NCBI RefSeq assembly: GCF_003018115.1 | Contig: NZ_CP027457.1 | Direction: 5' to 3' (one strand) | DNA length: 64,000 bases | Source of the DNA: Escherichia coli | GTDB lineage: Bacteria > Pseudomonadota > Gammaproteobacteria > Enterobacterales > Enterobacteriaceae | Part shown: positions 1 through 64,000 of the stretch, one piece after another | How the letters are laid out: the number at the start of each line of letters is the position of its first letter | Numbering within the stretch: the stretch's first letter is position 1 | The notes under the pieces: generated by a model | The model's input: the letters and a program-made list of their open reading frames with translations, nothing else | Told to the model about the DNA's origin: nothing | The model's database searches: none | Position numbers and translations under genes: made by a program

Positions 1-223
<223 letters not shown>

Positions 224-245
224 GTCTGACTTTATCTGATTTGAT

Positions 246-275
246 AATGCCAGCCTTCGGGCTGGCATTTTTTAT
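246..275. terminator. Intrinsic terminator between convergent eno and ygcG
   Basis: Hairpin aatgccagcc-ttcg-ggctggcatt followed by TTTTTT; A-rich on the other side, so plausibly bidirectional. Confidence 0.7.
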
Positions 276-282
276 GGTGGAG

Positions 283-1155
283 TTACCAGCGGCCGGATGC
301 GCCGCCACCGCCAGAAGAACCGCCCCCGCCGCTAAATCCGCCGCCACTTGAGCCTCCAGCGGAACCGCTGTTGTCTGAATGATAACTTCTACCAGATGCT
401 CTTTTCTGAAGTACACATAAACAGGTAAAGACCATAAATATGGTGAAAGTAAAAAAGAAGGAAAATACAGCAATGGAAAAAGTTTTATCGGAGAACAGGA
501 ATAAATCTAAAAGATGGATTGCTGAAATACAGACTCCACTTTTACATGCGCGACAAAAATTACTGCCTTGATGAAAAAACCAGAAAGGGAAGAACATCAC
601 TGCAAATACCCAAAAAATAGCAAAGTAATAATGATCAGTGGAAGACGTTGATTCACTTTCTGAAGGATTAGCCGGATATTGGTGTTGTGAAGTGAGTTGG
701 TTATTCAAAGCGATTATAGCTAACTCTAATCCCTTAGCTAATTTTTGTTGTTTAAATGCGGGTATCATGTTGCTACGGATGATATCTCCAGCCAGAGCAT
801 CGGTTACCTTTTCTTCCAGCCCATAACCTACCTGGATGCGGACAGTGCGATCCGACCAGGCAACAACGATCAGTATCCCATCATTACGTTTGGCATCTCC
901 TAAACGCCAATTGTCAAAAACTCTTGTAGCATATTGTTCAATTGTCTCATCTTTGGTTGTGGAAACAATTAATACAGCAATTTGCACTTGGGTATTATTG
1001 AAAATAGATTCTAACTTGTGCGTCAGTTCTTTCTTTTCTTGTGAGTTTAAGCTACTCGTAAGATCCGTAACTTGTTGCTGTAATTGTGGGACAATAGTTG
1101 GTTGGGCTGCAACAAAGGAACATACGAAAGTGAACATTAGTATGAAATAGCGCAT
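283..1155 (-). CDS. ygcG: TPM-domain membrane protein YgcG (signal peptide, C-terminal TM region and Gly/Ser-rich tail)
   Basis: ORF 283..1224 minus; start chosen at the internal Met ([19 protein letters not shown], signal-peptide-like) giving 290 aa; synteny eno-ygcG-queE. Confidence 0.8.
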
Positions 1156-1447
1156 TATAAATTTCTCATTAAATCTGGATAAATAAATTGACGGCGGCAT
1201 CGGTAATTTTAGATTCGTTATCATTAAAAACTAATACAGAAAAAATAAATATAATTTTGGTGAATGTTTTGACATGATTAAATCCATTTTATTTATTTTC
1301 TTCTGACATAATACGTTACTCCCTTTAATTATTAACGATATGTTTCGCATTTTTCTTTAAATCTGCATGTAACAGAATGTTAATAAGACATGATTGTTGC
1401 GGCAGGATCTGCAATAATTAACAATTATCCACTTCACAGAGAATGCT

Positions 1448-2119
1448 ATGCAGTACCCGATTAACGAGATGTTCCAGACCCTGCAAGGTGAGGGTTACTT
1501 TACCGGCGTCCCCGCCATTTTTATTCGTTTACAGGGATGCCCGGTTGGCTGTGCCTGGTGCGACACCAAACACACCTGGGAAAAGCTTGAGGATCGGGAA
1601 GTCTCCCTTTTCAGCATTCTGGCGAAGACCAAAGAGAGTGATAAGTGGGGGGCGGCGAGCAGTGAAGATTTGCTGGCTGTCATTGGTCGTCAGGGATATA
1701 CCGCGTGGCATGTGGTGATTACGGGTGGTGAGCCTTGCATTCATGATTTGCTGCCACTGACTGACCTGCTCGAAAAGAACGGTTTTAGCTGCCAGATCGA
1801 AACCAGTGGGACTCATGAAGTACGCTGCACACCGAATACCTGGGTTACCGTATCACCAAAGCTGAACATGCGCGGCGGCTATGAAGTGTTGTCACAGGCA
1901 CTGGAGCGAGCCAACGAAATCAAGCATCCAGTGGGGCGCGTACGTGATATTGAAGCACTGGATGAACTACTGGCAACGCTGACCGATGATAAACCGCGAG
2001 TCATTGCACTGCAGCCGATTAGCCAAAAGGATGATGCCACACGTTTGTGCATTGAAACCTGCATTGCGCGTAATTGGCGTTTGTCGATGCAAACCCATAA
2101 ATATCTAAATATTGCCTGA
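1448..2119 (+). CDS. queE: 7-carboxy-7-deazaguanine synthase (radical SAM)
   Basis: 223 aa; N-terminus MQYPINEMFQTLQGEGYFTGVPAIFIRLQGCPVGCAWCDTKHTW with a CxxxCxxC-type cluster motif typical of QueE. Confidence 0.9.
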   Translation: MQYPINEMFQTLQGEGYFTGVPAIFIRLQGCPVGCAWCDTKHTWEKLEDREVSLFSILAKTKESDKWGAASSEDLLAVIGRQGYTAWHVVITGGEPCIHDLLPLTDLLEKNGFSCQIETSGTHEVRCTPNTWVTVSPKLNMRGGYEVLSQALERANEIKHPVGRVRDIEALDELLATLTDDKPRVIALQPISQKDDATRLCIETCIARNWRLSMQTHKYLNIA

Positions 2120-2379
2120 TTAAACATTTATAAGCGTTATAAATGGGTGGAACCTGTAAAGACTTCTACTCATTTATATTGTTTGTCGCCTCTGAAAACT
2201 CCTCCATTTTCCCCATCCAGGGCTAATCATTAGCATTCTCTACAAATTCTGCGGCATTAATTTTTCGCTGGAGTGAAAATTATTGCGGCAAAGTTTGGTA
2301 GATTTTAGTTTGTATAGAGTTATTTTAAATATTTACCTTTTTAATCAATGGATTAAGCGCTCTTTAACATAATGGATGT

Positions 2380-2458
2380 GTTGTTTGTGTGATACTGTAA
2401 AGTTGGTAGATTGTGACTGGCTTAAAAAATCATTAATTAATAATAGGTTATGTTTAGA
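2380..2458 (+). promoter_or_regulatory. CRISPR leader (AT-rich) immediately upstream of repeat 1
   Basis: AT-rich ...tggtagattgtgactggcttaaaaaatcattaattaataataggttatgtttaga directly abutting the first repeat; resembles the E. coli I-E leader from memory. Confidence 0.6.
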
Positions 2459-3219
2459 GAGTTCCCCGCGCCAGCGGGGATAAACCGAAAATTGGGACGC
2501 TAACTCATGGGTCTGGGTAGAGTTCCCCGCGCCAGCGGGGATAAACCGGGAAAAACGCCTGTGGTTGGGGCTGAACCAGGGAGTTCCCCGCGCCAGCGGG
2601 GATAAACCGTCGGCGCGCTCTCTGTAGAGCGGTTGTGTGATGAGTTCCCCGCGCCAGCGGGGATAAACCGTCGTCGGGTCCGACAGGGGTCGGTTGTTCG
2701 CCGAGTTCCCCGCGCCAGCGGGGATAAACCGGCTTAATAAACGAGGAGAATACCGATGTTTTTAAGTTCCCCGCGCCAGCGGGGATAAACCGTTCTTTTA
2801 ATGGCGTCAGGCCCATTACAGAGCGAGTTCCCCGCGCCAGCGGGGATAAACCGTTTTGACGATTATTCTAAAAGTGAAAATAGCAGAGTTCCCCGCGCCA
2901 GCGGGGATAAACCGCACGCTGGAGTGACCGGGTGGCAGAGCATGACGAGTTCCCCGCGCCAGCGGGGATAAACCGCCATTTCATCATGAACGGCGGAAAT
3001 ATCGTGGGAGTTCCCCGCGCCAGCGGGGATAAACCGGTCAGTTCCCGGTTGATATATATGATGAGCATGAGTTCCCCGCGCCAGCGGGGATAAACCGCGC
3101 AATGGCGCGGCGATTGCTCTCGAGATCAAGTGTTCCCCGCGCCAGCGGGGATAAACCGGGTACAAAAGAGGCCCCATTCTGGCAGGGCTCGAGTTCCCCG
3201 CGCCAGTGGGGATAAACCA
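2459..3219 (+). CRISPR. Type I-E CRISPR array, 13 repeats and 12 spacers (queE-ygcE side)
   Basis: 29-bp repeat GAGTTCCCCGCGCCAGCGGGGATAAACCG at 2459, 2520, 2581, 2642, 2703, 2764, 2825, 2886, 2947, 3008, 3069, 3130, 3191 with exact 61-bp period and 32-bp unique spacers. Repeat 6 starts AAG, repeat 12 starts GTG, terminal repeat 13 is degenerate (..CCAGTGGGGATAAACCA). Confidence 0.97.
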
Positions 3220-3308
3220 CCATATAACCCGTTATCTCTTTCTCAAGTTTTTATATTAGCTGTACTTGTAATAAGCAACATATCCACGTAACACCTCATG
3301 TTCATAAT

Positions 3309-3332
3309 AGTTCCCCATGCCAGATAAGTTCA
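3309..3332 (+). repeat. Decayed CRISPR repeat remnant
   Basis: agttccccatgccagataag resembles the repeat with an internal deletion, about two repeat-spacer units beyond the terminal repeat. Confidence 0.3.
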
Positions 3333-3687
3333 CAATTATCGATACAAAAAATTAAAGTTAATCAAAGTGTTATTTGTATAATTCTTAAGCCGTTAAGAAA
3401 TTTTAATCTATTATTTTTTTAATATTAATTAATGCCTGTTAATTTTTTCTTTAGTATAACAGTGTGTTTTTTAAGCTTGTTATTCATTGATTAAGTAATA
3501 AATCTGGAAATTTGTCTTTGTTTTGAGGCTAATGAGTGGTTTTACATAACCGCCTCTATACGCTGTTGATGAATAGTTCTTATGAATAAAGATATCCAGT
3601 TCATACTTTAAGTGAAAATTGATAAAGTGCGATTCGTATTGTCTTTTATTCTAAAGACATCGAGTGTAGTTAATATTCCTTGTAAAA

Positions 3688-3810
3688 ACAGGGATAAACC
3701 GAACTAGTTGAAGTTTTTATTATGTTCCCTGCATCAGCGGGGATAAACCGGACTTGTTATCATTTTTTAAGTTGTCGAACTTATGTTCCCCGCGTCAGCG
3801 GGGATAACCA
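3688..3810 (+). CRISPR. Degenerate satellite CRISPR array (3 repeat copies, 2 spacers), preceded by an AT-rich leader-like stretch
   Basis: Partial repeat ..acagggataaaccg (3688-3701), 20-bp spacer, repeat ATGTTCCCTGCATCAGCGGGGATAAACCG (3722-3750), 32-bp spacer, repeat ATGTTCCCCGCGTCAGCGGGGATAACC (3783-3810). Confidence 0.8.
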
Positions 3811-3856
3811 TTCAGGTATGTTCAGGCCGGGCAGTTTCCCGCCCGGTCTTCCTCAC

Positions 3857-5335
3857 TTACGCATTCGACCAGCTCTGGATCGAATCCGCATTCCCCAATT
3901 CCCCATGCATCACTTCATACGATTTTTTCAGGATCACATCAGTATGTTTGGTTAGGGCTTTGAAAATACCTTTATTCATCGCGTCGTAGCGTTTGGCATT
4001 GCTCTCAACAGGCATAAAGATATCTTTCACGCGAACCATTTTGTCGACAGCCGTTGCGTAATCCGGGTATAGCCCCAGACCTACCGCCGTATTGATCGCT
4101 GCCCCCAGACTTGCACAACCGTTAATGGCGTTACGGCGTGCAGGAAGGTTGAACACGTCGGCAAAAATTTGCATAAATAGATCGCTGTTCGAACCGCCGC
4201 CAGTAATGATCACATGCTTTGCAAAGTGATTCATTTCATTACACATATTGTCGTAATTGTTCTTCAGCGTCAGCGCCACGCTTTCCAGTATCGAACGATA
4301 TATCCATGCGTAATCCATGCTGGAATCAAAGCCGATCATAATCCCACGTTTGTAGGGTTCCCACGGGTTGGTCAGCCAGTCCAGCACCGTCATCAGACCA
4401 TTACAGCCAGGCGGCACACAAGAAGCTTTTTTGTTGAGCAAATCTTCCGGTGAAAGATCCTGTGCTTTGGCATCCTGAATTAACGACTCGCCTAACATGT
4501 CGCGTAGCCAGCTCACCGTCCACATGCCTTTACGGATACCGTACCCTTCATACAGCAATGTTTCCGGAATAGAAGACATAATCGGCCAGTACGCCACCGG
4601 ATCTTTCGGCAGTGCTTTACCGTTCATCATCAGCGCGATGTAGGTGCCAAGAGAAATCACCGCCGTTTCATCATCCAGCAATCCGGCTCCCAGAGCTTCT
4701 ACCGGTTTATCACTGGTGGTACAAACAACCGGCAGCCCTGCCGGGAAATGTGTCGCCAGCGCGGCTTGAGGTGTGATCTGTCCAAGAACAGTGCCTGGCA
4801 TTTGCACATCAAACAGCATATGACGGGGGATATTAAACTTCTCCATGACTGCGGCATCTTCACTCCATGCCCAGCTCTTATAATCCACCGGCCACTGACC
4901 AAAATAGTTGGCGATATTGTCTTTAAACTCGCCGGTTAAGCGATGCGTCAGATAACCCGAAAAAGAGGTGACATATGCCACGTCAGGATTAGTGTGTTCG
5001 TAGGGACGCGTTACGCGTGCATCCTGCCAGCTAATCAATGGCGCAGCTGGCGTGCCATCGGCTTTCAATAACGCACGGCAGCAACGGATGGATCCCAGAC
5101 CAATACCGACAATATCTTCTTTATTCCCGGCAAACTGACTCATCAAATCGTGACCGGCAAAACATAATGATGCCCATAAATCGTCGTCAGGATGTTCTGC
5201 GGTATCGGCATCTGGCGTGTGCATCGGCTGCAATAAGCCTTTACCTTCGCAAACCACATTACCTTCCAGATCGTACATCACCACTTTTGTGCTCTGACTT
5301 CCGCCATCAATCCCTATGATGTATTTTTTCGACAT
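3857..5335 (-). CDS. ygcE: FGGY-family carbohydrate kinase
   Basis: 492 aa; N-terminus MSKKYIIGIDGGSQSTKVVMYD (FGGY kinase N-terminal motif); synteny. Confidence 0.88.
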   Translation of the reverse strand: MSKKYIIGIDGGSQSTKVVMYDLEGNVVCEGKGLLQPMHTPDADTAEHPDDDLWASLCFAGHDLMSQFAGNKEDIVGIGLGSIRCCRALLKADGTPAAPLISWQDARVTRPYEHTNPDVAYVTSFSGYLTHRLTGEFKDNIANYFGQWPVDYKSWAWSEDAAVMEKFNIPRHMLFDVQMPGTVLGQITPQAALATHFPAGLPVVCTTSDKPVEALGAGLLDDETAVISLGTYIALMMNGKALPKDPVAYWPIMSSIPETLLYEGYGIRKGMWTVSWLRDMLGESLIQDAKAQDLSPEDLLNKKASCVPPGCNGLMTVLDWLTNPWEPYKRGIMIGFDSSMDYAWIYRSILESVALTLKNNYDNMCNEMNHFAKHVIITGGGSNSDLFMQIFADVFNLPARRNAINGCASLGAAINTAVGLGLYPDYATAVDKMVRVKDIFMPVESNAKRYDAMNKGIFKALTKHTDVILKKSYEVMHGELGNADSIQSWSNA

Positions 5336-5361
5336 GATTTTTCTCCTGTAATTTTCCTGGC

Positions 5362-6639
5362 TTACTTGCTGCTAGCTATTGCGGGGGCGCTATCAGCAGT
5401 ACGAATTTTTTGGAACAGCAAAAAGGTAAAGACAATCACCATGGCAAGCGCCGCCATTCCCATCAGCCACATATTGCGGTAGGCTTCTGCTGCGGGCAGG
5501 GTGTCTTGCCAGTGGCCGATAATTGGGTAAACGAAGACATCCGGCAGGAATCCAATCACCGAACAAATACCTACCGTGGTGCCCATAATGTAAGACGGTG
5601 TTCTCGCTTCGCCAGGGCAGGCCCAGTACAGCCCGCGTGAGGCGTAACAGGTGAATCCCAGCAGTATAATCAGGCCAATCCCCATCGCGACCGATTGCGG
5701 GTTAGAGTTCGTGACGAGCAGGGCAGTTAACGCCAGCAGGCCGAGTACGGAAAGGATTTGGATCACGCGGGTAGGGGATTTCACTTTACTGTAGGTGGTG
5801 ATAATGCCGCCAAGTGGGCCGCACAGCGCGCGGAAGATTTTGTTGATCACAATCCCCATGTAGCTCGCCGCCACCAGCGACATGCCGTACATTTCGGTCA
5901 GATAGTTGGTGGAGTAACTCAGAATGGCGTAGATGGTGAAGACACCAAAAATCACCATGCTGCAATACCAGGTGGTGCTGATGCGCAAAACGGCCAGGAT
6001 GTCGCTAAGCTGGAATGACTGTTTTTCTTCGTTATTGGCACTGCGCAGGTTGTTGTTATCGCTAACAAAAAACCAGCACAGAATCCCCAACAAGATGTAA
6101 ACCACACTATAGATGATAATGACCGTTTTCAGGCTGGTGCTGTCATCCGGTGCAAAGCGAGAAAAGACCCACATGGTAAACACCGCCAGCGACATTACAC
6201 CGACGCCGCGCAGCCCTTCCATCCAGCCCATAATTTTCCCTTGCTCGCTATGATCGCCAAGCAACGAGGCGGCTTTAATCGACACCGACCACAGCATTAA
6301 AATCGTTGTTATCGCAAAGGCGACCTGAATACAGAGCATTACCCACAGCGGTGGATACGTTGCCATTAACAGACCCAGTAATCCGGTAATGATCATCGCG
6401 GAAGTAATCATTTTGCGGTGTGAAAATTTATCGGCAATAACGCCGCTGGGGGCATAAAGAATAATAGCCGCAATACCAAAGGTACTCATTATTAAACCTA
6501 TCTCGGTATTGCTGAATCCCATAAATTTCGCCATGGGAATTTGATAAATATAACGTAAATAAGCCAGGTCGAAACTAACGCCGCCGCTAAAACTAATTAT
6601 CGCGAGGGTTATCCAACGGCGATATGAGTTGTGTTGCAT
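5362..6639 (-). CDS. yqcE: MFS transporter
   Basis: 425 aa, multiple hydrophobic TM segments; 26 bp upstream of ygcE, likely co-transcribed. Confidence 0.85.
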   Translation of the reverse strand: MQHNSYRRWITLAIISFSGGVSFDLAYLRYIYQIPMAKFMGFSNTEIGLIMSTFGIAAIILYAPSGVIADKFSHRKMITSAMIITGLLGLLMATYPPLWVMLCIQVAFAITTILMLWSVSIKAASLLGDHSEQGKIMGWMEGLRGVGVMSLAVFTMWVFSRFAPDDSTSLKTVIIIYSVVYILLGILCWFFVSDNNNLRSANNEEKQSFQLSDILAVLRISTTWYCSMVIFGVFTIYAILSYSTNYLTEMYGMSLVAASYMGIVINKIFRALCGPLGGIITTYSKVKSPTRVIQILSVLGLLALTALLVTNSNPQSVAMGIGLIILLGFTCYASRGLYWACPGEARTPSYIMGTTVGICSVIGFLPDVFVYPIIGHWQDTLPAAEAYRNMWLMGMAALAMVIVFTFLLFQKIRTADSAPAIASSK

Positions 6640-6663
6640 ATCGTATTCCCATTTGTAATAGAC

Positions 6664-6711
6664 AAAAAAAAGAGAAAAGTAAGCCTCCCTTTCAGGTGGA
6701 TTACTTTTCTC
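6664..6711 (-). terminator. Intrinsic terminator in the yqcE 5' leader (minus strand)
   Basis: On minus strand: gagaaaagtaa - 18-nt loop - ttacttttctc followed by TTTTTTTT, ending about 25 nt before the yqcE ATG (6639). Confidence 0.55.
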
Positions 6712-6760
6712 AGGTCTCTAGTAATTGAAATAATAAATAACATGGAAAGCAGAGGTGTTG

Positions 6761-6776
6761 TGTGAGAGTAATCACG
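6761..6776. promoter_or_regulatory. CRP-like site (TGTGA-N6-TCACG), positioned for a class II promoter reading toward yqcE
   Basis: tgtgagagtaatcacg, 9/10 match to the CRP half-sites. Confidence 0.4.
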
Positions 6777-6817
6777 CTTCTGCTTTTTAAAATTATTTGA
6801 CAATACGAATATCACAC

Positions 6818-6833
6818 TGTGATTACGATCACA
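6818..6833. promoter_or_regulatory. Consensus CRP site (TGTGA-N6-TCACA) upstream of ygcW
   Basis: tgtgattacgatcaca, perfect match to both CRP half-sites; a TTGACA -35-like hexamer at 6797-6802. Confidence 0.55.
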
Positions 6834-6859
6834 TTAGCAGTTATGTCCTTATGCTAAAA

Positions 6860-6884
6860 ATTATCTCCAGTTACCAGAGATAAT
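6860..6884 (+). other. Leader RNA hairpin (8-bp stem, 9-nt loop) upstream of the ygcW leader terminator
   Basis: attatctc-cagttacca-gagataat perfect inverted repeat. Confidence 0.4.
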
Positions 6885-6890
6885 GAGAAA

Positions 6891-6933
6891 GGTAACTTCC
6901 CTCTCGCGGGGGAAGTTACCTTTCTTTTTTTTT
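6891..6933 (+). terminator. Intrinsic terminator in the ygcW 5' leader
   Basis: ggtaacttccc-tctcgcgg-gggaagttacc (11-bp perfect stem) followed by TTTCTTTTTTTTT, ending 25 nt before the ygcW ATG (6958). Confidence 0.75.
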
Positions 6934-6957
6934 GCCTTACGGAAATTGGAGCTAACT

Positions 6958-7743
6958 ATGTCAATCGAATCTCTCAATGCGTTCTCAATGGATTTTTTCT
7001 CCCTGAAAGGTAAAACAGCAATTGTTACCGGCGGGAATAGCGGTTTAGGTCAGGCATTTGCAATGGCGTTGGCCAAAGCTGGCGCAAATATTTTTATTCC
7101 AAGTTTTGTCAAAGATAACGGCGAAACAAAGGAAATGATTGAAAAACAGGGTGTTGAAGTGGACTTCATGCAGGTGGATATCACCGCAGAAGGCGCACCG
7201 CAGAAGATTATCGCTGCCTGCTGTGAGCGCTTCGGTACCGTCGATATTCTGGTTAACAATGCCGGTATTTGTAAGCTGAATAAGGTGCTGGATTTCGGTC
7301 GTGCCGACTGGGATCCAATGATTGATGTGAACCTGACCGCCGCATTCGAGTTAAGCTACGAAGCGGCAAAAATTATGATCCCGCAGAAAAGCGGTAAAAT
7401 TATTAATATCTGTTCATTGTTCTCTTACTTAGGTGGACAATGGTCACCTGCTTATTCAGCCACTAAACATGCTCTTGCCGGATTCACCAAATCCTATTGC
7501 GATGAATTAGGTCAATATAATATTCAGGTGAATGGTATTGCCCCGGGATATTACGCTACCGATATCACTCTGGCGACCCGTAGTAATCCAGAAACTAACC
7601 AGCGCGTTCTTGATCATATTCCGGCAAACCGTTGGGGCGATACTCAGGATTTAATGGGCGCAGCCGTATTCCTCGCAAGTCCGGCATCGAATTATGTCAA
7701 CGGGCATTTATTAGTGGTTGATGGCGGTTATTTAGTGCGCTAA
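6958..7743 (+). CDS. ygcW: Short-chain dehydrogenase/reductase (SDR)
   Basis: 261 aa from ATG 6958 (SD ggag upstream); TGGNSGLGQA Rossmann motif; ORF track start 6883 lies inside the leader terminator and is rejected. Confidence 0.88.
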   Translation: MSIESLNAFSMDFFSLKGKTAIVTGGNSGLGQAFAMALAKAGANIFIPSFVKDNGETKEMIEKQGVEVDFMQVDITAEGAPQKIIAACCERFGTVDILVNNAGICKLNKVLDFGRADWDPMIDVNLTAAFELSYEAAKIMIPQKSGKIINICSLFSYLGGQWSPAYSATKHALAGFTKSYCDELGQYNIQVNGIAPGYYATDITLATRSNPETNQRVLDHIPANRWGDTQDLMGAAVFLASPASNYVNGHLLVVDGGYLVR

Positions 7744-7812
7744 CCCATAACGGTGGTTTCTGTTTTCTCTTATTAATGATTATTCCATTTTTATTATCAG
7801 GAAGGAATTACT

Positions 7813-9267
7813 ATGTCTTTATCTCGCGCAGCGATTGTCGACCAGCTAAAGGAAATTGTTGGTGCAGATCGCGTAATTACCGATGAAACAGTATTAAAGA
7901 AGAACAGTATTGACCGTTTTCGTAAATTTCCGGATATTCATGGCATTTATACTTTGCCGATTCCGGCAGCGGTCGTAAAACTCGGTTCCACAGAGCAAGT
8001 ATCCCGTGTGCTGAATTTTATGAATGCGCACAAAATTAACGGTGTGCCGCGTACCGGTGCTTCCGCCACCGAAGGTGGGCTGGAAACTGTTGTAGAAAAC
8101 TCGGTGGTGCTCGACGGTTCCGCCATGAATCAAATCATTAATATTGATATTGAGAATATGCAGGCGACGGCGCAATGTGGCGTTCCGCTGGAGGTGCTGG
8201 AAAACGCGTTGCGTGAAAAAGGTTACACCACGGGGCATTCTCCGCAGTCAAAGCCGCTGGCGCAGATGGGCGGCCTGGTAGCAACCCGCAGTATCGGGCA
8301 GTTCTCCACACTCTACGGCGCAATCGAAGATATGGTCGTTGGTCTGGAAGCAGTATTGGCTGATGGCACCGTGACACGTATTAAAAACGTGCCACGCCGC
8401 GCGGCTGGCCCGGACATTCGTCACATCATCATCGGCAACGAAGGTGCATTGTGCTATATCACTGAAGTAACAGTGAAAATCTTTAAATTCACCCCGGAAA
8501 ACAACCTCTTCTACGGCTATATCCTGGAAGACATGAAAACCGGCTTCAACATCCTGCGTGAAATCATGGTGGAAGGGTATCGTCCGTCGATCGCTCGTTT
8601 GTATGACGTTGAAGATGGCACCCAACACTTCACCCATTTTGCCGACGGAAAATGCGTGCTGATCTTTATGGCTGAAGGTAACCCTCGCATTGCGAAGGCG
8701 ACGGGCGAAGGGATTGCGGAAATCGTTGCCCGCTACCCGCAATGCCAGCGCGTGGACAGCAAGCTGATCGAAACCTGGTTTAACAACCTGAACTGGGGAC
8801 CGGATAAAGTGGCTGCCGAACGTGTGCAGATCCTCAAAACCGGCAACATGGGCTTTACCACCGAAGTGTCCGGCTGCTGGAGCTGCATCCACGAAATCTA
8901 CGAAAGTGTTATTAACCGTATTCGTACCGAGTTCCCGCACGCCGACGACATCACTATGCTGGGCGGTCACTCCTCTCATAGCTATCAGAACGGCACCAAC
9001 ATGTACTTCGTCTACGACTACAACGTTGTCGACTGTAAGCCGGAAGAGGAAATCGACAAGTACCACAATCCGCTCAACAAAATCATTTGCGAAGAAACCA
9101 TTCGCCTCGGTGGTTCGATGGTGCACCACCACGGTATCGGTAAACATCGCGTTCACTGGAGCAAACTGGAACACGGCAGCGCGTGGGCGTTGCTGGAAGG
9201 GCTGAAAAAGCAATTCGATCCTAACGGCATTATGAACGCGGGTACTATCTATCCGATTGAAAAATAA
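7813..9267 (+). CDS. ygcU: FAD-linked oxidase (alkyl-DHAP synthase-like)
   Basis: 484 aa; synteny and size. Confidence 0.85.
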   Translation: MSLSRAAIVDQLKEIVGADRVITDETVLKKNSIDRFRKFPDIHGIYTLPIPAAVVKLGSTEQVSRVLNFMNAHKINGVPRTGASATEGGLETVVENSVVLDGSAMNQIINIDIENMQATAQCGVPLEVLENALREKGYTTGHSPQSKPLAQMGGLVATRSIGQFSTLYGAIEDMVVGLEAVLADGTVTRIKNVPRRAAGPDIRHIIIGNEGALCYITEVTVKIFKFTPENNLFYGYILEDMKTGFNILREIMVEGYRPSIARLYDVEDGTQHFTHFADGKCVLIFMAEGNPRIAKATGEGIAEIVARYPQCQRVDSKLIETWFNNLNWGPDKVAAERVQILKTGNMGFTTEVSGCWSCIHEIYESVINRIRTEFPHADDITMLGGHSSHSYQNGTNMYFVYDYNVVDCKPEEEIDKYHNPLNKIICEETIRLGGSMVHHHGIGKHRVHWSKLEHGSAWALLEGLKKQFDPNGIMNAGTIYPIEK

Positions 9268-9273
9268 TGTGTC

Positions 9274-9338
9274 AGGCAGCGTCCCGTGATGACGGGGCGT
9301 TGCCTTTTCGGCTTCTCAGGTGAGAAGCCGTTCTTATT
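9274..9338 (+). terminator. Tandem hairpins between ygcU and ygcS; the second is a terminator-like hairpin 23 nt before the ygcS start
   Basis: Hairpin 1 ggcagcgtcccg-tgatga-cggggcgttgcc (two G-U pairs) then CUUUU; hairpin 2 cggcttctc-aggt-gagaagccg then TTCTTATT. Confidence 0.5.
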
Positions 9339-9360
9339 ACCGGACAATGAAGGGGTAAAG

Positions 9361-10698
9361 ATGAACACTTCACCGGTGCGAATGGATGATTTACCGCTTA
9401 ACCGTTTTCACTGTCGAATTGCTGCGCTCACTTTCGGCGCACACCTGACCGACGGTTATGTTCTCGGCGTCATTGGTTACGCCATTATTCAACTTACGCC
9501 CGCCATGCAACTGACGCCGTTTATGGCGGGAATGATCGGCGGCTCGGCGCTCCTTGGTTTGTTTCTTGGCAGCCTGGTTCTTGGGTGGATCTCCGACCAT
9601 ATTGGTCGGCAAAAAATCTTCACCTTCAGCTTTTTGCTGATTACGCTCGCTTCGTTCTTGCAATTTTTTGCCACCACGCCAGAGCATCTTATTGGGCTGC
9701 GCATTTTGATCGGCATTGGGCTGGGAGGCGATTACTCAGTCGGTCACACCTTGCTGGCTGAATTTTCCCCGCGCCGCCATCGCGGTGTTTTGCTGGGCGC
9801 ATTCAGCGTGGTGTGGACCGTAGGCTATGTGCTGGCAAGTATTGCCGGACATCACTTTATTTCCGAAAACCCGGAGGCCTGGCGCTGGCTACTGGCATCG
9901 GCAGCTCTGCCCGCGTTGTTGATTACGTTATTACGCTGGGGAACGCCAGAATCGCCACGCTGGCTACTGCGCCAGGGGCGTTTTGCAGAAGCTCACGCTA
10001 TCGTGCATCGCTATTTTGGTCCCCATGTTTTACTGGGCGATGAAGTGGTAACGGCGACCCATAAACACATCAAAACCTTGTTCTCTTCGCGTTACTGGCG
10101 GCGCACGGCGTTTAACAGCGTCTTCTTTGTCTGCCTCGTAATCCCATGGTTTGTGATTTATACCTGGCTGCCAACTATCGCCCAGACTATTGGTCTGGAA
10201 GATGCGCTGACTGCCAGCCTGATGCTTAATGCGTTGTTAATTGTGGGCGCGCTGCTGGGATTAGTTCTGACGCACCTGCTGGCACATCGCAAATTTTTGC
10301 TGGGAAGTTTTTTGCTGCTGGCGGCAACGCTGGTAGTAATGGCCTGTTTGCCTTCCGGCAGTTCATTAACGCTGCTGCTTTTTGTTCTCTTCAGCACCAC
10401 CATTTCGGCAGTCAGTAATCTGGTGGGCATTTTGCCTGCGGAAAGTTTTCCTACTGACATTCGCTCGCTGGGCGTCGGTTTTGCCACCGCCATGAGTCGA
10501 CTTGGCGCGGCGGTAAGTACTGGCCTGCTGCCGTGGGTGCTGGCGCAGTGGGGAATGCAAGTCACCTTATTGCTCCTGGCGACAGTGTTGTTGGTTGGTT
10601 TTGTTGTGACCTGGCTATGGGCACCAGAAACCAAAGCCCTCCCGCTGGTGGCGGCGGGAAATGTAGGAGGTGCGAATGAACATTCTGTTAGCGTTTAA
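9361..10698 (+). CDS. ygcS: MFS transporter
   Basis: 445 aa from ATG 9361 (MNTSPVRMDD...); ORF track start 9286 rejected. Confidence 0.85.
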   Translation: MNTSPVRMDDLPLNRFHCRIAALTFGAHLTDGYVLGVIGYAIIQLTPAMQLTPFMAGMIGGSALLGLFLGSLVLGWISDHIGRQKIFTFSFLLITLASFLQFFATTPEHLIGLRILIGIGLGGDYSVGHTLLAEFSPRRHRGVLLGAFSVVWTVGYVLASIAGHHFISENPEAWRWLLASAALPALLITLLRWGTPESPRWLLRQGRFAEAHAIVHRYFGPHVLLGDEVVTATHKHIKTLFSSRYWRRTAFNSVFFVCLVIPWFVIYTWLPTIAQTIGLEDALTASLMLNALLIVGALLGLVLTHLLAHRKFLLGSFLLLAATLVVMACLPSGSSLTLLLFVLFSTTISAVSNLVGILPAESFPTDIRSLGVGFATAMSRLGAAVSTGLLPWVLAQWGMQVTLLLLATVLLVGFVVTWLWAPETKALPLVAAGNVGGANEHSVSV

Positions 10699-11455
10699 AG
10701 CCGAACCGGATGCCGGAATGCTGGCGGAAAAAGAGTGGCGGGCGGCGGCTCAGGGTAATAGCGGACCGGATATTTCGCTACTGCGAAGTTTACTCGGTGC
10801 TGATGAACAGGCTGCCGCCGCGCTGCTGTTGGCGCAGAGAAAAAACGGTACGCCGATGTCTTTAACCGCGTTGAGCATGGGGGATGAACGGGCGTTGCAC
10901 TGGCTGCGCTATCTCATGGCTCTTGGGTTTGAGGAAGCTGTATTGCTGGAGACGGCGGCAGATCTGCGCTTTGCGCCGGAATTTGTCGCTCGCCATATTG
11001 CCGAATGGCAGCGTCAGAATCCGCTGGATCTGATAATTACCGGCTGCCAAAGCAGCGAAGGGCAGAATGGGCAAACGCCATTTTTGCTGGCGGAAATGCT
11101 GGGCTGGCCCTGCTTCACCCAGGTGGAGCGTTTCACTCTCGACGCGCTGTTTATCACCCTCGAACAGCGTACTGAACATGGGTTGCGTTGTTGCCGGGTT
11201 CGCTTGCCTGCGGTGATTGCCGTGCGTCAGTGCGGTGAAGTGGCCTTGCCAGTACCGGGAATGCGCCAGCGAATGGCTGCGGGGAAAGCAGAAATTATCC
11301 GTAAAACTGTTGCTGCCGAAATGCCAGCGATGCAGTGTCTGCAACTGGCAAGAGCAGAGCAACGACGCGGAGCGACGCTGATTGATGGGCAAACGGTAGC
11401 AGAAAAAGCTCAAAAGCTATGGCAGGACTATTTACGCCAAAGGATGCAGCCATGA
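10676..11455 (+). CDS. ygcR: Electron-transfer flavoprotein beta subunit (FixA-like)
   Basis: 259 aa from ATG 10676 with SD aggagg; overlaps the ygcS stop. Confidence 0.85.
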   Translation: MNILLAFKAEPDAGMLAEKEWRAAAQGNSGPDISLLRSLLGADEQAAAALLLAQRKNGTPMSLTALSMGDERALHWLRYLMALGFEEAVLLETAADLRFAPEFVARHIAEWQRQNPLDLIITGCQSSEGQNGQTPFLLAEMLGWPCFTQVERFTLDALFITLEQRTEHGLRCCRVRLPAVIAVRQCGEVALPVPGMRQRMAAGKAEIIRKTVAAEMPAMQCLQLARAEQRRGATLIDGQTVAEKAQKLWQDYLRQRMQP

Positions 11456-12312
11456 ATATCGCAATTGTGACAATAAATCAGGAGAATGCCGCAATAGCAA
11501 GCTGGCTGGCGGCGCAGGATTTCAGCGGTTGTACCCTGGCGCACTGGCAGATTGAACCTCAGCCTGTAGTGGCGGAACAGGTGCTGGATGCGTTGGTGGA
11601 ACAGTGGCAGCGAACGCCTGCGGACGTTGTTCTCTTTCCGCCGGGAACGTTTGGCGATGAACTGTCGACCCGGCTGGCCTGGCGTTTACATGGTGCAAGC
11701 ATCTGCCAGGTGACTTCGTTAGATATTCCAACCGTAAGCGTGCGCAAATCCCACTGGGGAAATGCGCTAACGGCGACGCTGCAAACAGAAAAACGCCCGC
11801 TATGCCTTTCCCAGGCGCGTCAGGCGGGAGCAGCGAAAAACGCCACGTTGCCCTCTGGAATGCAACAACTGAACATTGTCCCGGGTGCGCTTCCCGACTG
11901 GCTGGTTAGCACAGAGGATCTGAAAAATGTTACTCGCGACCCATTAGCTGAGGCCAGACGGGTGCTGGTGGTGGGGCAGGGCGGAGAGGCAGATAACCAG
12001 GAAATCGCTATGCTGGCAGAAAAGCTGGGAGCCGAAGTGGGCTACAGTCGGGCGCGAGTGATGAACGGTGGCGTTGATGCTGAAAAAGTGATTGGTATTT
12101 CCGGACATCTGCTGGCACCTGAGGTGTGTATTGTTGTTGGCGCTTCTGGCGCAGCAGCGTTAATGGCGGGCGTACGCAATAGCAAGTTTGTGGTGGCGAT
12201 TAATCATGACGCCAGCGCTGCGGTATTTTCACAGGTAGATGTTGGCGTGGTTGATGACTGGAAAGTGGTGCTGGAGGCACTGGTGACAAACATTCACGCA
12301 GATTGCCAATAA
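11452..12312 (+). CDS. ygcQ: Electron-transfer flavoprotein alpha subunit (FixB-like)
   Basis: 286 aa; ATGA overlap with the ygcR stop. Confidence 0.85.
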   Translation: MNIAIVTINQENAAIASWLAAQDFSGCTLAHWQIEPQPVVAEQVLDALVEQWQRTPADVVLFPPGTFGDELSTRLAWRLHGASICQVTSLDIPTVSVRKSHWGNALTATLQTEKRPLCLSQARQAGAAKNATLPSGMQQLNIVPGALPDWLVSTEDLKNVTRDPLAEARRVLVVGQGGEADNQEIAMLAEKLGAEVGYSRARVMNGGVDAEKVIGISGHLLAPEVCIVVGASGAAALMAGVRNSKFVVAINHDASAAVFSQVDVGVVDDWKVVLEALVTNIHADCQ

Positions 12313-12317
12313 CGTGT

Positions 12318-12428
12318 TGCCGGATGATCCTGCCTACGGTTCTGGCCTGGGGACTTGTAGGCCTGATAAGACGCGTCAAGCGTCGCATCAGGCGCTGAAT
12401 GTCGGATGTGGCGTGCGGCCTACAAATC
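12318..12428. repeat. REP/BIME repetitive extragenic palindromes
   Basis: gccggatgatcctgcctacgg ... gtaggcctgataagacgcg...cgcatcaggcgc ... ggatgtggcgtgcggcctac: REP-type palindromic units between convergent ygcQ and ygcP. Confidence 0.75.
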
Positions 12429-12459
12429 AAACCAAATTCAATTGGTTACGATTATCCCG

Positions 12460-13035
12460 TCAAAGTAATTTTTTCGCTAACGTCCAGACCCCGGTATTCG
12501 TGGTGGAAAGCGCCACGACACCCGCGTTAATCGCATTACGCGCATCTTCTTCATCGCACACCAGCCCACCGGCAATCAGCGGTTGGCGGATTTTCTCTGT
12601 CACCCAGCCCAGCACTTTGGGCATACAGCCTGGCAGGATCTCAATACAATCCGGATTCGATTGCGCAACTTGCTTATCAATGTTGTGAAACGAAATTGAA
12701 TCAACAATAAACAGGCGATGAATACAGAAAAAACCTTCCGCTCTTGCCGCTTTCAACATTGAGGCTTTGGTACTGATAATGCCGTCCGCCTCGGTCACCA
12801 GTTTCAAAAACTGAATCACGACTTCTTTATTTGACGCGCCTTCCAGCAAATCAACATGAATAAAAGCATATTTCCCGGCGTTCTTAATCTTTTTAACGAT
12901 ATTACTGATGGTGCAGATATTGCCGTACAACACGGAAATAAACTGGCATTCAGAGTCGATTGCCAGTTGCAGGCTGGCATTATCTTTAACGGCAGCAATC
13001 ACCGGATTCTGGCGGAGCAGGTGTAAGAGGGGCAT
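12460..13035 (-). CDS. ygcP: GlpP-family (glycerol-3-phosphate-responsive type) transcription antiterminator
   Basis: 191 aa; size and family recalled for K-12 YgcP; synteny. Confidence 0.8.
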   Translation of the reverse strand: MPLLHLLRQNPVIAAVKDNASLQLAIDSECQFISVLYGNICTISNIVKKIKNAGKYAFIHVDLLEGASNKEVVIQFLKLVTEADGIISTKASMLKAARAEGFFCIHRLFIVDSISFHNIDKQVAQSNPDCIEILPGCMPKVLGWVTEKIRQPLIAGGLVCDEEDARNAINAGVVALSTTNTGVWTLAKKLL

Positions 13036-13051
13036 AAATTATCCTTATTAT

Positions 13052-13312
13052 TTATCCAAAGCGGTAGGTGATGCCGAATCCGGAAGGCGGATAGCGCCAC
13101 TGTTGTAGTGTGGATTCGTCGCACAGCAAACGGCAGGTGCCACACTCCAGGCAGCCGTGATAATCAACGCGTAAGTCACCTTCCGGTGTGAGCGAAAAAA
13201 GACCTGCCGGACAGGCGTTAATCAACCGTTGTACCATCTGACGCTCAACGGAGTCAGCCGGAACAATGTGCGGCGCATCAGCAACGCGCCAGAGATTATG
13301 GGCTACAGACAT
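13052..13312 (-). CDS. ygcO: Ferredoxin-like protein (FixX-like)
   Basis: 86 aa from the internal Met (MSVAHNLWRV...); CxxC...CxxC motifs. Confidence 0.8.
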   Translation of the reverse strand: MSVAHNLWRVADAPHIVPADSVERQMVQRLINACPAGLFSLTPEGDLRVDYHGCLECGTCRLLCDESTLQQWRYPPSGFGITYRFG

Positions 13313-14574
13313 CGCAGACTCCTGATAACATCGCCCGCCAGATGCCACAGGCCATGACGACGTAAATGACGCCAGAATAACTGGCGCAGCGGTGGAACAG
13401 GTTTATCACCCTGATCCCATAAATCGCGGGAAATATCCTGCATTAACGCAGGCCACGCCCGATACCAGCCAGGGCGTTGCAAAAGCGCCGGAACATGCTG
13501 ATAACGTTGTAGAACATCCCATAGCAGGCTGCGCTCTACGTTGTGATGATAAAGCGCAAACAGATTTTGCGGCTCGCGGTGCTGGCAGGCGCTTATCAGC
13601 GTTTGTGCCGCCGCCTGCGCGCCAGTCAGCGCCATATCCATGCCGCGCACGGAAATTCCGGTATTGACGCAACTGCGCAACGCATCGCCCACCAGCAGCC
13701 AGCCGTTACCGGCGTATTGCACCGGCATACTGTGCAAGCCACCTTCTGGCACCAGATGCGCACCATACTCCAGTGATTCCGTGTTTTTGATAAGCGGGCG
13801 CACTGCCGGATGCGCTTTAAAGCGAGTCAGCAGCTCGCTTGCCGGAACACGACTTTGCGTAAGGGAAGAGAGCGGGCAAACAATCCCTAACGAGAGCGTT
13901 TGTTGATTAGTATAAAGAAATGCGCCGCCGGGTAAGTCATCACAGATCCTGCCGCTGAACAGCAACGCTGCGCCTTCGTTTTTCTCCAGATGAAAACGTT
14001 CTTCAATAGCGGATGTTTCCAGCGACAGCACTTCTTTGATCCCCAACGCCATCGCTTCGCCAGCAGGACGAGTCACTAATCCGTGACGTTCAGCCAGGAC
14101 GCTGTTGGCACCTTCTGCCAGCACCACATAACGGGCGCGGAGAATATCGTCACCACAAATGACACCACACACCCTGCCGTTTTCTTCATACAGTGCATCC
14201 ACCGTCGCTCCGGGGATGCATTCGACACCTTCTTTTTCGGCTTCGGCAACCAGCCACGGATCGAACCGTGCACGTAATACACTCCAGGATTCACCGCCGG
14301 GCTGTAAGCTGGAAAACGTCGTTACGCCATCGGGCGTTAACAGGGAAAGGCTTTCGTGAGTGATGCGTCGTTCAAGAGGCGCGGTCAGATGAAACTGAGG
14401 GAGGAGTTCCGCGAGTGCATGGGTATATAACCGCCCGCCGGAAAGATTTTTGCTGCCGGGGATTTCAGCGCGTTCCAGTAACAAAACGGATAAACCCGCT
14501 CGCGCGCAGCGTAACGCGCAAGCGGTGCCTGCAATACCGGCACCAATAATAATAATGTCGCAGTCGTCTTCCAT
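13303..14574 (-). CDS. ygcN: FAD-dependent oxidoreductase (FixC / ETF-quinone oxidoreductase-like)
   Basis: 423 aa from Met MEDDCDIIIIGAGIAG (FAD-binding GxGxxG). Confidence 0.85.
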   Translation of the reverse strand: MEDDCDIIIIGAGIAGTACALRCARAGLSVLLLERAEIPGSKNLSGGRLYTHALAELLPQFHLTAPLERRITHESLSLLTPDGVTTFSSLQPGGESWSVLRARFDPWLVAEAEKEGVECIPGATVDALYEENGRVCGVICGDDILRARYVVLAEGANSVLAERHGLVTRPAGEAMALGIKEVLSLETSAIEERFHLEKNEGAALLFSGRICDDLPGGAFLYTNQQTLSLGIVCPLSSLTQSRVPASELLTRFKAHPAVRPLIKNTESLEYGAHLVPEGGLHSMPVQYAGNGWLLVGDALRSCVNTGISVRGMDMALTGAQAAAQTLISACQHREPQNLFALYHHNVERSLLWDVLQRYQHVPALLQRPGWYRAWPALMQDISRDLWDQGDKPVPPLRQLFWRHLRRHGLWHLAGDVIRSLRCL

Positions 14575-14651
14575 GTCATGCCCCAGATATCCAGAACACA
14601 ACACCCTAACATAGCGTTACTTAAGGGAAATTGACCGCCGACACACTCTTA

Positions 14652-15017
14652 TCATTCGCCGCGATAGATACAACCTGCGGTACAGGTTTCTTTTACCATC
14701 ACCGCACTTAACAGCGGCACAACGGGTTTAACCTGATCCCAAATCCATTTTGCTAAAACCTCGCTGGTTGGGTTTTCCAGACCTGGAATATCATTGAGAT
14801 AATGGTGATCGAGGCGCTCGTAGGTTGGTTTAAACGCCGCTTTTAGTTCAGCGAAATCGATAATCCAGCCCGTATGCGGATCGACTTCCCCGGTAATTTC
14901 CAGTCGCACCATAAAGGAATGCCCGTGCAGGCGACCACATTTATGCCCTTCCGGGACGTGTGGTAAGCGGTGAGCGGCTTCGAAGGTGAAATCTTTAAAT
15001 AACGTGGTGGACATCAT
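14652..15017 (-). CDS. queD: 6-carboxy-5,6,7,8-tetrahydropterin synthase
   Basis: 121 aa from [35 protein letters not shown] (His/Cys catalytic motifs). Confidence 0.9.
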
Positions 15018-15331
15018 AATTTCTCTACAGGACGATAAAACCGCCGTAGAGTACCGGAAAGGCTGTTTTTTCGCATTATCTAAAACGACTTTGTTGCGCA
15101 AAATCGCTGATTTATCTTAATGATTGGCTAAATTCATTTGTTTTTCATTGGGTTGGTTAATCTATTTTGTTGTTAAAGACTATTGCTAAAACAGGTTAGT
15201 CGATTTGGTTATTAGTTATCGCTATCCCGTCTTTAATCCACACCATTTGCCCCGTTAACCTTACCTTCTCTTCTGTTTTTGGGCGCTGACAGGGCGCAGA
15301 AACAGCTTTGCTTACTGGAACATAACGACGC

Positions 15332-17131
15332 ATGACGACACAGGTCCCACCTTCCGCGTTGCTTCCGCTGAACCCGGAGCAACTGGCACGCCTTCAGGCG
15401 GCCACGACCGATTTAACTCCCACCCAGCTTGCCTGGGTTTCTGGCTATTTCTGGGGCGTGCTCAATCAGCAGCCTGCTGCGCTTGCAGCGACGCCAGCGC
15501 CAGCCGCAGAAATGCCGGGTATAACTATTATCTCTGCTTCGCAAACCGGCAATGCGCGCCGGGTTGCTGAAGCATTACGCGATGATTTATTGACGGCAAA
15601 ACTGAACGTTAAGCTGGTGAACGCGGGCGACTATAAATTCAAACAAATCGCCAGCGAAAAACTGCTTATCGTGGTGACGTCAACGCAAGGGGAAGGGGAA
15701 CCGCCGGAAGAAGCCGTCGCGCTGCATAAGTTCCTGTTCTCCAAAAAAGCGCCAAAGCTGGAAAACACCGCGTTTGCCGTGTTTAGCCTCGGCGATAGCT
15801 CTTATGAATTTTTCTGCCAGTCCGGGAAAGATTTCGACAGCAAGCTGGCGGAACTGGGCGGTGAACGCCTGCTCGACCGTGTCGATGCCGATGTTGAATA
15901 CCAGGCTGCTGCCAGCGAGTGGCGCGCCCGCGTGGTTGATGCGCTTAAATCGCGTGCGCCTGTCGCGGCACCTTCGCAATCCGTCGCTACTGGCGCGGTA
16001 AATGAAATCCACACCAGCCCGTACAGCAAAGACGCGCCACTGGTGGCTAGCCTCTCTGTTAACCAGAAAATTACCGGGCGTAACTCTGAAAAAGACGTTC
16101 GCCATATCGAAATTGACTTAGGTGACTCGGGCCTGCGTTACCAGCCGGGTGACGCGCTGGGCGTCTGGTATCAGAACGATCCGGCACTGGTGAAAGAACT
16201 TGTCGAACTGCTGTGGCTGACAGGCGATGAACCTGTCACCGTCGAGGGCAAAACGTTGCCTCTGAACGAAGCGCTACAGTGGCACTTCGAACTGACCGTC
16301 AACACCGCCAACATTGTTGAGAATTACGCCACGCTTACCCGCAGTGAAACACTGCTGCCGCTGGTGGGCGATAAAGCGAAGTTACAGCATTACGCCGCGA
16401 CGACGCCGATTGTTGACATGGTGCGTTTCTCCCCGGCACAGCTTGATGCCGAAGCGCTAATTAATCTGCTGCGCCCGCTGACGCCGCGTCTGTATTCCAT
16501 CGCCTCCTCGCAGGCGGAAGTCGAGAACGAAGTACACGTCACCGTTGGTGTGGTGCGTTACGACGTGGAAGGCCGCGCCCGTGCCGGTGGTGCCTCCAGC
16601 TTCCTCGCGGACCGCGTGGAAGAAGAGGGCGAACTCCGCGTATTTATCGAACATAACGATAACTTCCGCCTGCCCGCTAACCCGGAAACCCCGGTGATTA
16701 TGATTGGCCCAGGCACCGGTATCGCGCCGTTCCGCGCCTTTATGCAGCAACGTGCTGCCGATGAAGCACCGGGTAAAAACTGGCTGTTCTTTGGCAACCC
16801 GCATTTTACGGAAGATTTCCTCTACCAGGTGGAGTGGCAGCGCTACGTCAAAGAGGGCGTGCTGACACGTATCGATCTCGCCTGGTCGCGCGATCAAAAA
16901 GAAAAAGTTTACGTACAAGACAAACTACGCGAACAGGGCGCGGAGCTGTGGCGCTGGATCAATGACGGTGCCCACATTTATGTCTGCGGCGACGCTAATC
17001 ACATGGCGAAAGACGTTGAGCAGGCACTTCTGGAAGTGATTGCCGAATTTGGTGGCATGGACACCGAAGCGGCGGATGAATTTTTAAGTGAGCTGCGCGT
17101 AGAGCGCCGTTATCAGCGAGATGTCTACTAA
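15332..17131 (+). CDS. cysJ: Sulfite reductase [NADPH] flavoprotein alpha subunit
   Basis: 599 aa; flavodoxin and FAD/NADPH domains; cysJ-cysI-cysH order. Confidence 0.95.
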
Positions 17132-18843
17132 TGAGCGAAAAACATCCAGGGCCTTTAGTGGTCGAAGGAAAACTGACAGACGCCGAGCGCATGAAGCTTG
17201 AAAGCAACTACCTGCGCGGCACCATTGCGGAAGATTTAAACGACGGTCTGACCGGCGGCTTTAAGGGCGACAACTTCCTGCTGATCCGCTTCCACGGCAT
17301 GTATCAGCAGGATGACCGCGACATCCGCGCCGAACGTGCTGAACAGAAGCTGGAGCCGCGCCATGCGATGCTGTTGCGCTGTCGTCTGCCGGGTGGGGTG
17401 ATTACCACTAAACAGTGGCAGGCGATCGACAAATTTGCCGGTGAAAACACCATCTATGGCAGCATTCGCCTGACCAACCGCCAGACGTTTCAGTTCCACG
17501 GCATTCTGAAAAAGAACGTCAAACCGGTGCACCAGATGCTGCACTCGGTCGGTCTTGATGCGCTGGCGACAGCTAACGACATGAACCGTAACGTACTCTG
17601 CACCTCGAACCCTTACGAGTCGCAGCTGCACGCAGAAGCGTACGAGTGGGCGAAGAAAATCTCTGAACATCTGCTGCCTCGTACCCGCGCGTATGCGGAG
17701 ATCTGGCTCGATCAGGAAAAAGTCGCCACCACTGATGAAGAACCGATCCTCGGCCAGACTTACCTGCCGCGTAAATTCAAAACCACGGTAGTGATCCCGC
17801 CACAGAACGATATCGATCTGCACGCCAACGACATGAACTTCGTGGCGATCGCCGAAAACGGCAACCTGGTGGGCTTTAACCTGCTGGTGGGCGGTGGGCT
17901 TTCCATCGAACACGGCAACAAGAAAACCTACGCCCGCACCGCGAGTGAGTTTGGCTATCTGCCGCTGGAGCATACGCTGGCAGTGGCGGAAGCAGTCGTG
18001 ACAACTCAGCGTGACTGGGGTAACCGAACCGATCGTAAAAATGCCAAAACCAAATACACGCTGGAGCGCGTGGGGGTTGAGACGTTTAAAGCGGAAGTGG
18101 AGCGTCGCGCGGGGATCAAGTTCGAGCCGATTCGCCCGTATGAGTTTACCGGACGCGGAGATCGTATTGGCTGGGTTAAGGGCATTGATGATAACTGGCA
18201 CCTGACGCTGTTTATCGAAAATGGTCGCATCCTTGATTATCCGGGGCGTCCGCTGAAAACCGGCCTGCTGGAGATCGCGAAGATCCACAAAGGTGATTTC
18301 CGCATTACGGCGAACCAGAATCTGATCATCGCCGGTGTGCCGGAAAGCGAGAAAGCGAAGATCGAGAAGATCGCCAAAGAGAGCGGGTTAATGAATGCCG
18401 TCACGCCGCAGCGTGAAAACTCAATGGCCTGCGTCTCGTTCCCGACTTGCCCGCTGGCGATGGCGGAAGCGGAGCGTTTCCTGCCGTCTTTTATCGACAA
18501 CATCGATAATTTAATGGCGAAACATGGTGTCAGCGATGAGCATATCGTGATGCGTGTAACAGGCTGCCCGAACGGTTGTGGTCGCGCGATGCTGGCGGAA
18601 GTGGGCCTGGTGGGTAAAGCGCCGGGTCGCTACAACCTGCATCTTGGCGGCAACCGTATTGGGACACGTATCCCACGGATGTATAAAGAAAACATCACCG
18701 AGCCGGAAATCCTGGCGTCGCTTGATGAACTGATAGGGCGCTGGGCGAAAGAGCGCGAAGCGGGTGAAGGCTTCGGCGACTTTACGGTGCGTGCGGGCAT
18801 CATTCGCCCGGTGCTCGATCCGGCGCGCGATTTGTGGGATTAA
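17131..18843 (+). CDS. cysI: Sulfite reductase [NADPH] hemoprotein beta subunit
   Basis: 570 aa; start overlaps the cysJ stop. Confidence 0.95.
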
Positions 18844-18846
18844 CCA

Positions 18847-18896
18847 TCAGCCCGGTCTTGTAGGCCTGATAAGACACGTGAGCGTCGCATCAGGCA
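18847..18896. repeat. REP element between cysI and cysH
   Basis: gcccggtcttgtaggcctgataagacacgtgagcgtcgcatcaggcaag. Confidence 0.75.
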
Positions 18897-18916
18897 AGGC
18901 AAACAGTGAGGAATCT

Positions 18917-19651
18917 ATGTCCAAACTCGATCTAAACGCCCTGAACGAACTGCCGAAGGTAGATCGCATTCTGGCGCTGGCGGAAACTAACGCCCAACTG
19001 GAAAAACTGGACGCTGAAGGCCGCGTAGCCTGGGCGCTGGATAATCTGCCCGGTGAATATGTGCTTTCTTCCAGCTTCGGCATTCAGGCGGCGGTGAGCC
19101 TGCATCTGGTGAATCAGATTCGCCCGGATATTCCAGTGATCCTCACCGATACCGGTTACTTGTTCCCGGAAACCTACCGCTTTATTGACGAGTTAACGGA
19201 CAAACTCAAGCTCAACCTGAAAGTGTACCGTGCTACCGAAAGCGCAGCCTGGCAGGAAGCACGCTACGGAAAACTGTGGGAGCAGGGCGTTGAAGGCATT
19301 GAAAAGTACAATGACATCAACAAAGTCGAACCGATGAACCGGGCGCTGAAAGAACTTAACGCGCAAACGTGGTTTGCTGGCCTGCGCCGCGAACAATCCG
19401 GCAGCCGCGCCAATTTACCGGTGCTGGCAATTCAGCGTGGCGTATTTAAAATGCTGCCGATTATCGACTGGGATAACCGAACGATATATCAGTATCTGCA
19501 AAAGCATGGCCTGAAATATCACCCATTATGGGACGAAGGATATTTATCGGTGGGCGATACCCATACAACCCGTAAATGGGAACCCGGCATGGCGGAAGAA
19601 GAAACGCGTTTCTTTGGCTTAAAAAGGGAATGTGGGTTACACGAAGGGTAA
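18917..19651 (+). CDS. cysH: Phosphoadenosine phosphosulfate (PAPS) reductase
   Basis: 244 aa from ATG 18917 (SD gagg; [12 protein letters not shown]...); ORF track start 18764 runs through the REP and is rejected. Confidence 0.93.
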
Positions 19652-19817
19652 ATATTGCCGGATAAATTAAACGCCTCTGTCAGAAATGATGGGGGCGTTT
19701 TTATTTTGCGAGCAGCATTCCTGATTTTAAACGTGAACGCCGCTGGAAGAATTATCAGGTATAGAATGGCGTCGGGTGCTTGAGGCTGTCTGGCGTTAAG
19801 CATTCGCGAGGTTCCAG

Positions 19818-19922
19818 ATGGACAAAAGCCCCAGGCGATATTTCTATCAACCTGAGGCTTACGTTCGAACCCAAACAATTCGAATGTTAGTCTCTTCTTT
19901 GCAGGGAGGCAAGACATGCTGA
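19818..19922 (+). CDS. mok-like upstream ORF (34 aa), translationally coupled to hok
   Basis: ATG 19818 with SD gagg 7 nt upstream; stop TGA overlaps the hok start (ATGCTGA). Confidence 0.35.
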
Positions 19923-20068
19923 CAAAATATGCCCTTGTGGCAATCATCGTACTGTGTTGTACAGTACTGGGATTCACGCTGATGGTAGGTGACTCGTTGT
20001 GTGAGTTGAGTATCAGAGAACGTGGTATGGAGTTTAAGGCAGTTCTCGCTTACGAATCGAAGAAGTAG
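19916..20068 (+). CDS. Hok/Gef-family type I toxin (50 aa membrane peptide)
   Basis: [50 protein letters not shown]; hydrophobic N-terminal helix plus the SLCE(I/L).(I/Y)R...EV.A..AYES.K signature of Hok proteins; SD ggagg 6 nt upstream; below the 60-aa cutoff of the ORF track. Confidence 0.8.
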
Positions 20069-20261
20069 CCACCACGCGGGGGTAAAACCCCGCGTACTGA
20101 ATTGTGATGGTTTGGTCTCCTGCACCCTTTTTTAAAATTTATATTTTTTATGTGAATATATAGTCTCTATTTATTATTATGAATTTCAAATGAAAATCAT
20201 TAATTTATTCATAATGTAAATGTTTTATTGGCTGATATATATCACAGATAATTTTTAAAAT

Positions 20262-22358
20262 ATGCGTAAATATCCTTTAAGTTTACTGAAGGATAAAAAT
20301 ATTGTGACTTTTTTTGATTTCTGGGGAAAAACCCGACGCGGCGAGAAAGACGGGGGCGACGACTATCACCTTCTTTGCTGGCATTCGCTGGATGTAGCCG
20401 CGATGGGCTATTTAATGGTTAAAAGAAATTGCTTCGGGCTGGCTGATTATTTTCGTCAATTAGGGATTTCTGACAAGGAACAGGCGGCTCAATTTTTCGC
20501 CTGGTTGCTGTGCTGGCACGATATTGGAAAATTTGCCCGCTCTTTTCAACAACTTTACCTGCCCCCTGAACTCAAGATTCAGGAAAGTGCCAGAAAAAAT
20601 TACGAAAAAATCTCTCATTCAACGCTGGGCTACTGGTTGTGGAATCATTATTTAAGTGAATGTCAGGAGTTACTTCCTTCATCTTCGCTCTCTCCGCGCA
20701 AACTTAGGCGAGTGATAGAAATGTGGATGCCCGTGACGACAGGGCATCATGGTCGGCCCCCTGATCGTATGGATGAATTGGATAATTTTCTGCCTGAAGA
20801 CAAAGCTGCAGCACGAGATTTTCTCCTTGAAATCAAACCACTGTTTCCGCTCATAGAGATCCCCGCATTCTGGGATGATGATGAGGGCATTGAACTTATA
20901 AAACACCTTTCCTGGTATATCTCTGCAACCGTCGTGCTCGCAGACTGGACGGGTTCGTCAACGCGATTTTTTCCACGCGTCGCACACCCAATGGATATTA
21001 AAGGTTACTGGCAGAAAACTTTAATTCAGGCTCAAAACGCCTTAACCGTCTTTCCTCTAAAAGCAAAAGTCGCGCCTTTCAACGGAATTAATACGCTGTT
21101 TCCTTTTATTGAGAATCCGACACCGTTACAGCAAAAGGTGCTGGATCTGGATATCAGCCAGCAAGGACCGCAGTTATTTATTCTGGAAGATGTGACTGGC
21201 GCAGGTAAAACAGAAGCGGCGCTTATCCTGGCGCACAGGTTGATAGCTGCGGGGAAAGCTCAGGGGCTGTTTTTTGGTCTGCCAACAATGGCAACGGCCA
21301 ATGCCATGTACGATCGGCTGGTCAAAACCTGGCTTGCTTTCTATTCGCCAGAATCCCGCCCCAGCCTGGTGCTGGCACATAGTGCCCGCACATTAATGGA
21401 CCGCTTTAATGAATCACTCTGGTCTGGTGATTTAGTCGGGTCAGAAGAACCGGATGAACAAACGTTCAGTCAGGGATGTGCGGCCTGGTTTGCCGACAGT
21501 AACAAGAAGGCGTTGCTGGCTGAAATTGGCGTCGGCACGCTGGATCAGGCGATAATGGCGGTGATGCCGTTCAAACATAATAATCTGCGGCTTCTGGGGC
21601 TGAGTAACAAAATCCTGCTGGCTGATGAGATCCACGCCTGTGACGCTTACATGTCGTGCATTCTTGAAGGGTTGATCGAGCGGCAGGCGCGTGGCGGAAA
21701 CAGCGTTATTTTGCTTTCTGCCACGTTATCTCAACAGCAGCGCGACAAACTCGTCGCTGCCTTTGCGCGGGGTACAGAGGGCCAGCAAGAAGCTCCGTTC
21801 CTGGAAAAGGATGATTACCCCTGGCTGACGCATGTCACGAAATCCGATGTGAACTCACACCGGGTAGCGACGCGCAAAGACGTTGAGCGTAGCGTCAGCG
21901 TGGGTTGGCTTCATAGTGAACAAGAGTGTATTGCGCGTATCGAATCGGCGGTAAGTCAGGGGAAATGCATCGCCTGGATCCGGAATTCTGTCGATGACGC
22001 TATTAAGGTTCATCGTCAGCTGCTTGCCCGCGGCGTCATTCCTGCTTCCAGCCTTTCACTTTTTCATAGCCGCTTTGCTTTTAGCGATCGCCAGCGAATT
22101 GAAACGGAAACGCTGGCACGCTTTGGTAAATATTGTAGTTTACAGAGAGCGTCGCAAGTCATTGTTTGTACACAAGTAATTGAGCAAAGCGTGGATATTG
22201 ACCTGGACGAAATGATCTCCGACCTGGCCCCTGTTGATTTGCTGATTCAGCGAGCAGGACGATTACAGCGGCATATCCGCGATATTAATGGTCAGTTAAA
22301 GCGTGACGTGTTCCCCGCGCCAGCGGGGATAAACCGGGTACACGGATATTCTGTCTAA
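20262..22358 (+). pseudogene. cas3: cas3 (type I-E HD nuclease / DExH helicase), 3'-truncated and fused to CRISPR repeat 1
   Basis: HD-domain motifs (CWHSLDVAA, HDIGKF), Walker A DVTGAGKTEAA, DEAH-type LADEIH; reading frame runs into the first repeat at 22308 (residues VFPAPAGINR encoded by repeat) and stops in spacer 1; about 680 aa of Cas3 sequence against about 890 expected. Confidence 0.85.
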
Positions 22359-22702
22359 AAGTTAACTAGTGTTCCCCGCGCCAGCGGGGATAAACCGACT
22401 GATAACGCCGGAGCCTTCTTTTTCAGCAAGTGTTCCCCGCGCCAGCGGGGATAAACCGAGGTTGACGTTGATTTTGTTCGTTATGTTGCCGTGTTCCCCG
22501 CGCCAGCGGGGATAAACCGACCTCGACAATGACACGGGCGCGAAAACAATCGTGTTCCCCGCGCCAGCGGGGATAAACCGTCGGTGGCTGGATTGAAAAA
22601 GAAGATAATCTGGTGTTCCCCGCGTCAGCGGGGATAAACCGGGCGCACTGGATGCGATGATGGATATCACTTAGAATTCCCCGCCCCTGCGGTAGAACTC
22701 CC
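22308..22702 (+). CRISPR. Type I-E CRISPR array, 6 intact repeats plus 1 degenerate terminal repeat, 6 spacers; no leader
   Basis: Repeat GTGTTCCCCGCGCCAGCGGGGATAAACCG at 22308, 22369, 22430, 22491, 22552, 22613 (61-bp period, 32-bp spacers); repeat 6 carries cgcgTcag; degenerate copy gaattccccgcccctgcggtagaactc at 22674-22702. Confidence 0.95.
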
Positions 22703-22722
22703 AGCTCCCATTTTCAAACCCA

Positions 22723-23760
22723 TCAAGACGCCTTCGCCAGCTCCTTCACCAGCGGTAGCATTATCCGCATAACATCACGGCAGCGACGTTCTATTCTTCC
22801 AGGAAGTGCCTTATCAATATGTTGTTGATTATCCAGTCTTACGTCATGCCAGCTATTTCCCGCCGGGAAGGCAGGTGTTTTTGCGCGTTGCTGATAACCA
22901 TCCTTATTCCCAAGATTCCAGTTAGTCGCTTCCACCGAAAGTACAGCAATGCCCGCTTTGTCGAATATTTCTGCGTCATTACAACACCCAGTGCCTTTCG
23001 GATAATTTTTATTCAAACCCGGATTGGTCGTTGCGGCTATTCCGTGACTGCGCGCAATTGCCAGCGCCCTGTCGCGCGTTAATTTCCTTACTGCTTCAGG
23101 GGTTTTTACACCGCTGTTGAAATACAATTTATCGCCAACAATTAAGTTATCGAGATTAATCACCAGCAGCGTATTTTTCTTTTCGGTGTCACTCATCCGC
23201 TTGAGTAAATTCTCAGCGCCTAATTTCCCTTCCTCTTCGCCGCTGGTCGCCACAAATCGAATACCATACTCGGTAGGCGTATTTTTCAGGCGTTCTGCCA
23301 ATTCCAGCATGACACCTAAACCTGCGGCGTTATCATCCATTCCTTGTAACGTCAGCCCGCCGAGATTGGCATCGGCGTCAGCATCGCTCAGCGGGGCGTA
23401 AGTATCCAGATGCGCCATAATGATGATCTGCTGCGGCGCTTTGCCTTCATGAGCGGCAATCACCGTACTTCCTGTCACGTTATGCCAGTTCTTGCGATTA
23501 TCGCGGGCGGTATAAATATACCGACTATTAAATGTCCGAATATCACTGCGATAACCCATTTGCTGAAACTGTTGGCGAATATAATCGGCAGATAACATTT
23601 CTGCAGGAGTTCCGGTCATGCGTCCCGGAAAGAAAGTAGCAATATGTCGTGCCTGAGTATTAGCAAAATCGCCAGGTTTAGGTGACGAGGCGTGTACGGG
23701 GAGAATAAAGCATACGCCGAGCGCCAGGGCAGCGGTACGGTGGCGCAATGCGGAAAACAT
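22723..23760 (-). CDS. iap: Alkaline phosphatase isozyme conversion aminopeptidase
   Basis: 345 aa with N-terminal signal peptide; synteny next to CRISPR and cysD. Confidence 0.88.
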   Translation of the reverse strand: MFSALRHRTAALALGVCFILPVHASSPKPGDFANTQARHIATFFPGRMTGTPAEMLSADYIRQQFQQMGYRSDIRTFNSRYIYTARDNRKNWHNVTGSTVIAAHEGKAPQQIIIMAHLDTYAPLSDADADANLGGLTLQGMDDNAAGLGVMLELAERLKNTPTEYGIRFVATSGEEEGKLGAENLLKRMSDTEKKNTLLVINLDNLIVGDKLYFNSGVKTPEAVRKLTRDRALAIARSHGIAATTNPGLNKNYPKGTGCCNDAEIFDKAGIAVLSVEATNWNLGNKDGYQQRAKTPAFPAGNSWHDVRLDNQQHIDKALPGRIERRCRDVMRIMLPLVKELAKAS

Positions 23761-24011
23761 AGTGAGTCCTTAAATACCATGCAAATTTTTTTACCGCCAT
23801 AGTATGAAACTGCCGCTGCGCTAAAACAATTTCAAATATTCCTAAACGCCCGAAATCCGGTGCCTTAAGCACTTTTTGATATTAGCTTTGCCAAATCGTT
23901 ATTCCGTTAAGGAACTACTCATTCTAATTGGTAATTTCATTCGTTCTCTTACGCTCCCTATAGTCGAAACATCTGATGGCAAGAAAATAGCGGTATTGCA
24001 AAGGAACGGTT

Positions 24012-24920
24012 ATGGATCAAATACGACTTACTCACCTGCGGCAACTGGAGGCGGAAAGCATCCACATTATTCGCGAGGTGGCGGCAGAATTCTCAAATCC
24101 GGTGATGCTCTACTCTATCGGTAAAGATTCCAGCGTCATGCTGCATCTGGCGCGCAAGGCGTTTTATCCAGGTACGCTGCCTTTCCCGTTGCTGCATGTC
24201 GATACCGGCTGGAAATTCCGCGAGATGTATGAGTTCCGCGATCGTACGGCGAAAGCCTACGGCTGCGAGCTGCTGGTGCATAAAAATCCGGAAGGCGTGG
24301 CGATGGGGATTAATCCATTCGTGCACGGCAGCGCGAAACATACCGATATTATGAAAACTGAAGGCCTGAAGCAGGCGCTGAATAAATACGGTTTTGATGC
24401 CGCCTTCGGTGGTGCGCGCCGCGACGAAGAGAAATCCCGTGCTAAAGAGCGTATCTACTCTTTCCGTGATCGCTTCCATCGCTGGGACCCGAAAAATCAG
24501 CGCCCGGAGCTGTGGCACAACTATAACGGGCAGATTAACAAAGGCGAAAGCATCCGCGTTTTCCCGCTCTCTAACTGGACCGAGCAGGATATCTGGCAAT
24601 ACATCTGGCTGGAAAATATCGACATTGTGCCGTTGTATCTCGCTGCGGAACGTCCGGTTCTGGAACGCGACGGTATGTTGATGATGATTGATGACAACCG
24701 TATCGACCTGCAACCGGGCGAAGTGATTAAAAAACGGATGGTGCGTTTCCGTACGCTGGGCTGCTGGCCGCTGACCGGTGCGGTGGAGTCAAATGCACAA
24801 ACACTGCCGGAGATCATCGAAGAGATGCTGGTTTCTACCACCAGTGAACGTCAGGGCCGCGTGATTGACCGCGACCAGGCGGGGTCTATGGAGCTGAAAA
24901 AACGTCAGGGGTATTTTTAA
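24012..24920 (+). CDS. cysD: Sulfate adenylyltransferase subunit 2
   Basis: 302 aa; PAPS-reductase-like fold; cysD-cysN-cysC order. Confidence 0.95.
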
Positions 24921-24921
24921 G

Positions 24922-26349
24922 ATGAACACCGCACTTGCACAACAAATCGCCAATGAAGGCGGCGTCGAAGCCTGGATGATTGCGCAACAACATAAAAGCC
25001 TGCTGCGTTTTCTGACCTGTGGTAGCGTCGATGACGGCAAAAGTACCCTGATTGGTCGCCTGCTGCACGATACCCGCCAAATCTACGAAGATCAGCTCTC
25101 ATCGCTGCATAACGACAGTAAGCGTCACGGCACCCAGGGCGAAAAACTGGATCTGGCTCTGCTGGTGGACGGCCTGCAAGCTGAGCGCGAACAGGGCATC
25201 ACTATTGATGTGGCCTACCGCTATTTCTCTACCGAGAAGCGTAAATTTATTATCGCCGACACCCCCGGGCACGAGCAGTATACCCGCAATATGGCGACCG
25301 GCGCCTCAACGTGTGAGCTGGCGATCTTACTGATCGATGCCCGTAAAGGCGTGCTCGATCAAACCCGTCGTCACAGTTTTATCTCCACGCTGCTGGGGAT
25401 CAAACATCTGGTCGTAGCGATCAACAAAATGGATCTGGTGGATTACAGTGAAGAGACGTTCACACGTATTCGTGAAGATTATCTGACTTTTGCCGGGCAA
25501 CTGCCGGGGAATCTGGATATCCGCTTTGTGCCGCTCTCCGCACTGGAAGGTGACAACGTGGCTTCACAAAGTGAAAGTATGCCGTGGTACAGCGGTCCTA
25601 CACTGCTCGAAGTGCTGGAAACCGTGGAGATCCAGCGAGTGGTGGATGCTCAGCCAATGCGCTTCCCGGTGCAGTACGTTAACCGCCCGAATCTCGATTT
25701 TCGTGGCTACGCCGGAACGCTGGCATCCGGTCGCGTGGAAGTCGGGCAACGTGTCAAAGTGCTGCCCTCTGGTGTGGAATCAAACGTCGCGCGGATCGTG
25801 ACTTTTGATGGTGATCGCGAAGAAGCCTTTGCCGGAGAAGCGATCACCCTGGTGCTGACGGATGAGATCGACATCAGCCGTGGCGATCTGCTGCTGGCGG
25901 CAGACGAAGCGTTACCGGCGGTGCAGAGCGCGTCGGTGGATGTGGTATGGATGGCGGAACAGCCGCTTTCTCCAGGGCAGAGTTACGACATCAAAATTGC
26001 CGGTAAGAAGACGCGCGCGCGTGTTGATGGCATTCGCTATCAGGTTGATATTAATAACCTTACCCAGCGTGAAGTTGAAAACCTGCCACTGAATGGGATC
26101 GGCCTCGTGGATCTCACTTTTGACGAGCCGCTGGTGTTAGATCGTTATCAACAAAATCCGGTGACGGGTGGGCTGATTTTTATCGATCGCCTGAGCAATG
26201 TGACCGTGGGTGCCGGTATGGTGCACGAGCCAGTTAGCCAGGCAACTGCTGCGCCATCTGAATTCAGTGCATTCGAACTGGAATTGAATGCTCTGGTTCG
26301 TCGCCACTTTCCGCACTGGGGCGCGCGCGATTTGCTGGGGGATAAATAA
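24922..26349 (+). CDS. cysN: Sulfate adenylyltransferase subunit 1 (GTPase)
   Basis: 475 aa; GTP-binding motifs [18 protein letters not shown]. Confidence 0.95.
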
Positions 26350-26954
26350 TGGCGCTGCATGACGAAAACGTCGTCTGGCATAGCCATCCGGTCACTGTGC
26401 AACAACGCGAGCTACACCACGGTCATCGTGGTGTAGTGCTGTGGTTTACCGGCCTCTCCGGGTCCGGTAAATCAACGGTCGCCGGGGCGCTGGAGGAGGC
26501 GTTACATAAACTCGGCGTCAGTACGTATCTGCTGGATGGCGATAATGTTCGCCACGGATTATGCAGCGATCTCGGTTTTAGCGATGCCGATCGTAAAGAG
26601 AATATCCGTCGCGTCGGTGAAGTGGCGAATTTGATGGTTGAAGCCGGACTGGTAGTGCTGACCGCATTTATCTCGCCACACCGCGCCGAACGCCAGATGG
26701 TTCGCGAACGCGTAGGAGAAGGGCGCTTTATCGAAGTGTTTGTCGATACGCCGCTGGCGATTTGCGAAGCCCGCGATCCAAAAGGCTTATATAAGAAAGC
26801 GCGTGCCGGTGAACTGCGCAACTTTACGGGAATAGATTCTGTTTACGAAGCGCCTGAATCGGCAGAAATTCATCTCAATGGTGAACAATTAGTAACAAAT
26901 TTGGTACAGCAATTATTAGATCTGTTGAGACAGAACGATATTATCAGATCCTGA
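26349..26954 (+). CDS. cysC: Adenylyl-sulfate (APS) kinase
   Basis: 201 aa; P-loop GLSGSGKST. Confidence 0.95.
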
Positions 26955-27003
26955 GACACCACCGGGTTTCCATGCCCGGTTCGTCAAAGTAACAGGATCA
27001 AAT

Positions 27004-27327
27004 ATGCGTAATAGCCATAACATTACACTAACAAATAACGACAGCCTTACTGAGGATGAAGAAACCACATGGTCACTGCCTGGTGCCGTGGTCGGTTTTA
27101 TCTCCTGGTTATTTGCGCTGGCGATGCCGATGTTGATTTATGGCTCTAACACGCTGTTCTTCTTTATCTACACCTGGCCTTTCTTTCTGGCGCTGATGCC
27201 CGTCGCGGTAGTGGTGGGGATTGCGCTGCATTCATTGATGGACGGAAAGCTACGCTACAGTATTGTTTTCACCCTGATGACAGTAGGCATTATGTTTGGC
27301 GCACTGTTTATGTGGCTACTGGGCTAA
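27004..27327 (+). CDS. ygbE: Inner membrane protein YgbE (DUF3561)
   Basis: 107 aa with hydrophobic segments; synteny cysC-ygbE-ftsB. Confidence 0.8.
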   Translation: MRNSHNITLTNNDSLTEDEETTWSLPGAVVGFISWLFALAMPMLIYGSNTLFFFIYTWPFFLALMPVAVVVGIALHSLMDGKLRYSIVFTLMTVGIMFGALFMWLLG

Positions 27328-27520
27328 TTTGTACTTTCTTGTCTCCTCTGTTCATAATTCAAACCGTAACTAATAATGAGATTATGTTCTGCACGCCCTG
27401 GGTATACGTAACAATGGACAAATGTGGTACATTTGCCCGCGTTGTCGCGGTATCCCCAACAGAGGATGTAGAGTCGTCTTCGGATGCATGGGATGATGAT
27501 GCCGTTTTTCAGGGGGCAGG

Positions 27521-27832
27521 ATGGGTAAACTAACGCTGCTGTTGCTGGCTATTCTGGTCTGGCTACAGTATTCGCTGTGGTTCGGTAAGAACGGTATACA
27601 TGACTATACCCGCGTCAATGATGATGTGGCGGCACAGCAAGCTACAAACGCGAAACTTAAAGCGCGAAACGATCAACTTTTTGCCGAAATTGACGATCTC
27701 AATGGCGGCCAGGAGGCGCTCGAAGAGCGTGCGCGTAATGAACTCAGCATGACCAGGCCGGGCGAAACTTTTTATCGTCTGGTGCCTGACGCGTCGAAGC
27801 GCGCACAGTCTGCGGGGCAAAACAATCGATAA
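27521..27832 (+). CDS. ftsB: Cell division protein FtsB
   Basis: 103 aa; N-terminal TM plus coiled coil ([29 protein letters not shown]). Confidence 0.92.
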
Positions 27833-27850
27833 ATCAGCCCGGGAATTAAC

Positions 27851-28561
27851 ATGGCAACCACTCATTTGGATGTTTGCGCCGTGGTTCCGGCGGCCGGATT
27901 TGGCCGTCGAATGCAAACGGAATGTCCTAAGCAATATCTCTCAATCGGTAATCAAACCATTCTTGAACACTCGGTGCATGCGCTGCTGGCGCATCCCCGG
28001 GTGAAACGTGTCGTCATTGCCATAAGTCCTGGCGATAGCCGTTTTGCACAACTTCCTCTGGCGAATCATCCGCAAATCACCGTTGTAGATGGCGGTGATG
28101 AGCGTGCCGATTCCGTGCTGGCAGGTTTGAAAGCCGCTGGCGACGCGCAGTGGGTATTGGTGCATGACGCCGCTCGTCCTTGTCTGCATCAGGATGACCT
28201 CGCGCGATTGTTGGCGTTGAGCGAAACCAGCCGCACGGGAGGGATCCTAGCCGCACCAGTGCGCGATACTATGAAACGTGCCGAACCGGGCAAAAATGCC
28301 ATTGCTCATACCGTTGATCGCAACGGCTTATGGCACGCGCTGACGCCGCAATTTTTCCCTCGTGAGCTGTTACATGACTGTCTGACGCGCGCTCTAAATG
28401 AAGGCGCGACTATTACCGACGAAGCCTCGGCGCTGGAATATTGCGGATTTCATCCGCAGTTGGTCGAAGGCCGCGCGGATAACATTAAAGTCACGCGCCC
28501 GGAAGATTTGGCACTGGCCGAGTTTTACCTCACCCGAACCATCCATCAGGAGAATACATAA
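27851..28561 (+). CDS. ispD: 2-C-methyl-D-erythritol 4-phosphate cytidylyltransferase
   Basis: 236 aa; ispD-ispF order. Confidence 0.93.
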
Positions 28562-29040
28562 TGCGAATTGGACACGGTTTTGACGTACACGCCTTTGGCG
28601 GTGAAGGCCCAATTATCATTGGTGGCGTACGCATTCCTTACGAAAAAGGATTGCTGGCGCATTCTGATGGCGACGTGGCGCTCCATGCGTTGACCGATGC
28701 ATTGCTTGGCGCGGCGGCGCTGGGGGATATCGGCAAACTGTTCCCGGATACCGATCCGGCATTTAAAGGTGCCGACAGCCGCGAGCTGCTACGCGAAGCC
28801 TGGCGTCGTATTCAGGCGAAGGGTTATACCCTTGGCAACGTCGATGTCACTATCATCGCTCAGGCACCGAAGATGTTGCCGCACATTCCACAAATGCGCG
28901 TGTTTATTGCCGAAGATCTCGGCTGTCATATGGATGATGTTAACGTGAAAGCCACTACTACGGAAAAACTTGGATTTACCGGACGTGGGGAAGGGATTGC
29001 CTGTGAAGCGGTGGCGCTACTCATTAAGGCAACAAAATGA
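28561..29040 (+). CDS. ispF: 2-C-methyl-D-erythritol 2,4-cyclodiphosphate synthase
   Basis: 159 aa; [13 protein letters not shown]... Confidence 0.95.
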
Positions 29041-30066
29041 TTGAGTTTGATAATCTCACTTACCTCCACGGTAAACCGCAAGGCACCGGGCTGCTGAAAG
29101 CCAATCCGGAAGACTTTGTGGTGGTGGAAGATTTGGGCTTTGAGCCTGATGGTGAAGGTGAGCATATTCTGGTTAGAATCCTCAAAAACGGCTGCAATAC
29201 CCGTTTTGTGGCGGATGCACTGGCGAAATTCCTGAAAATTCATTCCCGTGAAGTCAGCTTCGCTGGGCAAAAAGACAAACATGCTGTAACGGAACAGTGG
29301 TTATGCGCTCGCGTGCCGGGCAAAGAGATGCCCGATCTGAGCGCCTTTCAACTGGAAGGCTGCCAGGTGCTGGAGTATGCGCGGCACAAGCGCAAGCTGC
29401 GTTTAGGGGCGCTGAAAGGTAACGCCTTTACCCTGGTACTACGCGAAGTGAGCAATCGCGATGACGTTGAACAACGTCTGATCGATATTTGCGTAAAAGG
29501 TGTACCGAACTACTTCGGTGCCCAACGTTTTGGGATTGGCGGTAGCAACTTGCAGGGCGCGCTGCGCTGGGCGCAAACCAATACTCCGGTGCGCGATCGC
29601 AATAAACGGAGTTTTTGGTTGTCGGCAGCCCGCAGTGCGTTGTTTAATCAGATTGTTGCTGAGCGCCTCAAAAAAGCAGACGTTAATCAAGTTGTTGACG
29701 GCGATGCGCTACAATTAGCCGGACGTGGTAGCTGGTTTGTAGCAACCACCGAAGAACTGGCGGAATTACAGCGTCGCGTCAACGATAAAGAGCTGATGAT
29801 AACCGCCGCATTGCCGGGCAGTGGCGAATGGGGAACTCAGCGTGAAGCGCTGGCATTCGAACAAGCAGCTGTCGCCGCAGAAACTGAATTACAAGCTTTA
29901 CTGGTGCGCGAAAAAGTTGAAGCCGCGCGCAGAGCGATGCTGCTGTATCCGCAACAATTAAGCTGGAATTGGTGGGATGACGTCACCGTAGAGATCCGTT
30001 TCTGGCTTCCGGCGGGTAGTTTTGCAACCAGCGTTGTCAGGGAACTTATCAACACAACAGGTGATT

Positions 30067-30086
<20 letters not shown>
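29037..30086 (+). CDS. truD: tRNA pseudouridine(13) synthase
   Basis: 349 aa; synteny. Confidence 0.92.
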
Positions 30087-31448
<1,362 letters not shown>

Positions 31449-31587
31449 AACGTGAGGAAATACCTGGATTTTTCCTGGTTATTTTGCCGCAGGTCAGCGT
31501 ATCGTGAACATCTTTTCCAGTGTTCAGTATGGTGCCTTGCACGGTAATTATGTCACTGGTTATTAACCAATTTTTCCTGGGGGATAA

Positions 31588-32727
31588 ATGAGCGCGGGAA
31601 GCCCAAAATTCACCGTTCGCCGCATTGCGGCTTTGTCACTGGTTTCGCTATGGCTGGCAGGCTGTTCTGACACTTCAAATCCACCGGCACCGGTCAGCTC
31701 CGTTAATGGCAATGCGCCTGCAAATACCAATTCTGGTATGTTGATTACGCCGCCGCCGAAAATGGGGACGACGTCTACAGCGCAGCAACCGCAAATTCAG
31801 CCGGTACAGCAGCCACAAATTCAGGCTACTCAACAACCGCAAATCCAGCCAGTGCAGCCAGTAGCTCAGCAGCCGGTACAGATGGAAAACGGACGAATCG
31901 TCTACAACCGTCAGTATGGGAACATTCCGAAAGGCAGTTATAGCGGCAGTACATACACCGTGAAAAAAGGCGACACACTTTTCTATATCGCCTGGATTAC
32001 TGGCAACGATTTCCGTGACCTTGCTCAGCGCAACAATATTCAGGCACCATACGCGCTGAACGTTGGTCAGACCTTACAGGTGGGGAATGCTTCCGGTACG
32101 CCAATCACTGGCGGAAATGCCATTACCCAGGCCGACGCAGCAGAGCAAGGAGTTGTGATCAAGCCTGCACAAAATTCCACCGTTGCTGTTGCGTCGCAAC
32201 CGACAATTACGTATTCTGAGTCTTCGGGTGAACAGAGTGCTAACAAAATGTTGCCGAACAACAAGCCAACTGCGACCACGGTCACAGCGCCTGTAACGGT
32301 ACCAACAGCAAGCACAACCGAGCCGACTGTCAGCAGTACATCAACCAGTACGCCTATCTCCACCTGGCGCTGGCCGACTGAGGGCAAAGTGATCGAAACC
32401 TTTGGCGCTTCTGAGGGGGGCAACAAGGGGATTGATATCGCAGGCAGCAAAGGACAGGCAATTATCGCGACCGCAGATGGCCGCGTTGTTTATGCCGGTA
32501 ACGCGCTGCGCGGCTACGGTAATCTGATTATCATCAAACATAATGATGATTACCTGAGTGCCTACGCCCATAACGACACAATGCTGGTCCGGGAACAACA
32601 AGAAGTGAAGGCGGGGCAAAAAATAGCAACCATGGGTAGCACCGGAACCAGTTCAACACGCTTGCATTTTGAAATTCGTTACAAGGGGAAATCCGTAAAC
32701 CCGCTGCGTTATTTGCCGCAGCGATAA
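31588..32727 (+). CDS. nlpD: Murein hydrolase activator lipoprotein NlpD (LysM plus M23 peptidase-like)
   Basis: 379 aa; lipobox LAGCSD; Gln/Pro-rich repeats; LysM and M23 regions. Confidence 0.93.
31784..31855 (+). repeat. Three tandem 24-bp repeats inside nlpD (QQPQIQ units)
   Basis: cagcaaccgcaaattcagccggta / cagcagccacaaattcaggctact / caacaaccgcaaatccagccagtg. Confidence 0.7.
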
Positions 32728-32789
32728 ATCGGCGGAACCAGGCTTTTGCTTGAATGTTCCGTCAAGGGATCACGGGTAGGAGCCACCTT

Positions 32790-33782
32790 ATGAGTCAGAA
32801 TACGCTGAAAGTTCATGATTTAAATGAAGATGCGGAATTTGATGAGAACGGAGTTGAGGTTTTTGACGAAAAGGCCTTAGTAGAAGAGGAACCCAGTGAT
32901 AACGATTTGGCCGAAGAGGAACTGTTATCGCAGGGAGCCACACAGCGTGTGTTGGACGCGACTCAGCTTTACCTTGGTGAGATTGGTTATTCACCACTGT
33001 TAACGGCCGAAGAAGAAGTTTATTTTGCGCGTCGCGCACTGCGTGGAGATGTCGCCTCTCGCCGCCGGATGATCGAGAGTAACTTGCGTCTGGTGGTAAA
33101 AATTGCCCGCCGTTATGGCAATCGTGGTCTGGCGTTGCTGGACCTTATCGAAGAGGGCAACCTGGGGCTGATCCGCGCGGTAGAGAAGTTTGACCCGGAA
33201 CGTGGTTTCCGCTTCTCAACATACGCAACCTGGTGGATTCGCCAGACGATTGAACGGGCGATTATGAACCAAACCCGTACTATTCGTTTGCCGATTCACA
33301 TCGTAAAGGAGCTGAACGTTTACCTGCGAACCGCACGTGAGTTGTCCCATAAGCTGGACCATGAACCAAGTGCGGAAGAGATCGCAGAGCAACTGGATAA
33401 GCCAGTTGATGACGTCAGCCGTATGCTTCGTCTTAACGAGCGCATTACCTCGGTAGACACCCCGCTGGGTGGTGATTCCGAAAAAGCGTTGCTGGACATC
33501 CTGGCCGATGAAAAAGAGAACGGTCCGGAAGATACCACGCAAGATGACGATATGAAGCAGAGCATCGTCAAATGGCTGTTCGAGCTGAACGCCAAACAGC
33601 GTGAAGTACTGGCACGTCGATTCGGTTTGCTGGGGTACGAAGCGGCAACACTGGAAGATGTAGGTCGTGAAATTGGCCTCACCCGTGAACGTGTTCGCCA
33701 GATTCAGGTTGAAGGCCTGCGCCGTTTGCGCGAAATCCTGCAAACGCAGGGGCTGAATATCGAAGCGCTGTTCCGCGAATAA
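32790..33782 (+). CDS. rpoS: RNA polymerase sigma factor sigma-S (sigma-38)
   Basis: 330 aa from ATG 32790 ([21 protein letters not shown]...); sigma-70 family regions 2-4. Confidence 0.97.
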
Positions 33783-33797
33783 GTAAGCATCTGTCAG

Positions 33798-33835
33798 AAA
33801 GGCCAGTCTCAAGCGAGGCTGGCCTTTTTCTTTTG
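33798..33835 (+). terminator. rpoS intrinsic terminator
   Basis: aaaggccag-tctcaagcgagg-ctggccttt followed by TTTTTCTTTT. Confidence 0.7.
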
Positions 33836-33901
33836 TTTAGGAAGCTTGTGTTTTTGTCGCCTGGATAAGACACGTCAGCGTCCTACCCGGCAATTTGCAT
33901 C

Positions 33902-34309
33902 CTATGTGTTCATCATCTTGCGCACCAGCTGCACAAACAGCTCCTGCTCTTCTGCACTCAAACGCCCCAAAAATTCCTCATCCACGCTGTCACCAATCGG
34001 TATCGCCGCAGCAAGTATCTTTTCTCCTTCGGCAGTCAGCCAGACAAAGCGTCGCCGCTTATCAGCGGCGTCATGTTCACGTCTGACTAAGCCACGATTC
34101 TCCATTCTTGCCAACATTTCTGCCAACGTTGCTTTGGTGCTGACTGCTGCTTCTATCAGTGCCACCTGTTCGATACCAGGCTTATCAGCAATGGCGCGCA
34201 TCACCGCATACTGTGGTTTGGTCAGGTCAGGTAACTCGTGCTGCCAGCGAGCCGTGTGCTGCTGAAAAAGTTGTCGTAACAGATGGAACGCTTTATTTCG
34301 TAACGCCAT
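33902..34309 (-). CDS. hosA: MarR/SlyA-family transcriptional regulator HosA
   Basis: 135 aa from Met 34309 (SD ggag 6 nt upstream); winged-helix MarR signature; divergent from ecdB. ORF track start 34342 is an alternative. Confidence 0.8.
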   Translation of the reverse strand: MALRNKAFHLLRQLFQQHTARWQHELPDLTKPQYAVMRAIADKPGIEQVALIEAAVSTKATLAEMLARMENRGLVRREHDAADKRRRFVWLTAEGEKILAAAIPIGDSVDEEFLGRLSAEEQELFVQLVRKMMNT

Positions 34310-34424
34310 GTAAACTCCGGGCAAACTATCTGCCGCTATCATAGCGGTTTTTCAGTGACGAAGGGGATGTTGTTACTTTTCAGTGCTTGCCGCAATGAGA
34401 ACAGAGGCGTATTTTAATAATAAC

Positions 34425-34438
34425 GTTCGTATACGAAC
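34425..34438. promoter_or_regulatory. Perfect 14-bp palindrome in the hosA-ecdB intergenic region (candidate HosA operator)
   Basis: gttcgtatacgaac, 18 bp upstream of the ecdB start. Confidence 0.45.
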
Positions 34439-34455
34439 AATTAAGAGAATAAGCA

Positions 34456-35049
34456 ATGAAACTGATCGTCGGGATGACAGGGGCTACCGGTGCGCCTCTT
34501 GGTGTGGCATTACTGCAAGCGCTGCGGGAGATGCCGAATGTCGAGACTCATCTGGTGATGTCGAAGTGGGCGAAAACCACCATTGAACTGGAAACGCCTT
34601 ACAGCGCTCGCGATGTTGCTGCCCTCGCAGACTTCAGCCATAACCCGGCGGATCAGGCGGCGACCATCTCCTCAGGTTCCTTTCGTACCGACGGCATGAT
34701 CGTTATTCCGTGCAGTATGAAAACGCTCGCCGGTATCCGCGCTGGTTACGCCGATGGCCTGGTAGGGCGCGCGGCGGACGTCGTGCTCAAAGAAGGCCGC
34801 AAACTGGTGCTGGTGCCGCGTGAAATGCCGCTTAGCACCATCCATCTCGAAAATATGCTCGCACTTTCACGCATGGGCGTGGCGATGGTGCCGCCGATGC
34901 CTGCCTTTTATAACCATCCCGAAACGGTAGATGACATTGTCCACCATGTGGTAGCCCGCGTGCTGGATCAATTTGGCCTCGAACATCCCCACGCCAGGCG
35001 CTGGCAAGGGTTGCCGCAGGCCCGGAATTTTTCTCAGGAGAATGAATAA
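34456..35049 (+). CDS. ecdB: UbiX-like flavin prenyltransferase (Pad1 / phenolic acid decarboxylase subunit B)
   Basis: 197 aa; MKLIVGMTGATGAPLGV flavoprotein motif. Confidence 0.88.
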   Translation: MKLIVGMTGATGAPLGVALLQALREMPNVETHLVMSKWAKTTIELETPYSARDVAALADFSHNPADQAATISSGSFRTDGMIVIPCSMKTLAGIRAGYADGLVGRAADVVLKEGRKLVLVPREMPLSTIHLENMLALSRMGVAMVPPMPAFYNHPETVDDIVHHVVARVLDQFGLEHPHARRWQGLPQARNFSQENE

Positions 35050-36476
35050 TGGCATTTGATGATTTACGCAGCTTTTTACAGGCGCTTGATGACCACGGCC
35101 AGTTACTGAAAATCAGCGAAGAGGTGAACGCGGAACCGGATCTGGCTGCCGCTGCCAACGCCACCGGGCGTATCGGCGATGGTGCACCGGCGCTGTGGTT
35201 TGATAATATTCGCGGCTTTACCGATGCCCGCGTGGCGATGAATACCATCGGTTCCTGGCAGAACCACGCGATTTCCCTCGGCCTGCCACCAAACACCCCG
35301 GTCAAAAAGCAGATTGATGAGTTTATCCGCCGCTGGGATAACTTCCCGATTGCCCCGGAGCGCCGCGCCAATCCTGCCTGGGCGCAGAACACCGTCGATG
35401 GTGACGAGATTAATCTGTTCGATATCCTGCCGCTGTTTCGTTTAAACGACGGTGATGGCGGTTTCTATCTCGACAAAGCCTGCGTGGTTTCCCGCGATCC
35501 GCTCGACCCAGATAACTTCGGCAAGCAGAACGTCGGCATCTACCGCATGGAAGTGAAGGGCAAGCGTAAGCTCGGCCTGCAACCGGTGCCGATGCACGAT
35601 ATCGCCCTGCATCTGCATAAAGCAGAAGAGCGCGGTGAAGATCTGCCGGTTGCGATCACGCTCGGTAACGATCCGATCATCACGCTGATGGGGGCCACGC
35701 CGCTGAAATACGATCAGTCTGAGTATGAAATGGCAGGCGCGCTGCGTGAAAGCCCGTACCCGATCGCCACCGCCCCGCTGACCGGTTTTGATGTGCCGTG
35801 GGGTTCAGAAGTGATCCTCGAAGGGGTCATCGAAAGCCGTAAACGCGAAATTGAAGGGCCGTTCGGTGAGTTTACCGGGCACTACTCCGGCGGGCGCAAC
35901 ATGACCGTGGTGCGCATCGATAAAGTCTCTTACCGCACCAGGCCGATTTTCGAATCGCTGTACCTCGGCATGCCGTGGACCGAAATCGACTACCTGATGG
36001 GGCCAGCCACCTGTGTGCCGCTGTATCAACAACTGAAAGCCGAGTTCCCGGAAGTGCAGGCAGTAAACGCCATGTACACCCACGGCCTGCTGGCGATTAT
36101 CTCCACCAAAAAACGCTACGGCGGCTTTGCCCGCGCGGTGGGCCTGCGTGCGATGACCACGCCGCACGGTCTGGGCTACGTAAAGATGGTGATTATGGTC
36201 GATGAAGACGTTGACCCGTTCAACCTGCCGCAGGTGATGTGGGCGCTCTCCTCGAAAGTAAATCCGGCAGGGGATTTGGTGCAGTTGCCGAATATGTCCG
36301 TGCTGGAACTCGACCCTGGCTCAAGCCCGGCGGGGATCACCGACAAGCTGATTATCGACGCCACCACGCCTGTCGCCCCGGACAACCGTGGCCACTACAG
36401 CCAGCCGGTGGTGGATTTGCCGGAAACCAAAGCCTGGGCTGAAAAGCTGACCGCTATGCTGGCCGCACGTAAATAA
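35049..36476 (+). CDS. ecdC: UbiD-family decarboxylase (phenolic acid decarboxylase subunit C)
   Basis: 475 aa; UbiD-family size and operon context with ecdB/ecdD. Confidence 0.85.
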   Translation: MAFDDLRSFLQALDDHGQLLKISEEVNAEPDLAAAANATGRIGDGAPALWFDNIRGFTDARVAMNTIGSWQNHAISLGLPPNTPVKKQIDEFIRRWDNFPIAPERRANPAWAQNTVDGDEINLFDILPLFRLNDGDGGFYLDKACVVSRDPLDPDNFGKQNVGIYRMEVKGKRKLGLQPVPMHDIALHLHKAEERGEDLPVAITLGNDPIITLMGATPLKYDQSEYEMAGALRESPYPIATAPLTGFDVPWGSEVILEGVIESRKREIEGPFGEFTGHYSGGRNMTVVRIDKVSYRTRPIFESLYLGMPWTEIDYLMGPATCVPLYQQLKAEFPEVQAVNAMYTHGLLAIISTKKRYGGFARAVGLRAMTTPHGLGYVKMVIMVDEDVDPFNLPQVMWALSSKVNPAGDLVQLPNMSVLELDPGSSPAGITDKLIIDATTPVAPDNRGHYSQPVVDLPETKAWAEKLTAMLAARK

Positions 36477-36486
36477 GGAGAACAAG

Positions 36487-36723
36487 ATGATTTGTCCACG
36501 TTGTGCCGATGAACAGATTGAAGTGATGGCGAAATCGCCGGTGAAAGATGTCTGGACGGTATATCAGTGCCAGCATTGCCTTTATACCTGGCGCGATACC
36601 GAACCGCTGCGCCGTACCAGCCGCGAACATTATCCCGAAGCGTTCCGCATGACGCAGAAAGATATTGATGACGCGCCAATGGTGCCGAGCATCCCGCCGC
36701 TGCTGGCGGAAGGTAAGCGCTAA
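36487..36723 (+). CDS. ecdD: Phenolic acid decarboxylase small subunit D (zinc-ribbon)
   Basis: 78 aa; CPRC...CQHC zinc-ribbon cysteines. Confidence 0.8.
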   Translation: MICPRCADEQIEVMAKSPVKDVWTVYQCQHCLYTWRDTEPLRRTSREHYPEAFRMTQKDIDDAPMVPSIPPLLAEGKR

Positions 36724-36726
36724 ATA

Positions 36727-36757
36727 AAAGGTCCGATGCTCATCGGACCTTTTTATT
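36727..36757. terminator. Bidirectional terminator between ecdD and ygbN
   Basis: aaaggtccgatg-ctc-atcggaccttt followed by TTATT; A-rich on the other side. Confidence 0.7.
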
Positions 36758-36761
36758 AAGG

Positions 36762-38126
36762 TCAAATTACCGCCCATACGCACCAGGTAATTAAGAATCC
36801 GGTAAAACCGAGAATGGTCGTTAACACTGTCCAGGTTTTCAGACCGTCTGCTACCGACAACCCCAGATATTTGGTCACAATCCAGAACCCTGAGTCATTA
36901 ATATGTGACGCCCCAAGCCCACCAAAGCAGGCTGCCAGCGTCACCAATACGCACTGAATCGGATTCAATCCCATCACCGCTTCTGAGAGTAACCCGCCGG
37001 TTGTCAGTATTGCTACGGTTGCTGACCCCTGCGATGCACGCAGCGCCAGTGAAATAATAAATGCGGCTGGTAACAGAGGCAGGTCAATCATTTGTAACAT
37101 GTTGGCAAGGGCTTTGCCGACGCCCGATTCCACCAGCACTTTGCCAAATACCCCTCCAGCACCAGTAACCAAAATCACTACCGCCGCAGTAGGAAGCGCT
37201 GAGCCCATAATGTCGCTGGTGTGTTGTAAGCTCCAGCCGCGACGTAAAGCCAATAACCAGAATGCCAGCACCAGCGCAATCATTAGAGCTACCATTGGTG
37301 AGCCGATCAGCTGTAGCGTACCAAGCAGGGGATGCGAAGGCGGCATCAGTGTTGCGGAAACCGTACCCGCCATGATAATCGCGATAGGAATAACAATTAG
37401 CGAGGTGACCAGCGCGACGCCCGGTGGATTTATTTTATCGCTTAATTTTGTCGCGCCTTCCTCACTGGCCGGAGCCAGTTGCATCTGTTCCAGTACTTCC
37501 ACCGACATCGCATATTGGCGCTTATTGATTATTTTCGCTGCAAAGTAGCCAACAATCCCTACGGGAATAGAAATCGCAATACCGATGATGGTTAGCCAGC
37601 CGATGTCTGCGTGGAGTAACCCCGCTGCGGCGACAGGGCCTGGATGCGGCGGTACCGCCACATGTACAGTTAGCATGATCCCAGCGACAGGCAGGCCAAA
37701 TTTGAGTGGCGATATTTTGGCAACCTTGGCAAAACCGTAAATGATTGGCGCAAGAATAATAAAGCCGACATCAAAGAAGACGGGAATACCGAGGAAGAAC
37801 GCTGCCAGAGTCAGCGCAGCGATAGTTCGTTTGTCACCTAACTTGCGACTGAAATAATTAGCCAGTGACTCTGCACCACCAGAGTGTTCGATCATACGCC
37901 CCAGCATAGCGCCCAGACCAATAATAATAGTGACGGAACCAAGCACACCGCCCATCCCGGCGATCATCACTTTACCCACTTCGCCCGCCGGTATACCCGC
38001 CGCAAGTGCGACTAACAGGCTGACGAGGAGCAGAGCAACGAATGGTTGTACCTTTGCCTTGATGACCAGCAGCAACAGCATGATTACGCCAGTTAACGCA
38101 ATGCATAACAATGTAATTGTGGACAT
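36762..38126 (-). CDS. ygbN: GntP-family permease
   Basis: 454 aa polytopic membrane protein; synteny with ygbJKLM. Confidence 0.88.
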   Translation of the reverse strand: MSTITLLCIALTGVIMLLLLVIKAKVQPFVALLLVSLLVALAAGIPAGEVGKVMIAGMGGVLGSVTIIIGLGAMLGRMIEHSGGAESLANYFSRKLGDKRTIAALTLAAFFLGIPVFFDVGFIILAPIIYGFAKVAKISPLKFGLPVAGIMLTVHVAVPPHPGPVAAAGLLHADIGWLTIIGIAISIPVGIVGYFAAKIINKRQYAMSVEVLEQMQLAPASEEGATKLSDKINPPGVALVTSLIVIPIAIIMAGTVSATLMPPSHPLLGTLQLIGSPMVALMIALVLAFWLLALRRGWSLQHTSDIMGSALPTAAVVILVTGAGGVFGKVLVESGVGKALANMLQMIDLPLLPAAFIISLALRASQGSATVAILTTGGLLSEAVMGLNPIQCVLVTLAACFGGLGASHINDSGFWIVTKYLGLSVADGLKTWTVLTTILGFTGFLITWCVWAVI

Positions 38127-38214
38127 GGGAAACCCTGTCTGAAAGTTATAGTTAACCTACCCCATCCGTAGATGGGGGGATGTATGGGTACGTTGTAATT
38201 AGGGATTTAACGAA

Positions 38215-38991
38215 TTAGCGCCAGGCGTCAAACCAGCCAAGTCCTTCTTCGGTGAGGCCACGAGGTTTATATTCACAACCGATCCAGCCCTGATATCCCA
38301 CCTCATCGAACAGGCGGAACAGCCACGGATAGTTGATTTCTCCATCGTCCGGTTCATGTCGATCAGGTAGTCCGGCAATTTGTACGTGCGCATATTTCCC
38401 GGCGTAGTCGCGGATTAAATGCGTCAGGTTGCCATCTACTTTTTGCGCATGAAAAGTATCTAGTTGAATAAACACGTTATCTCGCGCAACTTCTTCAACA
38501 ATAGCCAGTGCCTGATACTGGCTGGAGAAGAGATAATGAGGCTTAACGCCGGGGCTGAGTGCTTCAACTAATATTCGCTTGCCGTGTGGCGCAAAGCGGT
38601 CGGCAGCGTAGCGGAGATTATCGATAAATACTGCCCGGTACCGTTCAGCATCTTCGCCAGCGGGCACGACGCCTGCCATTACATGGACTTGTTCACAATT
38701 GAGCTCCAATGCATATTCCAGTGCCAGGTCGATGTCTGCGTGTGCTTCGTGCTCACGTCCGGGAAGGGCGGATAATCCCCATTCCCCCGCATTAATATCT
38801 CCGGGAGCGGTATTGAACAGCGCCAGTGTCAGATGGTTTTGCTCCAGTTGCTTTTGGATTTGCAGGGTGGAGTAGTCATAGGGAAACAGAAATTCCACAG
38901 CATCGAACCCGGCTTTTCGCGCTGCGGCGAAGCGTTCAATAAAAGGAACTTCGGTGAACATCATGGATAAATTAGCTGCAAAACGAGGCAT
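38215..38991 (-). CDS. ygbM: 2-oxo-tetronate isomerase (hydroxypyruvate isomerase family)
   Basis: 258 aa; TIM-barrel xylose-isomerase-like; K-12 ygbM, renamed otnI. Confidence 0.88.
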
Positions 38992-38995
38992 TGCA

Positions 38996-39634
38996 TTAAC
39001 TCCTTAATTCCGCAATTTCACCTGCGGTCAGATAACGGATCGGGCGGTCACCGAGAATAAAAATCAGCTTTGCCGTTTCCTCCAGCTCTTCCATATTGTT
39101 GGCGGCTTCTTGCAGGCTTTCACCGCAAACCACTGGGCCATGATTTGCCAGTAAAAAAGCCTGATTGTCTGCTGCCAGTTCCGCCAGATCCTGTGCGATG
39201 CGTTTATCGCCCGGTCGGTAATAAGGCACCAGCGGGACATTTCCCATCCGCATCACCACGTATGGTGTGAACGGACGAATAACGTTGCTGCTGTCCAGCC
39301 CTTGCAGGCAGGAAAGCGCCGTCGACCATGTGCTGTGCAAATGCACCACCGCTTTACAGCGCGGATTGTTGCGATACAGCGCCAGATGAAAGAGCACCTC
39401 TTTCGAGGGTTTGTCACCACTTAACCATTCGCCATCCGCGGCGACTTTGGAAAGCCGCTGCGGATCGAGATTGCCCAGGCATGAACCTGTCGGTGTCGCC
39501 AGTAAATTCCCGTCAGGTAAAAGCAGCGACAGATTGCCAGCCGAACCGGTTGCATAGCCGCGCTGAAAGAATGAACTGGCAATCCGCGTCATCTCCTCTC
39601 GCAAAGACTGCTCTACTTTTGCGAAATCGCTCAT
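38996..39634 (-). CDS. ygbL: Class II aldolase/adducin family (3-oxo-tetronate 4-phosphate decarboxylase)
   Basis: 212 aa; K-12 ygbL, renamed otnC. Confidence 0.88.
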
Positions 39635-40893
39635 GATAAAAACTCTCTTTGGGCTCGTGAAAAAAAGGCTTCATCACCGAAGTTGCCAGATTTAAGGGCG
39701 AGTGAGACAGGCTTATCCAGTGCGTTTACCCACGGCACGCCGGGGGAAATGGTTGGGCCAATATGAAACCCTTTTATTCCCAGGCTCTGTGTGACTACGC
39801 CGGAGGTCTCACCGCCTGCGACAATAAAGCGTGTCACGCCTTCCGCTGCTAACCGCGCCGCTAGTTGAGAAAACAGTGTTTCTACTGCCTGACTGGCTTT
39901 TTGTGCACCGTATTGCTGTTGAATTGCTGCCAATGCGTCAGTGCTGGCGGTGGCAAAAACCAGTGGAGCAAGTACACTTTCCTGGCCCAGAACCCACTCT
40001 GCCAGTTCGTGTGCATAAGCGGCCAGAGTTTCAATTGAGAGGCAGCGTGCCACATCAACTTCACGGGCTGGTGCAATTTGACGGTAATGTGCCACCTGGC
40101 GGTTGGTCATTTGAGAGCATGAACCGGAGAGCACTACGCCGCGCCCAGCGAGCGGATGCCCTGCTTTGCGAGCCTGGTTACCGTTTTCTTGCGCCCACTG
40201 CCGGGCCAGGCCAATCGCCAGACCAGAACCGCCCGTTACCAGTGGGGCATCGCGCAAGGCTTCTCCCTGAATTTCCAGATGGTGTTCGGTCAGCGCATCA
40301 AGCACCGCGTAGCGGTAGCCCTCTTGCTGTAAGCGAGCCAGCTCTTGACGAACGGCATCCACACCTTGTTCGAAAACATGTGCCGAAACGACGCCGCAGC
40401 GCCCTGTGGATTGCGCTTCAACCAGACGGGGAAGATAGCTGTCGGTCATGGGATTTACCGGGTGATGGCGCATCCCGGATTCGGCCAGCAGTTGATTCAT
40501 TACGAACAAATACCCCTGATAAACCGTACGTCCGTTGACCGGCAGGGCCGGAGAGAAGACCGTAAACGGCGTGTCGAGAGCATCCATTAATGCATCGGTA
40601 ACCGGGCCGATATTACCTTTAGCCGTACTGTCGAAAGTAGAGCAGTATTTGAAATAGATCTGTTTGCAACCTTGCTGTTGCAACCAGCTCAGAGCCGCCA
40701 GCGATTGCTGTGTGGCTTCAACCACCGGACAGGAGCGCGTTTTCAGGCTGATCACCAGTGCGTCGATTGCTTCCGGCATTTTACCTGTTGGAACACCGTT
40801 AATTTGTACCGTTGGTAGACCGTTTTCCACCAGAAAACTGGCGATATCCGTCGCGCCGGTAAAATCATCGGCGATAACGCCAATCTTGATCAT
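39631..40893 (-). CDS. ygbK: 3-oxo-tetronate kinase (four-carbon acid sugar kinase family)
   Basis: 420 aa; MIKIGVIADDFTGATD; K-12 ygbK, renamed otnK. Confidence 0.88.
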   Translation of the reverse strand: MIKIGVIADDFTGATDIASFLVENGLPTVQINGVPTGKMPEAIDALVISLKTRSCPVVEATQQSLAALSWLQQQGCKQIYFKYCSTFDSTAKGNIGPVTDALMDALDTPFTVFSPALPVNGRTVYQGYLFVMNQLLAESGMRHHPVNPMTDSYLPRLVEAQSTGRCGVVSAHVFEQGVDAVRQELARLQQEGYRYAVLDALTEHHLEIQGEALRDAPLVTGGSGLAIGLARQWAQENGNQARKAGHPLAGRGVVLSGSCSQMTNRQVAHYRQIAPAREVDVARCLSIETLAAYAHELAEWVLGQESVLAPLVFATASTDALAAIQQQYGAQKASQAVETLFSQLAARLAAEGVTRFIVAGGETSGVVTQSLGIKGFHIGPTISPGVPWVNALDKPVSLALKSGNFGDEAFFSRAQREFLS

Positions 40894-41798
40894 GATTTCG
40901 CTCCCGGTAGAGTGATGCCAGAGAAAATCTTGATAACTGCGCTATCGTCTTCTTTCCCGTAACCCGCGTTACTGGCGCTGGTGAACATATTCAATGCTGT
41001 TGAGGCCAATGGCAGCGGGAAGTGCAGGGCTTTGGCTGTATCGGCAACCAGACCAAGATCCTTAACAAAAATATCGACGGCTGAATGCGGGGTGTAATCG
41101 CCATCCACCACATGACGCATCCGGTTTTCGAACATCCAGGAATTTCCGGCGGCATTGGTCACGACGTCATACATCACATCCAGCGGAATCCCCGCGCGGG
41201 CTGCAAGTGCCATCGCTTCGGCTCCGGCAGCAATATGTACGCCCGCTAACAACTGGTGAATAATTTTTACGGTCGAACCTAGTCCCGGTTCTGCACCTAT
41301 GCGATAAACTTTTCCGGCAACGGCTTCCAGCACGGGTGCCAGTCGTTCAAAGGCAATATCGCTACCGGAGGCCATGACAGTCATTTCACCGTTAGCGGCT
41401 TTTACTGCACCACCAGAAACTGGCGCATCCAGCATTTCCAGATCGAATCCAGCCAGAGCGGTAGCAATTTCTTGCGCATCAGCACTAGCAATAGTGGAAG
41501 AAACCATTACTGCCGTACCGGGTTTCAGATGTTGTGCAACGCCTGTTTCACCAAACAGCACCTGTTTAACCTGGGCCGCATTGACCACCAGCACCAGCAG
41601 AGCGTCCAGTTTTTCGGCAAACGTCGCGGCGTTATCAGAAACCCCGCAAGCACCTGCCTCTTTCAACGTAGCGCAGGCATTGCTGTTCAGATCTGCGCCC
41701 CAGGTAGAAAGACCTGCGCGGACACATGACAGTGCTGCTCCCATTCCCATTGACCCTAAGCCAACGATACCGACATGAAACTCAGATCCCGTTTTCAT
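40890..41798 (-). CDS. ygbJ: L-threonate dehydrogenase (3-hydroxyisobutyrate dehydrogenase family)
   Basis: 302 aa; NAD-binding GLGSMGMGAA; K-12 ygbJ, renamed ltnD. Confidence 0.88.
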   Translation of the reverse strand: MKTGSEFHVGIVGLGSMGMGAALSCVRAGLSTWGADLNSNACATLKEAGACGVSDNAATFAEKLDALLVLVVNAAQVKQVLFGETGVAQHLKPGTAVMVSSTIASADAQEIATALAGFDLEMLDAPVSGGAVKAANGEMTVMASGSDIAFERLAPVLEAVAGKVYRIGAEPGLGSTVKIIHQLLAGVHIAAGAEAMALAARAGIPLDVMYDVVTNAAGNSWMFENRMRHVVDGDYTPHSAVDIFVKDLGLVADTAKALHFPLPLASTALNMFTSASNAGYGKEDDSAVIKIFSGITLPGAKS

Positions 41799-41993
41799 CT
41801 GCTCTCCTTGTTAATTTAAGTGATATTTTGTTTGATATTGTGAATATAAGCGCTGGAAGATAACGATATGGTGAGCTGATTCACAAAAATTAACATTGTG
41901 TGTTATTTTATGTGAACTAAGCGTTAGTTGCGCCGCGCACGTTTCGCAGGCAAATAGCGTAGAATGTCAGCAGGACAAAGGAAGGAGCAAAAG

Positions 41994-42761
41994 TTGATAC
42001 CCGTAGAGCGTCGCCAAATCATCCTTGAGATGGTAGCTGAAAAAGGCATTGTCAGTATTGCTGAACTAACGGACAGAATGAATGTGTCACATATGACCAT
42101 TCGTCGGGATTTACAAAAACTGGAGCAGCAGGGAGCCGTTGTGCTGGTGTCCGGAGGCGTCCAGTCTCCGGGACGCGTGGCGCATGAACCTTCTCATCAG
42201 GTAAAAACTGCGCTGGCAATGACGCAAAAAGCGGCTATTGGCAAGCTGGCGGCAAGTCTTGTTCAGCCGGGAAGTTGTATCTATCTGGATGCGGGAACGA
42301 CCACGTTAGCGATAGCACAGCATCTGATTCACATGGAGTCACTGACTGTGGTCACAAACGATTTCGTTATTGCGGACTACTTACTCGACAACAGTAATTG
42401 CACAATTATTCACACTGGCGGTGCAGTGTGTCGGGAAAACCGTTCCTGTGTCGGGGAAGCCGCTGCGACCATGCTGCGCAGCCTGATGATTGATCAGGCT
42501 TTTATTTCTGCATCGTCATGGAGTGTGCGGGGGATTTCTACGCCAGCGGAAGATAAAGTCACGGTGAAACGGGCGATTGCCAGTGCCAGCCGCCAGCGAG
42601 TTTTGGTCTGTGATGCGACGAAATATGGTCAGGTGGCGACATGGCTGGCGTTACCATTAAGCGAGTTTGATCAGATTATTACAGACGACGGTTTGCCGGA
42701 GAGTGCCAGTCGCGTGCTGGCGAAGCAGGATCTCTCTTTGCTGGTAGCGAAAAATGAATAA
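41994..42761 (+). CDS. ygbI: DeoR-family transcriptional regulator
   Basis: 255 aa from TTG 41994 (SD aaggag 6 nt upstream); the ATG at 41964 has no SD. Confidence 0.8.
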   Translation: MIPVERRQIILEMVAEKGIVSIAELTDRMNVSHMTIRRDLQKLEQQGAVVLVSGGVQSPGRVAHEPSHQVKTALAMTQKAAIGKLAASLVQPGSCIYLDAGTTTLAIAQHLIHMESLTVVTNDFVIADYLLDNSNCTIIHTGGAVCRENRSCVGEAAATMLRSLMIDQAFISASSWSVRGISTPAEDKVTVKRAIASASRQRVLVCDATKYGQVATWLALPLSEFDQIITDDGLPESASRVLAKQDLSLLVAKNE

Positions 42762-42784
42762 TGGCCTGCAATAACACCGGGTTA

Positions 42785-42824
42785 CTCATGCTTCACAGAA
42801 GAAGCATGAGACTACTTTATTTTA
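42785..42824. terminator. Bidirectional terminator between ygbI and pphB
   Basis: ctcatgcttc-acagaa-gaagcatgag followed by actactttattttat. Confidence 0.65.
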
Positions 42825-43468
42825 TAAAATGACAGCCACCCACTTTTCGGCGATCCGGTATCAATATAAATCTGGTTAGCGAACGTCTGAATGTTATCAA
42901 ACATCATATGTCCAAATATAAAATAATCAGCGCCGTTTATTTGTTGTAACTCGCCATTTAGCGATTTCTGCACACGATCAACAGGCCAGAGTAATTCGAT
43001 CTCCGCTATTTCTTTACCAAAGAGATATTCATTCCCCGGATAATCTGCATGTGTGATGACATATTTTATGTTGTCGTTAGTGATTTCAATAATATGTGGA
43101 AGTTGATGAAATTTCAGCAACAGATCTATTGCCTCTTGTTGCTCTGAATCATTTAAATCGAAAAACCAGTCACCACCGCTGGCAAGCCACATATTGCCAT
43201 CGCCGGTCGCGAACGCATCCAGCGCCATTGCTTCGTGGTTGCCTTTAACGGAGATAAACCAGGGCTGGTTTAGCAGGCGCAGGACGTTAAGACTCTCCGG
43301 CCCACGATCAATATTATCGCCGACAGAAATAAGTAAGTCGGTTTCGGGGAAAAAAGAGAGTTGATGTAAGCGGGATTGTAATAACTGATATTCACCATGA
43401 ATATCACCAACGACCCATATATGGCGATAGTGATGGGCATTGATTTTTTGATAGCGTGTAGATGGCAT
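42812..43468 (-). CDS. pphB: Serine/threonine protein phosphatase 2
   Basis: 218 aa; calcineurin-like metallophosphatase motifs (GDIHG, GDNIDRG, GNHE). Confidence 0.92.
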   Translation of the reverse strand: MPSTRYQKINAHHYRHIWVVGDIHGEYQLLQSRLHQLSFFPETDLLISVGDNIDRGPESLNVLRLLNQPWFISVKGNHEAMALDAFATGDGNMWLASGGDWFFDLNDSEQQEAIDLLLKFHQLPHIIEITNDNIKYVITHADYPGNEYLFGKEIAEIELLWPVDRVQKSLNGELQQINGADYFIFGHMMFDNIQTFANQIYIDTGSPKSGWLSFYKIK

Positions 43469-43573
43469 GGTTTTACCCTGTAAAATAAGCTTTCCTATTA
43501 TACATGGTATTTTTATTTGATTCGTCAGCTGTAGATAATATTCCCGATAGTATTTTTCTACCGGGAATTATAA

Positions 43574-46135
43574 TTACACCAGACTCTTCAAGCGATAAAT
43601 CCACTCCAGCGCCTGACGCGGGGTGAGTGAATCCGGATCGAGGTTTTCCAGTGCCTCGACAGCAGGCGAGGTTTCTTCCGGTACGGACAGCAAAGACATT
43701 TGCGTACCATCCACTTGTGTAGCGGCGGCGTTCGGCGAAATGCTCTCCAGCTCACGCAGTTTCTGCCGCGCGCGTTTGATCACCTCTTTTGGCACGCCCG
43801 CAAGGGCTGCAACCGCCAGGCCGTAGCTTTTGCTCGCCGCGCCATCCTGCACGCTATGCATAAAGGCAATGGTGTCGCCGTGCTCCAGTGCATCGAGATG
43901 CACGTTGGCGACGCCTTCCATTTTCTCCGGTAACTGGGTCAGCTCGAAATAGTGGGTAGCAAACAGCGTCAACGCTTTAATCTTATTCGCCAGATTCTCC
44001 GCGCACGCCCATGCCAGTGACAGACCATCGTAAGTGGACGTTCCACGCCCGATCTCATCCATTAACACCAGACTGTATTCGGTGGCGTTATGTAAAATAT
44101 TGGCGGTTTCAGTCATCTCCACCATAAAGGTTGAGCGCCCAGAAGCCAGGTCATCTGCCGCGCCTACGCGGGTAAAGATGCGATCGATAGGTCCAATCTC
44201 GACTTTTTGTGCCGGTACATAGCTGCCGATGTAGGCCATCAGCGCAATCAGTGCGGTCTGGCGCATATAGGTACTTTTACCGCCCATGTTCGGGCCGGTA
44301 ATAATCAACATCCGGCGCTGCGGTGACAGATTCAGCGGGTTGGCGATAAATGGCTCGTTCAGCACCTGTTCAACCACCGGATGGCGGCCTTCGGTAATGC
44401 GAATGCCCGGTTTATCAATAAAGGTCGGGCAGGTGTAGTTCAGGGTATAGGCCCGTTCCGCCAGGTTCACCAGCACGTCGAGTTCCGCCAGCGCGCTCGC
44501 GCTCTGTTGCAACGCTTCCAGATGCGGCAACAGCAGGTCGAACAACTCTTCATAAAGCTGTTTTTCCAGTGCCAGTGCTTTGCCTTTTGAGGTAAGAACT
44601 TTATCTTCGTACTCTTTTAGCTCTGGAATGATGTAGCGCTCGGCGTTTTTCAGCGTCTGGCGACGCATGTAGTTGATGGGTGCCAGATGGCTTTGCCCAC
44701 GGCTGATTTGAATGTAGTAGCCGTGCACCGCATTAAAGCCAACTTTCAGCGTGTCCAGGCCGGTACGTTCACGCTCGCGGACTTCCAGACGCTCCAGATA
44801 ATCGGTCGCGCCGTCAGCCAGCGCGCGCCACTCATCCAGCTCTTCGTTATAGCCCGATGCGATAACACCACCGTCGCGTACCAGCACCGGCGGTGTGTCG
44901 ATGATTGCTCGCTCCAGCAGATCGCGCAGCTCGGCAAACTCGCCCATCTTCTCACGTAGCGCCTGTACCGGTGCACTATCGACAGTTTCTAACTGCGCAC
45001 GCAGCTCCGGCAGTTGCTGGAAAGCGTGGCGCATACGGGCCAGATCGCGTGGGCGAGCAGTTCGTAAAGCCAGACGTGCCAGAATACGTTCCAGGTCGCC
45101 GACCTGACGCAGTACCGGCTGTAGCCCGGCGGTGAAATCCTGCAATGCGCCAATAGTTTGCTGGCGCTCAAGCAACACGCGGGTATCGCGCACTGGCATA
45201 TGCAGCCAGCGTTTCAGCATACGACTACCCATCGGCGTGACGGTGCAGTCGAGCACAGAAGCCAGCGTATTTTCCGCACCGCCCGCCAGGTTCTGAGTAA
45301 TTTCCAGGTTACGACGTGTCGCGGCATCCATAATGATGCTGTCCTGCTCACGTTCCATGGTGATAGAACGAATATGCGGCAGGGTCGTGCGTTGGGTATC
45401 TTTCGCATACTGCAACAGACAACCGGCAGCACAAAGTCCGCGCGGCGCGTTCTCGACGCCAAAACCGACCAGATCGCGGGTGCCAAATTGCAGATTCAAC
45501 TGCTGGCGCGCGGTGTCGATTTCAAACTCCCACAGCGGGCGACGGCGCAGGCCGCGACGGCCTTCAATCAGCGACATCTCGGCGAAATCTTCTGCATACA
45601 GCAGTTCCGCCGGATTAGTGCGTTGCAGCTCTGCCGCCATCGTTTCGCGGTCGGCCGGTTCGCTCAGGCGAAAACGCCCGGAGCTGATATCCAGCGTCGC
45701 GTAGCCGAAACCTTTGCTGTCCTGCCAGATAGCCGCCAGCAGGTTGTCCTGACGCTCCTGTAACAGGGCTTCATCGCTGATGGTGCCTGGCGTAACGATA
45801 CGCACAACTTTGCGCTCAACCGGACCTTTGCTGGTCGCCGGATCGCCAATTTGTTCGCAGATGGCAACGGACTCTCCCTGATTCACCAGTTTGGCGAGAT
45901 AGTTTTCCACCGCATGGTAGGGAATCCCCGCCATCGGGATCGGCTCTCCCGCCGAAGCACCGCGTTTGGTCAGTGAAATATCCAGCAGTTGCGACGCGCG
46001 TTTTGCGTCGTCATAAAACAGTTCATAAAAATCACCCATCCGGTAAAACAGCAGGATCTCGGGATGCTGGGCTTTCAGCTTGAGATACTGCTGCATCATG
46101 GGCGTATGGGCATCGAAATTTTCTATTGCACTCAT
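43574..46135 (-). CDS. mutS: DNA mismatch repair protein MutS
   Basis: 853 aa; Walker [10 protein letters not shown]; N-terminus [25 protein letters not shown]. Confidence 0.98.
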
Positions 46136-46421
46136 GGGGTTATGTCCGGTTCCCTGATATTAAATGGGGTGTGATGGTTTTTATTTTCGTTGTAATCACA
46201 TAAGGCGCACATGATACCGGAGTTAATCATTTCAGGGGAAGAAGCGAACGGCGAGTTCTTGATGTTGGTTCCGGGAAAGATGCTGTTTTGCAGCTTTTGC
46301 GTGATGCTTATGAAGCAAGTACGCAAAATTGCGTCGGTTGAATAAACCTCCTCCTTCAGAGCCATAGTCCCCTTTCAAATTAAGTTGTAGTATAAATACA
46401 CCTTAAGAGTATGGAGGCAGC

Positions 46422-46775
46422 ATGTCCGGCAAGCGTATCTCTCGTGAAAAACTGACGATTAAAAAAATGATCGATCTTTATCAAGCGAAATGCCCGCAGG
46501 CGTCAGCGGAGCCGGAGCATTACGAGGCGTTGTTTGTTTACGCGCAAAAGCGGCTGGATAAATGTGTGTTCGGCGAAGAGAAGCCAGCCTGTAAGCAGTG
46601 TCCGGTGCACTGTTACCAGCCTGCAAAGCGTGAAGAGATGAAACAGATTATGCGTTGGGCCGGGCCGAGAATGCTGTGGCGTCATCCGATCTTAACCGTG
46701 CGTCATCTCATCGATGACAAGCGTCCGGTGCCAGAACTGCCGGAAAAATATCGTCCGAAAAAACCTCGTGAATAG
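46422..46775 (+). CDS. ygbA: Fe-S/zinc-finger protein YgbA (nitrosative-stress induced)
   Basis: 117 aa; cysteine-rich (CKQCPVHCY); synteny mutS-ygbA-fhlA. Confidence 0.85.
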   Translation: MSGKRISREKLTIKKMIDLYQAKCPQASAEPEHYEALFVYAQKRLDKCVFGEEKPACKQCPVHCYQPAKREEMKQIMRWAGPRMLWRHPILTVRHLIDDKRPVPELPEKYRPKKPRE

Positions 46776-46778
46776 TAT

Positions 46779-46802
46779 GCCGGACAGTCAGATCTGTCCG
46801 GC
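46779..46802. terminator. Hairpin terminator between convergent ygbA and fhlA
   Basis: gccggacag-tcagat-ctgtccggc. Confidence 0.55.
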
Positions 46803-46811
46803 AATTTGCAG

Positions 46812-48890
46812 TTAAATCAATGCCGATTTATCAATTCCCAGCCGCTTCATCCGTGACAGCAGGGTCGTGCGTTTCAGCCCCAGACGTTGCGCAGCGCCTT
46901 TAGGCCCGGCAACCACGCCGTTAGTTTCTTTCAGCACGCGAACAATCAACTGATATTCATCTTCGCCCTCCTGAGCGACAACCGTTGCGGCAGGCGGCGT
47001 TTCAGGTTCCGGTAAAGCAATATCTGGCAATGACAGCTGCAGCACGTTGCCGCGTGTTAGCAATACCGCGCGCTCAATGACGTTTTCCAGTTCGCGTACG
47101 TTACCCGGCCACTCCATATTGCTCAAGGTGCGCAACGTCTCGGCAGGAATGCTGTCGATATTGCGCCCCAGACGACGGGCAATTTTGAAGGTAAAGGCTT
47201 TCGCCAGCAGCGGAATATCTTCCGGACGCTCGCGTAGTGGCGGAAGGTGAATCGGGAATACGTTCAGGCGGTAATAGAGATCGCTACGGAACTCACGGTC
47301 GGCGACCATTTTTTTCAGATCGCGGTTAGTCGCGGCGATTAGACGCACGTCCGTCTGAATGATTTTGTTGCTGCCGAGGCGTTCAAACTCCTGTTCCTGC
47401 AATACACGCAGCAACTTCGGCTGTAACTCCAGTGGCATATCGCCCACTTCGTCGAGGAACAGGGAGCTTTTATCCGCCAGTTCAAAACGACCGATACGCT
47501 GGGCGCTGGCACCGGTAAAAGCCCCACGCTCATGACCAAACAGATCGCTCTCCAGCAATCCGGCAGGCATCGCCGCGCAATTCATTTTGACCATGCGGCG
47601 ATTATTACGCCCACTGAGATTATGGATAGCACGGGCAATCAGCTCTTTACCCGTGCCAGTTTCACCGAGGATCAGCACGGTACTGTCACTTTGCGCCACC
47701 ATTTCAACTTGTTTAAGCACACTGTACATGGCTTCGCTGCGGCCAATAATCTCGCCAAATTCACTATCAACATTGTTGAGCTGCTCGGTCAGGGCGAGGT
47801 TTTCATCAACCAGCCGTTCTTTCAGACGATGGATTTCCTGATAGGCGAGGGCGTTATCGACAGCGATTGCCACACGTTCGGCAATCTGGCGCAGTAAATT
47901 CAGATTGGTAGTGGTAAACACTTTCTCTTCACATTGCGCCAGTTTCAGCACGCCCAGCATGGTGTCGCCAGACATCAGCGGTAACAGGCACAAGGTTTGA
48001 ATCTGGTTGCCCCAGGTGTCGAACAACATGCGTTCATAGGGGGCTAAATCGTCCCGCTCGTGGAGATTGATCAGCAGCATCTCTTTACTTTTGAACACGC
48101 GTTCGGTGAGGGTTCCGGCTTCATCGACTTCGCTCTGTTCGTGGGCGGGATGTTGTTTATCAAGATAGTGAGTGGAGTAGATGTTGAGTTTGTTTTTACG
48201 GTGGCTGCGTAAGACAATGCTGATATCGTCAATGTCGAAATAGTAATGGATTTCTTTGGCGACTTCGCTGACCAGTTCGTCCATATCCAGGCGGGAAAGC
48301 ACCGCGTTGGTGATGGCGACCAGGATGCGGAAGTTATCGCGTTCCCGGCATAACAACTCATAGTCGACATTGTTAACGACGCGACTCTGGATTTGTTCGG
48401 TGACGACAGAAACGATCTGCGTAAATGTTTGCAGACGATTGAACTCTTTTTCGCTCCAGGGGCGATCGTCATAACGAATAAATTCACAGCCACCAAAAAT
48501 ATGCCCTTCCGCCGCCAGTGGCATCAGGCAATAGTGAGCAAATTTTGGGTATAGCCCACCTGCGGCCAGCTGCGGCCAGGTTTCACAAAATTCTTCGTAA
48601 CTGCAATGCAGCGTATCAGGGCGCGACAAAATGCTGCGTACCGGACCGTGTGCCAGAACAGTTTCGTCTTCATATTTAATGGGGGTGTCTTTTTCACGCG
48701 ATGCGTAATAAGACGCACGTTGAGTCTGCGCTTGCCACAACACAATAGCCGCGTTGTCGGCGAGCGCAGAACGCTTTACCAGTTGCGAAAGAGCCTCACA
48801 CAGCGAGGCCAGATCGGGCTGCTGCAATAGTGTCCGAGTGATGTCGAACAACCCTTGCTGTCCGAGATCACTCATCGGTGTATATGACAT
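46812..48890 (-). CDS. fhlA: Formate hydrogenlyase transcriptional activator (sigma-54 enhancer-binding protein)
   Basis: 692 aa from Met MSYTPMSDLGQQG; GAF domains, AAA+ sigma-54 interaction motifs (GETGTGKE, GAFTGA), C-terminal HTH. Confidence 0.95.
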   Translation of the reverse strand: MSYTPMSDLGQQGLFDITRTLLQQPDLASLCEALSQLVKRSALADNAAIVLWQAQTQRASYYASREKDTPIKYEDETVLAHGPVRSILSRPDTLHCSYEEFCETWPQLAAGGLYPKFAHYCLMPLAAEGHIFGGCEFIRYDDRPWSEKEFNRLQTFTQIVSVVTEQIQSRVVNNVDYELLCRERDNFRILVAITNAVLSRLDMDELVSEVAKEIHYYFDIDDISIVLRSHRKNKLNIYSTHYLDKQHPAHEQSEVDEAGTLTERVFKSKEMLLINLHERDDLAPYERMLFDTWGNQIQTLCLLPLMSGDTMLGVLKLAQCEEKVFTTTNLNLLRQIAERVAIAVDNALAYQEIHRLKERLVDENLALTEQLNNVDSEFGEIIGRSEAMYSVLKQVEMVAQSDSTVLILGETGTGKELIARAIHNLSGRNNRRMVKMNCAAMPAGLLESDLFGHERGAFTGASAQRIGRFELADKSSLFLDEVGDMPLELQPKLLRVLQEQEFERLGSNKIIQTDVRLIAATNRDLKKMVADREFRSDLYYRLNVFPIHLPPLRERPEDIPLLAKAFTFKIARRLGRNIDSIPAETLRTLSNMEWPGNVRELENVIERAVLLTRGNVLQLSLPDIALPEPETPPAATVVAQEGEDEYQLIVRVLKETNGVVAGPKGAAQRLGLKRTTLLSRMKRLGIDKSALI

Positions 48891-48963
48891 TTTGTTCTTC
48901 CAGGAAAGCACCGCAAAGCGGTGCAAAAGGTCATTGACTAACTATAGGAGATTTAGAATTTTA

Positions 48964-49974
48964 TTAGCATATACGCGGAAGCGGTTCGGCGTGTGGTAAA
49001 TCGAGGGTTCGTTTCACGCCATACAGACCGGCAAGACGAACACCTTTACGTTCCACCACTTCACCAATCAGAGCCGCGTCTTTCCCCAGTGGATGGGAAT
49101 GTAACGCTGCCAGCACTTGCTCTGCCGCGTTGCGTTCAACGGCGATCACCAGTTTGCCTTCGTTGGCAAAGTTCAGGGCGTCCAGTCCCAGCAATTCGCA
49201 AACGCCGCGCACGGCAGGTTTAACCGGCAGCGCTGATTCAGAAATTTCAATACCGCAACCGCAGGCTGCCGCGAACTCATGAACCACCGCGTTTACACCA
49301 CCACGGGTGGCATCACGCAGCGCTTTCACGCCGGGAATGTCACGCAGCGTCTGAATAAGCGGCGTCAGCACCGCGCAGTCGCTGACCAGTTCGCCATCCA
49401 GCCCCAGCTGCTCACGCAGGTTAAGGATAGTCGCCCCGTGGTCGCCGAGTGTACCGCTAACCAGCAATACATCGCCTGCGGTTAGCGTCTGTGCGCCCCA
49501 GTGAATATTCGCCGGAATTGCGCCCATGCCCGCGGTGTTGATAAACAGTTTATCTGCCGCGCCGCGCTGCACCACTTTAGTATCGCCAGTAACGATGGCA
49601 ATGCCTGCCGTGCGCGCGGTTTCTGCCATGCTGGTCACTACGGCTTTCAGTGTCTCCATCGGCAATCCTTCTTCGAGGATAAAGCCACAGGAGAGATAGC
49701 GCGGAATGGCACCACTGACCGCAACGTCATTGGCGGTGCCGCAAATCGCCAGCTTGCCGATATTACCGCCAGGGAAGAACAGCGGGTCAATAACGTAACT
49801 GTCGGTGGAGAACGCCAGACGGTCGCCTTCCGCTACCAGTTGCGCCAGATCAAGACGTGCCTGATCTTCCTGCTCTGCCAGCCACGGGTTGGCAAAGGCT
49901 TCCATAAACAGGCTGTTGATTAATTGCTGCATCGCCTGGCCTCCGCTGCCGTGGGCGAGTTGGATATTATTCAC
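48964..49974 (-). CDS. hypE: Hydrogenase maturation carbamoyl dehydratase HypE
   Basis: 336 aa; ends ...PRIC typical of HypE. Confidence 0.93.
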   Translation of the reverse strand: MNNIQLAHGSGGQAMQQLINSLFMEAFANPWLAEQEDQARLDLAQLVAEGDRLAFSTDSYVIDPLFFPGGNIGKLAICGTANDVAVSGAIPRYLSCGFILEEGLPMETLKAVVTSMAETARTAGIAIVTGDTKVVQRGAADKLFINTAGMGAIPANIHWGAQTLTAGDVLLVSGTLGDHGATILNLREQLGLDGELVSDCAVLTPLIQTLRDIPGVKALRDATRGGVNAVVHEFAAACGCGIEISESALPVKPAVRGVCELLGLDALNFANEGKLVIAVERNAAEQVLAALHSHPLGKDAALIGEVVERKGVRLAGLYGVKRTLDLPHAEPLPRIC

Positions 49975-51092
49975 GCTTCACTCTCCTGCTGACGATACTG
50001 ATACCACGCGGCGCACGCTCCTTCGGAGGAAACCATCAGCGCACCAAACGCGGTTTGAGGATTACAGGTGTTACCAAACAGCGGGCATTGATGCGGCTTA
50101 CATTTGCCCGTCAAGACTTCGCCACAACGCGCGCGCGGGTCATCGCAGACCTGCTGCGGTGCCGGGCGGAAATGTGCTTCGGCATCGAATCGTTGATAAT
50201 CCGGCGTCAGGTGCACGCCAGAAGATTCAATCACGCCTAAGCCGCGCCATTCGCTGTCGCCGTTGACACAGAACACATCGGCAATCGCCTGTTGCGCCAG
50301 CAGGTTACCGGCATCCGGTACCACCCGACGATACTGATTCTCTACCTTGCTGTGGGCCGCTATTTTCTGCTCCACCAGCATGACCACGCCTTGCAGTAGA
50401 TCAAGGGGTTCGAAACCAGCGACCACCAGCGGACGATGAAAATCGCTGGCGATAAAATTATAGGCATCAGTGCCGATAACCATACTAACGTGGCCCGGCG
50501 CGAGGAACGCGTCGATACCGTTATCCGGCTGTTCCAGCAAACTGCGAAGCGTCGGGATAAGCGTAATGTGCTGGCAGAAGAAGTAAAAATTCTGCACATC
50601 ACGCGCTTTCGCCTGTTGCAGAGTGATAGCGGTGGTCGGCATGGTGGTTTCAAAACCTAAGCCGAAGAACACCACTTTGCGGGTTGGATTCTCCTGCGCC
50701 AGTTTCAACGCATCCATCGGCGAGTAAACGATGCGCACATCGGCACCGCGTGCTTTTGCCTGCAACAGCGATCCCTGTTTCCCCGGCACGCGCATGGCGT
50801 CGCCAAAGGTACAGAAGATGACTTCCGGATGGCTGGCAATCTCCACGCAGGTGTCGATTCTGCCCATCGGCAGTACGCACACCGGGCAACCCGGACCGTG
50901 GATAAACTCAACGTTTTCAGGCAGTAACTGGTCGAGGCCGAATTTAAAAATGGCGTGGGTATGACCACCGCACACTTCCATAATCCGCAGAGGGCGTTCG
51001 GCTGTGTAAGAGAGATGTGAAGCACGTTCGCGCAGATGCTCAATTAACTGCATCACCTGTTCCGGCGCGCGATATTCATCAACAAAACGCAT
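49971..51092 (-). CDS. hypD: Hydrogenase maturation factor HypD
   Basis: 373 aa; conserved Cys motifs (CGxH, GPGCPVC). Confidence 0.93.
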   Translation of the reverse strand: MRFVDEYRAPEQVMQLIEHLRERASHLSYTAERPLRIMEVCGGHTHAIFKFGLDQLLPENVEFIHGPGCPVCVLPMGRIDTCVEIASHPEVIFCTFGDAMRVPGKQGSLLQAKARGADVRIVYSPMDALKLAQENPTRKVVFFGLGFETTMPTTAITLQQAKARDVQNFYFFCQHITLIPTLRSLLEQPDNGIDAFLAPGHVSMVIGTDAYNFIASDFHRPLVVAGFEPLDLLQGVVMLVEQKIAAHSKVENQYRRVVPDAGNLLAQQAIADVFCVNGDSEWRGLGVIESSGVHLTPDYQRFDAEAHFRPAPQQVCDDPRARCGEVLTGKCKPHQCPLFGNTCNPQTAFGALMVSSEGACAAWYQYRQQESEA

Positions 51093-51364
51093 TATTTTTC
51101 CTCGCCATACAACAGCGCGCCGACTTCCGGCTCAACGTCAAACATGTTTTGTAAGGCGTCGAGAGTGTCGCGTGCTTCGGCTTCATTAATTACGCTCATG
51201 GCAAAGCCAACGTGTACCAGTACCCACTGGCCCACGCGCGGCTGACCGTTTTCATCGCAGCTGCCGACTAACGTTAAATCGACATCGCGCTGAATGCCGC
51301 AGACGTCGACTTTCGCCTGGTTGCCGTCAATGGTGCGGATCTGGCCGGGAACGCCTATGCACAT
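51092..51364 (-). CDS. hypC: Hydrogenase maturation chaperone HypC
   Basis: 90 aa from [14 protein letters not shown] (the Cys2 N-terminus typical of HypC). Confidence 0.93.
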
Positions 51365-52227
51365 CGCTGTGTCTCCAGCCAGTTCAGCCACTGGTCCATC
51401 CCTTCGCCGCTGGTGGCGGAAATAAGGATGATTTCAATTTCTGGATTGACTTCGCGGGCGCTGGCGATGCACTTCTCAACGTCAAAGTTAAGATACGGCA
51501 ACAGGTCAACTTTGTTGAGCAGCATCAGCGAGGCGGCGGCAAACATATGCGGATATTTCAGCGGTTTGTCTTCACCTTCGGTAACGGAAAGCACCGCCAC
51601 TTTGTGTTTTTCACCGAGATCGAAGCTGGCCGGGCATACGAGGTTGCCAACGTTTTCGATAAACAGAATACCGTTATCGTCCAGTGGCAGACGCGGTGCG
51701 GCGTCGGCAATCATCTGTGCGTCAAGATGGCAGCCTTTACCGGTGTTCACCTGAATCGCTGGTGTGCCGGTAGCGCGAATGCGTGCGGCATCGTTCACGG
51801 TTTGCTGGTCACCTTCAATAACCGCGCACGGAACGCTGTCTTTCAGGCGCATTAAGGTTTCCGTCAGCAGGGTGGTTTTACCGGAACCTGGGCTGGAAAC
51901 CAGGTTGAGCACCAGTTGCTTGCGGGCAGCAAAGCGCGCGCGGTTGCGTTCAGCCAGACGGTTATTTTTGTCCAGCACGTCAATTTCGACTTCCAGCATC
52001 CGACGCTGGCTCATGCCCGGTGCGTGAGTGCCCGCTTCGCCATGACCGTAATGCAGGTCGCCTTCTTCAGTCTGGCTGGGGGTAAATTCAGGCGCTTTAA
52101 TGCCGGTGATTTTCATCTTCGGGCGTGCCGCCGGGGCAAATGGCGCGCTACGAAACGCGGAATGAGGGTTATGTTCATCACCCTCGATATACAGGTTGCC
52201 TTCACCGCAACCGCATGTTGTACACAT
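51355..52227 (-). CDS. hypB: Hydrogenase nickel-incorporation GTPase HypB
   Basis: 290 aa; N-terminal [10 protein letters not shown] metal site, P-loop GSPGSGKTT. Confidence 0.95.
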
Positions 52228-52230
52228 CGC

Positions 52231-52581
52231 TCACTCCTGGTCTATTTCTATCCGCCGAATCTGTAAACCGTCGTCTGCCACAATCTGTAGCATGTCACCA
52301 TGACACTGTGGACAGCGGCGGACGCGCTGGGTCAGTAGCGTCACATACTGTTGGCATGTTTCACACCAGCATTCGGCCTCTTGTTCTTCGAGGTGCAGTT
52401 TACAACCTTCCGCCACGCTGCCGCGGCAAACCAGATCAAAACAAAAGGCAAGAGAGCTGGTTTCGACACAAGAAAATGCGCCAATTTTGAGCCAGACCCC
52501 AGTTACGCGTTTTGCGCCGTGTTTTGCGGCCTGCTGTTCGATCAATTCCAGTGCCCGTTGGCAGAGGGTTATTTCGTGCAT
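52231..52581 (-). CDS. hypA: Hydrogenase nickel-incorporation protein HypA
   Basis: 116 aa from MHEITLCQ; CxxC...CxxC zinc site. Confidence 0.93.
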   Translation of the reverse strand: MHEITLCQRALELIEQQAAKHGAKRVTGVWLKIGAFSCVETSSLAFCFDLVCRGSVAEGCKLHLEEQEAECWCETCQQYVTLLTQRVRRCPQCHGDMLQIVADDGLQIRRIEIDQE

Positions 52582-52611
52582 ATCGCCTCCCATTAACTAT
52601 TGCCAGCTACA

Positions 52612-52627
52612 AGCAATAATTGTGCCA
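52612..52627 (-). promoter_or_regulatory. Sigma-54 (-24/-12) promoter for the hyp operon
   Basis: Minus strand TGGCACaattatTGCT; GG and GC spaced as in the TGGCAC-N5-TTGCW consensus. Confidence 0.6.
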
Positions 52628-52740
52628 GTGTTGATTATCCCTGCAGTGAATAATGTCGATGATGTCGAAATGACACGTCGACACGGCGACGAAATTCACC
52701 AAAATCTTAAAAATCGCTTTAATAACAATAAATTAAAAGT

Positions 52741-52756
52741 TGGCACAAAAAATGCT
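52741..52756 (+). promoter_or_regulatory. Sigma-54 (-24/-12) promoter for the hyc operon
   Basis: TGGCACaaaaaaTGCT about 37 bp upstream of the hycA start. Confidence 0.65.
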
Positions 52757-52792
52757 TAAAGCTGGCATCTCTGTTAAACGGGTAACCTGACA

Positions 52793-53254
52793 ATGACTAT
52801 TTGGGAAATAAGCGAGAAAGCCGATTACATCGCACAGCGGCATCGTCGCCTACAGGACCAGTGGCACATCTACTGTAATTCGCTGGTTCAGGGGATCACG
52901 TTATCGAAAGCGCGCCTGCATCACGCCATGAGCTGCGCGCCGGACAAAGAACTCTGTTTCGTCCTTTTTGAACATTTTCGTATTTACGTCACCCTGGCGG
53001 ATGGCTTTAACAGCCACACCATCGAGTATTACGTCGAAACAAAAGATGGCGAAGACAAACAGCGGATTGCGCAGGCGCAACTGAGCATTGACGGCATGAT
53101 TGATGGCAAGGTCAACATCCGCGATCGCGAACAGGTTCTGGAACACTATCTCGAAAAAATCGCTGGCGTTTACGACAGCTTATACACCGCTATTGAAAAC
53201 AATGTGCCGGTGAATTTAAGCCAACTGGTAAAGGGACAAAGCCCGGCAGCATGA
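52793..53254 (+). CDS. hycA: Formate hydrogenlyase regulatory protein HycA
   Basis: 153 aa; first gene of the hyc operon. Confidence 0.9.
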   Translation: MTIWEISEKADYIAQRHRRLQDQWHIYCNSLVQGITLSKARLHHAMSCAPDKELCFVLFEHFRIYVTLADGFNSHTIEYYVETKDGEDKQRIAQAQLSIDGMIDGKVNIRDREQVLEHYLEKIAGVYDSLYTAIENNVPVNLSQLVKGQSPAA

Positions 53255-53378
53255 GCTGAGGCTTTGCCCGTTTTGCAGGCGTTACGCCTGTTTGGGGATG
53301 GGCGTGTCGATGAGTGTCGAAAATGACATTTCATCGGCATGTTTTCGTCAAAAATGACAATCACCTGAGGAATGCCTG

Positions 53379-53990
53379 GTGAATCGTTTTGTAATTGCTG
53401 ACTCCACGCTCTGTATCGGCTGCCACACTTGTGAGGCCGCCTGTTCAGAGACGCATCGCCAGCACGGCCTGCAATCAATGCCGCGCCTGAGAGTGATGCT
53501 AAATGAAAAAGAATCTGCGCCGCAGCTCTGTCACCACTGTGAAGATGCACCCTGCGCGGTGGTCTGCCCGGTTAACGCCATCACCCGCGTTGATGGGGCC
53601 GTGCAGTTGAATGAAAGCCTGTGCGTAAGCTGCAAACTGTGCGGCATCGCCTGCCCGTTTGGCGCAATTGAATTTTCCGGCAGCCGTCCGCTGGATATTC
53701 CGGCAAACGCCAATACCCCGAAAGCGCCACCGGCACCGCCTGCTACGGCGCGTGTCAGCACATTGCTTGACTGGGTGCCAGGTATTCGCGCGATCGCCGT
53801 CAAATGTGACCTTTGTAGCTTTGATGAACAAGGTCCGGCCTGCGTGCGGATGTGCCCGACTAAAGCCCTGCATCTGGTGGATAACACCGATATCGCCCGC
53901 GTCAGCAAACGTAAGCGTGAGCTGACCTTTAACACGGACTTTGGCGATCTCACCTTGTTTCAGCAGGCTCAAAGTGGAGAGGCTAAATGA
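53379..53990 (+). CDS. hycB: Formate hydrogenlyase subunit 2 (4Fe-4S ferredoxin-type)
   Basis: 203 aa; four CxxCxxCxxxCP motifs. Confidence 0.95.
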   Translation: MNRFVIADSTLCIGCHTCEAACSETHRQHGLQSMPRLRVMLNEKESAPQLCHHCEDAPCAVVCPVNAITRVDGAVQLNESLCVSCKLCGIACPFGAIEFSGSRPLDIPANANTPKAPPAPPATARVSTLLDWVPGIRAIAVKCDLCSFDEQGPACVRMCPTKALHLVDNTDIARVSKRKRELTFNTDFGDLTLFQQAQSGEAK

Positions 53991-55813
53991 GCGCAATTTC
54001 CCTGATCAATAGCGGCGTGGCGTGGTTTGTCGCCGCCGCTGTTCTGGCATTTCTCTTTTCTTTTCAAAAGGCGCTAAGCGGCTGGATAGCCGGAATTGGC
54101 GGCGCGGTTGGTAGTCTGTATACGGCAGCCGCGGGCTTCACTGTACTGACTGGCGCGGTTGGCGTGAGCGGTGCGCTGTCGCTGGTAAGCTACGATGTGC
54201 AAATCTCTCCGCTTAACGCGATTTGGCTGATTACGCTCGGTCTGTGCGGTCTGTTTGTCAGCCTCTACAACATTGACTGGCATCGCCACGCGCAGGTGAA
54301 GTGCAACGGCTTGCAGATCAATATGTTGATGGCTGCCGCCGTCTGCGCCGTCATTGCCAGCAACCTCGGCATGTTCGTGGTAATGGCCGAAGTCATGGCC
54401 TTGTGTGCGGTGTTCCTCACCAGCAACAGCAAAGAGGGCAAACTGTGGTTTGCGCTGGGGCGTCTTGGCACTCTGCTGCTGGCGATTGCTTGCTGGCTGC
54501 TGTGGCAGCGTTACGGCACGCTGGATCTGCGCCTGCTGGATATGCGTATGCAACAGCTGCCGCTCGGTTCCGATATCTGGCTGCTCAGTGTGATTGGCTT
54601 TGGCCTGCTGGCCGGGATTATTCCGCTGCACGGCTGGGTGCCGCAGGCACATGCGAACGCCTCTGCGCCAGCTGCCGCGTTGTTTTCTACGGTAGTCATG
54701 AAAATTGGCCTGCTGGGCATTTTAACCCTGTCACTGCTGGGCGGTAATGCACCGCTGTGGTGGGGGATCGCGCTGCTGGTGCTCGGTATGATCACCGCGT
54801 TTGTCGGCGGTCTGTATGCGTTGATGGAGCATAACATCCAGCGTCTACTGGCTTACCACACCCTGGAAAATATCGGCATTATCCTGCTGGGGCTGGGCGC
54901 TGGCGTAACGGGTATCGCGCTCGAACAACCGGCGCTGATTGCTCTTGGCCTGGTCGGTGGTCTGTACCATCTGCTTAACCATAGCCTGTTCAAAAGCGTA
55001 CTGTTCCTCGGGGCGGGGAGCGTCTGGTTCCGTACCGGTCATCGCGATATCGAAAAACTCGGTGGTATTGGCAAGAAAATGCCGGTTATCTCCATCGCTA
55101 TGTTAGTCGGGCTGATGGCAATGGCTGCACTGCCGCCGCTGAACGGTTTTGCCGGGGAATGGGTTATCTATCAATCCTTCTTCAAACTGAGCAATAGTGG
55201 CGCGTTTGTTGCCCGTCTGCTGGGGCCGCTGCTCGCTGTGGGTCTGGCAATTACCGGTGCGCTGGCGGTGATGTGTATGGCGAAAGTCTATGGCGTCACG
55301 TTCCTCGGCGCGCCGCGTACCAAAGAAGCCGAAAACGCCACCTGTGCACCGCTCCTGATGAGCGTAAGCGTAGTGGCACTGGCGATTTGCTGCGTAATTG
55401 GCGGTGTTGCTGCGCCGTGGCTGCTGCCGATGCTCTCTGCTGCTGTACCTCTGCCTCTGGAGCCTGCTAACACCACCGTTTCTCAACCAATGATCACGTT
55501 GCTGCTGATTGCCTGCCCGCTGCTGCCATTCATCATTATGGCGATTTGCAAAGGCGATCGTTTGCCATCGCGTTCCCGCGGTGCGGCCTGGGTGTGCGGT
55601 TACGACCACGAAAAATCAATGGTGATTACCGCTCACGGTTTTGCCATGCCGGTGAAACAGGCGTTTGCGCCGGTGCTGAAACTGCGCAAATGGCTGAATC
55701 CGGTGTCGCTGGTGCCGGGCTGGCAGTGCGAGGGGAGTGCGTTGCTGTTCCGCCGGATGGCGCTGGTTGAACTGGCGGTACTGGTGGTGATTATTGTTTC
55801 ACGAGGAGCCTGA
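53987..55813 (+). CDS. hycC: Formate hydrogenlyase subunit 3 (NuoL/M-like membrane subunit)
   Basis: 608 aa polytopic membrane protein. Confidence 0.93.
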   Translation: MSAISLINSGVAWFVAAAVLAFLFSFQKALSGWIAGIGGAVGSLYTAAAGFTVLTGAVGVSGALSLVSYDVQISPLNAIWLITLGLCGLFVSLYNIDWHRHAQVKCNGLQINMLMAAAVCAVIASNLGMFVVMAEVMALCAVFLTSNSKEGKLWFALGRLGTLLLAIACWLLWQRYGTLDLRLLDMRMQQLPLGSDIWLLSVIGFGLLAGIIPLHGWVPQAHANASAPAAALFSTVVMKIGLLGILTLSLLGGNAPLWWGIALLVLGMITAFVGGLYALMEHNIQRLLAYHTLENIGIILLGLGAGVTGIALEQPALIALGLVGGLYHLLNHSLFKSVLFLGAGSVWFRTGHRDIEKLGGIGKKMPVISIAMLVGLMAMAALPPLNGFAGEWVIYQSFFKLSNSGAFVARLLGPLLAVGLAITGALAVMCMAKVYGVTFLGAPRTKEAENATCAPLLMSVSVVALAICCVIGGVAAPWLLPMLSAAVPLPLEPANTTVSQPMITLLLIACPLLPFIIMAICKGDRLPSRSRGAAWVCGYDHEKSMVITAHGFAMPVKQAFAPVLKLRKWLNPVSLVPGWQCEGSALLFRRMALVELAVLVVIIVSRGA

Positions 55814-55815
55814 GA

Positions 55816-56739
55816 ATGAGTGTTTTATATCCGTTAATTCAGGCGCTGGTGTTATTTGCCGTTGCGCCGCTGCTCTCCGGTATAACCCGCGTGGCGCGCG
55901 CCCGCTTGCATAACCGTCGCGGGCCGGGCGTGTTGCAGGAGTATCGCGACATTATCAAACTGCTGGGCCGCCAGAGCGTTGGCCCGGATGCCTCCGGCTG
56001 GGTGTTCCGCCTGACGCCGTATGTGATGGTGGGCGTCATGCTGACTATCGCTACTGCGCTGCCGGTGGTGACCGTCGGTTCTCCGCTGCCGCAACTGGGT
56101 GATTTGATCACCTTACTGTATCTCTTTGCCATCGCGCGTTTCTTCTTTGCCATTTCTGGTCTGGATACCGGTAGCCCGTTTACCGCTATCGGCGCGAGCC
56201 GTGAAGCGATGCTTGGCGTGCTGGTCGAACCGATGCTGCTGCTTGGTCTGTGGGTTGCCGCACAGGTTGCCGGTTCCACCAACATCAGCAACATCACCGA
56301 CACCGTTTATCACTGGCCGCTGAGCCAGAGCATCCCGCTGGTACTGGCGCTTTGTGCCTGTGCGTTCGCCACCTTTATCGAAATGGGCAAACTGCCGTTC
56401 GACCTGGCGGAAGCCGAGCAGGAGCTGCAGGAAGGTCCGCTCTCTGAATACAGCGGCAGCGGCTTTGGCGTCATGAAATGGGGTATCAGCCTGAAACAGC
56501 TGGTGGTGCTGCAGATGTTCGTCGGGGTGTTTATTCCGTGGGGACAAATGGAAACCTTCACCGTCGGTGGGCTGCTGCTGGCGCTGGTGATTGCCATCGT
56601 CAAACTGGTGGTCGGCGCCCTGGTTATCGCGCTGTTCGAAAACAGCATGGCCCGTCTGCGTCTTGATATTACTCCGCGCATTACCTGGGCTGGGTTTGGC
56701 TTTGCATTTTTAGCGTTCGTCTCCTTGCTGGCGGCGTGA
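55816..56739 (+). CDS. hycD: Formate hydrogenlyase subunit 4 (NuoH-like)
   Basis: 307 aa membrane protein. Confidence 0.93.
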   Translation: MSVLYPLIQALVLFAVAPLLSGITRVARARLHNRRGPGVLQEYRDIIKLLGRQSVGPDASGWVFRLTPYVMVGVMLTIATALPVVTVGSPLPQLGDLITLLYLFAIARFFFAISGLDTGSPFTAIGASREAMLGVLVEPMLLLGLWVAAQVAGSTNISNITDTVYHWPLSQSIPLVLALCACAFATFIEMGKLPFDLAEAEQELQEGPLSEYSGSGFGVMKWGISLKQLVVLQMFVGVFIPWGQMETFTVGGLLLALVIAIVKLVVGALVIALFENSMARLRLDITPRITWAGFGFAFLAFVSLLAA

Positions 56740-56756
56740 TTAAAGAGAGTTTGAGC

Positions 56757-58466
56757 ATGTCTGAAGAAAAATTAGGTCAACATTATCTCGCCGCGCTGAA
56801 TGAGGCATTTCCGGGCGTCGTGCTGGACCACGCCTGGCAGACCAAAGATCAGCTGACTGTCACCGTAAAGGTGAACTATCTGCCGGAAGTAGTGGAGTTT
56901 CTCTACTACAAGCAGGGGGGCTGGCTGTCGGTGCTTTTTGGTAACGACGAACGCAAACTGAATGGTCATTACGCCGTTTATTACGTGCTGTCGATGGAGA
57001 AGGGGACTAAGTGCTGGGTAACGGTTCGCGTCGAAGTTGATGCCAACAAACCGGAGTATCCGTCCGTGACGCCGCGCGTTCCGGCGGCGGTGTGGGGCGA
57101 GCGCGAAGTGCGCGATATGTACGGTTTGATTCCGGTTGGTCTGCCGGATGAACGCCGTCTGGTGCTGCCGGATGACTGGCCGGATGAACTTTATCCGCTG
57201 CGTAAAGACAGCATGGATTATCGTCAGCGTCCGGCACCGACCACCGATGCTGAAACCTACGAGTTCATCAACGAACTGGGCGACAAGAAAAACAACGTCG
57301 TGCCGATTGGTCCGTTGCACGTCACTTCCGACGAACCGGGTCACTTCCGTCTGTTCGTCGATGGCGAAAACATTATCGACGCCGACTACCGTCTGTTCTA
57401 CGTCCATCGCGGCATGGAAAAACTGGCGGAAACCCGCATGGGTTATAACGAAGTGACCTTCCTCTCTGACCGTGTGTGCGGGATCTGCGGCTTTGCTCAC
57501 AGCACCGCCTACACCACGTCGGTGGAAAACGCGATGGGTATTCAGGTGCCAGAACGTGCGCAGATGATCCGCGCCATTCTGCTGGAGGTGGAACGCCTGC
57601 ACTCGCATCTGCTCAACCTCGGTCTTGCCTGCCACTTTACCGGCTTTGACTCCGGCTTTATGCAGTTCTTCCGCGTGCGTGAAACCTCCATGAAAATGGC
57701 GGAGATCCTTACTGGTGCGCGTAAAACCTACGGCCTGAACCTGATCGGCGGGATTCGTCGCGATCTGCTGAAAGATGACATGATCCAGACCCGCCAGCTG
57801 GCGCAACAGATGCGTCGTGAAGTGCAGGAGCTGGTGGATGTGCTGCTGAGTACGCCGAACATGGAACAGCGCACTGTCGGCATTGGTCGTCTGGACCCGG
57901 AAATCGCTCGCGACTTCAGTAACGTTGGCCCGATGGTCCGCGCCAGCGGTCACGCCCGCGATACCCGCGCAGATCACCCATTTGTCGGCTATGGCCTGCT
58001 GCCAATGGAAGTCCACAGCGAGCAGGGCTGCGACGTTATTTCCCGTCTGAAAGTGCGTATCAACGAAGTCTATACCGCGCTGAACATGATCGACTACGGT
58101 CTGGATAACCTGCCGGGTGGCCCACTGATGGTGGAAGGCTTTACCTACATTCCGCACCGCTTTGCGCTGGGCTTTGCCGAAGCGCCGCGCGGCGACGATA
58201 TCCACTGGAGCATGACCGGCGACAACCAGAAGCTGTACCGCTGGCGCTGCCGTGCCGCGACCTACGCGAACTGGCCGACCCTGCGCTACATGCTGCGTGG
58301 CAATACCGTTTCCGATGCGCCGCTGATTATCGGTAGCCTCGACCCTTGCTACTCCTGTACCGACCGCATGACCGTGGTCGATGTGCGTAAGAAGAAGAGC
58401 AAAGTGGTGCCGTACAAAGAACTCGAGCGTTACAGCATTGAGCGTAAAAACTCGCCGCTGAAATAA
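56757..58466 (+). CDS. hycE: Hydrogenase 3 large subunit ([NiFe], NuoC/D-like)
   Basis: 569 aa from ATG 56757; NiFe-binding CxxC motifs (RVCGICGFAH; C-terminal DPCYSCTDR). Confidence 0.95.
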   Translation: MSEEKLGQHYLAALNEAFPGVVLDHAWQTKDQLTVTVKVNYLPEVVEFLYYKQGGWLSVLFGNDERKLNGHYAVYYVLSMEKGTKCWVTVRVEVDANKPEYPSVTPRVPAAVWGEREVRDMYGLIPVGLPDERRLVLPDDWPDELYPLRKDSMDYRQRPAPTTDAETYEFINELGDKKNNVVPIGPLHVTSDEPGHFRLFVDGENIIDADYRLFYVHRGMEKLAETRMGYNEVTFLSDRVCGICGFAHSTAYTTSVENAMGIQVPERAQMIRAILLEVERLHSHLLNLGLACHFTGFDSGFMQFFRVRETSMKMAEILTGARKTYGLNLIGGIRRDLLKDDMIQTRQLAQQMRREVQELVDVLLSTPNMEQRTVGIGRLDPEIARDFSNVGPMVRASGHARDTRADHPFVGYGLLPMEVHSEQGCDVISRLKVRINEVYTALNMIDYGLDNLPGGPLMVEGFTYIPHRFALGFAEAPRGDDIHWSMTGDNQKLYRWRCRAATYANWPTLRYMLRGNTVSDAPLIIGSLDPCYSCTDRMTVVDVRKKKSKVVPYKELERYSIERKNSPLK

Positions 58467-58475
58467 GGAATCGCC

Positions 58476-59018
58476 ATGTTTACCTTTATCAAAAAAGTTA
58501 TCAAAACCGGCACGGCGACCTCGTCTTATCCGCTGGAGCCGATTGCGGTTGATAAAAACTTCCGTGGTAAGCCAGAGCAGAACCCGCAGCAGTGCATCGG
58601 CTGCGCGGCCTGCGTCAATGCCTGCCCGTCAAACGCCTTAACGGTTGAAACCGACCTCGCCACAGGAGAGCTTGCCTGGGAGTTTAATCTCGGGCGTTGC
58701 ATCTTCTGTGGACGCTGCGAAGAAGTTTGCCCGACGGCGGCGATCAAACTGTCGCAAGAGTACGAACTGGCGGTGTGGAAGAAAGAAGACTTCCTGCAAC
58801 AGTCCCGCTTCGCGCTGTGCAACTGCCGCGTCTGCAATCGTCCTTTCGCCGTCCAGAAAGAGATCGACTACGCCATTGCGCTGCTTAAGCACAATGGCGA
58901 CAGCCGCGCGGAAAACCACCGCGAAAGCTTTGAGACTTGCCCGGAATGTAAGCGCCAGAAATGCCTGGTGCCGTCCGACCGTATTGAACTGACTCGCCAT
59001 ATGAAAGAGGCCATCTGA
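58476..59018 (+). CDS. hycF: Formate hydrogenlyase subunit 6 (2x4Fe-4S ferredoxin, NuoI-like)
   Basis: 180 aa; [12 protein letters not shown] and [12 protein letters not shown]. Confidence 0.95.
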
Positions 59019-59785
59019 TGAGCAATTTATTAGGCCCCCGTGACGCCAACGGCATTCCGGTCCCGATGACGGTGGATGAATCCATCGCCAGTATGAAGGC
59101 GTCGTTACTGAAAAAAATCAAACGCTCTGCCTACGTTTACCGCGTGGACTGCGGCGGCTGCAACGGCTGCGAAATCGAAATTTTCGCCACGCTTTCGCCG
59201 CTGTTTGATGCAGAACGCTTCGGCATTAAAGTCGTTCCTTCACCGCGTCATGCGGATATTTTACTGTTTACCGGCGCGGTCACCCGTGCAATGCGATCCC
59301 CTGCGCTGCGTGCGTGGCAGTCCGCGCCGGACCCGAAAATTTGTATCTCCTACGGTGCCTGCGGTAACAGCGGCGGGATCTTCCACGATCTCTACTGCGT
59401 GTGGGGCGGTACGGATAAAATCGTCCCGGTGGATGTTTATATCCCTGGCTGCCCGCCAACGCCTGCCGCCACGCTGTACGGCTTTGCAATGGCGCTCGGC
59501 CTGCTGGAGCAGAAAATTCACGCCCGTGGGCCGGGTGAGCAGGATGAACAACCGGCGGAGATCCTGCATGGCGATATGGTGCAGCCGCTGCGTGTGAAAG
59601 TGGATCGCGAAGCACGTCGACTGGCGGGTTATCGTTACGGTCGTCAGATTGCCGATGATTACCTTACACAGTTAGGGCAGGGCGAAGAACAGGTTGCACG
59701 CTGGCTGGAAGCGGAAAACGATCCGCGTCTGAACGAGATTGTCAGCCATCTGAATCATGTTGTTGAAGAGGCGCGTATCCGATGA
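59018..59785 (+). CDS. hycG: Hydrogenase 3 small subunit (NuoB-like)
   Basis: 255 aa; CGGCNGCE and GCPP motifs. Confidence 0.95.
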
Positions 59786-60192
59786 GTGAAAAGGTGGTGT
59801 TCAGTCAACTGAGCCGTAAATTTATTGATGAGAACGATGCCACGCCCGCCGAGGCGCAGCAGGTGGTCTATTACAGCCTGGCGATTGGTCACCACCTTGG
59901 GGTTATCGATTGCCTGGAAGCGGCGCTCACCTGCCCGTGGGATGAATATCTGGCATGGATTGCCACTCTGGAGGCGGGCAGCGAAGCCCGCCGCAAAATG
60001 GAAGGCGTACCGAAGTACGGTGAGATCGTCATCGACATTAACCATGTGCCGATGCTGGCCAATGCATTCGATAAAGCCCGGGCAGCGCAAACTTCGCAGC
60101 AGCAGGAATGGAGTACAATGCTGTTAAGTATGCTGCATGATATTCATCAGGAAAACGCCATCTATTTGATGGTGAGGAGACTGCGTGACTGA
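59782..60192 (+). CDS. hycH: Formate hydrogenlyase maturation protein HycH
   Basis: 136 aa; operon position. Confidence 0.9.
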
Positions 60193-60655
60193 CGTTTTAC
60201 TCTGTGTTGGCAATAGCATGATGGGTGATGATGGCGCAGGTCCGCTGCTGGCGGAAAAGTGCGCCGCCGCGCCGAAAGGTAACTGGGTGGTGATTGACGG
60301 CGGTAGCGCACCGGAAAACGACATCGTCGCCATCCGTGAACTGCGCCCGACACGGCTGCTGATTGTCGACGCCACGGATATGGGGCTAAACCCCGGCGAA
60401 ATCCGCATCATCGACCCGGATGATATCGCCGAGATGTTTATGATGACTACCCATAACATGCCGTTGAACTACCTTATCGATCAGTTGAAAGAAGATATTG
60501 GCGAAGTGATTTTCCTCGGCATCCAGCCGGATATCGTCGGCTTTTACTACCCGATGACCCAGCCGATTAAAGATGCGGTTGAAACCGTTTATCAACGACT
60601 GGAAGGCTGGGAAGGAAATGGTGGATTTGCGCAGTTAGCGGTGGAAGTAGAGTAG
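60185..60655 (+). CDS. hycI: Hydrogenase 3 maturation endopeptidase HycI
   Basis: 156 aa; [20 protein letters not shown]. Confidence 0.93.
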   Translation: MTDVLLCVGNSMMGDDGAGPLLAEKCAAAPKGNWVVIDGGSAPENDIVAIRELRPTRLLIVDATDMGLNPGEIRIIDPDDIAEMFMMTTHNMPLNYLIDQLKEDIGEVIFLGIQPDIVGFYYPMTQPIKDAVETVYQRLEGWEGNGGFAQLAVEVE

Positions 60656-60679
60656 TTTTTCATTAAGGAATTCAGGGAA

Positions 60680-61453
60680 TTGAACATCAGAACAGGGATG
60701 TGCGCTTTTTTATTGAGCTTAGTGCTGCCTGTACAGGCCACCAGCTTTACCGAATATCTGCCGATGAGTGACAGCGAATACGCGCAAAAGCGGGCGCTGA
60801 AACCTCTCCTGACCATGCCTTATGATGCCGAGCAAAACTGGCATTTTAGAAAAGTCGGCGTTGCTGGCGTGACGCTTGAAAAGATGCCAAATGATGATAG
60901 TGAATGGCAATTGAACGGTAAAGATCGCGCCGGTAAATCCTGGTCTGTGCCTGTGGGGGTGCTGCAAAATATGGCGGGTAATGCGCAACTTTACCGTGCC
61001 GATCTTGATCGTAACGGCATTCAGGATCTGGTTATCTGGCGGGGTATTTCAGGAAATGGTCTGGCACCTAACGCGTTTTTGATTCTGATGACCTTTAATC
61101 AGCAAGGTCGCCCGTGTGTTTTTCAGTCCGATGGTTTTTATACCGCAAGTGAAACTGGCATTGATGATTTGCTGGATTTACAAAGGAATGGCCACACGCA
61201 ATTGCTGGATATGCAGTTTGATTCCGGTTACTGGATAACCAGTCTGTATCAGGTAAAAGACGCCAAATGGCAGCGTGTTCACGGCTGGTTTGGCAAGTTA
61301 AGCTATCCCGCGCTCACGCGTTTTACTTATACCCCCAACCGTAAACTCGTCCTCAAACCCATCGCCGGGCGCGACCCGCAAACGGAAGATCTGGCGCAGA
61401 CGCAGCGTTGCTTGATAAAGGGGGATGTGCTTTATGGGGTGAACCAGAACTGA
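60680..61453 (+). CDS. Secreted protein of unknown function (signal peptide; Asp-rich FG-GAP/VCBS-like motif)
   Basis: 257 aa from TTG 60680, or 251 aa from ATG 60698; N-terminus MCAFLLSLVLPVQA|TSF is signal-peptide-like; motif ADLDRNGIQDLVIW; not in the K-12 hycI-ascB interval as I recall it. Confidence 0.6.
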   Translation: MNIRTGMCAFLLSLVLPVQATSFTEYLPMSDSEYAQKRALKPLLTMPYDAEQNWHFRKVGVAGVTLEKMPNDDSEWQLNGKDRAGKSWSVPVGVLQNMAGNAQLYRADLDRNGIQDLVIWRGISGNGLAPNAFLILMTFNQQGRPCVFQSDGFYTASETGIDDLLDLQRNGHTQLLDMQFDSGYWITSLYQVKDAKWQRVHGWFGKLSYPALTRFTYTPNRKLVLKPIAGRDPQTEDLAQTQRCLIKGDVLYGVNQN

Positions 61454-61523
61454 CTTTTTGCAGAGTGGCTATGAGGGGGATTACGTGCAGACAGACGTCA
61501 CGTTACTACAGAGAGAACAAAGA

Positions 61524-61943
61524 ATGACTGCTAATGCTGCACGCGCTGTTAAAGCAACAAGAGAACTGGTCAATGCAGTCCCCTTTCTGGGAGGCAGTGA
61601 CTCAGAAGATGATTATCGTGAAGCACTGGAACTGGTCGAATATTTGATTGAAGAAGATGACACCAATCCACTTATCGACTTTCTGGCGAGCCGCATTGCA
61701 GAGTATGAAAACAACAACGAAAAGTTTGCAGAGTTCGACAAAGCCGTTGCGGCAATGCCGGTTGGCGTGGCGTTACTTCGCACGTTGATTGATCAACATA
61801 ATCTGACCTATGCGGATTTGAAGAACGAAATCGGCTCTAAATCCCTGGTCAGTCAGATTTTGTCTGGACAACGATCCCTGACAATATCCCACATTAAGGC
61901 ACTTTCAGCCCGATTTGGCGTTAAGCCGGAATGGTTTCTTTGA
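61524..61943 (+). CDS. HigA-family HTH (XRE-type) antitoxin-like regulator, no cognate toxin adjacent
   Basis: 139 aa from ATG 61524 (alternative starts GTG 61485, TTG 61458); layout ...VPFLGGSDSEDDYREALELVEYLIE...NPLIDFLASRIAEYE...FAEFDKAVAAMPVGVALLRTLIDQHNLTYADLKNEIGSKSLVSQILSGQRSLTISHIKALSARFGVKPEWF parallels E. coli HigA as remembered. Confidence 0.65.
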   Translation: MTANAARAVKATRELVNAVPFLGGSDSEDDYREALELVEYLIEEDDTNPLIDFLASRIAEYENNNEKFAEFDKAVAAMPVGVALLRTLIDQHNLTYADLKNEIGSKSLVSQILSGQRSLTISHIKALSARFGVKPEWFL

Positions 61944-61959
61944 TTTTGACTGATGCCAA

Positions 61960-62045
61960 ACCCCAGATTGCCCGATGCGCTGCGCTTATCGGGCCTACAT
62001 GTCGCACGAACTATGTAGGCCGGATAAGGCGTTCACGCCGCATCC
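61960..62045. repeat. REP/BIME palindromic units
   Basis: gcccgatgcgctgcgcttatcgggcctacatg ... gtaggccggataaggcgttcacgccgcatccggca. Confidence 0.75.
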
Positions 62046-62056
62046 GGCACGGTTAC

Positions 62057-64000
<1,944 letters not shown>

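What the first reader, a model, noticed from the sequence alone, without database searches (positions are those of the whole stretch)
2120..3810. Leader-bearing 12-spacer array plus a decayed satellite array, kept although no adaptation genes are present nearby
Array 2459-3219 has 13 repeats with a strict 61-bp period and an AT-rich leader abutting repeat 1. Its terminal repeat is degenerate, a decayed repeat copy follows at about 3309, and a second AT-rich leader-like stretch precedes a three-repeat remnant (3688-3810) with one spacer shortened to 20 bp. With cas1/cas2 absent from the locus the spacer content should be frozen. Spacer 5 (2732-2763) contains gaggagaataccgATG, so its protospacer likely spanned a gene start.
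Basis: seen in the sequence. Interest (0 to 1): 0.4.

Follow-up and report, generated by a model that had tools for sequence, protein, structure and literature searches.

The report
Orphaned E. coli CRISPR2.3 array
This is the well-known second CRISPR locus of E. coli (array CRISPR2.3 plus the fossil CRISPR2.2), stranded and inert because a deletion 18 kb away removed almost the whole cas operon; it is ordinary, although three of its spacers record conjugative plasmids and the deletion scar is oddly precise.

Summary
The array is real: 13 repeats of the E. coli type I-E unit at an exact 61-nt period (2459-3219), 12 spacers, and an AT-rich leader. It lies between queE and ygcE, the described CRISPR-II locus. 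The "satellite" (3673-3811) is CRISPR2.2, a species-wide fossil shared with K-12, not strain-specific decay. The "second leader" and the "decayed repeat at 3309" are no better than chance.

No cas1, cas2 or Cascade gene lies in the 64 kb.

That deletion allele occurs in 12 of 5,426 complete genomes. It sits in a 5.7-kb tract identical to strain F9792, inside flanks about 0.9% diverged, so it spread by recombination. Array B variants among carriers fit loss-only descent from one ancestor. "Frozen" is therefore broadly right, but from the date the allele was imported.

Spacers 5, 8 and 12 match IncHI1, IncF psiA and IncF traD with AAG, ATG and ATG PAMs. Spacer 5's protospacer does span a gene start.

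Side lead: a second, independent cas3-to-repeat-nt-1 joint exists in strain GF131.

The parts
1448..2119 (+). queE (ygcF), left flank of the CRISPR-II locus
   Evidence: TIGR04322 QueE, E 7.5e-110; annotated queE in syntenic genomes
2120..2458 (+). Leader 2.3 of the CRISPR2.3 array. The last 61 nt (2398-2458) hold the IHF site, and the integrase anchoring site GTAG lies at 2406-2409.
   Evidence: 98.5% identical to the K-12 leader. The last 61 nt are identical and the nearest mismatch is at -62. IBS and IAS are defined experimentally in PMC5224486. GC 31.9%.
2459..3219 (+). CRISPR2.3 array: 13 type I-E repeats and 12 spacers of 32 nt at a 61-nt period. Repeat 6 has G1A, repeat 12 is the GTG variant, and repeat 13 is degenerate (2 mismatches).
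   Evidence: repeat hairpin -15.1 kcal/mol
2732..2763 (+). Spacer 5: 32/32 match to IncHI1 plasmids (R27, pHCM1). PAM is AAG. The protospacer spans the RBS and ATG of a DUF6012-family gene.
2915..2946 (+). Spacer 8: 32/32 match inside psiA (leading region) of F-like plasmids. PAM is ATG.
   Evidence: 2,949 plasmid places in the E. coli collection
3159..3190 (+). Spacer 12, the oldest: 29/32 match to traD of F-like plasmids. PAM is ATG. Mismatches are at spacer positions 14, 18 and 30. Shared with the O169:H41 clade and with O145 RM9872.
3220..3672 (.). AT-rich inter-array DNA (28% GC). It is conserved in K-12 and is not a leader homologue. It contains a doubtful fossil repeat at 3308-3336 (16/29).
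3673..3811 (+). CRISPR2.2 fossil: three degenerate repeats (18, 24 and 23 of 29, all still able to form the hairpin) with two invariant spacers of 20 and 32 nt
   Evidence: The spacers are identical or 1 mismatch from K-12. Described in PMC4489801.
3857..5335 (-). ygcE (FGGY kinase), right flank of the CRISPR-II locus
20262..22307 (+). cas3 stump (cas-E1 variant), residues 1-682 of 900. The open frame runs on through the first repeat to a stop at 22356-22358.
   Evidence: tblastn 99.3% to E1 Cas3 residues 1-682. NF007248 profile positions 4-665 of 878, below the cut-off because it is truncated. Annotated as a pseudogene in relatives.
22307..22308 (+). Deletion joint GCGTGAC|GTGTTCCCC. The cas3 3' end, casA, casB, cas7e, cas5e, cas6e, cas1e, cas2e, leader 2.1 and the newer spacers are missing. 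The joint falls at repeat nt 1, with 1 nt (G) of ambiguity.
   Evidence: comparison with the intact O111:H8 locus L008, where the last retained nt is L008 10408; the same joint occurs in 12 of 5,426 genomes
22308..22702 (+). Leaderless CRISPR2.1 remnant: 6 GTG-type repeats and 6 spacers, plus a degenerate terminal repeat at 22674-22702
   Evidence: the oldest spacer is shared with O111:H8 and K-12
19717..25410 (.). Recombination tract carrying the deletion allele (hok/sok, cas3 stump, CRISPR2.1 remnant, iap, cysD). It shows no substitutions against F9792, apart from an IS insertion specific to F9792.
   Evidence: the same left edge appears against 13E0767

Best explanation
This is the CRISPR-II locus of an Escherichia coli-type chromosome. 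It holds the leader-bearing type I-E array CRISPR2.3, with 12 spacers, followed 0.45 kb later by the invariant fossil CRISPR2.2.

The array grew spacer by spacer at its leader end while the lineage still had a working cas-E1 operon at the CRISPR-I locus 18 kb away. At least three acquisitions came from conjugative plasmids with proper AWG PAMs.

The cas operon was later replaced, by homologous recombination, with a pre-existing deletion allele. In that allele cas3 is cut after codon 682 and joined directly to a CRISPR2.1 repeat. This removes Cascade, cas1, cas2 and leader 2.1.

Since then CRISPR2.3 has been a silent record, for three reasons:
- It cannot acquire spacers, because Cas1-Cas2 is absent.
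- Its transcript cannot be processed, because Cas6e is absent.
- It cannot interfere, because Cascade is absent and Cas3 is truncated.

It can now change only by repeat-repeat loss or by recombination.

Shown: the anatomy, the identity of the locus, the absence of cas genes in the window, the deletion boundaries, the recombination tract and the protospacers. Inferred: the order of events, the inertness, and that the leader remains competent for integration.
For: Locus identity
- The repeat, the 61-nt period and the flanks match the described locus.
- The architecture matches Almendros 2014, PMC3903273, and PMC4489801.
- The leader is 98.5% identical to K-12 and the inter-array region plus CRISPR2.2 is 97.4% identical.
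- The last 61 nt of the leader are identical to K-12, including the IAS.

Loss of cas
- Only Cas3 residues 1-682 are detectable.
- The joint was mapped against the intact locus L008.

Single origin and spread of the deletion allele
- The same joint is present in 12 of 5,426 genomes.
- A 5,694-bp tract is identical to F9792, inside flanks with 362 differences over 40.3 kb.
- The same left edge, 19717, appears against 13E0767.
- Six array B variants are all derivable from one ordered ancestor by loss, plus one duplication.

Genuine acquisitions
- PAMs are AAG, ATG and ATG for spacers 5, 8 and 12.
- Only the trailer-end spacers 11 and 12 are shared with relatives, which is the polarity expected for growth at the leader end.
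Against: - The rest of the genome is unseen. An I-E cas1-cas2 elsewhere, for example on a plasmid, cannot be excluded.
- Ten leader-proximal spacers were not seen in any CRISPR array among the listed hits from 5,426 complete genomes, and no genome shares more than two of the twelve spacers. Recent growth is therefore not formally excluded.
- Transcription of the array was not tested. The promoter scan was uninformative: 5 sites against 3.6 expected.
Confidence: 0.85

Rival explanations
1. The array is not frozen. It kept growing after the chromosomal cas loss, using type I-E Cas1-Cas2 supplied in trans from elsewhere in the genome or from a transient mobile element. This would work because its leader is intact.
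For: - Leader elements needed for integration are identical to the experimentally competent leader.
- Cas-less BL21-AI acquires spacers at leader2.3-CRISPR2.3 when Cas1-Cas2 is supplied (PMC3737337).
- Spacers 1-10 differ from those of strains with the identical deletion allele.
Against: - The recombination tract explains why identical deletion alleles sit next to different CRISPR2.3 arrays, with no need for gain after the loss.
- No I-E cas1/cas2 lies in the 64 kb.
- Chromosomal E. coli I-E cas genes are only known at this locus (PMC3903273).
Confidence: 0.07
2. The loss of cas was positively selected because the array carried immunity to useful conjugative plasmids: IncF psiA with a perfect match, IncF traD, and IncHI1. 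Importing the deletion allele removed the barrier. The array is the leftover evidence of that conflict.
For: - Spacer 8 is a perfect match with an interference-proficient ATG PAM to psiA.
- 2,551 of 5,426 genomes hold a match to one of the twelve spacers, and the 2,949 plasmid places shown are psiA hits.
- Plasmids of the O169:H41 carriers contain the psiA protospacer (H135).
- Loss of CRISPR-Cas driven by plasmid selection has been shown experimentally in Staphylococcus (PMC3784566).
Against: - E. coli I-E is normally silenced by H-NS (own knowledge; also stated in PMC4489801).
- The O169:H41 carriers lack spacer 8.
- It is unknown whether this strain carries an IncF or IncHI1 plasmid.
- Neutral loss fits equally well.
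Confidence: 0.2
3. The array is retained by selection for a function independent of Cas, such as regulatory RNA or chromosome structure, and not by inertia.
For: The CRISPR-II locus and its leader are conserved in all E. coli, including cas-less strains (PMC3903273).
Against: - Spacer content is hypervariable between strains.
- No spacer matches the window or the cas genes at up to 7 mismatches.
- Without Cas6e there is no known route to mature crRNA.
Confidence: 0.05

Closest known systems
E. coli CRISPR-II locus (CRISPR2.3 plus CRISPR2.2, ygcE-ygcF/queE), as in K-12 MG1655 and the cas-less BL21-AI
   Same: - Same position, leader (98.5% identical) and repeat family.
- Same CRISPR2.2 fossil with the same two spacers.
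- Same 0.45-0.5 kb gap between the two arrays.
- As in BL21-AI, the array has its leader but no cas genes.

   Different: - The spacer content is unique: no complete genome shares more than two of the 12 spacers.
- Repeats are mostly the GAG variant, where K-12 CRISPR2.3 has GTG.
cas-E deletion and module-exchange arrangements at the E. coli CRISPR-I locus (Almendros et al. 2014, PMC3903273)
   Same: - Loss of leader 2.1 and the cas-E1 genes, with partial depletion of CRISPR2.1.
- hok/sok retained.
- The CRISPR-I region is exchanged between lineages independently of CRISPR-II.

   Different: The published deletions are mostly attributed to IS elements. Here no IS is at the joint, and the joint falls exactly at nt 1 of a repeat.
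Preferential CRISPR targeting of the leading regions of MOBF conjugative plasmids (Westra et al. 2013, PMC3737333)
   Same: Spacer 8 targets psiA, in the leading region of the MOBF plasmids F and R100.
   Different: Published surveys describe E. coli I-E spacers as mostly phage-directed, about 5 to 1 (PMC4489801). Here all three identifiable spacers are plasmid-directed and none matches a phage.

Membership tests
Type I-E CRISPR array (E. coli CRISPR2 repeat family) | 29-nt repeat GWGTTCCCCGCGCCAGCGGGGATAAACCG with a 7-bp stem hairpin | tested here: met
   12 copies match the 27-nt core exactly and 1 has 2 mismatches. The fold is ....(((((((....)))))))....... at -15.1 kcal/mol.
Type I-E CRISPR array (E. 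coli CRISPR2 repeat family) | 32-nt spacers (33 nt when the PAM-derived G is counted), unit length 61 | tested here: met
   All 12 spacers are 32 nt and every spacing is 61.
Type I-E CRISPR array (E. coli CRISPR2 repeat family) | Protospacers flanked 5' by an AWG PAM | tested here: met
   All 3 identifiable protospacers: AAG in R27, ATG in R100 psiA, ATG in F traD.
Type I-E CRISPR array (E. coli CRISPR2 repeat family) | AT-rich leader with an IHF site and an integrase anchoring site next to repeat 1 | tested here: met
   The last 61 nt are identical to K-12 leader 2.3, and the IAS GTAG sits at -53..-50. Function is inferred from PMC5224486.
E. coli CRISPR-II locus (CRISPR2.3 + CRISPR2.2) | Located between ygcE and ygcF (queE) | tested here: met
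E. coli CRISPR-II locus (CRISPR2.3 + CRISPR2.2) | CRISPR2.2 consists of 3 repeats with two invariable spacers, about 0.5 kb from CRISPR2.3 | tested here: met
   Located at 3673-3811. The spacers match K-12 with 0 and 1 mismatches. The definition is from PMC4489801 and PMC3903273.
Complete (functional) type I-E CRISPR-Cas system | cas1 and cas2 present | tested here: not met
   tblastn with both E1 and E2 Cas1 and Cas2 gives no hit in the 64 kb. The rest of the genome is not testable.
Complete (functional) type I-E CRISPR-Cas system | Cascade genes (cse1, cse2, cas7, cas5, cas6e) present | tested here: not met
   No tblastn hit.
Complete (functional) type I-E CRISPR-Cas system | Full-length Cas3 | tested here: not met
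   Only residues 1-682 of 900 remain. The helicase-core profile is cut at position 324 of 358.
Self-targeting / 'anti-CRISPR' array (Touchon & Rocha 2010 sense) | Spacers that match the cognate cas genes or the host chromosome | tested here: not met
   No 32-nt spacer hits the window, the E1 cas operon or the E2 cas operon at up to 7 mismatches. The concept is from PMC2886076.

The most novel reading that the evidence does not exclude
The cas operon may have been removed by CRISPR's own chemistry, not by generic illegitimate recombination. Two routes are possible:
- A spacer acquired from the cell's own cas3 recombined with its protospacer.
- Cas1-Cas2 joined a chromosome-tethered 3' end to the leader-repeat junction.

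Either route would fuse cas3 exactly to nt 1 of a repeat and delete everything between, including leader 2.1.

Support: two independent events have this geometry. One is the window type, found in 12 genomes. The other is GF131, on a cas3 allele 92.6% identical and breaking 123 nt further downstream. In GF131 the 32 nt abutting the repeat are preceded by an ATG PAM.
Probability: 0.15. Interest if true: 0.6.

Novelty: new member of a known kind. Interest (0 to 1): 0.25.

Why it matters
For the array itself, little. It is a textbook orphan CRISPR2.3 plus CRISPR2.2 locus with a new spacer set.

It is useful in three ways:
1. As a strain marker.
2. As a record that this lineage met IncF and IncHI1 plasmids while it still had working cas genes.
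3. As a worked example that a "cas-less" haplotype moves between E. coli backgrounds as a roughly 6-kb recombination patch. An orphan array therefore cannot be dated from the age of the deletion.

If the precise cas3-to-repeat joints prove to be a general signature, they would point to a route by which CRISPR-Cas systems delete themselves. That bears on why cas loss is so frequent in E. coli.

Tried and rejected
1. Self-targeting as the cause of the cas3 breakpoint hotspot. No genome carries a spacer matching the region across or after the breakpoint; all 2,215 matching records are cas3 itself. No array unit consists of a repeat plus the 32 nt upstream of the joint; 0 records reach 80% coverage. 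None of the window's spacers hits cas genes. The idea is unsupported, though a spacer that has since been lost cannot be excluded.

2. Clustering of left breakpoints as evidence of targeting. The window-type and ZF34-type breaks lie 9 nt apart. This is weakened by HZDC01, which has a 96-nt slippage deletion between TTGCTGATTC direct repeats and an allele switch at the same spot. The region is generally fragile.

3. Phage origin of spacers. INPHARED gave only a psiA-bearing fragment and one weak 25/27 hit, and nothing for array B. IMG/VR scans for spacers 1-4, with every sixth base masked, gave nothing.

4. The second leader upstream of CRISPR2.2 has no similarity to a leader beyond shuffles.

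5. The decayed repeat at 3309 is at chance level.

6. The similarity between spacers 3 and 4 flagged by TRF is 16/32, near chance given 190 pairs.

7. The promoter and terminator scan was uninformative.

8. Rfam reported only sok and no CRISPR-DR family.

Technical note: when several loci are fetched between two script calls, only the first reaches the script sandbox. Some arrays were therefore read with get_sequence and pasted into scripts.

Full report
**Observation.** The region 2459-3219 holds 13 direct repeats of GAGTTCCCCGCGCCAGCGGGGATAAACCG. Their start-to-start spacing is exactly 61 nt, and they separate 12 spacers of 32 nt. With up to 3 mismatches the repeat core occurs 20 times in the window and never in 100 shuffles. 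The repeat folds into the canonical 7-bp hairpin at -15.1 kcal/mol. The terminal repeat has two substitutions. The 339 nt between the queE stop codon and repeat 1 are 31.9% GC, against 52.2% for the window. Three degenerate repeats follow at 3673, 3722 and 3783, matching the consensus at 18, 24 and 23 of 29 positions. All three can still form the hairpin. They are separated by spacers of 20 and 32 nt.

Two smaller claims do not hold up. The "decayed repeat at about 3309" matches at only 16/29, no better than about 160 other positions in the window across both strands, and it cannot form the hairpin. The AT-rich 3220-3672 stretch has no similarity to leader 2.3 or leader 2.1 beyond shuffled controls.

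**What it is.** The flanks are queE (1448-2119) and the FGGY kinase ygcE (3857-5335). In thousands of E. coli genomes the same interval is annotated queE | CRISPR | ygcE. This is the CRISPR-II locus described by Almendros et al. 2014 (PMC3903273) and Garcia-Gutierrez et al. 2015 (PMC4489801). [quoted passage not shown] The window's leader is 98.5% identical to that of K-12. The whole 3220-3860 stretch is 97.4% identical, and both CRISPR2.2 spacers match K-12 with 0 and 1 mismatches. The "decayed satellite", including its 20-bp spacer, is therefore an ancient fixed fossil and not decay in this strain. The last 61 nt of the leader are identical to K-12. They include the integrase anchoring site at -53 to -50 and the adjacent IHF site defined experimentally in PMC5224486.

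**Where the cas genes went.** A second array on the same strand lies at 22308-22641, next to iap. A 698-codon ORF (20262-22358) reads straight into its first repeat. That ORF is Cas3 of the cas-E1 variant, residues 1-682 of 900, at 99.3% identity. In an intact locus (O111:H8, L008) cas3 continues ...AAGCGTGAC|GGAAAGG and is followed by casA, casB, cas7e, cas5e, cas6e, cas1e, cas2e and leader 2.1. In the window all of that is missing, and GCGTGAC is joined to GTGTTCCCC, the first base of a repeat, with one G of ambiguity. tblastn with all sixteen Cas proteins of both E. coli I-E variants finds nothing else in the 64 kb. The statement "no adaptation genes nearby" is therefore correct, and the reason is a defined, IS-free deletion.

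**Is the array frozen?** The joint is present in 12 of 5,426 complete E. coli genomes. The O169:H41 clade (F9792 and others) matches the window at 100% over the joint and array B. Yet its CRISPR2.3 array, which is the same size, shares only the window's two oldest spacers; ten of twelve differ. No complete genome shares more than two of the twelve spacers.

A divergence map resolves it. The window and F9792 differ at 362 positions over 40.3 kb outside the array, about 0.9%. They have no substitutions across 5,694 bp (19717-25410), the segment that holds hok/sok, the cas3 stump, array B, iap and cysD. The next longest identical run is 1,584 bp. The same left edge, 19717, bounds a near-identical tract against a third background, 13E0767. 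The deletion allele is therefore a recombination patch that has moved between lineages. This agrees with the published finding that CRISPR-I and CRISPR-II evolve independently.

Array B in six carriers reads as follows:
- 16F5M1D1: a b c d e f g h i j k l m
- window and F9792: b n o k l m
- OkiPb01716: b n i j k l m
- 13E0767: n i j k l m
- JNE23-001: i j j k l m
- WEC: a l m

All six can be derived from one ordered ancestral array by loss plus one duplication. That is what a leaderless, cas-less array should do. The simplest history is that CRISPR2.3 grew in a cas-positive lineage and froze when the deletion allele was imported. The freeze dates from that import, not from the original deletion. 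Whether cas1/cas2 exist elsewhere in the genome cannot be tested here.

**What the spacers remember.**
- Spacer 5 matches IncHI1 plasmids (R27, pHCM1) at 32/32. The context is ttgAAG|GCTTAATAAACGAGGAGAATACCGATGTTTTT.
- Spacer 8 matches psiA of F-like plasmids at 32/32 with an ATG PAM. One search found 2,949 plasmid places for the twelve-spacer query, and all those listed are psiA hits. psiA lies in the leading region, a known preferred CRISPR target on MOBF plasmids (PMC3737333).
- Spacer 12 matches F traD at 29/32 with an ATG PAM. Its mismatches are at positions 14, 18 and 30.
- No other spacer of array A or B matched INPHARED phages or PLSDB plasmids. IMG/VR was scanned only for spacers 1-4 and gave nothing. 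No spacer hits the window or the cas genes.

Three plasmid matches and no phage match is atypical for E. coli I-E, where phage matches outnumber plasmid matches about 5 to 1 (PMC4489801). The numbers here are small.

**Mechanism.** Without Cas1-Cas2 the array cannot grow. Without Cas6e and Cascade its transcript cannot be processed or used. The Cas3 stump lacks the end of its helicase core and its C-terminal domain. The array can change only by repeat-repeat deletion or by recombination. Because the leader is intact, it should become active again if a cas-E module were re-imported, as happens in this species (PMC3903273), or if Cas1-Cas2 were supplied in trans, as in BL21-AI (PMC3737337). Plasmid-driven selection for cas loss is a plausible but untested reason for the import (PMC3784566).

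**Side lead.** Strain GF131 carries an independent deletion. Its cas3 allele is 92.6% identical, it breaks 123 nt further downstream, and it is again fused to nt 1 of a repeat. The 32 nt abutting that repeat are preceded by ATG, and AWG occurs at 3.4% of cas3 positions. A random right-hand breakpoint would hit nt 1, give or take one base, about 2 times in 61. This geometry is what two routes would leave: recombination between a self-derived spacer and its protospacer, or a half-site integration by Cas1-Cas2.

Three results argue against it. The window-type joint has ATA where a PAM should be. No extant array carries such a spacer. The clustering of left breakpoints, including the ZF34-type cas3-cas2 fusion found in 20 genomes, has a mundane explanation, because this part of cas3 is a slippage and recombination hotspot (HZDC01). 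I rate this reading at about 15%.

**Verdict.** This is a real, correctly described, ordinary orphan CRISPR2.3/CRISPR2.2 locus with a new spacer set. The "frozen" inference is broadly right once recombination is taken into account.

Noticed in passing
window 20262-22702: A cas3 stump (residues 1-682 of 900) is fused, with no IS, to nt 1 of a leaderless CRISPR2.1 remnant. The frame stays open through the first repeat and stops at 22356-22358. The same joint is present in 12 of 5,426 complete genomes.
   Followed up: yes
L014 (E. coli GF131, NZ_CP172134) 2661-2721: An independent second cas3-to-repeat-nt-1 joint on a diverged cas3 allele, 123 nt downstream of the window's breakpoint. The 32 nt before the joint are preceded by an ATG PAM.
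   Followed up: partly
L006 (E. coli ZF34) 2090-2110; equivalent to window 22298: A different deletion found in 20 of 5,426 genomes. cas3 breaks 9 nt upstream of the window's breakpoint and is joined to the interior of cas2e (L008 16692), so leader 2.1 and a full array are kept.
   Followed up: partly
L015 (E. coli HZDC01) 2836-2849; equivalent to L008 10350-10445: A 96-nt in-frame deletion in an otherwise intact cas3, between two TTGCTGATTC direct repeats that bracket the breakpoint hotspot. Identity to L008 switches there from 99.5% to 94.9%, which suggests a recombination boundary.
   Followed up: partly
window 19774-20070: A hok/sok-type toxin-antitoxin lies between cysH and cas3: Rfam sok at 113 bits, followed by a Hok/Gef ORF. 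Published work says it marks cas-E1 and cas-less arrangements but not cas-E2.
   Followed up: no
window 2671-14548 versus L013 (E. coli 13E0767) 14085-14791: 13E0767 lacks about 11.9 kb (CRISPR2.2 and ygcE through ygcN). One deletion end lies inside its CRISPR2.3 array, and about 0.7 kb of other DNA with a hypothetical CDS sits in place of the missing segment.
   Followed up: no
window 25411-25600 (cysN): About 25 differences in 200 bp against F9792, immediately at the right edge of the identical tract. This looks like a mosaic or recombination boundary in cysN.
   Followed up: no
window 2459-3219 versus 22308-22641: The repeat nt-2 variant differs between the two arrays. CRISPR2.3 units 1-11 and 13 are GAG (unit 6 is AAG) and unit 12 is GTG. 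CRISPR2.1 is all GTG, and K-12 CRISPR2.3 is all GTG. F9792 has one extra GTG unit between the window's spacers 11 and 12.
   Followed up: partly
window about 20085 versus L009 (F9792): F9792 carries a 2.7-kb IS insertion (ISVsa5 plus a partial IS186B) between hok and the cas3 stump. The window lacks it, so the IS arrived after the deletion allele formed.
   Followed up: no

Follow-up and report, generated by a model that had tools for sequence, protein, structure and literature searches.

A conserved leader RNA motif at the divergent ygc operons of Escherichia coli and its association with the GlpP-family protein YgcP

The ygc gene cluster

Positions 3857-14574 of the window, by which we mean the whole 64,000-nt stretch of Escherichia coli DNA that was analysed, carry ten genes in the layout ygcE-yqcE / ygcW-U-S-R-Q / ygcN-O-P, all with intact open reading frames. 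The region matches E. coli chromosomes by megablast with 98.5% identity over 100% of the query, and the gene names are those used on these chromosomes.

3857..5335, minus strand: ygcE, FGGY-family kinase, encoded second in the yqcE-ygcE operon
5362..6639, minus strand: yqcE, MFS transporter with weak similarity to the ACS and OPA families
6958..7743, plus strand: ygcW, KduD-like SDR
7813..9267, plus strand: ygcU, FAD-linked flavoenzyme (FAD_binding_4) of the alkyl-DHAP-synthase type
9274-9340, plus strand: ygcU-ygcS spacer with two hairpins, 9274-9305 and 9309-9330
9361..10698, plus strand: ygcS, MFS transporter, sugar-porter / organic-cation-like
10676..11455, plus strand: ygcR, ETF beta, FixA-like
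11452..12312, plus strand: ygcQ, ETF alpha, FixB-like
12460..13035, minus strand: ygcP, GlpP-family (PF04309), putative RNA-binding antiterminator
13052..13312, minus strand: ygcO, FixX-like ferredoxin
13303..14574, minus strand: ygcN, FixC-like FAD oxidoreductase of the ETF-quinone oxidoreductase type

The megablast and domain searches agree with the ten-gene content and coordinates that an earlier sequence-only reading of this DNA had proposed. At least 80% of the region is present in 5060 of 5426 complete E. coli genomes (93%). None of the ten proteins reaches an NCBIfam equivalog cut-off, and therefore no specific function is given to them. YgcE is an FGGY kinase scoring well under the GlpK cut-off; its best NCBIfam matches, XylB and LsrK, are both far under theirs, and its nearest PDB match is LsrK. 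YgcW scores 349.8 bits against NF005390, under the cut-off of 369. The ygcS start at 9361 has a conserved Shine-Dalgarno sequence.

Leader RNAs and promoters of ygcW and yqcE

In about 50 species, the sequence upstream of the ygcW orthologue follows a shared pattern, AGTTACT-AGAG-N-GAGAAAAGTAACTTCC...T8. A covariance model, R1, whose seed consisted of ygcW leaders only, independently recovered the yqcE leader of E. coli, which lies outside that seed. The two leaders are thereby described by one RNA motif of about 70 nt. Its helix P1 (6-7 bp, AGUUACY/RGUAACU) is capped by a purine loop, AGAG-N2-5-GAGAAA, and the 3' strand of P1 and the loop can instead supply the 5' arm when a strong terminator forms. 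The following features lie between the divergent genes.

6662-6730, minus strand: yqcE leader motif (R1 59.4 bits, E 3.3e-11 in the 64-kb window)
6725-6720 with 6705-6700, minus strand: yqcE leader P1, loop AGAGACCUGAGAAA at 6719-6706
6711-6672, minus strand: yqcE leader terminator hairpin, then a U8 run at 6671-6664
6761-6776: CRP-like site 2 (TGTGAGAGTAATCACG), with its centre 42.5 nt upstream of P1 in the yqcE leader
6817-6832: CRP site 1 (TGTGATTACGATCACA), with its centre 43.5 nt upstream of P1 in the ygcW leader
6865-6934, plus strand: ygcW leader motif (R1 81.7 bits, E 3.4e-16 in the 64-kb window)
6869-6875 with 6891-6897, plus strand: ygcW leader P1, loop AGAGAUAAUGAGAAA at 6876-6890
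6885-6926, plus strand: ygcW leader terminator, 19-bp stem, then a U9 run to 6934

Each terminator follows the promoter and precedes the first codon, no gene upstream runs in the same direction, and the computed energies set a weak nascent P1 against a far more stable terminator in each case (-6.7 versus -34.2 kcal/mol for ygcW, and -1.4 versus -21.0 kcal/mol for yqcE). The ygcW and yqcE leaders are predicted conditional terminators. A search of positions 3000-15500 with Rfam 15 at E<=1 gave no match inside either leader, the sole matches being a naRNA4-like REP and a spurious snoRNA. The motif is a predicted RNA switch, previously uncatalogued and conserved from E. coli to Clostridia. The region upstream of ygcN in the E. 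coli ygcN-O-P operon, which houses ygcP, has neither the R1 motif nor a recognisable promoter.

A class II CRP promoter was defined as TGTGA-N6-TCACA centred near -41.5 from the start site. CRP site 1 was predicted earlier by PhyloScan (PMC1794230) and has a published in vitro Kd of 1.7 nM (PMC12871828), and yqcE-ygcE has been reported to be Crp-activated (PMC8085971); the earlier suggestion that CRP provides a second input is supported by these reports of high-affinity binding and of expression that depends on Crp. To these data is added a predicted class-II CRP site for each of the divergent promoters. The geometry of site 2 is kept in all enteric yqcE leaders, and in all Gammaproteobacterial instances the centre of the CRP site is 42.5-44.5 nt upstream of the motif, the start sites themselves being predicted, as are the 3' ends of the transcripts.

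The motif in other bacteria

Searching with R1 gave 76 instances in 41 sources, spread over Enterobacterales, Vibrionaceae, Bacilli, Clostridia, and Negativicutes. Weaker instances also occur in Listeria, Caproiciproducens, and Sebaldella, where loci retrieved through the kinase hold both YgcP and the motif at lower R1 scores (Sebaldella 56.7, Caproiciproducens 36.5, and Listeria booriae 27.1 bits, E 0.0005). The motif begins no more than 10 nt from the predicted transcription start and lies 20-150 nt upstream of the first gene, and the Firmicutes instances are preceded by a TTGACA-17-TATAAT promoter. Outside the enteric bacteria, the genes under the motif include BCCT and OpuA/OpuC-type transporters and MttB-family methyltransferases.

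P1 is paired at 95.1% (range 95-99.6%), against 13-58% for slid controls, and the lower stem of the terminator at 99.7%. Compensatory changes are seen in both of these alternative helices, and covariation links column 32 to each of its two partners. In P1 they affect four pairs, with G-C to A-U in 19 sequences and U-A to C-G in 15, counts that are inflated by kinship, the U-A to C-G change being limited to one clade.

YgcP and the GlpP family

YgcP matches G3P_antiterm (PF04309) over the full model length (E 1.6e-62), with no CAT or PRD domain in the Pfam scan, and it matches the GlpP-family structures 3kts (E 1e-27) and 1vkf (E 8e-15). The motif is present in 52 of 52 loci in which at least two of ygcW, ygcU, and ygcE adjoin YgcP, whereas each of the 28 other loci of the GlpP family lacks it (0 of 28); conversely, a YgcP gene is found in the locus of every motif occurrence examined. 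From this co-occurrence we infer that YgcP binds the leader RNA, and its most likely role, as far as comparative sequence data indicate, is to override the stop signal built into the leader. A literature search found no paper on ygcP function.

The closest parallel is GlpP of Bacillus subtilis, which controls glpD, glpFK, and glpTQ by glycerol-3-phosphate (G3P)-dependent antitermination and belongs to the same family. There, too, the leader carries its terminator shortly downstream of the start site. The glpD 5'UTR (PMC9604022, Table S4) has a small upstream GGUC/GACC helix with a GAG-AU-GAG-GAG loop, the 3' strand of which lies within the 5' arm of the terminator; the computed energies are -6.1 kcal/mol for the small hairpin and -40 kcal/mol for the terminator. 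In a MAG of the Lachnospiraceae, a locus with GlpP and GlpK has the same leader design with a different P1 sequence. In both systems the kinase that makes the inducer lies within the regulon, although for ygc the inducer role of the YgcE product is putative, and in both there is an added catabolite-control input, CcpA in B. subtilis and CRP for ygc. The ygc system differs in its P1 (AGUUACY/RGUAACU), in a regulon that lacks glycerol genes, presumably with a different ligand, and in having Gram-negative hosts with predicted class-II CRP promoters.

Proposed mechanism and alternatives

We consider it probable that the ygc genes form a catabolic module that depends on CRP and is inducible by its substrate, in which two divergent operons are gated by GlpP-type protein-dependent antitermination. 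This model is based on the observed genes, terminators, covarying alternative helix, YgcP co-occurrence, promoter geometry, and glpD parallel. Transcription of yqcE-ygcE and ygcW-ygcU-ygcS-ygcR-ygcQ, each from a class-II CRP promoter, would start within a few nucleotides of the leader of about 70 nt. The weak P1 would fold first in the nascent RNA, closing the loop with its two GAG elements. Left unstabilised, its 3' strand and the loop would be drawn into the far more stable intrinsic terminator, and transcription would stop before the first gene; YgcP carrying a phosphorylated pathway intermediate would instead hold the P1/GAG element, block the terminator, and allow read-through. The ligand would be what YgcE produces or a compound closely derived from it. 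Basal read-through in the presence of substrate might then produce positive feedback via YgcE, because the operon that follows one of the leaders includes the kinase gene.

The sequence-only reading had counted three leader terminators, including one before ygcS, all relieved by YgcP. Two of them stand, those of ygcW and yqcE, through their position between promoter and first gene and their covariance-model matches, and YgcP-relieved termination is supported for the yqcE-ygcE and ygcW operons by the conserved terminator/antiterminator RNA, the perfect YgcP co-occurrence, and the glpD parallel. Extending it to ygcS appears decidedly unlikely. The GC hairpin at 9309-9330 is conserved, with a U-rich tail, in most Enterobacteriaceae, but the U tract in E. 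coli is weak (UUCUUAUUACC), the hairpin at 9274-9305 is limited to Escherichia, and the spacer gave no R1 match in the 64-kb window or in any locus searched. P1 and the GAG loop are absent upstream of ygcS in every species examined, including Pantoea and Serratia proteamaculans, where the gene sits at a separate place in the genome. It is very unlikely, too, that the leader terminators are constitutive attenuators silencing a cryptic, decaying E. coli cluster with no antitermination. Such a view would fit the lack of a known inducer or phenotype and the fact that expression has been reported only as CRP-dependent; however, the ten genes are intact and kept in 93% of E. coli genomes, the antiterminator helix shows compensatory changes over very large distances, and between enteric genera YgcP keeps 88-97% identity, while the neighbouring ETF genes fall to 40-60%.

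Two further alternatives concern what is sensed. The very high conservation of the 5' element of about 35 nt across phyla would be expected of a riboswitch that senses a small molecule directly, with YgcP as an enzyme or unrelated regulator, but the element is no more than a helix of 6-7 bp with a purine loop of 14-18 nt, has no Rfam match, is never seen in a locus that lacks a YgcP gene, and is built like the leader of glpD, which is antiterminated in a GlpP-dependent manner; we regard this as highly improbable. That the YgcP ligand is G3P, and the cluster an alternative (e.g., anaerobic, ETF-linked) route of glycerol/G3P oxidation, is unlikely. YgcP does belong to PF04309, with the C-terminal GG...S/T phosphate-type motif conserved, and the combination of a kinase and a flavin dehydrogenase follows a logic akin to GlpK/GlpD. 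Against this, glp genes and GlpF/GlpT-type transporters were found in none of the 52 loci with motif and YgcP, the transporters being of the YqcE-type MFS, BCCT, or Opu type; P1 is unlike the glpD target, GlpK-linked GlpP-family loci have no R1 matches, and YgcU is AGPS-like rather than GlpD/GlpA-like. The regulated genes encode an SDR, an FGGY kinase, an AGPS-like flavoenzyme, MFS/BCCT/Opu transporters, and ETF, without glpFK, glpD, or glpTQ, and this absence of glycerol genes argues for a phospho-ligand other than G3P.

Comparison with other regulatory and catabolic systems

The antitermination model resembles that of BglG/SacY/LicT and their RAT elements (E. coli bgl; B. subtilis sac and lic), in which a protein-stabilised hairpin overlaps the 5' half of the terminator of a catabolic operon, the corresponding role of YgcP being putative. 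YgcP is nevertheless an unrelated protein, without CAT/PRD domains or PTS phosphorylation control, and the ygc leader RNA is not an imperfect palindrome of the RAT type. TRAP and HutP, which recognise spaced NAG triplets, provide another likeness in the conserved single-stranded GAG triplets (AGAG...GAGAAA in ygc and GAG-AU-GAG-GAG in glpD) and in ligand-dependent binding, which for YgcP is putative. By this analogy YgcP may read the triplets as an oligomer, although the protein folds are unrelated and the TRAP/HutP triplets do not lie in a hairpin loop.

On the catabolic side, GlpK/GlpD and Brucella EryA/EryB (erythritol) combine an FGGY kinase with subsequent flavin-dependent oxidation of the phosphorylated polyol and use a phospho-intermediate as inducer; both features would apply to ygc. 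The differences are that YgcU is of the FAD_binding_4/AGPS type and not the GlpD/DAO type, and that ygc has a dedicated ETF plus FixCX and an extra SDR. YgcR, YgcQ, YgcN, and YgcO are paralogues of FixA, FixB, FixC, and FixX, and, as with E. coli fixABCX alongside caiTABCDE (carnitine) and with ydiQRST, a dedicated set of ETF and ETF-quinone oxidoreductase is tied to one catabolic flavoenzyme, in the case of ygc one from a different family. The partner transporters of motif loci in other phyla are BCCT proteins, as is CaiT.

Substrate and YgcU chemistry

The best PDB match of YgcU is AGPS (E 4e-40). Alignment to 4bby and 2uuu shows that it keeps equivalents of the AGPS catalytic residues Arg419 and Tyr578 and of the His-His-His (HHH) loop, and R262, Y398, and H438-440 of YgcU do not vary among 54 orthologues; where YgcU and AGPS have the HHH loop, GEHG is found in the GlcD-type structure 9qgz. 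A further likeness to ether-lipid synthesis (AGPS plus acyl/alkyl-DHAP reductase) is the SDR encoded beside YgcU, since DHRS7B and DHRS7, the alkyl-DHAP reductases of mammals, also belong to the SDRs (PMC13200781). Unlike AGPS, YgcU has no N-terminal extension (484 aa versus 584-658 aa) and its gene shares a catabolic operon with those for a kinase, transporters, and ETF. Long-chain lipid substrates would be unlikely because the operon holds soluble-solute transporters and a kinase.

The chemistry of the pathway is a putative one, and the literature search found no paper establishing a substrate, as had been supposed at the outset. Because the YgcU active site is AGPS-like and betaine-type transporters and MttB-family methyltransferases occur under the motif, there is a hint that the substrate may not be an ordinary sugar but a 1-substituted glycerol/DHAP-type compound, possibly with a quaternary amine. 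The sole reported ygc expression response of the inducer kind is a 1.69-fold increase of ygcU with D-serine.

Gene Content and Transcription Units

The region 3857-14574 matches E. coli chromosomes end to end in a search of complete genomes, with a top identity of 98.5%, and at least 80% of it is held by 5060 of the 5426 complete E. coli genomes. A CRISPR array and queE flank it on one side, and queD and cysJIH on the other. Its ten genes are named ygcE, yqcE, ygcW, ygcU, ygcS, ygcR, ygcQ, ygcP, ygcO, and ygcN in RefSeq, and profile searches agree with the gene content assigned earlier by the sequence-only reading, namely an FGGY kinase (YgcE), two MFS transporters (YqcE and YgcS), a KduD-like SDR (YgcW), an FAD_binding_4 flavoenzyme (YgcU), ETF beta and alpha (YgcR and YgcQ), and FixC/FixX homologues (YgcN/YgcO). 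YgcP is a full-length match to PF04309 "G3P_antiterm" (E 1.6e-62) and has two relatives in the PDB, 3kts and 1vkf. All ten proteins fall short of the curated NCBIfam equivalog cut-offs, and therefore the databases give them no specific function; the names of the kinase homologues are uninformative, all being generic ("FGGY-family carbohydrate kinase"). Gene spacing suggests three transcription units:

Minus strand: yqcE-ygcE
Plus strand: ygcW-ygcU-ygcS-ygcR-ygcQ
Minus strand: ygcN-ygcO-ygcP, directly downstream of queD

In the interval 14575-14651, queD is not followed by a terminator, and ygcN is not preceded by any recognisable promoter or motif; ygcN-ygcO-ygcP, and hence the regulator YgcP, may share a transcript with the queuosine gene queD.

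Leader Terminators and Promoters

The divergent region 6640-6957 (318 bp) contains the two strongest terminator-like structures of a 12.5-kb scan, and a CRP site accompanies each:

6885-6934, plus strand: ygcW leader terminator, 19-bp stem and U9, ending 24 nt ahead of the ygcW start
6711-6672, minus strand: yqcE leader terminator, hairpin and U8, ending 24 nt ahead of the yqcE start
6817-6832: CRP site for ygcW (sequence and published binding)
6761-6776: CRP-like site for yqcE (sequence)

Because the upstream gene is divergent, neither structure is the terminator of an upstream gene, and both are therefore leader terminators. The leader terminators that had been claimed ahead of ygcW and yqcE are thus confirmed, with terminator structures and matches to R1, a covariance model of a leader RNA motif of about 70 nt, at both places. 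The 5' arms of the two terminators are almost identical (GAGAAAGGUAAC and GAGAAAAGUAAU), and ahead of each lies a segment that complements the centre of the arm (AGUUACC and AUUACU). Within the first 30-42 nt, the minimum-free-energy structure is P1, a helix AGUUACY/RGUAACU that closes a purine loop with GAG elements (-6.7 kcal/mol for ygcW and -1.4 kcal/mol for yqcE), and the terminators have energies of -34.2 kcal/mol (ygcW leader) and -21.0 kcal/mol (yqcE leader). In this folding model, termination would be the default outcome in both leaders, and a trans-acting factor would be needed to hold P1.

Attenuation by a leader peptide was also considered. A mechanical ORF (6883-7743) runs ygcW in frame back through the leader terminator. 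The AUG at 6883, however, has no Shine-Dalgarno sequence and belongs to the conserved GAGAAA loop, and other lineages have no AUG at this position; it is therefore neither the start of a leader peptide nor the true ygcW start, and leader-peptide attenuation was rejected.

Every Gammaproteobacterial instance of the motif has a CRP consensus site whose centre lies 42.5-44.5 nt before the first base of P1 and then an extended -10-like TGnTA element, and Firmicutes instances have a TTGACA-17-TATAAT promoter ending 5-10 nt before P1. This conserved spacing places the motif at the very 5' end of the predicted transcript, as is also the case for glpD of Bacillus subtilis. In E. coli, the predicted starts fall near 6866-6868 (plus strand) and 6727-6729 (minus strand), and terminated 3' ends would lie near 6930-6934 (plus strand) and 6664-6668 (minus strand). 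The site at 6817-6832 was predicted earlier by PhyloScan and has a published high affinity, with a Kd of 1.7 nM (PMC12871828), and yqcE-ygcE has been classed as Crp-activated from transcriptomics (PMC8085971). The proposal of CRP as a second input therefore holds, and that input was already known; what is added here is the predicted second CRP site (6761-6776) and a conserved geometry that is probably class II.

The ygcU-ygcS Spacer

A third YgcP-relieved leader terminator, which had been placed ahead of ygcS, was not borne out, as neither the motif nor an R1 match is present there. Within the ygcU-ygcS spacer lies a GC hairpin, GGCUUCYC-N4-GRGAAGCC, followed by a U-rich tail; the hairpin is conserved in Enterobacteriaceae with compensatory changes seen by eye, and its tail is weak in E. 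coli. In about 30 species this hairpin has neither P1 nor a GAG element upstream, and R1 never matched the spacer in the window or in any of the loci. The hairpin is more likely an intra-operon attenuator or a processing/stability element, and the results do not support control of ygcS by YgcP other than through the ygcW leader. The ygcS start given by RefSeq/PGAP (9289) is disfavoured, as it would put the conserved hairpin inside the coding sequence; ATG 9361, which is conserved across Enterobacteriaceae along with its Shine-Dalgarno sequence (AAGGGG) and gives a 445-aa protein, is the better start.

A Widespread RNA Motif with Two Exclusive Structures

For comparison, 80 loci with YgcP relatives were drawn from 100,044 species genomes, and the ten E. 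coli proteins were mapped onto them. A core of ygcP, ygcW, ygcU, and ygcE is kept in Enterobacterales, Vibrio, and Photobacterium, in halophilic Bacilli (Halobacillus, Thalassobacillus, Virgibacillus, and Salibacterium), and in Clostridia and Negativicutes (Geosporobacter, Sporomusa, and Syntrophomonadaceae); in all these groups, YgcW and YgcU share 65-79% identity with their E. coli counterparts. The module is minimal in Halobacillus and in Listeria booriae. ETF genes join the core in enterics and anaerobes and are absent from aerobic Bacilli, and FixC and FixX are confined to enterics among the loci compared. Between the window and the enteric loci L005-L025, identity is 88-97% for YgcP, YgcW, and YgcU and falls to 40-75% for YgcQ, YgcR, and YgcO; the ETF and FixX parts evolve far faster in these genera than do the regulator and core enzymes.

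In essentially every locus, the sequence upstream of ygcW reads AGTTACT-AGAG-N2-5-GAGAAAAGTAACTTCC-loop-GGAAGT..GCTTTTCTC-T8. The R1 model was seeded with only 34 ygcW leaders, chosen by regular expression, and most of its 76 instances, from 41 sources among the fetched loci, were found by the model rather than contained in the seed. In the window, R1 scores 81.7 bits at the ygcW leader (E 3e-16) and 59.4 bits at the yqcE leader (E 3e-11), the latter recovered independently of the seed; these E-values are rough, as calibration was shortened. No further real match occurs across the 64-kb window: a match at 33778-33840 (19.5 bits) comes from an ordinary terminator at the end of a gene, and two reverse-strand matches (6875-6951 and 6672-6711) are artefacts of palindromic sequence. 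In every instance the motif stands 20-150 nt ahead of the first gene of an operon, be it ygcW-..., yqcE-ygcE, ygcU-etfBA (Clostridia), or a transporter operon; in Vibrio, Photobacterium, and Budvicia aquatica it heads ygcE-MFS-ygcP, and YgcP would therefore be autoregulated there. A search of Rfam 15 over the cluster at E<=1 gave no family matching the leaders, and a literature search gave no paper describing the ygcW or yqcE leader RNAs.

The two alternative helices both show covariation. Of the alignment cells that make up the 7 bp of P1, 99.6% are paired in the seed and 95.1% when all 76 members are aligned. Within P1, G-C is replaced by A-U in 19 sequences (in yqcE leaders of enterics and, separately, in ygcW leaders of Clostridia and Negativicutes), U-A by C-G in 15, and A-U by G-C in one, a change seen again in Listeria booriae, although these counts are inflated by shared ancestry. 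As a control, sliding the 3' partner by 1-3 columns reduced pairing to 13-58% and removed nearly all double changes. The lower stem of the terminator is 99.7% paired, and all eight upper-stem pairs show compensatory changes. Column 32, which closes P1, covaries with its P1 partner and its terminator partner alike, a pattern that marks an antiterminator/terminator switch. The invariant unpaired positions are those of two GAG elements in the loop, at 6877-6879 and 6885-6887 in the ygcW leader.

A metagenome scan with a 20-nt pattern, whose matches were dominated by E. coli yqcE leaders, gave 25 loci without ygc genes. Apart from L088, L134, L140, and L194, these amount to a few stray sequence families, in a number equal to the chance expectation for such a pattern; L088, L134, and L140 carry genuine R1 motifs without ygc genes, and L194 has an R1 match of 53.9 bits. 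One marine phage family (L193, 9831-9855; further members L084, L127, L131, L141, L152, L160, L174, L180, L187, L190, and L199) has TTACTAGAGGGCACGAGAAAAGTAA together with a weak, AU-rich hairpin immediately ahead of the small terminase gene; this element has a P1-like helix, reaches only 28.6 bits with R1, and is probably a chance match.

Relationship to GlpP-Type Antitermination

The motif is present in 52 of the 52 loci in which at least two of ygcW, ygcU, and ygcE lie beside YgcP, and in none of the 28 loci that are truncated or encode a GlpP-family protein alone, an association in which related genomes are counted. Three loci retrieved with the kinase rather than with YgcP all encode YgcP and carry the motif at the expected place with lower scores:

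Sebaldella: 56.7 bits
Caproiciproducens: 36.5 bits
Listeria booriae: 27.1 bits, E 0.0005

We infer that YgcP binds the leader RNA. To our knowledge, the RNA code of GlpP-type regulators has not been defined from comparative data to date, and in the literature found, this type of antitermination is characterised only for the B. subtilis glycerol regulon. There, GlpP, the one family member studied experimentally, antiterminates when bound to G3P at the leader terminators of glpD, glpFK, and glpTQ (PMC9604022, PMC10573289). The glpD 5'UTR (PMC9604022 Table S4) resembles the ygc leaders in that a small helix, GGUC/GACC, encloses a loop (CUGAGAUGAGGAGA) with GAG repeats, and the 3' strand of the helix lies inside the 5' arm of a terminator (-40 kcal/mol). 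The same design, with yet another P1 sequence, recurs at a GlpP-GlpK locus of a Lachnospiraceae MAG (L072), which hints that the code shared across the family may consist of a short helix that closes a GAG loop; this leader (AAUUAUCC-GUGGAGAAAAAGAGAAA-GGAUAGUU, 4968-5050) and its terminator follow the GlpP-GlpK operon and front an apparent ABC-transporter operon (lipoprotein-like N-terminus).

The ygc system shares with GlpP-type antitermination the protein domain, the leader terminator, and an overlapping conserved antiterminator element, but its regulon is not the glycerol regulon; the BglG/RAT system works alike, but ygc lies outside that family. Overall, we consider it probable that ygc regulation is antitermination of the GlpP kind.

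Pathway and Substrate

YgcU is closer to alkyl-DHAP synthase (AGPS; E 4e-40) than to GlcD/LctD-type 2-hydroxyacid dehydrogenases (8e-26), and keeps the catalytic Arg, Tyr, and His-His-His loop of AGPS, invariant in 54 orthologues. The nearest relatives of YgcE, XylB and LsrK, both act on terminal diols, phosphorylating the primary hydroxyl, and KduD-type enzymes, which YgcW resembles, oxidise a secondary hydroxyl adjoining a terminal CH2OH. Taken together with a regulator from a G3P-sensing family, these enzymes suggest chemistry on a C1-substituted glycerol-3-P or DHAP skeleton.

In 13 of 16 non-enteric loci, a BCCT transporter or an OpuA/OpuC-type ABC system lies beside the core, and such transporters stand directly behind the RNA motif in L046, L047, L054, L055, and L128/L156. 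In L134 (6229-8705), the motif is followed by an MttB-family methyltransferase, a PanB homologue, and an Opu-type transporter; in L060 (8456-9877), an MttB homologue follows etfA at the end of the ygc operon; and in Caproiciproducens and Sebaldella, SurE-type phosphatases close the operon. These associations point to a quaternary ammonium group on the compound presumably used in those lineages. The MttB-family proteins of L134 and L060, both from Bacillota MAGs of a deep lake, are of the non-pyrrolysine type and score 403 and 292 bits against TIGR02369, below its cut-off. YqcE-type MFS proteins show weak likeness to organic-anion and organophosphate carriers, and E. coli YgcS to organic-cation carriers.

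A speculative reading, which we regard as rather unlikely as it stands, is that the ygc module is an undescribed route for 1-substituted glycerols, X-CH2-CHOH-CH2OH, with X a quaternary ammonium group in many lineages. YgcE would phosphorylate the free primary hydroxyl to give a G3P analogue that serves as the YgcP ligand; C2 would be oxidised by YgcW, or by YgcU with ETF, to give a DHAP analogue; and the AGPS-like YgcU would expel X by covalent flavin chemistry and release DHAP, in effect ether-lipid enzymology run as catabolism. Compatible candidates may include glycerophosphocholine, the deacylated head group of a betaine lipid, and (2,3-dihydroxypropyl)trimethylammonium.

Neither ygcP nor a ygc substrate was the subject of any study found in a literature search. 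A published "ygcO" (PMC13104625) was discarded as a typo for ycgO, and the proposal of YgcS as a possible nicotinamide importer (PMC8601175) rests on an indirect overexpression effect. ygcU has been reported to be up 1.69-fold with D-serine, and its deletion to have no phenotype.

Implications

Several aspects appear to be new, namely a defined RNA motif, supported by covariation and absent from Rfam; its apparent spread with its protein over at least four phyla; its predicted coupling to class-II CRP promoters in Gram-negatives; and a putative pathway built around an AGPS-like flavoenzyme. If the 1-substituted-glycerol reading is true, the RNA element, portable across phyla, would be the first motif to be defined as a recognition site of a GlpP-family subfamily. 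The motif, which has 76 instances and shows covariation in its two alternative helices, is directly testable in E. coli, the easiest genetic system, where a ten-gene block of y-genes is made tractable and leader-reporter fusions could serve as a biosensor for an inducer screen. The hosts of the module are gut, plant-associated, marine, and hypersaline bacteria, and because it accompanies betaine-type transporters and MttB-family methyltransferases outside enterics, the missing substrate may be an onium or glycerol-derived metabolite that is abundant but has been overlooked. For synthetic biology, the terminator/antiterminator pair, near-identical from Halobacillus to E. coli, is attractive as a portable part, a use already shown for glpD/GlpP.

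Other Features of the Region

The CRISPR array is of type I-E, with 13 repeats (GAGTTCCCCGCGCCAGCGGGGATAAACCG) at a 61-nt period; together with a degenerate remnant of 2-3 repeats, which adjoins the 3' end of ygcE, it occupies 2459-3219 and 3680-3811. On the minus strand at 12360-12433, between the convergent ygcQ and ygcP, lies a REP or naRNA4-like element that scores 34 bits with Rfam, below the gathering score.

Follow-up and report, generated by a model that had tools for sequence, protein, structure and literature searches.

Probable YgcP-dependent antitermination at two mirror-image, CRP-driven leaders of the Escherichia coli ygc operons

In Bacillus subtilis, GlpP together with glycerol-3-phosphate binds the leader RNAs of glpD, glpFK and glpTQ, in glpD at an antiterminator, and blocks termination. 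In the published 5′ UTR of glpD (...CGGUCC-UGAGAUGAGGAGA-GACCACAGC...GCUGUUGUGGUCUC-U5), a 4-bp helix (GGUC / CUGAGAUGAGGAGA / GACC) closes a loop of 14 nt in which two GAGA-type boxes occur, and the 3′ strand of this helix begins the terminator. Protein-dependent antitermination is also known from the bgl operon, a CRP-dependent catabolic operon in which a BglG/SacY-type protein stabilises a weak antiterminator hairpin overlapping the 5′ arm of the terminator, and from hut of B. subtilis, where the ligand-activated protein HutP binds to short purine-containing repeats (NAG) of a leader and keeps the terminator from forming. The two ygc leaders described here resemble each of these systems. 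However, HutP is hexameric and belongs to a different protein family from YgcP, and the PTS-controlled BglG/SacY proteins with their CAT-PRD domains are likewise unrelated to the YgcP family. No CAT-PRD antiterminator was found among the annotated genes of the ygc cluster and no RAT-like element was seen by eye in the leader, which sets the ygc leaders apart from the RAT class despite the shared overlap of a weak hairpin with the 5′ arm of the leader terminator and the shared dependence on CRP; moreover, the ygc element is smaller than RAT and starts at +2.

The DNA analysed, a stretch of 64 kb (the window), covers the Escherichia ygc region and is approximately 98% identical to E. coli genomes. 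The region is present in 5,092 of 5,426 complete genomes, with a median of one place per E. coli genome. The genes are arranged in the order ygcE, yqcE (minus strand), ygcW-ygcU-ygcS-ygcR-ygcQ (plus strand) and ygcP-ygcO-ygcN (minus strand), and the products of ygc clusters include an SDR oxidoreductase, a GlcD-like FAD oxidase, ETF, an FGGY kinase and MFS/BCCT transporters. The sole regulator-like gene in the cluster is ygcP, located 6 kb from the leaders. Its product matches Pfam PF04309 (G3P_antiterm, 'glycerol-3-phosphate responsive antiterminator') with E = 1.6e-62 over model positions 1–173 of 173 and has the PDB relatives 3KTS (1.2e-27) and 1VKF; the family assignment rests on Pfam and these PDB relatives, since no NCBIfam model matched YgcP at 1e-10. 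Our literature search yielded no paper on the function of YgcP. The 320-bp yqcE/ygcW intergenic region aligns with that of K-12 without gaps and with two substitutions. One (approximately 6844) is in the segment that separates the CRP site from the ygcW −10 region. The other, at 6686, has A in place of the C of K-12 and falls within the apical stem of the yqcE hairpin; it has no effect on pairing because it replaces an A·C by an A·A mismatch. The list of open reading frames contained a 68-aa frame at 6609–6815 (minus strand), which spans the yqcE leader and promoter, and a frame at 6883–7743 (plus strand), which extends ygcW by 25 codons upstream through its leader; both cross terminator hairpins and are almost certainly non-coding.

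An earlier note on this sequence had described, on the minus strand in front of yqcE, an 11-bp stem with an 18-nt loop followed by T8, in the same geometry as the ygcW leader on the opposite strand. The stem (GAGAAAAGTAA, 6711–6701, and TTACTTTTCTC, 6682–6672) and the T8 run (6671–6664) were found as described, and both leaders end at the same distance from their genes: 24 nt separate the T8 end from the yqcE ATG (6639) and the ygcW T-run (6925–6933) from the ygcW ATG (6958). The loop has to be revised. Its 18 nt (6700–6683) fold into 2 + 3 pairs around a GAAA tetraloop, and these apical pairs covary among orthologs. Folding of the 151-nt region gave −34.1 kcal/mol compared with −23.45 ± 3.17 kcal/mol for shuffled sequences (z = −3.36; 0 of 200 as good). 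A simple terminator scan listed the ygcW hairpin and missed that of yqcE because the apical stem of the latter is mismatched; for yqcE the decision was based on folding and on a covariance model built from orthologs. This model scored the yqcE element with 76.5 bits (E about 7e-13); its other matches in the 64-kb window were limited to the ygcW leader (82.1 bits) and opposite-strand echoes. The hairpin is conserved, as the note had expected: it was found directly upstream of 35/35 yqcE and 50/52 ygcW orthologs. In an alignment of 94 sequences, the terminator shows an 18-pair consensus with 89.4% of positions paired and 11 pairs changed on both sides.

Other classes of leader elements do not account for the structure. 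By direct reading, no AUG, GUG or UUG occurs from 6726 to the hairpin, so that the leader lacks the leader peptide of ribosome-mediated attenuation. The best Rfam match in the window was SurA (27.4 bits; gathering score, 100; E 3e-5), which spans both hairpins and was taken as a chance match, and in six other loci no Rfam family overlapped the leader element. A REP element, a class suggested by Romero et al., should occur in many dispersed copies; we found only the two leaders in 64 kb and, in 1.5 Mb of loci, copies solely upstream of ygc genes.

Both leaders correspond to published transcripts. In Table S5 of Romero et al. (2014), ecr2775(u+) is a northern-confirmed RNA of 63 nt (2898527–2898590 in U00096.2) whose abundance varies with the medium, and ecr2774(u+), 73 nt (2898315–2898388), covers the ygcW leader; both carry the label 'simple stem-loop, perhaps associated with a REP-like element' and are assigned no function (PMC4681348). 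The yqcE start is at 2,900,592 in U00096.3 and at 2,898,614 in U00096.2 (from the probe name IG2898371_2898613). With these coordinates and the gap-free K-12 alignment, ecr2775 is placed at 6726→6663 of the window, beginning at the A that precedes AUUACU and ending slightly beyond the U8 tract, which gives a leader of about 62–63 nt (6726 to approximately 6664). Transcription therefore begins upstream of the hairpin and not downstream of it. Correspondingly, ecr2774 runs from about 6865 to 6938; its published 5′ end precedes the conserved CA (alignment columns 7–8; C in 72% and A in 86%) by 4 nt. The −10 element of yqcE is poor. TATTAT (6735–6730) was rejected as a −10 element since it is too close to the mapped start, and a −10 hexamer with its last base at 6733 would agree with the T conserved in alignment column 1.

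The Term-seq data of Adams et al. (2021) contain Rho-independent 3′ ends at both hairpins: for yqcE 36 nt upstream of the ATG (1,557 reads, Rho score 0.61, not Rho-dependent, intrinsic score 11.4) and for ygcW 38 nt upstream of the ATG (40,640 reads, Rho score 0.50, not Rho-dependent, intrinsic score 15.8), with the regulatory-element column left blank for both (PMC7815308). The dominant ends (window 6675 and 6920) are located inside the 3′ arm, 4–13 nt before the end of the U-tract. This could reflect 3′ (exonuclease) trimming; alternatively, the upper stem might be the working terminator, with UUUUCUCU8 as its U-rich tract. Together with the northern-confirmed 63-nt RNA, the Rho-independent 3′ end demonstrates that the yqcE terminator works in vivo. 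We read the two RNAs as terminated leaders of a YgcP-controlled switch. They might instead act primarily in trans by pairing with other mRNAs, their place before yqcE and ygcW being secondary. They are catalogued as candidate novel sRNAs, are discrete and abundant, and carry the terminator hairpin and U tail typical of Hfq-binding sRNAs. However, in every taxon they lie on the strand of the ygc genes and precede these by 10–150 nt, and their conserved parts are those required by a cis switch. A primary role in trans has thus only a very slight chance of being correct, and a role in trans would be compatible with the cis mechanism.

The earlier note had further placed a CRP-like site (6761–6776) about 41 bp upstream of the yqcE leader and had concluded that both divergent units appear to have a CRP-dependent promoter followed by an attenuator. 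Measured from its centre (6768.5), this site is 42.5 bp upstream of position 6726, where the leader begins, a spacing of class II geometry. The perfect CRP site at 6819–6834 lies at an equivalent distance from the ygcW leader. It was occupied in vivo in ChIP-seq experiments in ETEC (PMC4287617) and was bound in vitro with a Kd of 1.7 nM in footprint-seq (PMC12871828). The yqcE-ygcE operon is listed as Crp-activated. Among gamma-proteobacteria, 39 of 39 loci with divergent leaders have a separate CRP-like site for each leader, with its centre 42.5–45.5 bp upstream of P1, the alternative hairpin described below, and this range holds for spacings of 125 to 333 bp between the two leaders. The sequence thus supports 6761–6776 as a candidate CRP site for yqcE. 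In view of CRP binding in vivo and in vitro, the Crp-activated listing, the conserved spacing in 39/39 loci and the mapped leader ends, the reading of a CRP-dependent promoter followed by an attenuator, present twice, stands.

Both leaders contain the motif GAGAAA[A/G]GTAA, and at both 5′ ends six bases are complementary to the distal part of the terminator 5′ arm. The resulting hairpin, P1 (AUUACU...AGUAAU in yqcE, GUUACC...GGUAAC in ygcW), encloses AGAGA-N3-4-GAGAAA (Table 1). P1 and the terminator are mutually exclusive, since AGUAAU belongs to both. P1 begins at +2, and therefore an error of 3–4 nt in the mapped start would abolish it. We collected 80 loci around YgcP/GlpP homologs, with one genome per species. 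A covariance model of P1 and the apical stem gave 97 confident matches, from Escherichia to Vibrio, Photobacterium, Geosporobacter, halophilic Bacillaceae and Syntrophomonadaceae, and the alignment of the 94 distinct sequences was used for the analysis of covariation.

Table 1. Positions of leader, promoter and gene features in the window and of elements in front of BCCT or ABC transporter genes in other loci
Feature	Position	Strand	Evidence
yqcE, MFS transporter, first gene of the presumably controlled operon yqcE-ygcE	5362..6639	-	ATG A at 6639
U8 tract of the terminator	6664..6671	-	sequence; T-run conserved in alignment; ecr2775 3′ end ~6663
Intrinsic terminator hairpin (11-bp base, 2+3-bp apical stem, GAAA tetraloop)	6672..6711	-	fold, covariation, Term-seq
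P1 3′ strand AGUAAU, common to the terminator 5′ arm	6700..6705	-	pairing in both folds
P1 loop AGAGACCUGAGAAA, 14 nt, proposed protein recognition site	6706..6719	-	conservation; two GAGA boxes
Box 1 AGAGA; box 2 GAGAAA	6719-6715; 6711-6706	-	within P1 loop
P1 5′ strand AUUACU	6720..6725	-	complementary to 6705-6700; covariation
yqcE leader 5′ end (start site), A of the conserved CA before P1	6726	-	ecr2775 left coordinate 2898527
yqcE-proximal CRP-like site (candidate) TGTGAGAGTAATCACG, 9/10 to TGTGA-N6-TCACA	6761..6776		sequence
ygcW-proximal CRP site TGTGATTACGATCACA, 10/10	6819..6834		ChIP-seq, footprint-seq, conserved position
ygcW leader, mirror image	6862..6933	+	covariance model 82.1 bits, ecr2774, Term-seq
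ygcW P1 GUUACC / GGUAAC, loop AGAGAUAAUGAGAAA	6870-6875 / 6891-6896	+	within ygcW leader
ygcW terminator; U9	6885-6926; 6925-6933	+	within ygcW leader
ygcP, GlpP-family protein, proposed antiterminator for both leaders	12460..13035	-	Pfam PF04309
Elements preceding BCCT or ABC transporter genes	L047:8056-8126; L048:11589-11659; L055:9792-9860; L056:9737-9809	+; -; -; -	

P1 is paired in 98.6% of positions among the 94 sequences, which range from gamma-proteobacteria to Firmicutes. Pair 9–40 is G-C in 65, A-U in 28 and unpaired in 1 sequence, pair 14–35 is U-A in 66, C-G in 22 and mismatched in 6, and pair 12–37 is G-C in one case. The covariation score of 0.393 compares with 0.244 for shuffled sequences (0 of 500 as high) and with at most 0.13 when the partners were slid, and the result was reproduced on a MAFFT alignment that had not been fitted to the structure. 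In the ygc family, compensatory changes seem by our estimate to have arisen independently only about four times, most A-U cases belonging to one clade; on its own, P1 covariation within this family therefore gives moderate rather than overwhelming support. In P1, column 40 has a partner in 93/94 sequences, but in the terminator it is unpaired in 59/94; the conservation of this column is explained by P1 and not by the terminator. The GUAAC segment is conserved even though the terminator often leaves its last bases unpaired. Outside both helices, box 1 (AGAG) is almost invariant from gamma-proteobacteria to Firmicutes (G20 and G22 100%, A21 97%), as would be expected of a recognition site.

The same bases could be read as DNA. 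GTTAC-N15-GTAAC (+2 to +27) would then be an inverted repeat serving as operator for a dimeric DNA-binding repressor; the palindrome overlaps the start site, and symmetric changes in the half-sites would mimic covariation. However, the one-sided changes are strand-asymmetric, with 20 G·U wobbles on the transcribed strand and no real C·A in the four interior pairs (the single apparent case is a misaligned row). Furthermore, the spacer is asymmetric and conserved, the length of P1 and of the box-1 spacer (0–4 nt) varies with complementarity retained, and no DNA-binding regulator is encoded in the cluster. We rejected the operator on the wobble asymmetry and give it hardly any credence.

Folding energies suggest how P1 and the terminator compete. 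In the nascent RNA before synthesis of the 3′ arm, P1 is the best fold (−0.7 kcal/mol for yqcE, −4.7 to −6.7 kcal/mol for ygcW), whereas in the full leader the terminator outcompetes it (−19.4 versus −7.9 kcal/mol for yqcE, −32.6 versus −15.6 kcal/mol for ygcW). Termination should thus be the default, which agrees with the abundance of the short RNAs, and as P1 is too weak against the completed terminator, a factor would be needed to hold it. It might be argued that no dedicated factor exists and that a constitutive, leaky terminator simply dampens a strong CRP promoter, P1 being without function. The great stability of the terminator relative to P1, the abundance of the short RNAs in ordinary media and the fact that no inducing condition is known fit such an attenuator. 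We consider it unlikely, since it leaves unexplained why the first bases of the leader are conserved and change in concert with the terminator base, why box 1 is invariant outside both helices and why, as shown below, the design recurs beside GlpP homologs with unrelated P1 sequences.

The element is closely associated with ygc genes in the vicinity of YgcP homologs. It was present in 52/52 GlpP-homolog loci containing orthologs of ygcW, yqcE or ygcU and in 0/28 of those without them. As all 80 loci were collected via the protein, co-occurrence with YgcP is in part a result of the design. A search of metagenomes was the only test in the motif-first direction, and it is small (9 complete elements). 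A variable-gap pattern gave no matches in the metagenome scan. A fixed 20-base core gave 13 stretches, among which were 9 complete elements, 9/9 in ygc clusters; YgcP was found in those four whose flanks were longest. The remaining 4 of 13 stretches were rejected as bare chance matches. The genes downstream of the element are ygcW (48), yqcE (33), ygcU (3) and ygcE (3), and in some Firmicutes BCCT or ABC transporter genes; among the loci examined they were never glpF, glpK or glpD. Apparent exceptions are four truncated contigs, two loci with orphan ygcP homologs and no ygc genes, and one diverged copy in Sporomusa. In the latter (AAUUACU-AGAG-UAC-AGAGGAU-AGUAAU...GUCCUCUG-U7), box 2 and the 3′ arm of the terminator changed together, and the promoter TTGACA-17-TATACT puts the start 1–2 nt before P1.

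The two orphan loci (L037, Serratia microhaemolytica, and L043, a Ruminococcaceae MAG) encode YgcP-subfamily homologs of 70% and 63% identity, with neither ygc genes nor a leader element within 10 kb; these proteins either have targets elsewhere or are orphan copies. In some Clostridia and halophilic Bacillaceae, the element precedes the gene of a BCCT-family (betaine/carnitine/choline-type) transporter or an ABC permease (L047, L048, L055 and L056 in Table 1). The replacement of the MFS protein YqcE by such transporters may be a hint at the chemical class of the substrate. One of these loci (L055, Salibacterium) also contains a Bacillaceae-1 RNA (RF01690, 63 bits) at 10858–10924 (plus strand), approximately 300 nt downstream of the ygcP-like gene, and group II intron domains at 14031–14313. 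In the window, the covariance model detected no leader element upstream of ygcN (13035–14700), so that the ygcN-ygcO-ygcP operon seems to be outside the same control, comparable to B. subtilis, in which glpP stands apart.

The leader could also be a riboswitch, whose RNA would itself bind a small molecule and toggle between P1 and the terminator with no protein involved. The conserved nucleotides outside helices and the two folds that exclude each other would fit this reading, and very small riboswitch aptamers exist. On the other hand, no Rfam family matches the element, the candidate aptamer would consist of a 6-bp helix and a 14-nt loop with no further conserved helices or junctions, and the element is tightly linked to a protein family known from B. 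subtilis to bind leader RNA. We therefore regard a riboswitch as very unlikely and return to YgcP as the presumed factor.

YgcP and GlpP belong to the same protein family (PF04309). The 5′ UTRs of both systems contain an intrinsic terminator and a short helix; the 3′ strand of this helix lies at the base of the terminator 5′ arm, and the helix closes a purine loop of approximately 14 nt with two GAGA-type boxes. This likeness between the ygc and glpD leaders was judged by eye. A GlpP-type system would be expected to have a leader with an intrinsic terminator, a PF04309 protein in the cluster and a glpD-like RNA element, all of which were found, and to control genes of glycerol or glycerol-3-phosphate metabolism, which were not found among the downstream genes examined. 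Indeed, whereas the glp regulon comprises glpF, glpK and glpD, the ygc targets are the ygc cluster and never these genes. The ygc leaders thus represent a sister regulon and not the glp regulon, and as the regulon differs, the effector of YgcP probably differs from that of GlpP. Further differences from the GlpP system are the sequence of P1 (GUUACY/RGUAAC) and the boxes AGAGA...GAGAAA compared with glpD, the gamma-proteobacterial host, the class II CRP promoters and the presence of two mirror-image leaders in one divergent region; moreover, the ygc switch is a predicted one.

A generic version of the design was searched for in 26 GlpP loci without ygc genes, and 13 matches were obtained compared with 1.4 expected from shuffled sequences. 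Of these 13, 8 are located directly upstream of genes for type 2 glycerol-3-phosphate oxidase-like or GlpA-like proteins, usually right after glpP. The P1 helices of these eight all differ in sequence (CGCA/UGCG, UGCAC/GUGCG, CGCU/AGCG, UCGUUU/AAACGA, UUUGC/GCAAA). Because complementarity in P1 was a criterion of the search, the independent evidence lies in the excess over shuffled sequences and in the genomic positions. Two matches beside distant GlpP homologs (L070:3378 and L073:4964) precede genes that are not glycerol-3-phosphate oxidase-like, one for a 372-aa protein and one for a 419-aa lipoprotein-like solute-binding protein, and the GlpP family may control more than glycerol and ygc genes. 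The ygc leaders thus appear to be the form that a design common to the whole family takes in the YgcP subfamily. With slightly better than even confidence, we propose an RNA code of the GlpP family that consists of a short helix of any sequence, a loop of 14–17 nt with two GAGA-type boxes and a 3′ strand taken from the leader terminator, YgcP of K-12 with its control of both ygc operons being a working example that has gone unrecognised.

Taken together, the data make YgcP-dependent antitermination at two CRP-driven mirror-image leaders the probable mode of control. In this model, the leader of yqcE-ygcE would be transcribed from a class II CRP-dependent promoter and, by default, would fold as an intrinsic terminator, at which RNA polymerase would release the short RNA seen in LB or glucose. 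Bases 2–7 of the transcript (AUUACU) and the AGUAAU stretch, which forms the base of the terminator 5′ arm, would together make P1, whose 14-nt loop would display AGAGA and GAGAAA; P1 alone would lose to the terminator. By analogy with GlpP, we infer that YgcP would bind to the leaders in its ligand-loaded form and lock P1 and its loop, which would block the terminator and allow read-through into yqcE-ygcE. The same action of YgcP would take place at the mirror-image leader of ygcW-ygcUSRQ. The ligand is probably the product of the FGGY kinase YgcE, a phosphorylated intermediate, comparable with the glycerol-3-phosphate that is formed by GlpK and sensed by GlpP.

Both transcripts were already known and had been published as unexplained short RNAs. 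The architecture of the switch, the link to YgcP and the family-wide RNA pattern were absent from Rfam and from the literature searched, and the earlier note contained neither the alternative hairpin nor YgcP as likely trans-acting factor. The switch would explain two orphan short RNAs from two transcriptome studies. It would also give a sequence-level definition to the RNA target of GlpP, which is absent from Rfam and appears only as 'inverted repeats' in the literature consulted. A protein-controlled terminator of approximately 60 nt might be a portable switch for synthetic biology, a use that has already been argued for the glpD leader of B. subtilis (PMC9604022). With two compact leaders and YgcP, there is an entry to the uncharacterised ygc cluster of K-12 with its 10 y-genes, and reporter fusions could serve in a screen for the inducer. 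If the model is correct, YgcP would set both divergent ygc operons in response to a metabolite, the system would be the second protein-dependent catabolic antitermination system in E. coli after bgl, and the leaders would define a new family of cis-regulatory RNAs with members in both Firmicutes and gamma-proteobacteria.

Follow-up and report, generated by a model that had tools for sequence, protein, structure and literature searches.

The window, i.e. the whole stretch of 64,000 nucleotides of Escherichia coli DNA that was analysed, contains the ygc gene cluster, in which yqcE and ygcW diverge from a common 321-nt intergenic region (Table 1). The products of the cluster comprise an SDR, an FGGY kinase, an FAD oxidase and MFS transporters, YgcE being the kinase; no functional or regulatory study was found in the literature on ygcP, ygcW, yqcE and the other ygc genes. 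The intergenic region is 100% identical to that of E. coli strain 90-3040, is present at an identity of at least 95% in 5066 of 5426 complete E. coli genomes, and aligns with K-12 MG1655 without indels and with two substitutions. Published K-12 coordinates were converted to window positions (w) as U00096.3 = 2907231 - w and U00096.2 = 2905253 - w, the second conversion being anchored on the old intergenic label IG2898371_2898613.

Table 1. Genes and regulatory features of the ygcW-yqcE region (window positions)
Feature	Position	Strand	Basis or remark
ygcE	3857-5335	-	
yqcE	5362-6639	-	ATG at 6639
yqcE leader RNA (short RNA ecr2775)	6664-6726	-	TSS 6726 to T8 end 6664; covariance model R2 77.9 bits
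yqcE intrinsic terminator hairpin	6672-6711	-	inverted repeat and fold; followed by T8, 6671-6664
yqcE candidate antiterminator element	6700-6725	-	AUUACU (6725-6720), loop AGAGACCUGAGAAA (6719-6706), AGUAAU (6705-6700)
yqcE promoter, putative extended -10 TGtTATTTA	6734-6742	-	position relative to TSS 6726; atgttattt conserved
Candidate CRP site 2, CGTGATTACTCTCACA (minus-strand reading)	6761-6776		would serve the yqcE promoter; inverted repeat; aligns with site 1
CRP site 1, TGTGATTACGATCACA	6818-6833		serves the ygcW promoter; perfect TGTGA-N6-TCACA; sequence and published binding
ygcW promoter, putative extended -10 TGcTAAAAA	6852-6860	+	position relative to the mapped TSS; tgctaaaaa kept across Enterobacteriaceae
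ygcW leader RNA (short RNA ecr2774)	6865-6933	+	TSS to end of T tract; covariance model R2 83 bits
ygcW candidate antiterminator helix, 5' strand GUUACC	6870-6875	+	pairs with 6891-6896
Purine-rich loop, AGAGAUAAUGAGAAA	6876-6890	+	conserved; proposed protein-binding site; its GAGAAA is also the terminator base
ygcW candidate antiterminator helix, 3' strand GGUAAC	6891-6896	+	common to the terminator 5' arm; three-way covariation
ygcW intrinsic terminator hairpin	6885-6926	+	19 pairs, 4-nt UCGC loop
ygcW terminator T9	6925-6933	+	T7-T9 kept in all leaders
ygcW Shine-Dalgarno GGAG	6948-6951	+	
ygcW start codon ATG	6958-6960	+	K-12 annotated start 2900273 = window 6958
ygcW	6958-7743	+	
ygcU, ygcS, ygcR, ygcQ		+	after ygcW in this order
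ygcP	12460-13035	-	GlpP-family (PF04309) candidate antiterminator protein
ygcO, ygcN		-	after ygcP

The ygcW leader carries an intrinsic terminator that the initial annotation had recognised and placed 25 nt before the start codon. Its stem contains a perfect 11-bp core (ggtaacttccc, 6891-6901, with gggaagttacc, 6910-6920) inside a longer helix, and the T tract TTTCTTTTTTTTT occupies 6921-6933; the core and the T tract are as annotated, while the start codon lies at 6958 and not 6959, which brings the spacing to 24 nt. The fold of 6850-6965 reaches -42.4 kcal/mol (z = -6.4), a value equalled by none of 200 shuffles, and the hairpin is the strongest terminator-like site across 12.5 kb. An Rfam 15 cmscan of positions 3000-16000 at E<=1 gave no match within 6640-6960. 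A promoter scan picked up neither of the two real promoters, consensus matches in the region being at chance level.

The intergenic region is composed of two divergent paralogous regulatory units. When the half read on the plus strand is aligned with the other half in reverse complement, 86 of 156 columns are identical, and the likeness spans the CRP site, the extended -10, the TSS, the leader and the T tract. The yqcE unit is thus a mirror-image twin of the ygcW unit, down to the distance of 24 nt that separates its T8 from the yqcE ATG. Over the whole window, only these two leaders score with the covariance model described below (83 and 78 bits, the next best match having 19 bits), and a third leader, sought upstream of ygcN (14604-14660), was not found there. 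This twin leader, together with the second CRP site and the alternative helix 6870-6875/6891-6896 presented below, had gone unnoticed in the initial annotation, which had listed one perfect CRP site at 6818-6833, about 41 bp upstream of the expected transcript start. That site is indeed present, and its centre (6825.5) lies 39.5-43.5 bp upstream of the ygcW TSS (6865-6869); the centre of the second, CRP-like site (6768.5) lies 42.5-43.5 bp upstream of the yqcE TSS (6726-6725). The TGTGA..TCACA motif is kept at the position of site 1 in all Enterobacterales loci, and site 2 is conserved as gcgtgattattctcaca in orthologous loci. Site 1 had been predicted in 2007, and binding of CRP, in vivo and in vitro, is established by a ChIP-seq peak in ETEC (PMC4287617) and by Footprint-seq in K-12, with a Kd of 1.7 nM (PMC12871828); this published binding is assigned to site 1, site 2 being predicted from the sequence. 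Judged by the spacing of these sites, both promoters show the geometry of class II CRP promoters, and CRP would activate both of them. They resemble other class II CRP-dependent promoters in having consensus-like sites about 41.5 bp upstream of mapped TSSs, with documented binding at site 1, but differ in being arranged back to back, with CRP sites 57 bp apart, and in being each coupled to a predicted attenuator.

Both leaders are already represented in published transcript catalogues. Romero 2014 reported a class I TSS at 2898388 (range 2898384-88, reverse strand, U00096.2), which corresponds to window 6865-6869 on the plus strand, and another at 2898527 (forward strand), which corresponds to window 6726 on the minus strand. 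The same study lists ecr2774 (2898315-2898388, 73 nt, window 6865-6938) and ecr2775 (2898527-2898590, 63 nt, window 6726-6663, reported as northern-positive), both filed as 'potential novel sRNAs, simple single extended stem-loop'. In the Term-seq data of Adams 2021, where the threshold of the intrinsic-terminator score is 3, the ygcW leader has a 3' end at K-12 2900311(-), i.e. window 6920, 38 nt before the ATG, with a read count of 40,640, a Rho score of 0.50 ('No') and an intrinsic score of 15.8. The corresponding 3' end of the yqcE leader is at K-12 2900556(+), i.e. window 6675, 36 nt before the ATG (Rho score 0.61, 'No'; intrinsic score 11.4), and a regulatory element is noted for neither. 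Both 3' ends fall 11-13 nt short of the ends of the T tracts, an offset whose explanation requires trimming after termination. The northern oligonucleotide listed for ecr2775 has no match to the window, so the blot is not attributable to this locus from the table alone. A second TSS data set gave no entry at these coordinates in the accessible part of its Cappable-seq supplement. The published data establish the transcription starts and the short, Rho-independent terminated RNAs, so that premature termination in the ygcW leader had already been recorded, under the label of a candidate sRNA. The expectation of the initial annotation, that the terminator yields a short leader transcript ending at about 6933, agrees with the TSS at 6865, with ecr2774 and with the Rho-independent Term-seq end.

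The initial annotation had also described a second perfect hairpin immediately 5' of the terminator (6860-6884). ATTATCTC (6860-6867) and GAGATAAT (6877-6884) do form a perfect 8-bp inverted repeat in the DNA. However, with transcription starting at 6865-6869, the RNA includes no more than 3 nt of the 6860-6867 arm, this arm being the -10/discriminator region, and the complementarity is gone in Citrobacter, Klebsiella and Enterobacter. A role of this hairpin as an anti-antiterminator was rejected on the position of the TSS and on the lack of conservation outside Escherichia, and we treat the repeat as coincidental.

Both E. coli leaders can form another helix at the expense of the terminator. 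A hexamer located just after the TSS can pair with the initial six bases of the terminator 5' arm past the invariant GAGAAA, giving a shared 6-bp helix (GUUACY/RGURAC) that encloses a 14-15-nt loop, AGAGA-N3-4-GAGAAA. The ygcW and yqcE helices differ by two compensatory changes (G-C to A-U and C-G to U-A) that retain the pairing. Formation of this helix removes the terminator base from the T tract, and the two structures are mutually exclusive. The terminator has a much lower folding energy than the alternative structure, in the ygcW leader (-34.2 against -15.6 kcal/mol) as well as in the yqcE leader (-21.0 against -8.8 kcal/mol); this implies termination by default, consistent with the published short RNAs, and also that the alternative helix requires a stabilising factor. 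A further pairing, between the 5' end of the transcript, CUCCAGUU (6865-72), and the Shine-Dalgarno region, AAUUGGAG (6944-51), was considered and not adopted: pairs of the ygcW type were no better than permuted leader/SD pairs (38 of 300 permutations), and pairing of the yqcE type was reached in 2 of 300 permutations, but with heterogeneous sites.

The conservation of the leaders was followed in 64 loci encoding YgcP relatives, mostly gathered through YgcP homology, by means of a covariance model initially built from the two E. coli leaders. Both divergent leaders were found in about 50 Enterobacterales loci, from genera that include Escherichia, Citrobacter, Klebsiella, Enterobacter, Serratia, Rahnella, Pantoea, Erwinia, Budvicia and Limnobaculum, and they are retained even where the surrounding gene order differs. 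Among 94 unique leaders, GAGAAA is invariant, NGAG[AC] is nearly so and the 6-bp helix is fully paired in 88. In the alignment defined by these anchors, 92.5% of the cells are paired, against at most 55% when the partner strand is slid. Covariation analysis, which the initial annotation had put forward as a check, shows that the alternative helix is kept: three of its pairs carry compensatory changes (GC 32/AU 9, AU 41/GC 1 and UA 32/CG 7), which correspond to only some three independent events in Enterobacterales, and the observed covariation was reached by none of 500 shuffles of the Enterobacterales alignment. The last pair of the helix covaries three ways with the 3' arm of the terminator, a pattern characteristic of two helices that exclude each other.

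The same element occurs outside Proteobacteria. Beside a YgcP homolog and upstream of ygcW/ygcU homologs, the refined model matched in Thalassobacillus, in Bacillus sp. DNRA2 (two copies) and in five Listeria species. A second set of loci, gathered independently by a protein-profile search, added Halobacillus, Clostridium sediminicola (two copies), Dethiosulfatibacter, Fodinisporobacter, whose two copies diverge like those of E. coli, and Carnobacterium (three copies). The Firmicute copies begin 5-8 nt past a TTGACA-17-TATAnT promoter and carry the same type of loop as the enterobacterial leaders, while their helices change in sequence and retain pairing (GUUGCU/AGCGAC, CGCU/AGCG, GUUAC/GUAAC). 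The same architecture precedes genes similar to glycerol-3-P oxidase beside GlpP homologs in Lachnoclostridium, Faecalibacterium and Caproiciproducens, with helices unrelated in sequence (UUGC/GCAA, GUUUC/GAAAC, AGCAU/AUGCU). Considering 17 distinct helix types from both phyla, for the last six of which the boundaries were chosen by best pairing, a choice that favours pairing and was also made for the glycerol-type Firmicute leaders and for glpD, all six pairs covary and none of 500 shuffles matches the observed value. The twin architecture, the antiterminator helix with its loop, and the conservation across two phyla beside PF04309 genes are new here.

The assignment of ygcP to the GlpP family, made in the initial annotation, is confirmed by a match to Pfam G3P_antiterm (PF04309) that covers positions 1-173 of 173 with an E-value of 1.6e-62; relatives of YgcP have solved structures (PDB 3kts and 1vkf). 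A PF04309 homolog adjoins the leaders in every locus examined, over two phyla and two pathway types, a co-occurrence that is partly by construction as the loci were mostly found through YgcP homology. YgcP is the only regulator-like gene common to all the loci carrying leaders; their conserved core consists of ygcP and the genes for the SDR, the FGGY kinase and the FAD oxidase, whereas ETF genes and transporters vary. In the reverse approach, metagenomes were scanned RNA-first for the 5' motif, and of the 120 stretches obtained, 94 hold real leaders and 26 are chance matches with neither a T run nor any ygc gene. A GlpP homolog was present in all 33 of the metagenome stretches long enough to be tested, which is weak independent evidence as nearly all the matches come from the same enterobacterial cluster.

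Termination in the Bacillus subtilis glpD leader is relieved when GlpP, carrying glycerol-3-P, binds to the antiterminator (PMC7430163). The glpD 5' UTR, taken from a published supplement, can be read as GGUC / CUGAGAUGAGGAGA / GACC leading into a terminator, i.e. a helix closing a GAGA..GAG..GAGA loop, as in the ygc leaders. Similarity at the level of primary sequence is undetectable: nhmmer with an HMM of the enterobacterial 5' part gave no match to B. subtilis glpD. The likeness is purely architectural, a comparable pattern arising in 5-6% of shuffles (p ~0.05).

We therefore propose that the two leaders are probably CRP-activated attenuators of the GlpP kind, antiterminated by YgcP in answer to what is likely to be a phosphorylated intermediate of the pathway. 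That they are conditional terminators with the alternative helix described above is a part of this reading that we hold with still greater confidence. Briefly, the mechanism would be as follows. (i) cAMP-CRP would activate each extended -10 promoter from a CRP site at about -41.5. (ii) By default, the terminator of the ~65-nt leader, 12-19 kcal/mol more stable, would form and transcription would stop, giving ecr2774 and ecr2775. (iii) The weak 6-bp helix around the NGAGA-N3-4-GAGAAA loop would take up bases of the terminator 5' arm and, when stabilised, would block the terminator. (iv) The stabiliser is proposed to be YgcP. As B. subtilis GlpP does with glycerol-3-phosphate, YgcP would carry a phosphorylated intermediate that YgcE, the kinase of the cluster, produces; we infer both the binding of YgcP to the leaders and the nature of its ligand. 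(v) Expression of ygcW-ygcU-... and of yqcE-ygcE would then require cAMP-CRP together with the inducer of the pathway. The interpretation of the ygcW leader as an attenuator, advanced in the initial annotation, is thus supported by the terminator, by the short RNAs and by the occurrence of the leader beside YgcP homologs, and has to be amended for the hairpin at 6860-6884, which is not part of it.

The leaders could be genuine conditional terminators with the conserved helix and yet respond to an effector other than YgcP, either a small molecule, which would make them very small riboswitches, or another RNA-binding protein. The evidence for a terminator and an antiterminator is indifferent to the identity of the factor, and the strong sequence conservation of the loop is of the kind met in ligand-binding RNAs. 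Nevertheless, the segment of just ~26 nt that precedes the terminator is short for an aptamer, and the Rfam scan at E<=1 matched no family. The constant adjacency of a PF04309 gene, across both phyla and both pathway types, and the documented binding of the glpD antiterminator by B. subtilis GlpP (PMC7430163) point to YgcP, and we consider another effector unlikely.

A different view would keep ecr2774 and ecr2775 as stand-alone sRNAs that end in ordinary sRNA terminators and whose place before ygcW and yqcE is incidental, or would see the terminated leaders as acting in trans. The catalogues of Romero 2014 and Adams 2021 contain the same molecules at the same coordinates as the leaders described here, unlike the present analysis assigning them no regulator, structure switch or function. 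The RNAs are catalogued as sRNAs, ecr2775 was reported as detected by northern blot, and they are abundant, as the Term-seq count at the ygcW leader indicates. However, the start codons lie just 24 nt beyond the T tracts and no other TSS is listed for ygcW or yqcE, so that both genes can be expressed only through read-through. Moreover, the element always stands immediately before catabolic genes, Firmicutes included, and a plain sRNA would have no role for a competing conserved helix. We regard this view as improbable, more so than the preceding one; the terminated leaders may nonetheless have a side role in trans. The reassignment of the two RNAs as products of attenuation is new here.

Leaky terminators that constitutively damp or insulate the two CRP promoters, with no dedicated antitermination, would account for the fact that the terminated RNAs alone are prominent in all the published conditions. 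Such a simple damper would impose no constraint of the type observed, since covariation keeps the alternative helix and the loop is invariant across phyla; this explanation is accordingly given little credence. Least credible of all, and very improbable, are palindromic operator sites acting at the DNA level or leader-peptide attenuators, as the long perfect palindromes of the region are followed by directional T tracts and match RNA 3' ends on the corresponding strands, and the ATG at 6883, in frame with ygcW, is a poor candidate for the start of a leader peptide, being 18 nt from the TSS, devoid of a Shine-Dalgarno sequence and lost in orthologs (AAGAGAAA, CUGAGAAA and GGAGAAA at this position).

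Antitermination by YgcP, which we prefer to these explanations, could be extended to the GlpP family as a whole. With slightly better than even confidence, we suggest that the family recognises one uncatalogued RNA element, in which a short helix closes an NGAGA-N3-5-GAG(A)AA loop and is fused to an intrinsic terminator, and that YgcP uses two mirror-image copies of it with CRP, gating an orphan catabolic cluster through a phosphorylated metabolite. If true, Proteobacteria would gain their first described ligand-responsive antitermination system of the GlpP type, the motif by which the family recognises RNA would be defined, an uncharacterised catabolic cluster of E. coli K-12 would receive a regulatory logic (CRP plus a pathway-specific antiterminator), and two 'candidate sRNAs' would become products of attenuation. 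The leaders provide a candidate RNA target for YgcP, so far labelled a 'putative anti-terminator' with no known RNA, and the alignment of more than 100 of them from two phyla offers a candidate motif for the GlpP family with a covariance model that may serve to find further regulons. A fusion of a leader to a reporter would constitute a direct screen for the substrate of the cluster. Compact terminator/antiterminator pairs are already portable switches in B. subtilis (PMC9604022), and ygc-type pairs are a possible tool of this kind.

Among known systems, the closest is that of the GlpP leaders of B. subtilis glpD, glpFK and glpTQ. Both involve a PF04309 protein and a short 5' UTR with an intrinsic terminator, the antiterminator, stabilised by the protein in B. 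subtilis and predicted to be so here, overlaps the terminator 5' arm, and catabolite control is superimposed (CcpA in B. subtilis, CRP here). The ygc system differs by its Gram-negative host, by its targets (SDR, FGGY kinase, FAD oxidase and MFS transporter genes instead of glp genes) and by the presence of two mirror-image copies within one intergenic region. The RAT elements of the BglG/SacY/LicT type, as in the E. coli bgl operon, share with the mechanism proposed here a weak, protein-stabilised hairpin overlapping the terminator of a catabolic operon, and termination by default. Their regulators, however, are CAT- and PRD-domain proteins that respond to phosphorylation by the PTS, whereas YgcP is a PF04309 protein, and the RNA differs as well, the ygc element being a 6-bp helix with a 14-15-nt GAGA-rich loop; antitermination of the BglG/LicT type was rejected since YgcP has no CAT or PRD domain and no such gene appears in the locus maps. 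HutP of the B. subtilis hut operon is likewise a ligand-activated protein that blocks a terminator by binding repeated purine-rich NAG triplets upstream of it, but it is an unrelated, hexameric protein.

The ends of the two divergent leader RNAs do not coincide between data sets. In the Adams 2021 Term-seq data, 3' ends lie at window positions 6920 (ygcW leader) and 6675 (yqcE leader), which correspond to K-12 positions 2900311 and 2900556. Each maps to the foot of a G+C-rich core stem and precedes the end of the T tract by 13 nt (ygcW leader) or 11 nt (yqcE leader). The RNA-seq ends of the corresponding short RNAs ecr2774 and ecr2775 fall just beyond the T tracts. Trimming of the 3' ends of the leader RNAs is likely. 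Table S9 of Romero et al. 2014 gives oligonucleotide ORL43 as the probe used for ecr2775 in northern blots; this oligonucleotide has no match in the window with up to 3 mismatches, and the discrepancy may be an error in the table.

The 5' end of the E. coli ygcW leader, CUCCAGUU (6865-6872), can pair with AAUUGGAG (6944-6951), a segment that spans the ygcW SD. In cross-species permutation tests, native leader/SD pairs of the ygcW type were not better than permuted ones (38/300); the yqcE type gave a borderline result (2/300) with heterogeneous sites.

Among the loci encoding relatives of the GlpP-family protein YgcP, Limnobaculum eriocheiris (L032) has a ygcW-yqcE spacing of only about 130 nt. 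One hairpin located between A9 and T9 (13873-13962) scores there on both strands, this region being devoid of the 5' GUUACU segment, and may represent a collapsed form of the twin leaders. In Listeria, the leader promoters carry TGTAAGCGTTCTAT within the -35/-10 spacer (L056, L058, L060, L061 and L063, about 8290-8330). This motif resembles a CcpA cre site and, if this putative assignment from sequence is right, would parallel CRP control in enterics. Firmicute ygc-type loci encode OpuAC/ABC or BCCT transporters in place of the E. coli MFS transporters YqcE and YgcS (see the table), a difference that is possibly a clue to the class of substrate on which the pathway acts. The GlpP homolog of Oliverpabstia (L069 6001-6564) is surrounded by housekeeping genes, with no leader match in this locus and no obvious target operon nearby.

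Judged by protein identity, conservation is uneven inside the single ygc cluster. When loci L002-L029 were compared with window 7813-14604, YgcP, YgcW and YgcU of Escherichia shared 91-97% identity with their counterparts in Citrobacter, Klebsiella or Enterobacter; for YgcQ, YgcR, YgcN and YgcO of these loci, identity was just 57-78%.

Other window elements are included in the table. The naRNA4/REP-like match sits between the convergent ygcQ and ygcP genes. Both CRISPR-type arrays have a period of 61 nt and the repeat GAGTTCCCCGCGCCAGCGGGGATAAACCG; the Adams 2021 table records strong Term-seq 3' ends in the K-12 counterpart of this region.

Coordinates of additional window elements and of Firmicute transporter loci
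Feature	Location	Strand	Remark
CRISPR-type array, short	window 2581-2731		between queE and ygcE
CRISPR-type array, short	window 3008-3160		between queE and ygcE
naRNA4/REP-like element, weak match	window 12360-12433	-	34 bits, under gathering score
Firmicute ygc-type locus, OpuAC/ABC or BCCT transporter	L066 10260-11171		
Firmicute ygc-type locus, OpuAC/ABC or BCCT transporter	L067 1337-2881		
Firmicute ygc-type locus, OpuAC/ABC or BCCT transporter	L068 11773-14570

Follow-up and report, generated by a model that had tools for sequence, protein, structure and literature searches.

Palindromic sequences of the REP/BIME and ERIC class lie between cistrons and stabilise the upstream segments of the messages in which they are found. 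Partial Rho-independent terminators have also been described in intergenic positions, where they are treated as setters of expression ratios within an operon; in a quantitative study, a terminator 8–9 bp from a stop codon was almost fully repressed by the ribosome, and it reached full strength beyond about 30 bp (PMC4824070). In Bacillus subtilis, glpD, glpFK and glpTQ have leader terminators under GlpP control; the GlpP targets described in PMC9604022 and PMC10573289 are 5' leaders.

Here we analyze the junction between ygcU and ygcS in a 64,000-nucleotide stretch of Escherichia coli DNA (RefSeq assembly GCF_003018115.1, contig NZ_CP027457.1), referred to below as the window. The window holds the Escherichia ygc cluster in an orientation reversed with respect to K-12, and shares 99.3% identity with E. 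coli F9792 and about 97% with most E. coli. The genes are arranged as ygcE and yqcE on the minus strand; ygcW, ygcU, ygcS, ygcR and ygcQ on the plus strand; and then ygcP, ygcO and ygcN on the minus strand. No account of how the ygcU-ygcS junction is regulated was found in the literature on ygcP, ygcU and ygcS.

The junction carries two hairpins, H1 and H2, and shares features with each of the described systems. As in the partial intergenic terminators of PMC4824070, H2 is a G+C-rich hairpin with a U-rich tail just past a stop codon, the downstream cistron seemingly has no room for a promoter, stepped-down expression of the distal genes would be expected, and the efficiency of H2 is expected to vary with its distance from the stop codon; in Escherichia, unlike in those systems, an extra hairpin separates the stop codon from the putative terminator. 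With the GlpP-type leaders, and with the ygcW and yqcE leaders of the same cluster, the junction shares a nearby GlpP-family gene and a hairpin and U-tract placed about 25–30 nt before a start codon. Unlike all of these leaders it is intercistronic, and it has neither the invariant motif nor a competing antiterminator helix; its sequence is unrelated to those of the ygcW and yqcE leaders. Like the REP, BIME and ERIC palindromes, H1 and H2 are stable hairpins between cistrons, and in other genera their position is taken by ERIC-type elements; unlike these palindromes, both hairpins are single-copy in E. coli and H2 has a U-tract.

Results

Layout of the ygcU-ygcS junction

The product of ygcU is a protein of 484 amino acids with FAD_binding_4 and FAD-oxidase_C domains. 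Its stop codon, read from the sequence as TAA at 9265–9267 on the plus strand, is separated by a spacer of 93 nt from the ygcS start codon at 9361–9363. The two hairpins that a sequence-only reading had placed here are both present. H1 (9274–9305, plus strand) begins 6 nt past the ygcU stop and has the sequence AGGCAGCGUCCCGU-GAUG-ACGGGGCGUUGCCU; the 12-bp core with two G-U pairs described for it was correct, and ViennaRNA extends this by two pairs to a 14-bp stem with a GAUG loop. The stem is followed by a short U run (9305–9308, plus strand; UUUU and then C), with T at just four of the eight bases past the stem, which makes a poor terminator tail. H2 (9309–9330, plus strand), with the sequence CGGCUUCUC-AGGU-GAGAAGCCG, consists of a 9-bp stem containing six G-C pairs and an AGGU loop, and runs into the U-rich but interrupted tail UUCUUAUU (9331–9338, plus strand; U at six of eight bases). 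From the H2 stem to the ygcS ATG is 30 nt, and from its tail 22 nt, a slight correction of the 23 nt first given. The ygcS Shine-Dalgarno sequence, GAAGGGG at 9349–9355 on the plus strand, is kept in the junction alignments A1 and A3.

A 103-nt stretch across the junction folds with an energy of -47.6 kcal/mol, compared with -27.6 ± 3.4 kcal/mol in 200 shuffles (z = -5.9), none of which was as stable. The fold energies in the window are -27 kcal/mol for H1 (ViennaRNA minimum free energy) and -15.6 kcal/mol for H2. A terminator consensus scan ranked H2 third among the terminator-like sites across 12 kb, against a high background of 27 sites where 15 were expected.

H2 is a conserved RNA structure

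For comparison we used 67 loci from a YgcU scan, with one genome per species, and placed ygcW, ygcU, ygcS and ygcP in each. H2 is found at the ygcU-ygcS junction throughout those Enterobacterales with the gene order of the window, including Escherichia, Citrobacter, Klebsiella, Raoultella, Pluralibacter, Yokenella, Cedecea and Buttiauxella. In an alignment of 33 junction sequences from more than 20 genera, the H2 stem is paired in 93.4% of cells, and compensatory changes on both sides of the stem are seen at eight of the nine pairs. None of 500 shuffles reached these pairing and covariation values, and slid controls pair in 38–58% of cells. Across the 27 non-Escherichia loci, the H2 stem matches that of the window with a mean identity of 0.79, versus 0.47 at the 4-fold sites of ygcU. 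On this comparative evidence H2 is an RNA structure under selection, with its stem under purifying selection.

RNAalifold applied to the junction alignment returned H2 alone, with no conserved structure over the Shine-Dalgarno sequence or the start codon. A third, weak hairpin in the single-sequence fold had no support in the alignment and was set aside. A search of 4000–16000 with Rfam 15 gave no match at the junction at E <= 1, and two unrelated weak matches elsewhere.

The description of H2 as terminator-like was borne out by its anatomy and evolution: it has a canonical G+C-rich stem, a small 4-nt loop, a U-rich tail and compensatory changes, and it lies where a terminator is expected, after a stop codon. 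The tails of its orthologues have 4–7 U per 8 nt, and several are uninterrupted runs of 6–8 U; in many others the U-tract is short or interrupted, which fits partial termination. H2 occurs at a median of one place per E. coli genome and once in the window, and H1 at one place per genome across 5,092 E. coli genomes and likewise once in the window. As both hairpins are single-copy, membership of a repeat family was rejected for each of them.

H2 is tied to the 3' end of ygcU

At the non-Escherichia junctions the distance from the ygcU stop to the H2 stem is 5–11 nt in most loci, and that from the stem to the ygcS ATG is 19–32 nt, within a spacer of 52–70 nt (a range that leaves out four loci with an ERIC-type insert). 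In several species where ygcS is found elsewhere, a terminator hairpin is still present 3' of ygcU, and the ygcS of Pantoea has no such hairpin upstream of it. The hairpin thus stays with ygcU when ygcS moves, which implies that H2 is part of the ygcU 3' end rather than a special device of ygcS. We conclude from this distribution that H2 is the ancestral hairpin of the junction.

A scan of 9000–9360 found no promoter-like site. There is no elevation of synonymous-site conservation over the final 50 codons of ygcU, nor any sign there of an embedded promoter or of a pairing partner for the hairpins. Given that the spacer was judged too short for a promoter and that the scan found none, read-through of H2 is the only visible route to ygcS, and the ygcS, ygcR and ygcQ genes (ygcSRQ) probably depend on it. 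H2 had been proposed as a separate gate on these genes; the hairpin instead tracks ygcU, and it would gate ygcSRQ in the weaker sense that their transcription probably needs read-through. The highest synonymous conservation within ygcU lies at codons 392–417 (window about 8986–9060), with a value of 0.83 versus a mean of 0.69 (sd 0.05) across 28 genera.

The ygcW and yqcE leaders carry a different element

Two leader motifs with the arrangement of a terminator and antiterminator are present in the window, at 6865–6944 on the plus strand for ygcW and at 6730–6654 on the minus strand for yqcE. The motif consists of TTACYAGAGA, a gap of N3-5, GAGAAARGUAAC, a variable hairpin top, UUACUUUUCUC, and then U8-9. 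Across Enterobacterales each locus has two copies, and weaker matches are seen in Firmicutes loci that have a YgcP homologue (L053, L060, L065, L067 and L068); the motif has no counterpart in Rfam. The terminator helix is paired in 99.6% of alignment cells. An upstream helix, formed by A[G/A]UUAC[C/U] with [G/A]GUAA[C/U]U, is paired in 93.7% of cells, and two of its pairs switch, between G-C and A-U or between U-A and C-G. Covariation links column 28 of the alignment to both columns 11 and 62, as predicted for mutually exclusive terminator and antiterminator helices. The same cluster contains ygcP, whose product matches PF04309 at 210 bits, and the leader motif is likely to be the RNA target of this GlpP-family protein.

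RNA 3' ends have been mapped in both leaders of K-12. Term-seq places one at -38 of ygcW, with 40,640 reads and an intrinsic score of 15.8, which is not Rho-dependent, and another at -36 of yqcE (PMC7815308); both are confirmed by the TRS data of PMC10687069. Two CRP-type sites lie between the divergent yqcE and ygcW leaders, TGTGAGAGTAATCACG at 6761–6776 and TGTGATTACGATCACA at 6818–6833, the latter with its centre about 41 nt upstream of the start of the ygcW leader motif; both are in keeping with published CRP predictions for yqcE and ygcW.

The junction had been counted as the third hairpin of this type in the cluster, and a link to ygcP had been implied. A covariance model of the leaders (R1) detects those of ygcW and yqcE in the window at 85 and 83 bits; run over the whole window with its filters off, it gives nothing on the plus strand at 9268–9360, and no more than 9.4 bits (E = 6.5) on the minus strand there. 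Over 66 related loci, all of the strong matches to the model are leaders and none is near the junction, and the same is true of the 96 matches of a regular expression for the motif over all loci. Neither RNAalifold nor the conservation of the ygcU 3' end revealed a conserved antiterminator-type alternative helix or an upstream partner at the junction. The junction also differs in position, lying between two cistrons, 6–41 nt past the ygcU stop, rather than in a 5' leader behind a promoter. With the motif confined to the two leaders, a YgcP-type attenuator at the junction was rejected, and on these sequence comparisons the junction hairpins and the leader attenuators are objects of different kinds. 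The comparison with the ygcW and yqcE hairpins thus extends to a start-proximal, terminator-like hairpin and stops short of the leader motif and the antiterminator helix, and the implied link to ygcP finds no counterpart in the form of the motif, a conserved alternative pairing partner or an embedded promoter.

H1 is confined to Escherichia

In contrast to H2, H1 is absent from all 27 of the non-Escherichia junctions and present in every intact Escherichia junction examined. Across ten intact junctions from Escherichia, K-12 included, its energy ranges from -20 to -28 kcal/mol. From this distribution H1 is a later, genus-specific insertion between the ygcU stop and H2. The substitutions in its stem either keep the pair by way of a wobble or break it, with no compensatory change, and two Escherichia lineages have a U-U mismatch. 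Its divergence from the window in the divergent Escherichia lineages is about 6%, by manual count, versus about 18% at the 4-fold sites of ygcU. In E. coli NT1N34 the 3' arm of H1, immediately past ygcU, is interrupted by an IS1 element (L070 330–630).

Inserts resembling ERIC elements by eye, and varied in length, are found between the ygcU stop and H2 in Klebsiella spallanzanii, Raoultella terrigena, Enterobacter sp. 10-1 and Citrobacter koseri (L006 7456–7640; L055 7456–7628; L010 7456–7708; L007 3689–3799). They occupy the same spot as H1 in Escherichia, which looks like an insertion hotspot.

The sequence-only reading held that H1 alone would terminate the ygcU transcript. We consider this unlikely, given the poor U-tract of H1 and its start just 6 nt past the stop codon; the terminator of PMC4824070 was almost fully repressed by the ribosome at about that distance. 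The division of labor proposed for the two hairpins is closer to the reverse of what we find, with H2 ancestral and H1 restricted to Escherichia.

Two readings of the H1 sequence leave the hairpin itself without a function. H1 may be a relic that evolves neutrally, left for instance by an ERIC-like insertion at the hotspot; we regard this as possible, at less than even chances. Its restriction to a single genus, the presence of ERIC-type inserts at exactly the same position in other genera, its lack of compensatory changes, the U-U mismatch in two lineages and its disruption by IS1 in one strain all point in this direction. There is also weak similarity between H1 and the right ends of the Klebsiella and C. 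koseri inserts, with scores reached by 1 and 4 of 500 shuffles respectively, so that H1 is a possible remnant of such an insertion; its similarity to the other two ERIC-type inserts is not significant. The low divergence of H1 relative to the 4-fold sites of ygcU argues against neutrality, as does the energy of its stem, about -20 kcal/mol or lower in every one of the divergent Escherichia lineages. The other reading takes the region as coding sequence, in which the hairpins would be incidental to a YgcS extended at its N-terminus. PGAP annotation of the E. coli RefSeq genomes examined gives ygcS a 470-amino-acid form that begins at ATG 9289, in the loop of H1, and the frame is open from GTG 9286 or ATG 9289 into ygcS. 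The conserved start is ATG 9361 on the plus strand, which gives a protein of 445 amino acids as curated for K-12 (2897870). It is to this downstream codon that the strong Shine-Dalgarno sequence and the N-terminus MNTSPVRMDD, common to several genera, belong. The extension is not conserved: it is longer than the whole non-Escherichia spacer of 52–70 nt, which has no start codon for it, and between Escherichia lineages the codons TCA GGT GAG change non-synonymously to TCA ACC GGG. We therefore reject the extension as very improbable, and the start at ATG 9289 is probably a systematic misannotation.

Discussion

Consideration of the anatomy of the junction, its conservation and its place in the gene string leads us to favor, with modest confidence, the reading that H2 is a partial intrinsic terminator within an operon that doubles as a protective 3' hairpin, and that ygcSRQ is transcribed by read-through only. 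Transcription would start at a CRP-type promoter and pass the ygcW leader attenuator before entering ygcW and ygcU. H2 with its U-rich tail would then act as a Rho-independent terminator inside the ygcW-ygcU-ygcS-ygcR-ygcQ string, ending a fraction of the transcripts after ygcU; left at their 3' ends, it would probably also shield the ygcWU message. As the 30 nt between the H2 stem and the ygcS ATG are judged too short for a promoter, message for ygcS, ygcR and ygcQ would come only from polymerases that read through H2. The predicted outcome is a ratio of ygcWU to ygcSRQ in which the transporter and electron-transfer-flavoprotein genes are lowered relative to the two dehydrogenase genes. H2 would on this account be an ordinary further example of an intra-operon intrinsic terminator.

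The main predictable effect of H1 is to shift H2 from about 8 nt to 41 nt past the ygcU stop. At 41 nt H2 would lie beyond the reach of a ribosome terminating on ygcU, and termination may consequently depend less on translation in Escherichia than at Citrobacter-type junctions; the absence of covariation support for H1 counts against giving it a role in the mechanism. An extension of this idea makes H2 a second, conditional checkpoint, suppressed by the ygcU ribosome in most genera and uncoupled from it by H1 in Escherichia. We think this unlikely. If it were true, ygcSRQ would be transcribed only from actively translated ygcWU messages in most genera, and Escherichia would either have changed the dosing of its transporter and electron-transfer genes or need some factor for read-through, possibly YgcP acting without the leader motif.

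The partial terminator has to be weighed against two other accounts of H2, one that adds regulation to it and one that removes termination. In the former, H2, with or without H1, is itself a regulated gate, with read-through permitted by YgcP, by another factor or by a polymerase modified at the leader, so that ygcSRQ would need a second permission beyond the leader attenuator. The GlpP-family antiterminator gene in the cluster, the true terminator/antiterminator attenuators in both of its leaders and the apparent lack of a promoter for ygcSRQ are all in keeping with such a gate. So are the strong-looking terminators of some orthologues, with 6–8 uninterrupted U, which if efficient would leave little ygcSRQ expression unless termination were relieved; these orthologues also count against the partial terminator. 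The invariant motif TTACYAGAGA...GAGAAARGUAA is missing from the junction by regular expression over all loci and by covariance model in the window and the 66 loci, there is no conserved alternative helix or upstream partner, the hairpin goes with ygcU rather than ygcS where the gene order differs, and the GlpP targets of PMC9604022 and PMC10573289 are leaders; together these make a regulated gate improbable. The other account, that the hairpins act only in stability or processing, supposes no appreciable termination; a hairpin would be a barrier to 3' exonucleases or a 5' cap left after cleavage, and the half-lives of ygcWU and ygcSRQ would differ. This accommodates a conserved structure whose U-tract has interruptions in the window and in several orthologues is poor, as well as the long, stable stem of H1 with no real U-tract; the ERIC-type inserts that Klebsiella, Raoultella, Enterobacter and C. 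koseri carry at this position could do the same job. Most orthologues nevertheless keep a U-rich tract directly 3' of the H2 stem, which a pure stability hairpin would not need, and we consider this account rather unlikely in its exclusive form. Termination and stabilization by H2 are not exclusive of one another, and the partial terminator that we prefer includes both.

The published maps of RNA 3' ends that we examined, including K-12 Term-seq (PMC7815308) and TRS (PMC10687069), contain no end at the junction; they have no ygcU or ygcS entries and list the leader 3' ends only, which counts against H2 as a partial terminator. The ygc operon is silent in these datasets, with its transcripts shut off at the ygcW leader terminator, so the junction was probably never reached and the absence of an end there is weak evidence.

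Several points follow from this analysis. The nine-gene cluster is likely to be organized as a leader attenuator, ygcWU, a terminator and then ygcSRQ, with the last three genes probably expressed by read-through from ygcWU. The start of ygcS, placed by an automated pipeline in the loop of H1, is corrected. The Citrobacter-type junction, with its hairpin at about 8 nt, and the Escherichia junction, at 41 nt, form a natural pair for the tuning of termination by stop-codon distance. The conserved leader motif, which lies outside Rfam, is a by-product of more value than the junction terminator itself.

Two further features of the window were recorded. Between the convergent ygcQ and ygcP genes, a stretch at 12360–12433 on the minus strand weakly resembles naRNA4, with a score of 34 bits that falls short of the gathering score, and we take it to be a REP-type palindrome. 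The annotation of the closest E. coli genome includes a CRISPR array between queE and ygcE (L001 460–1220), corresponding to about 2459–3219 in the window.
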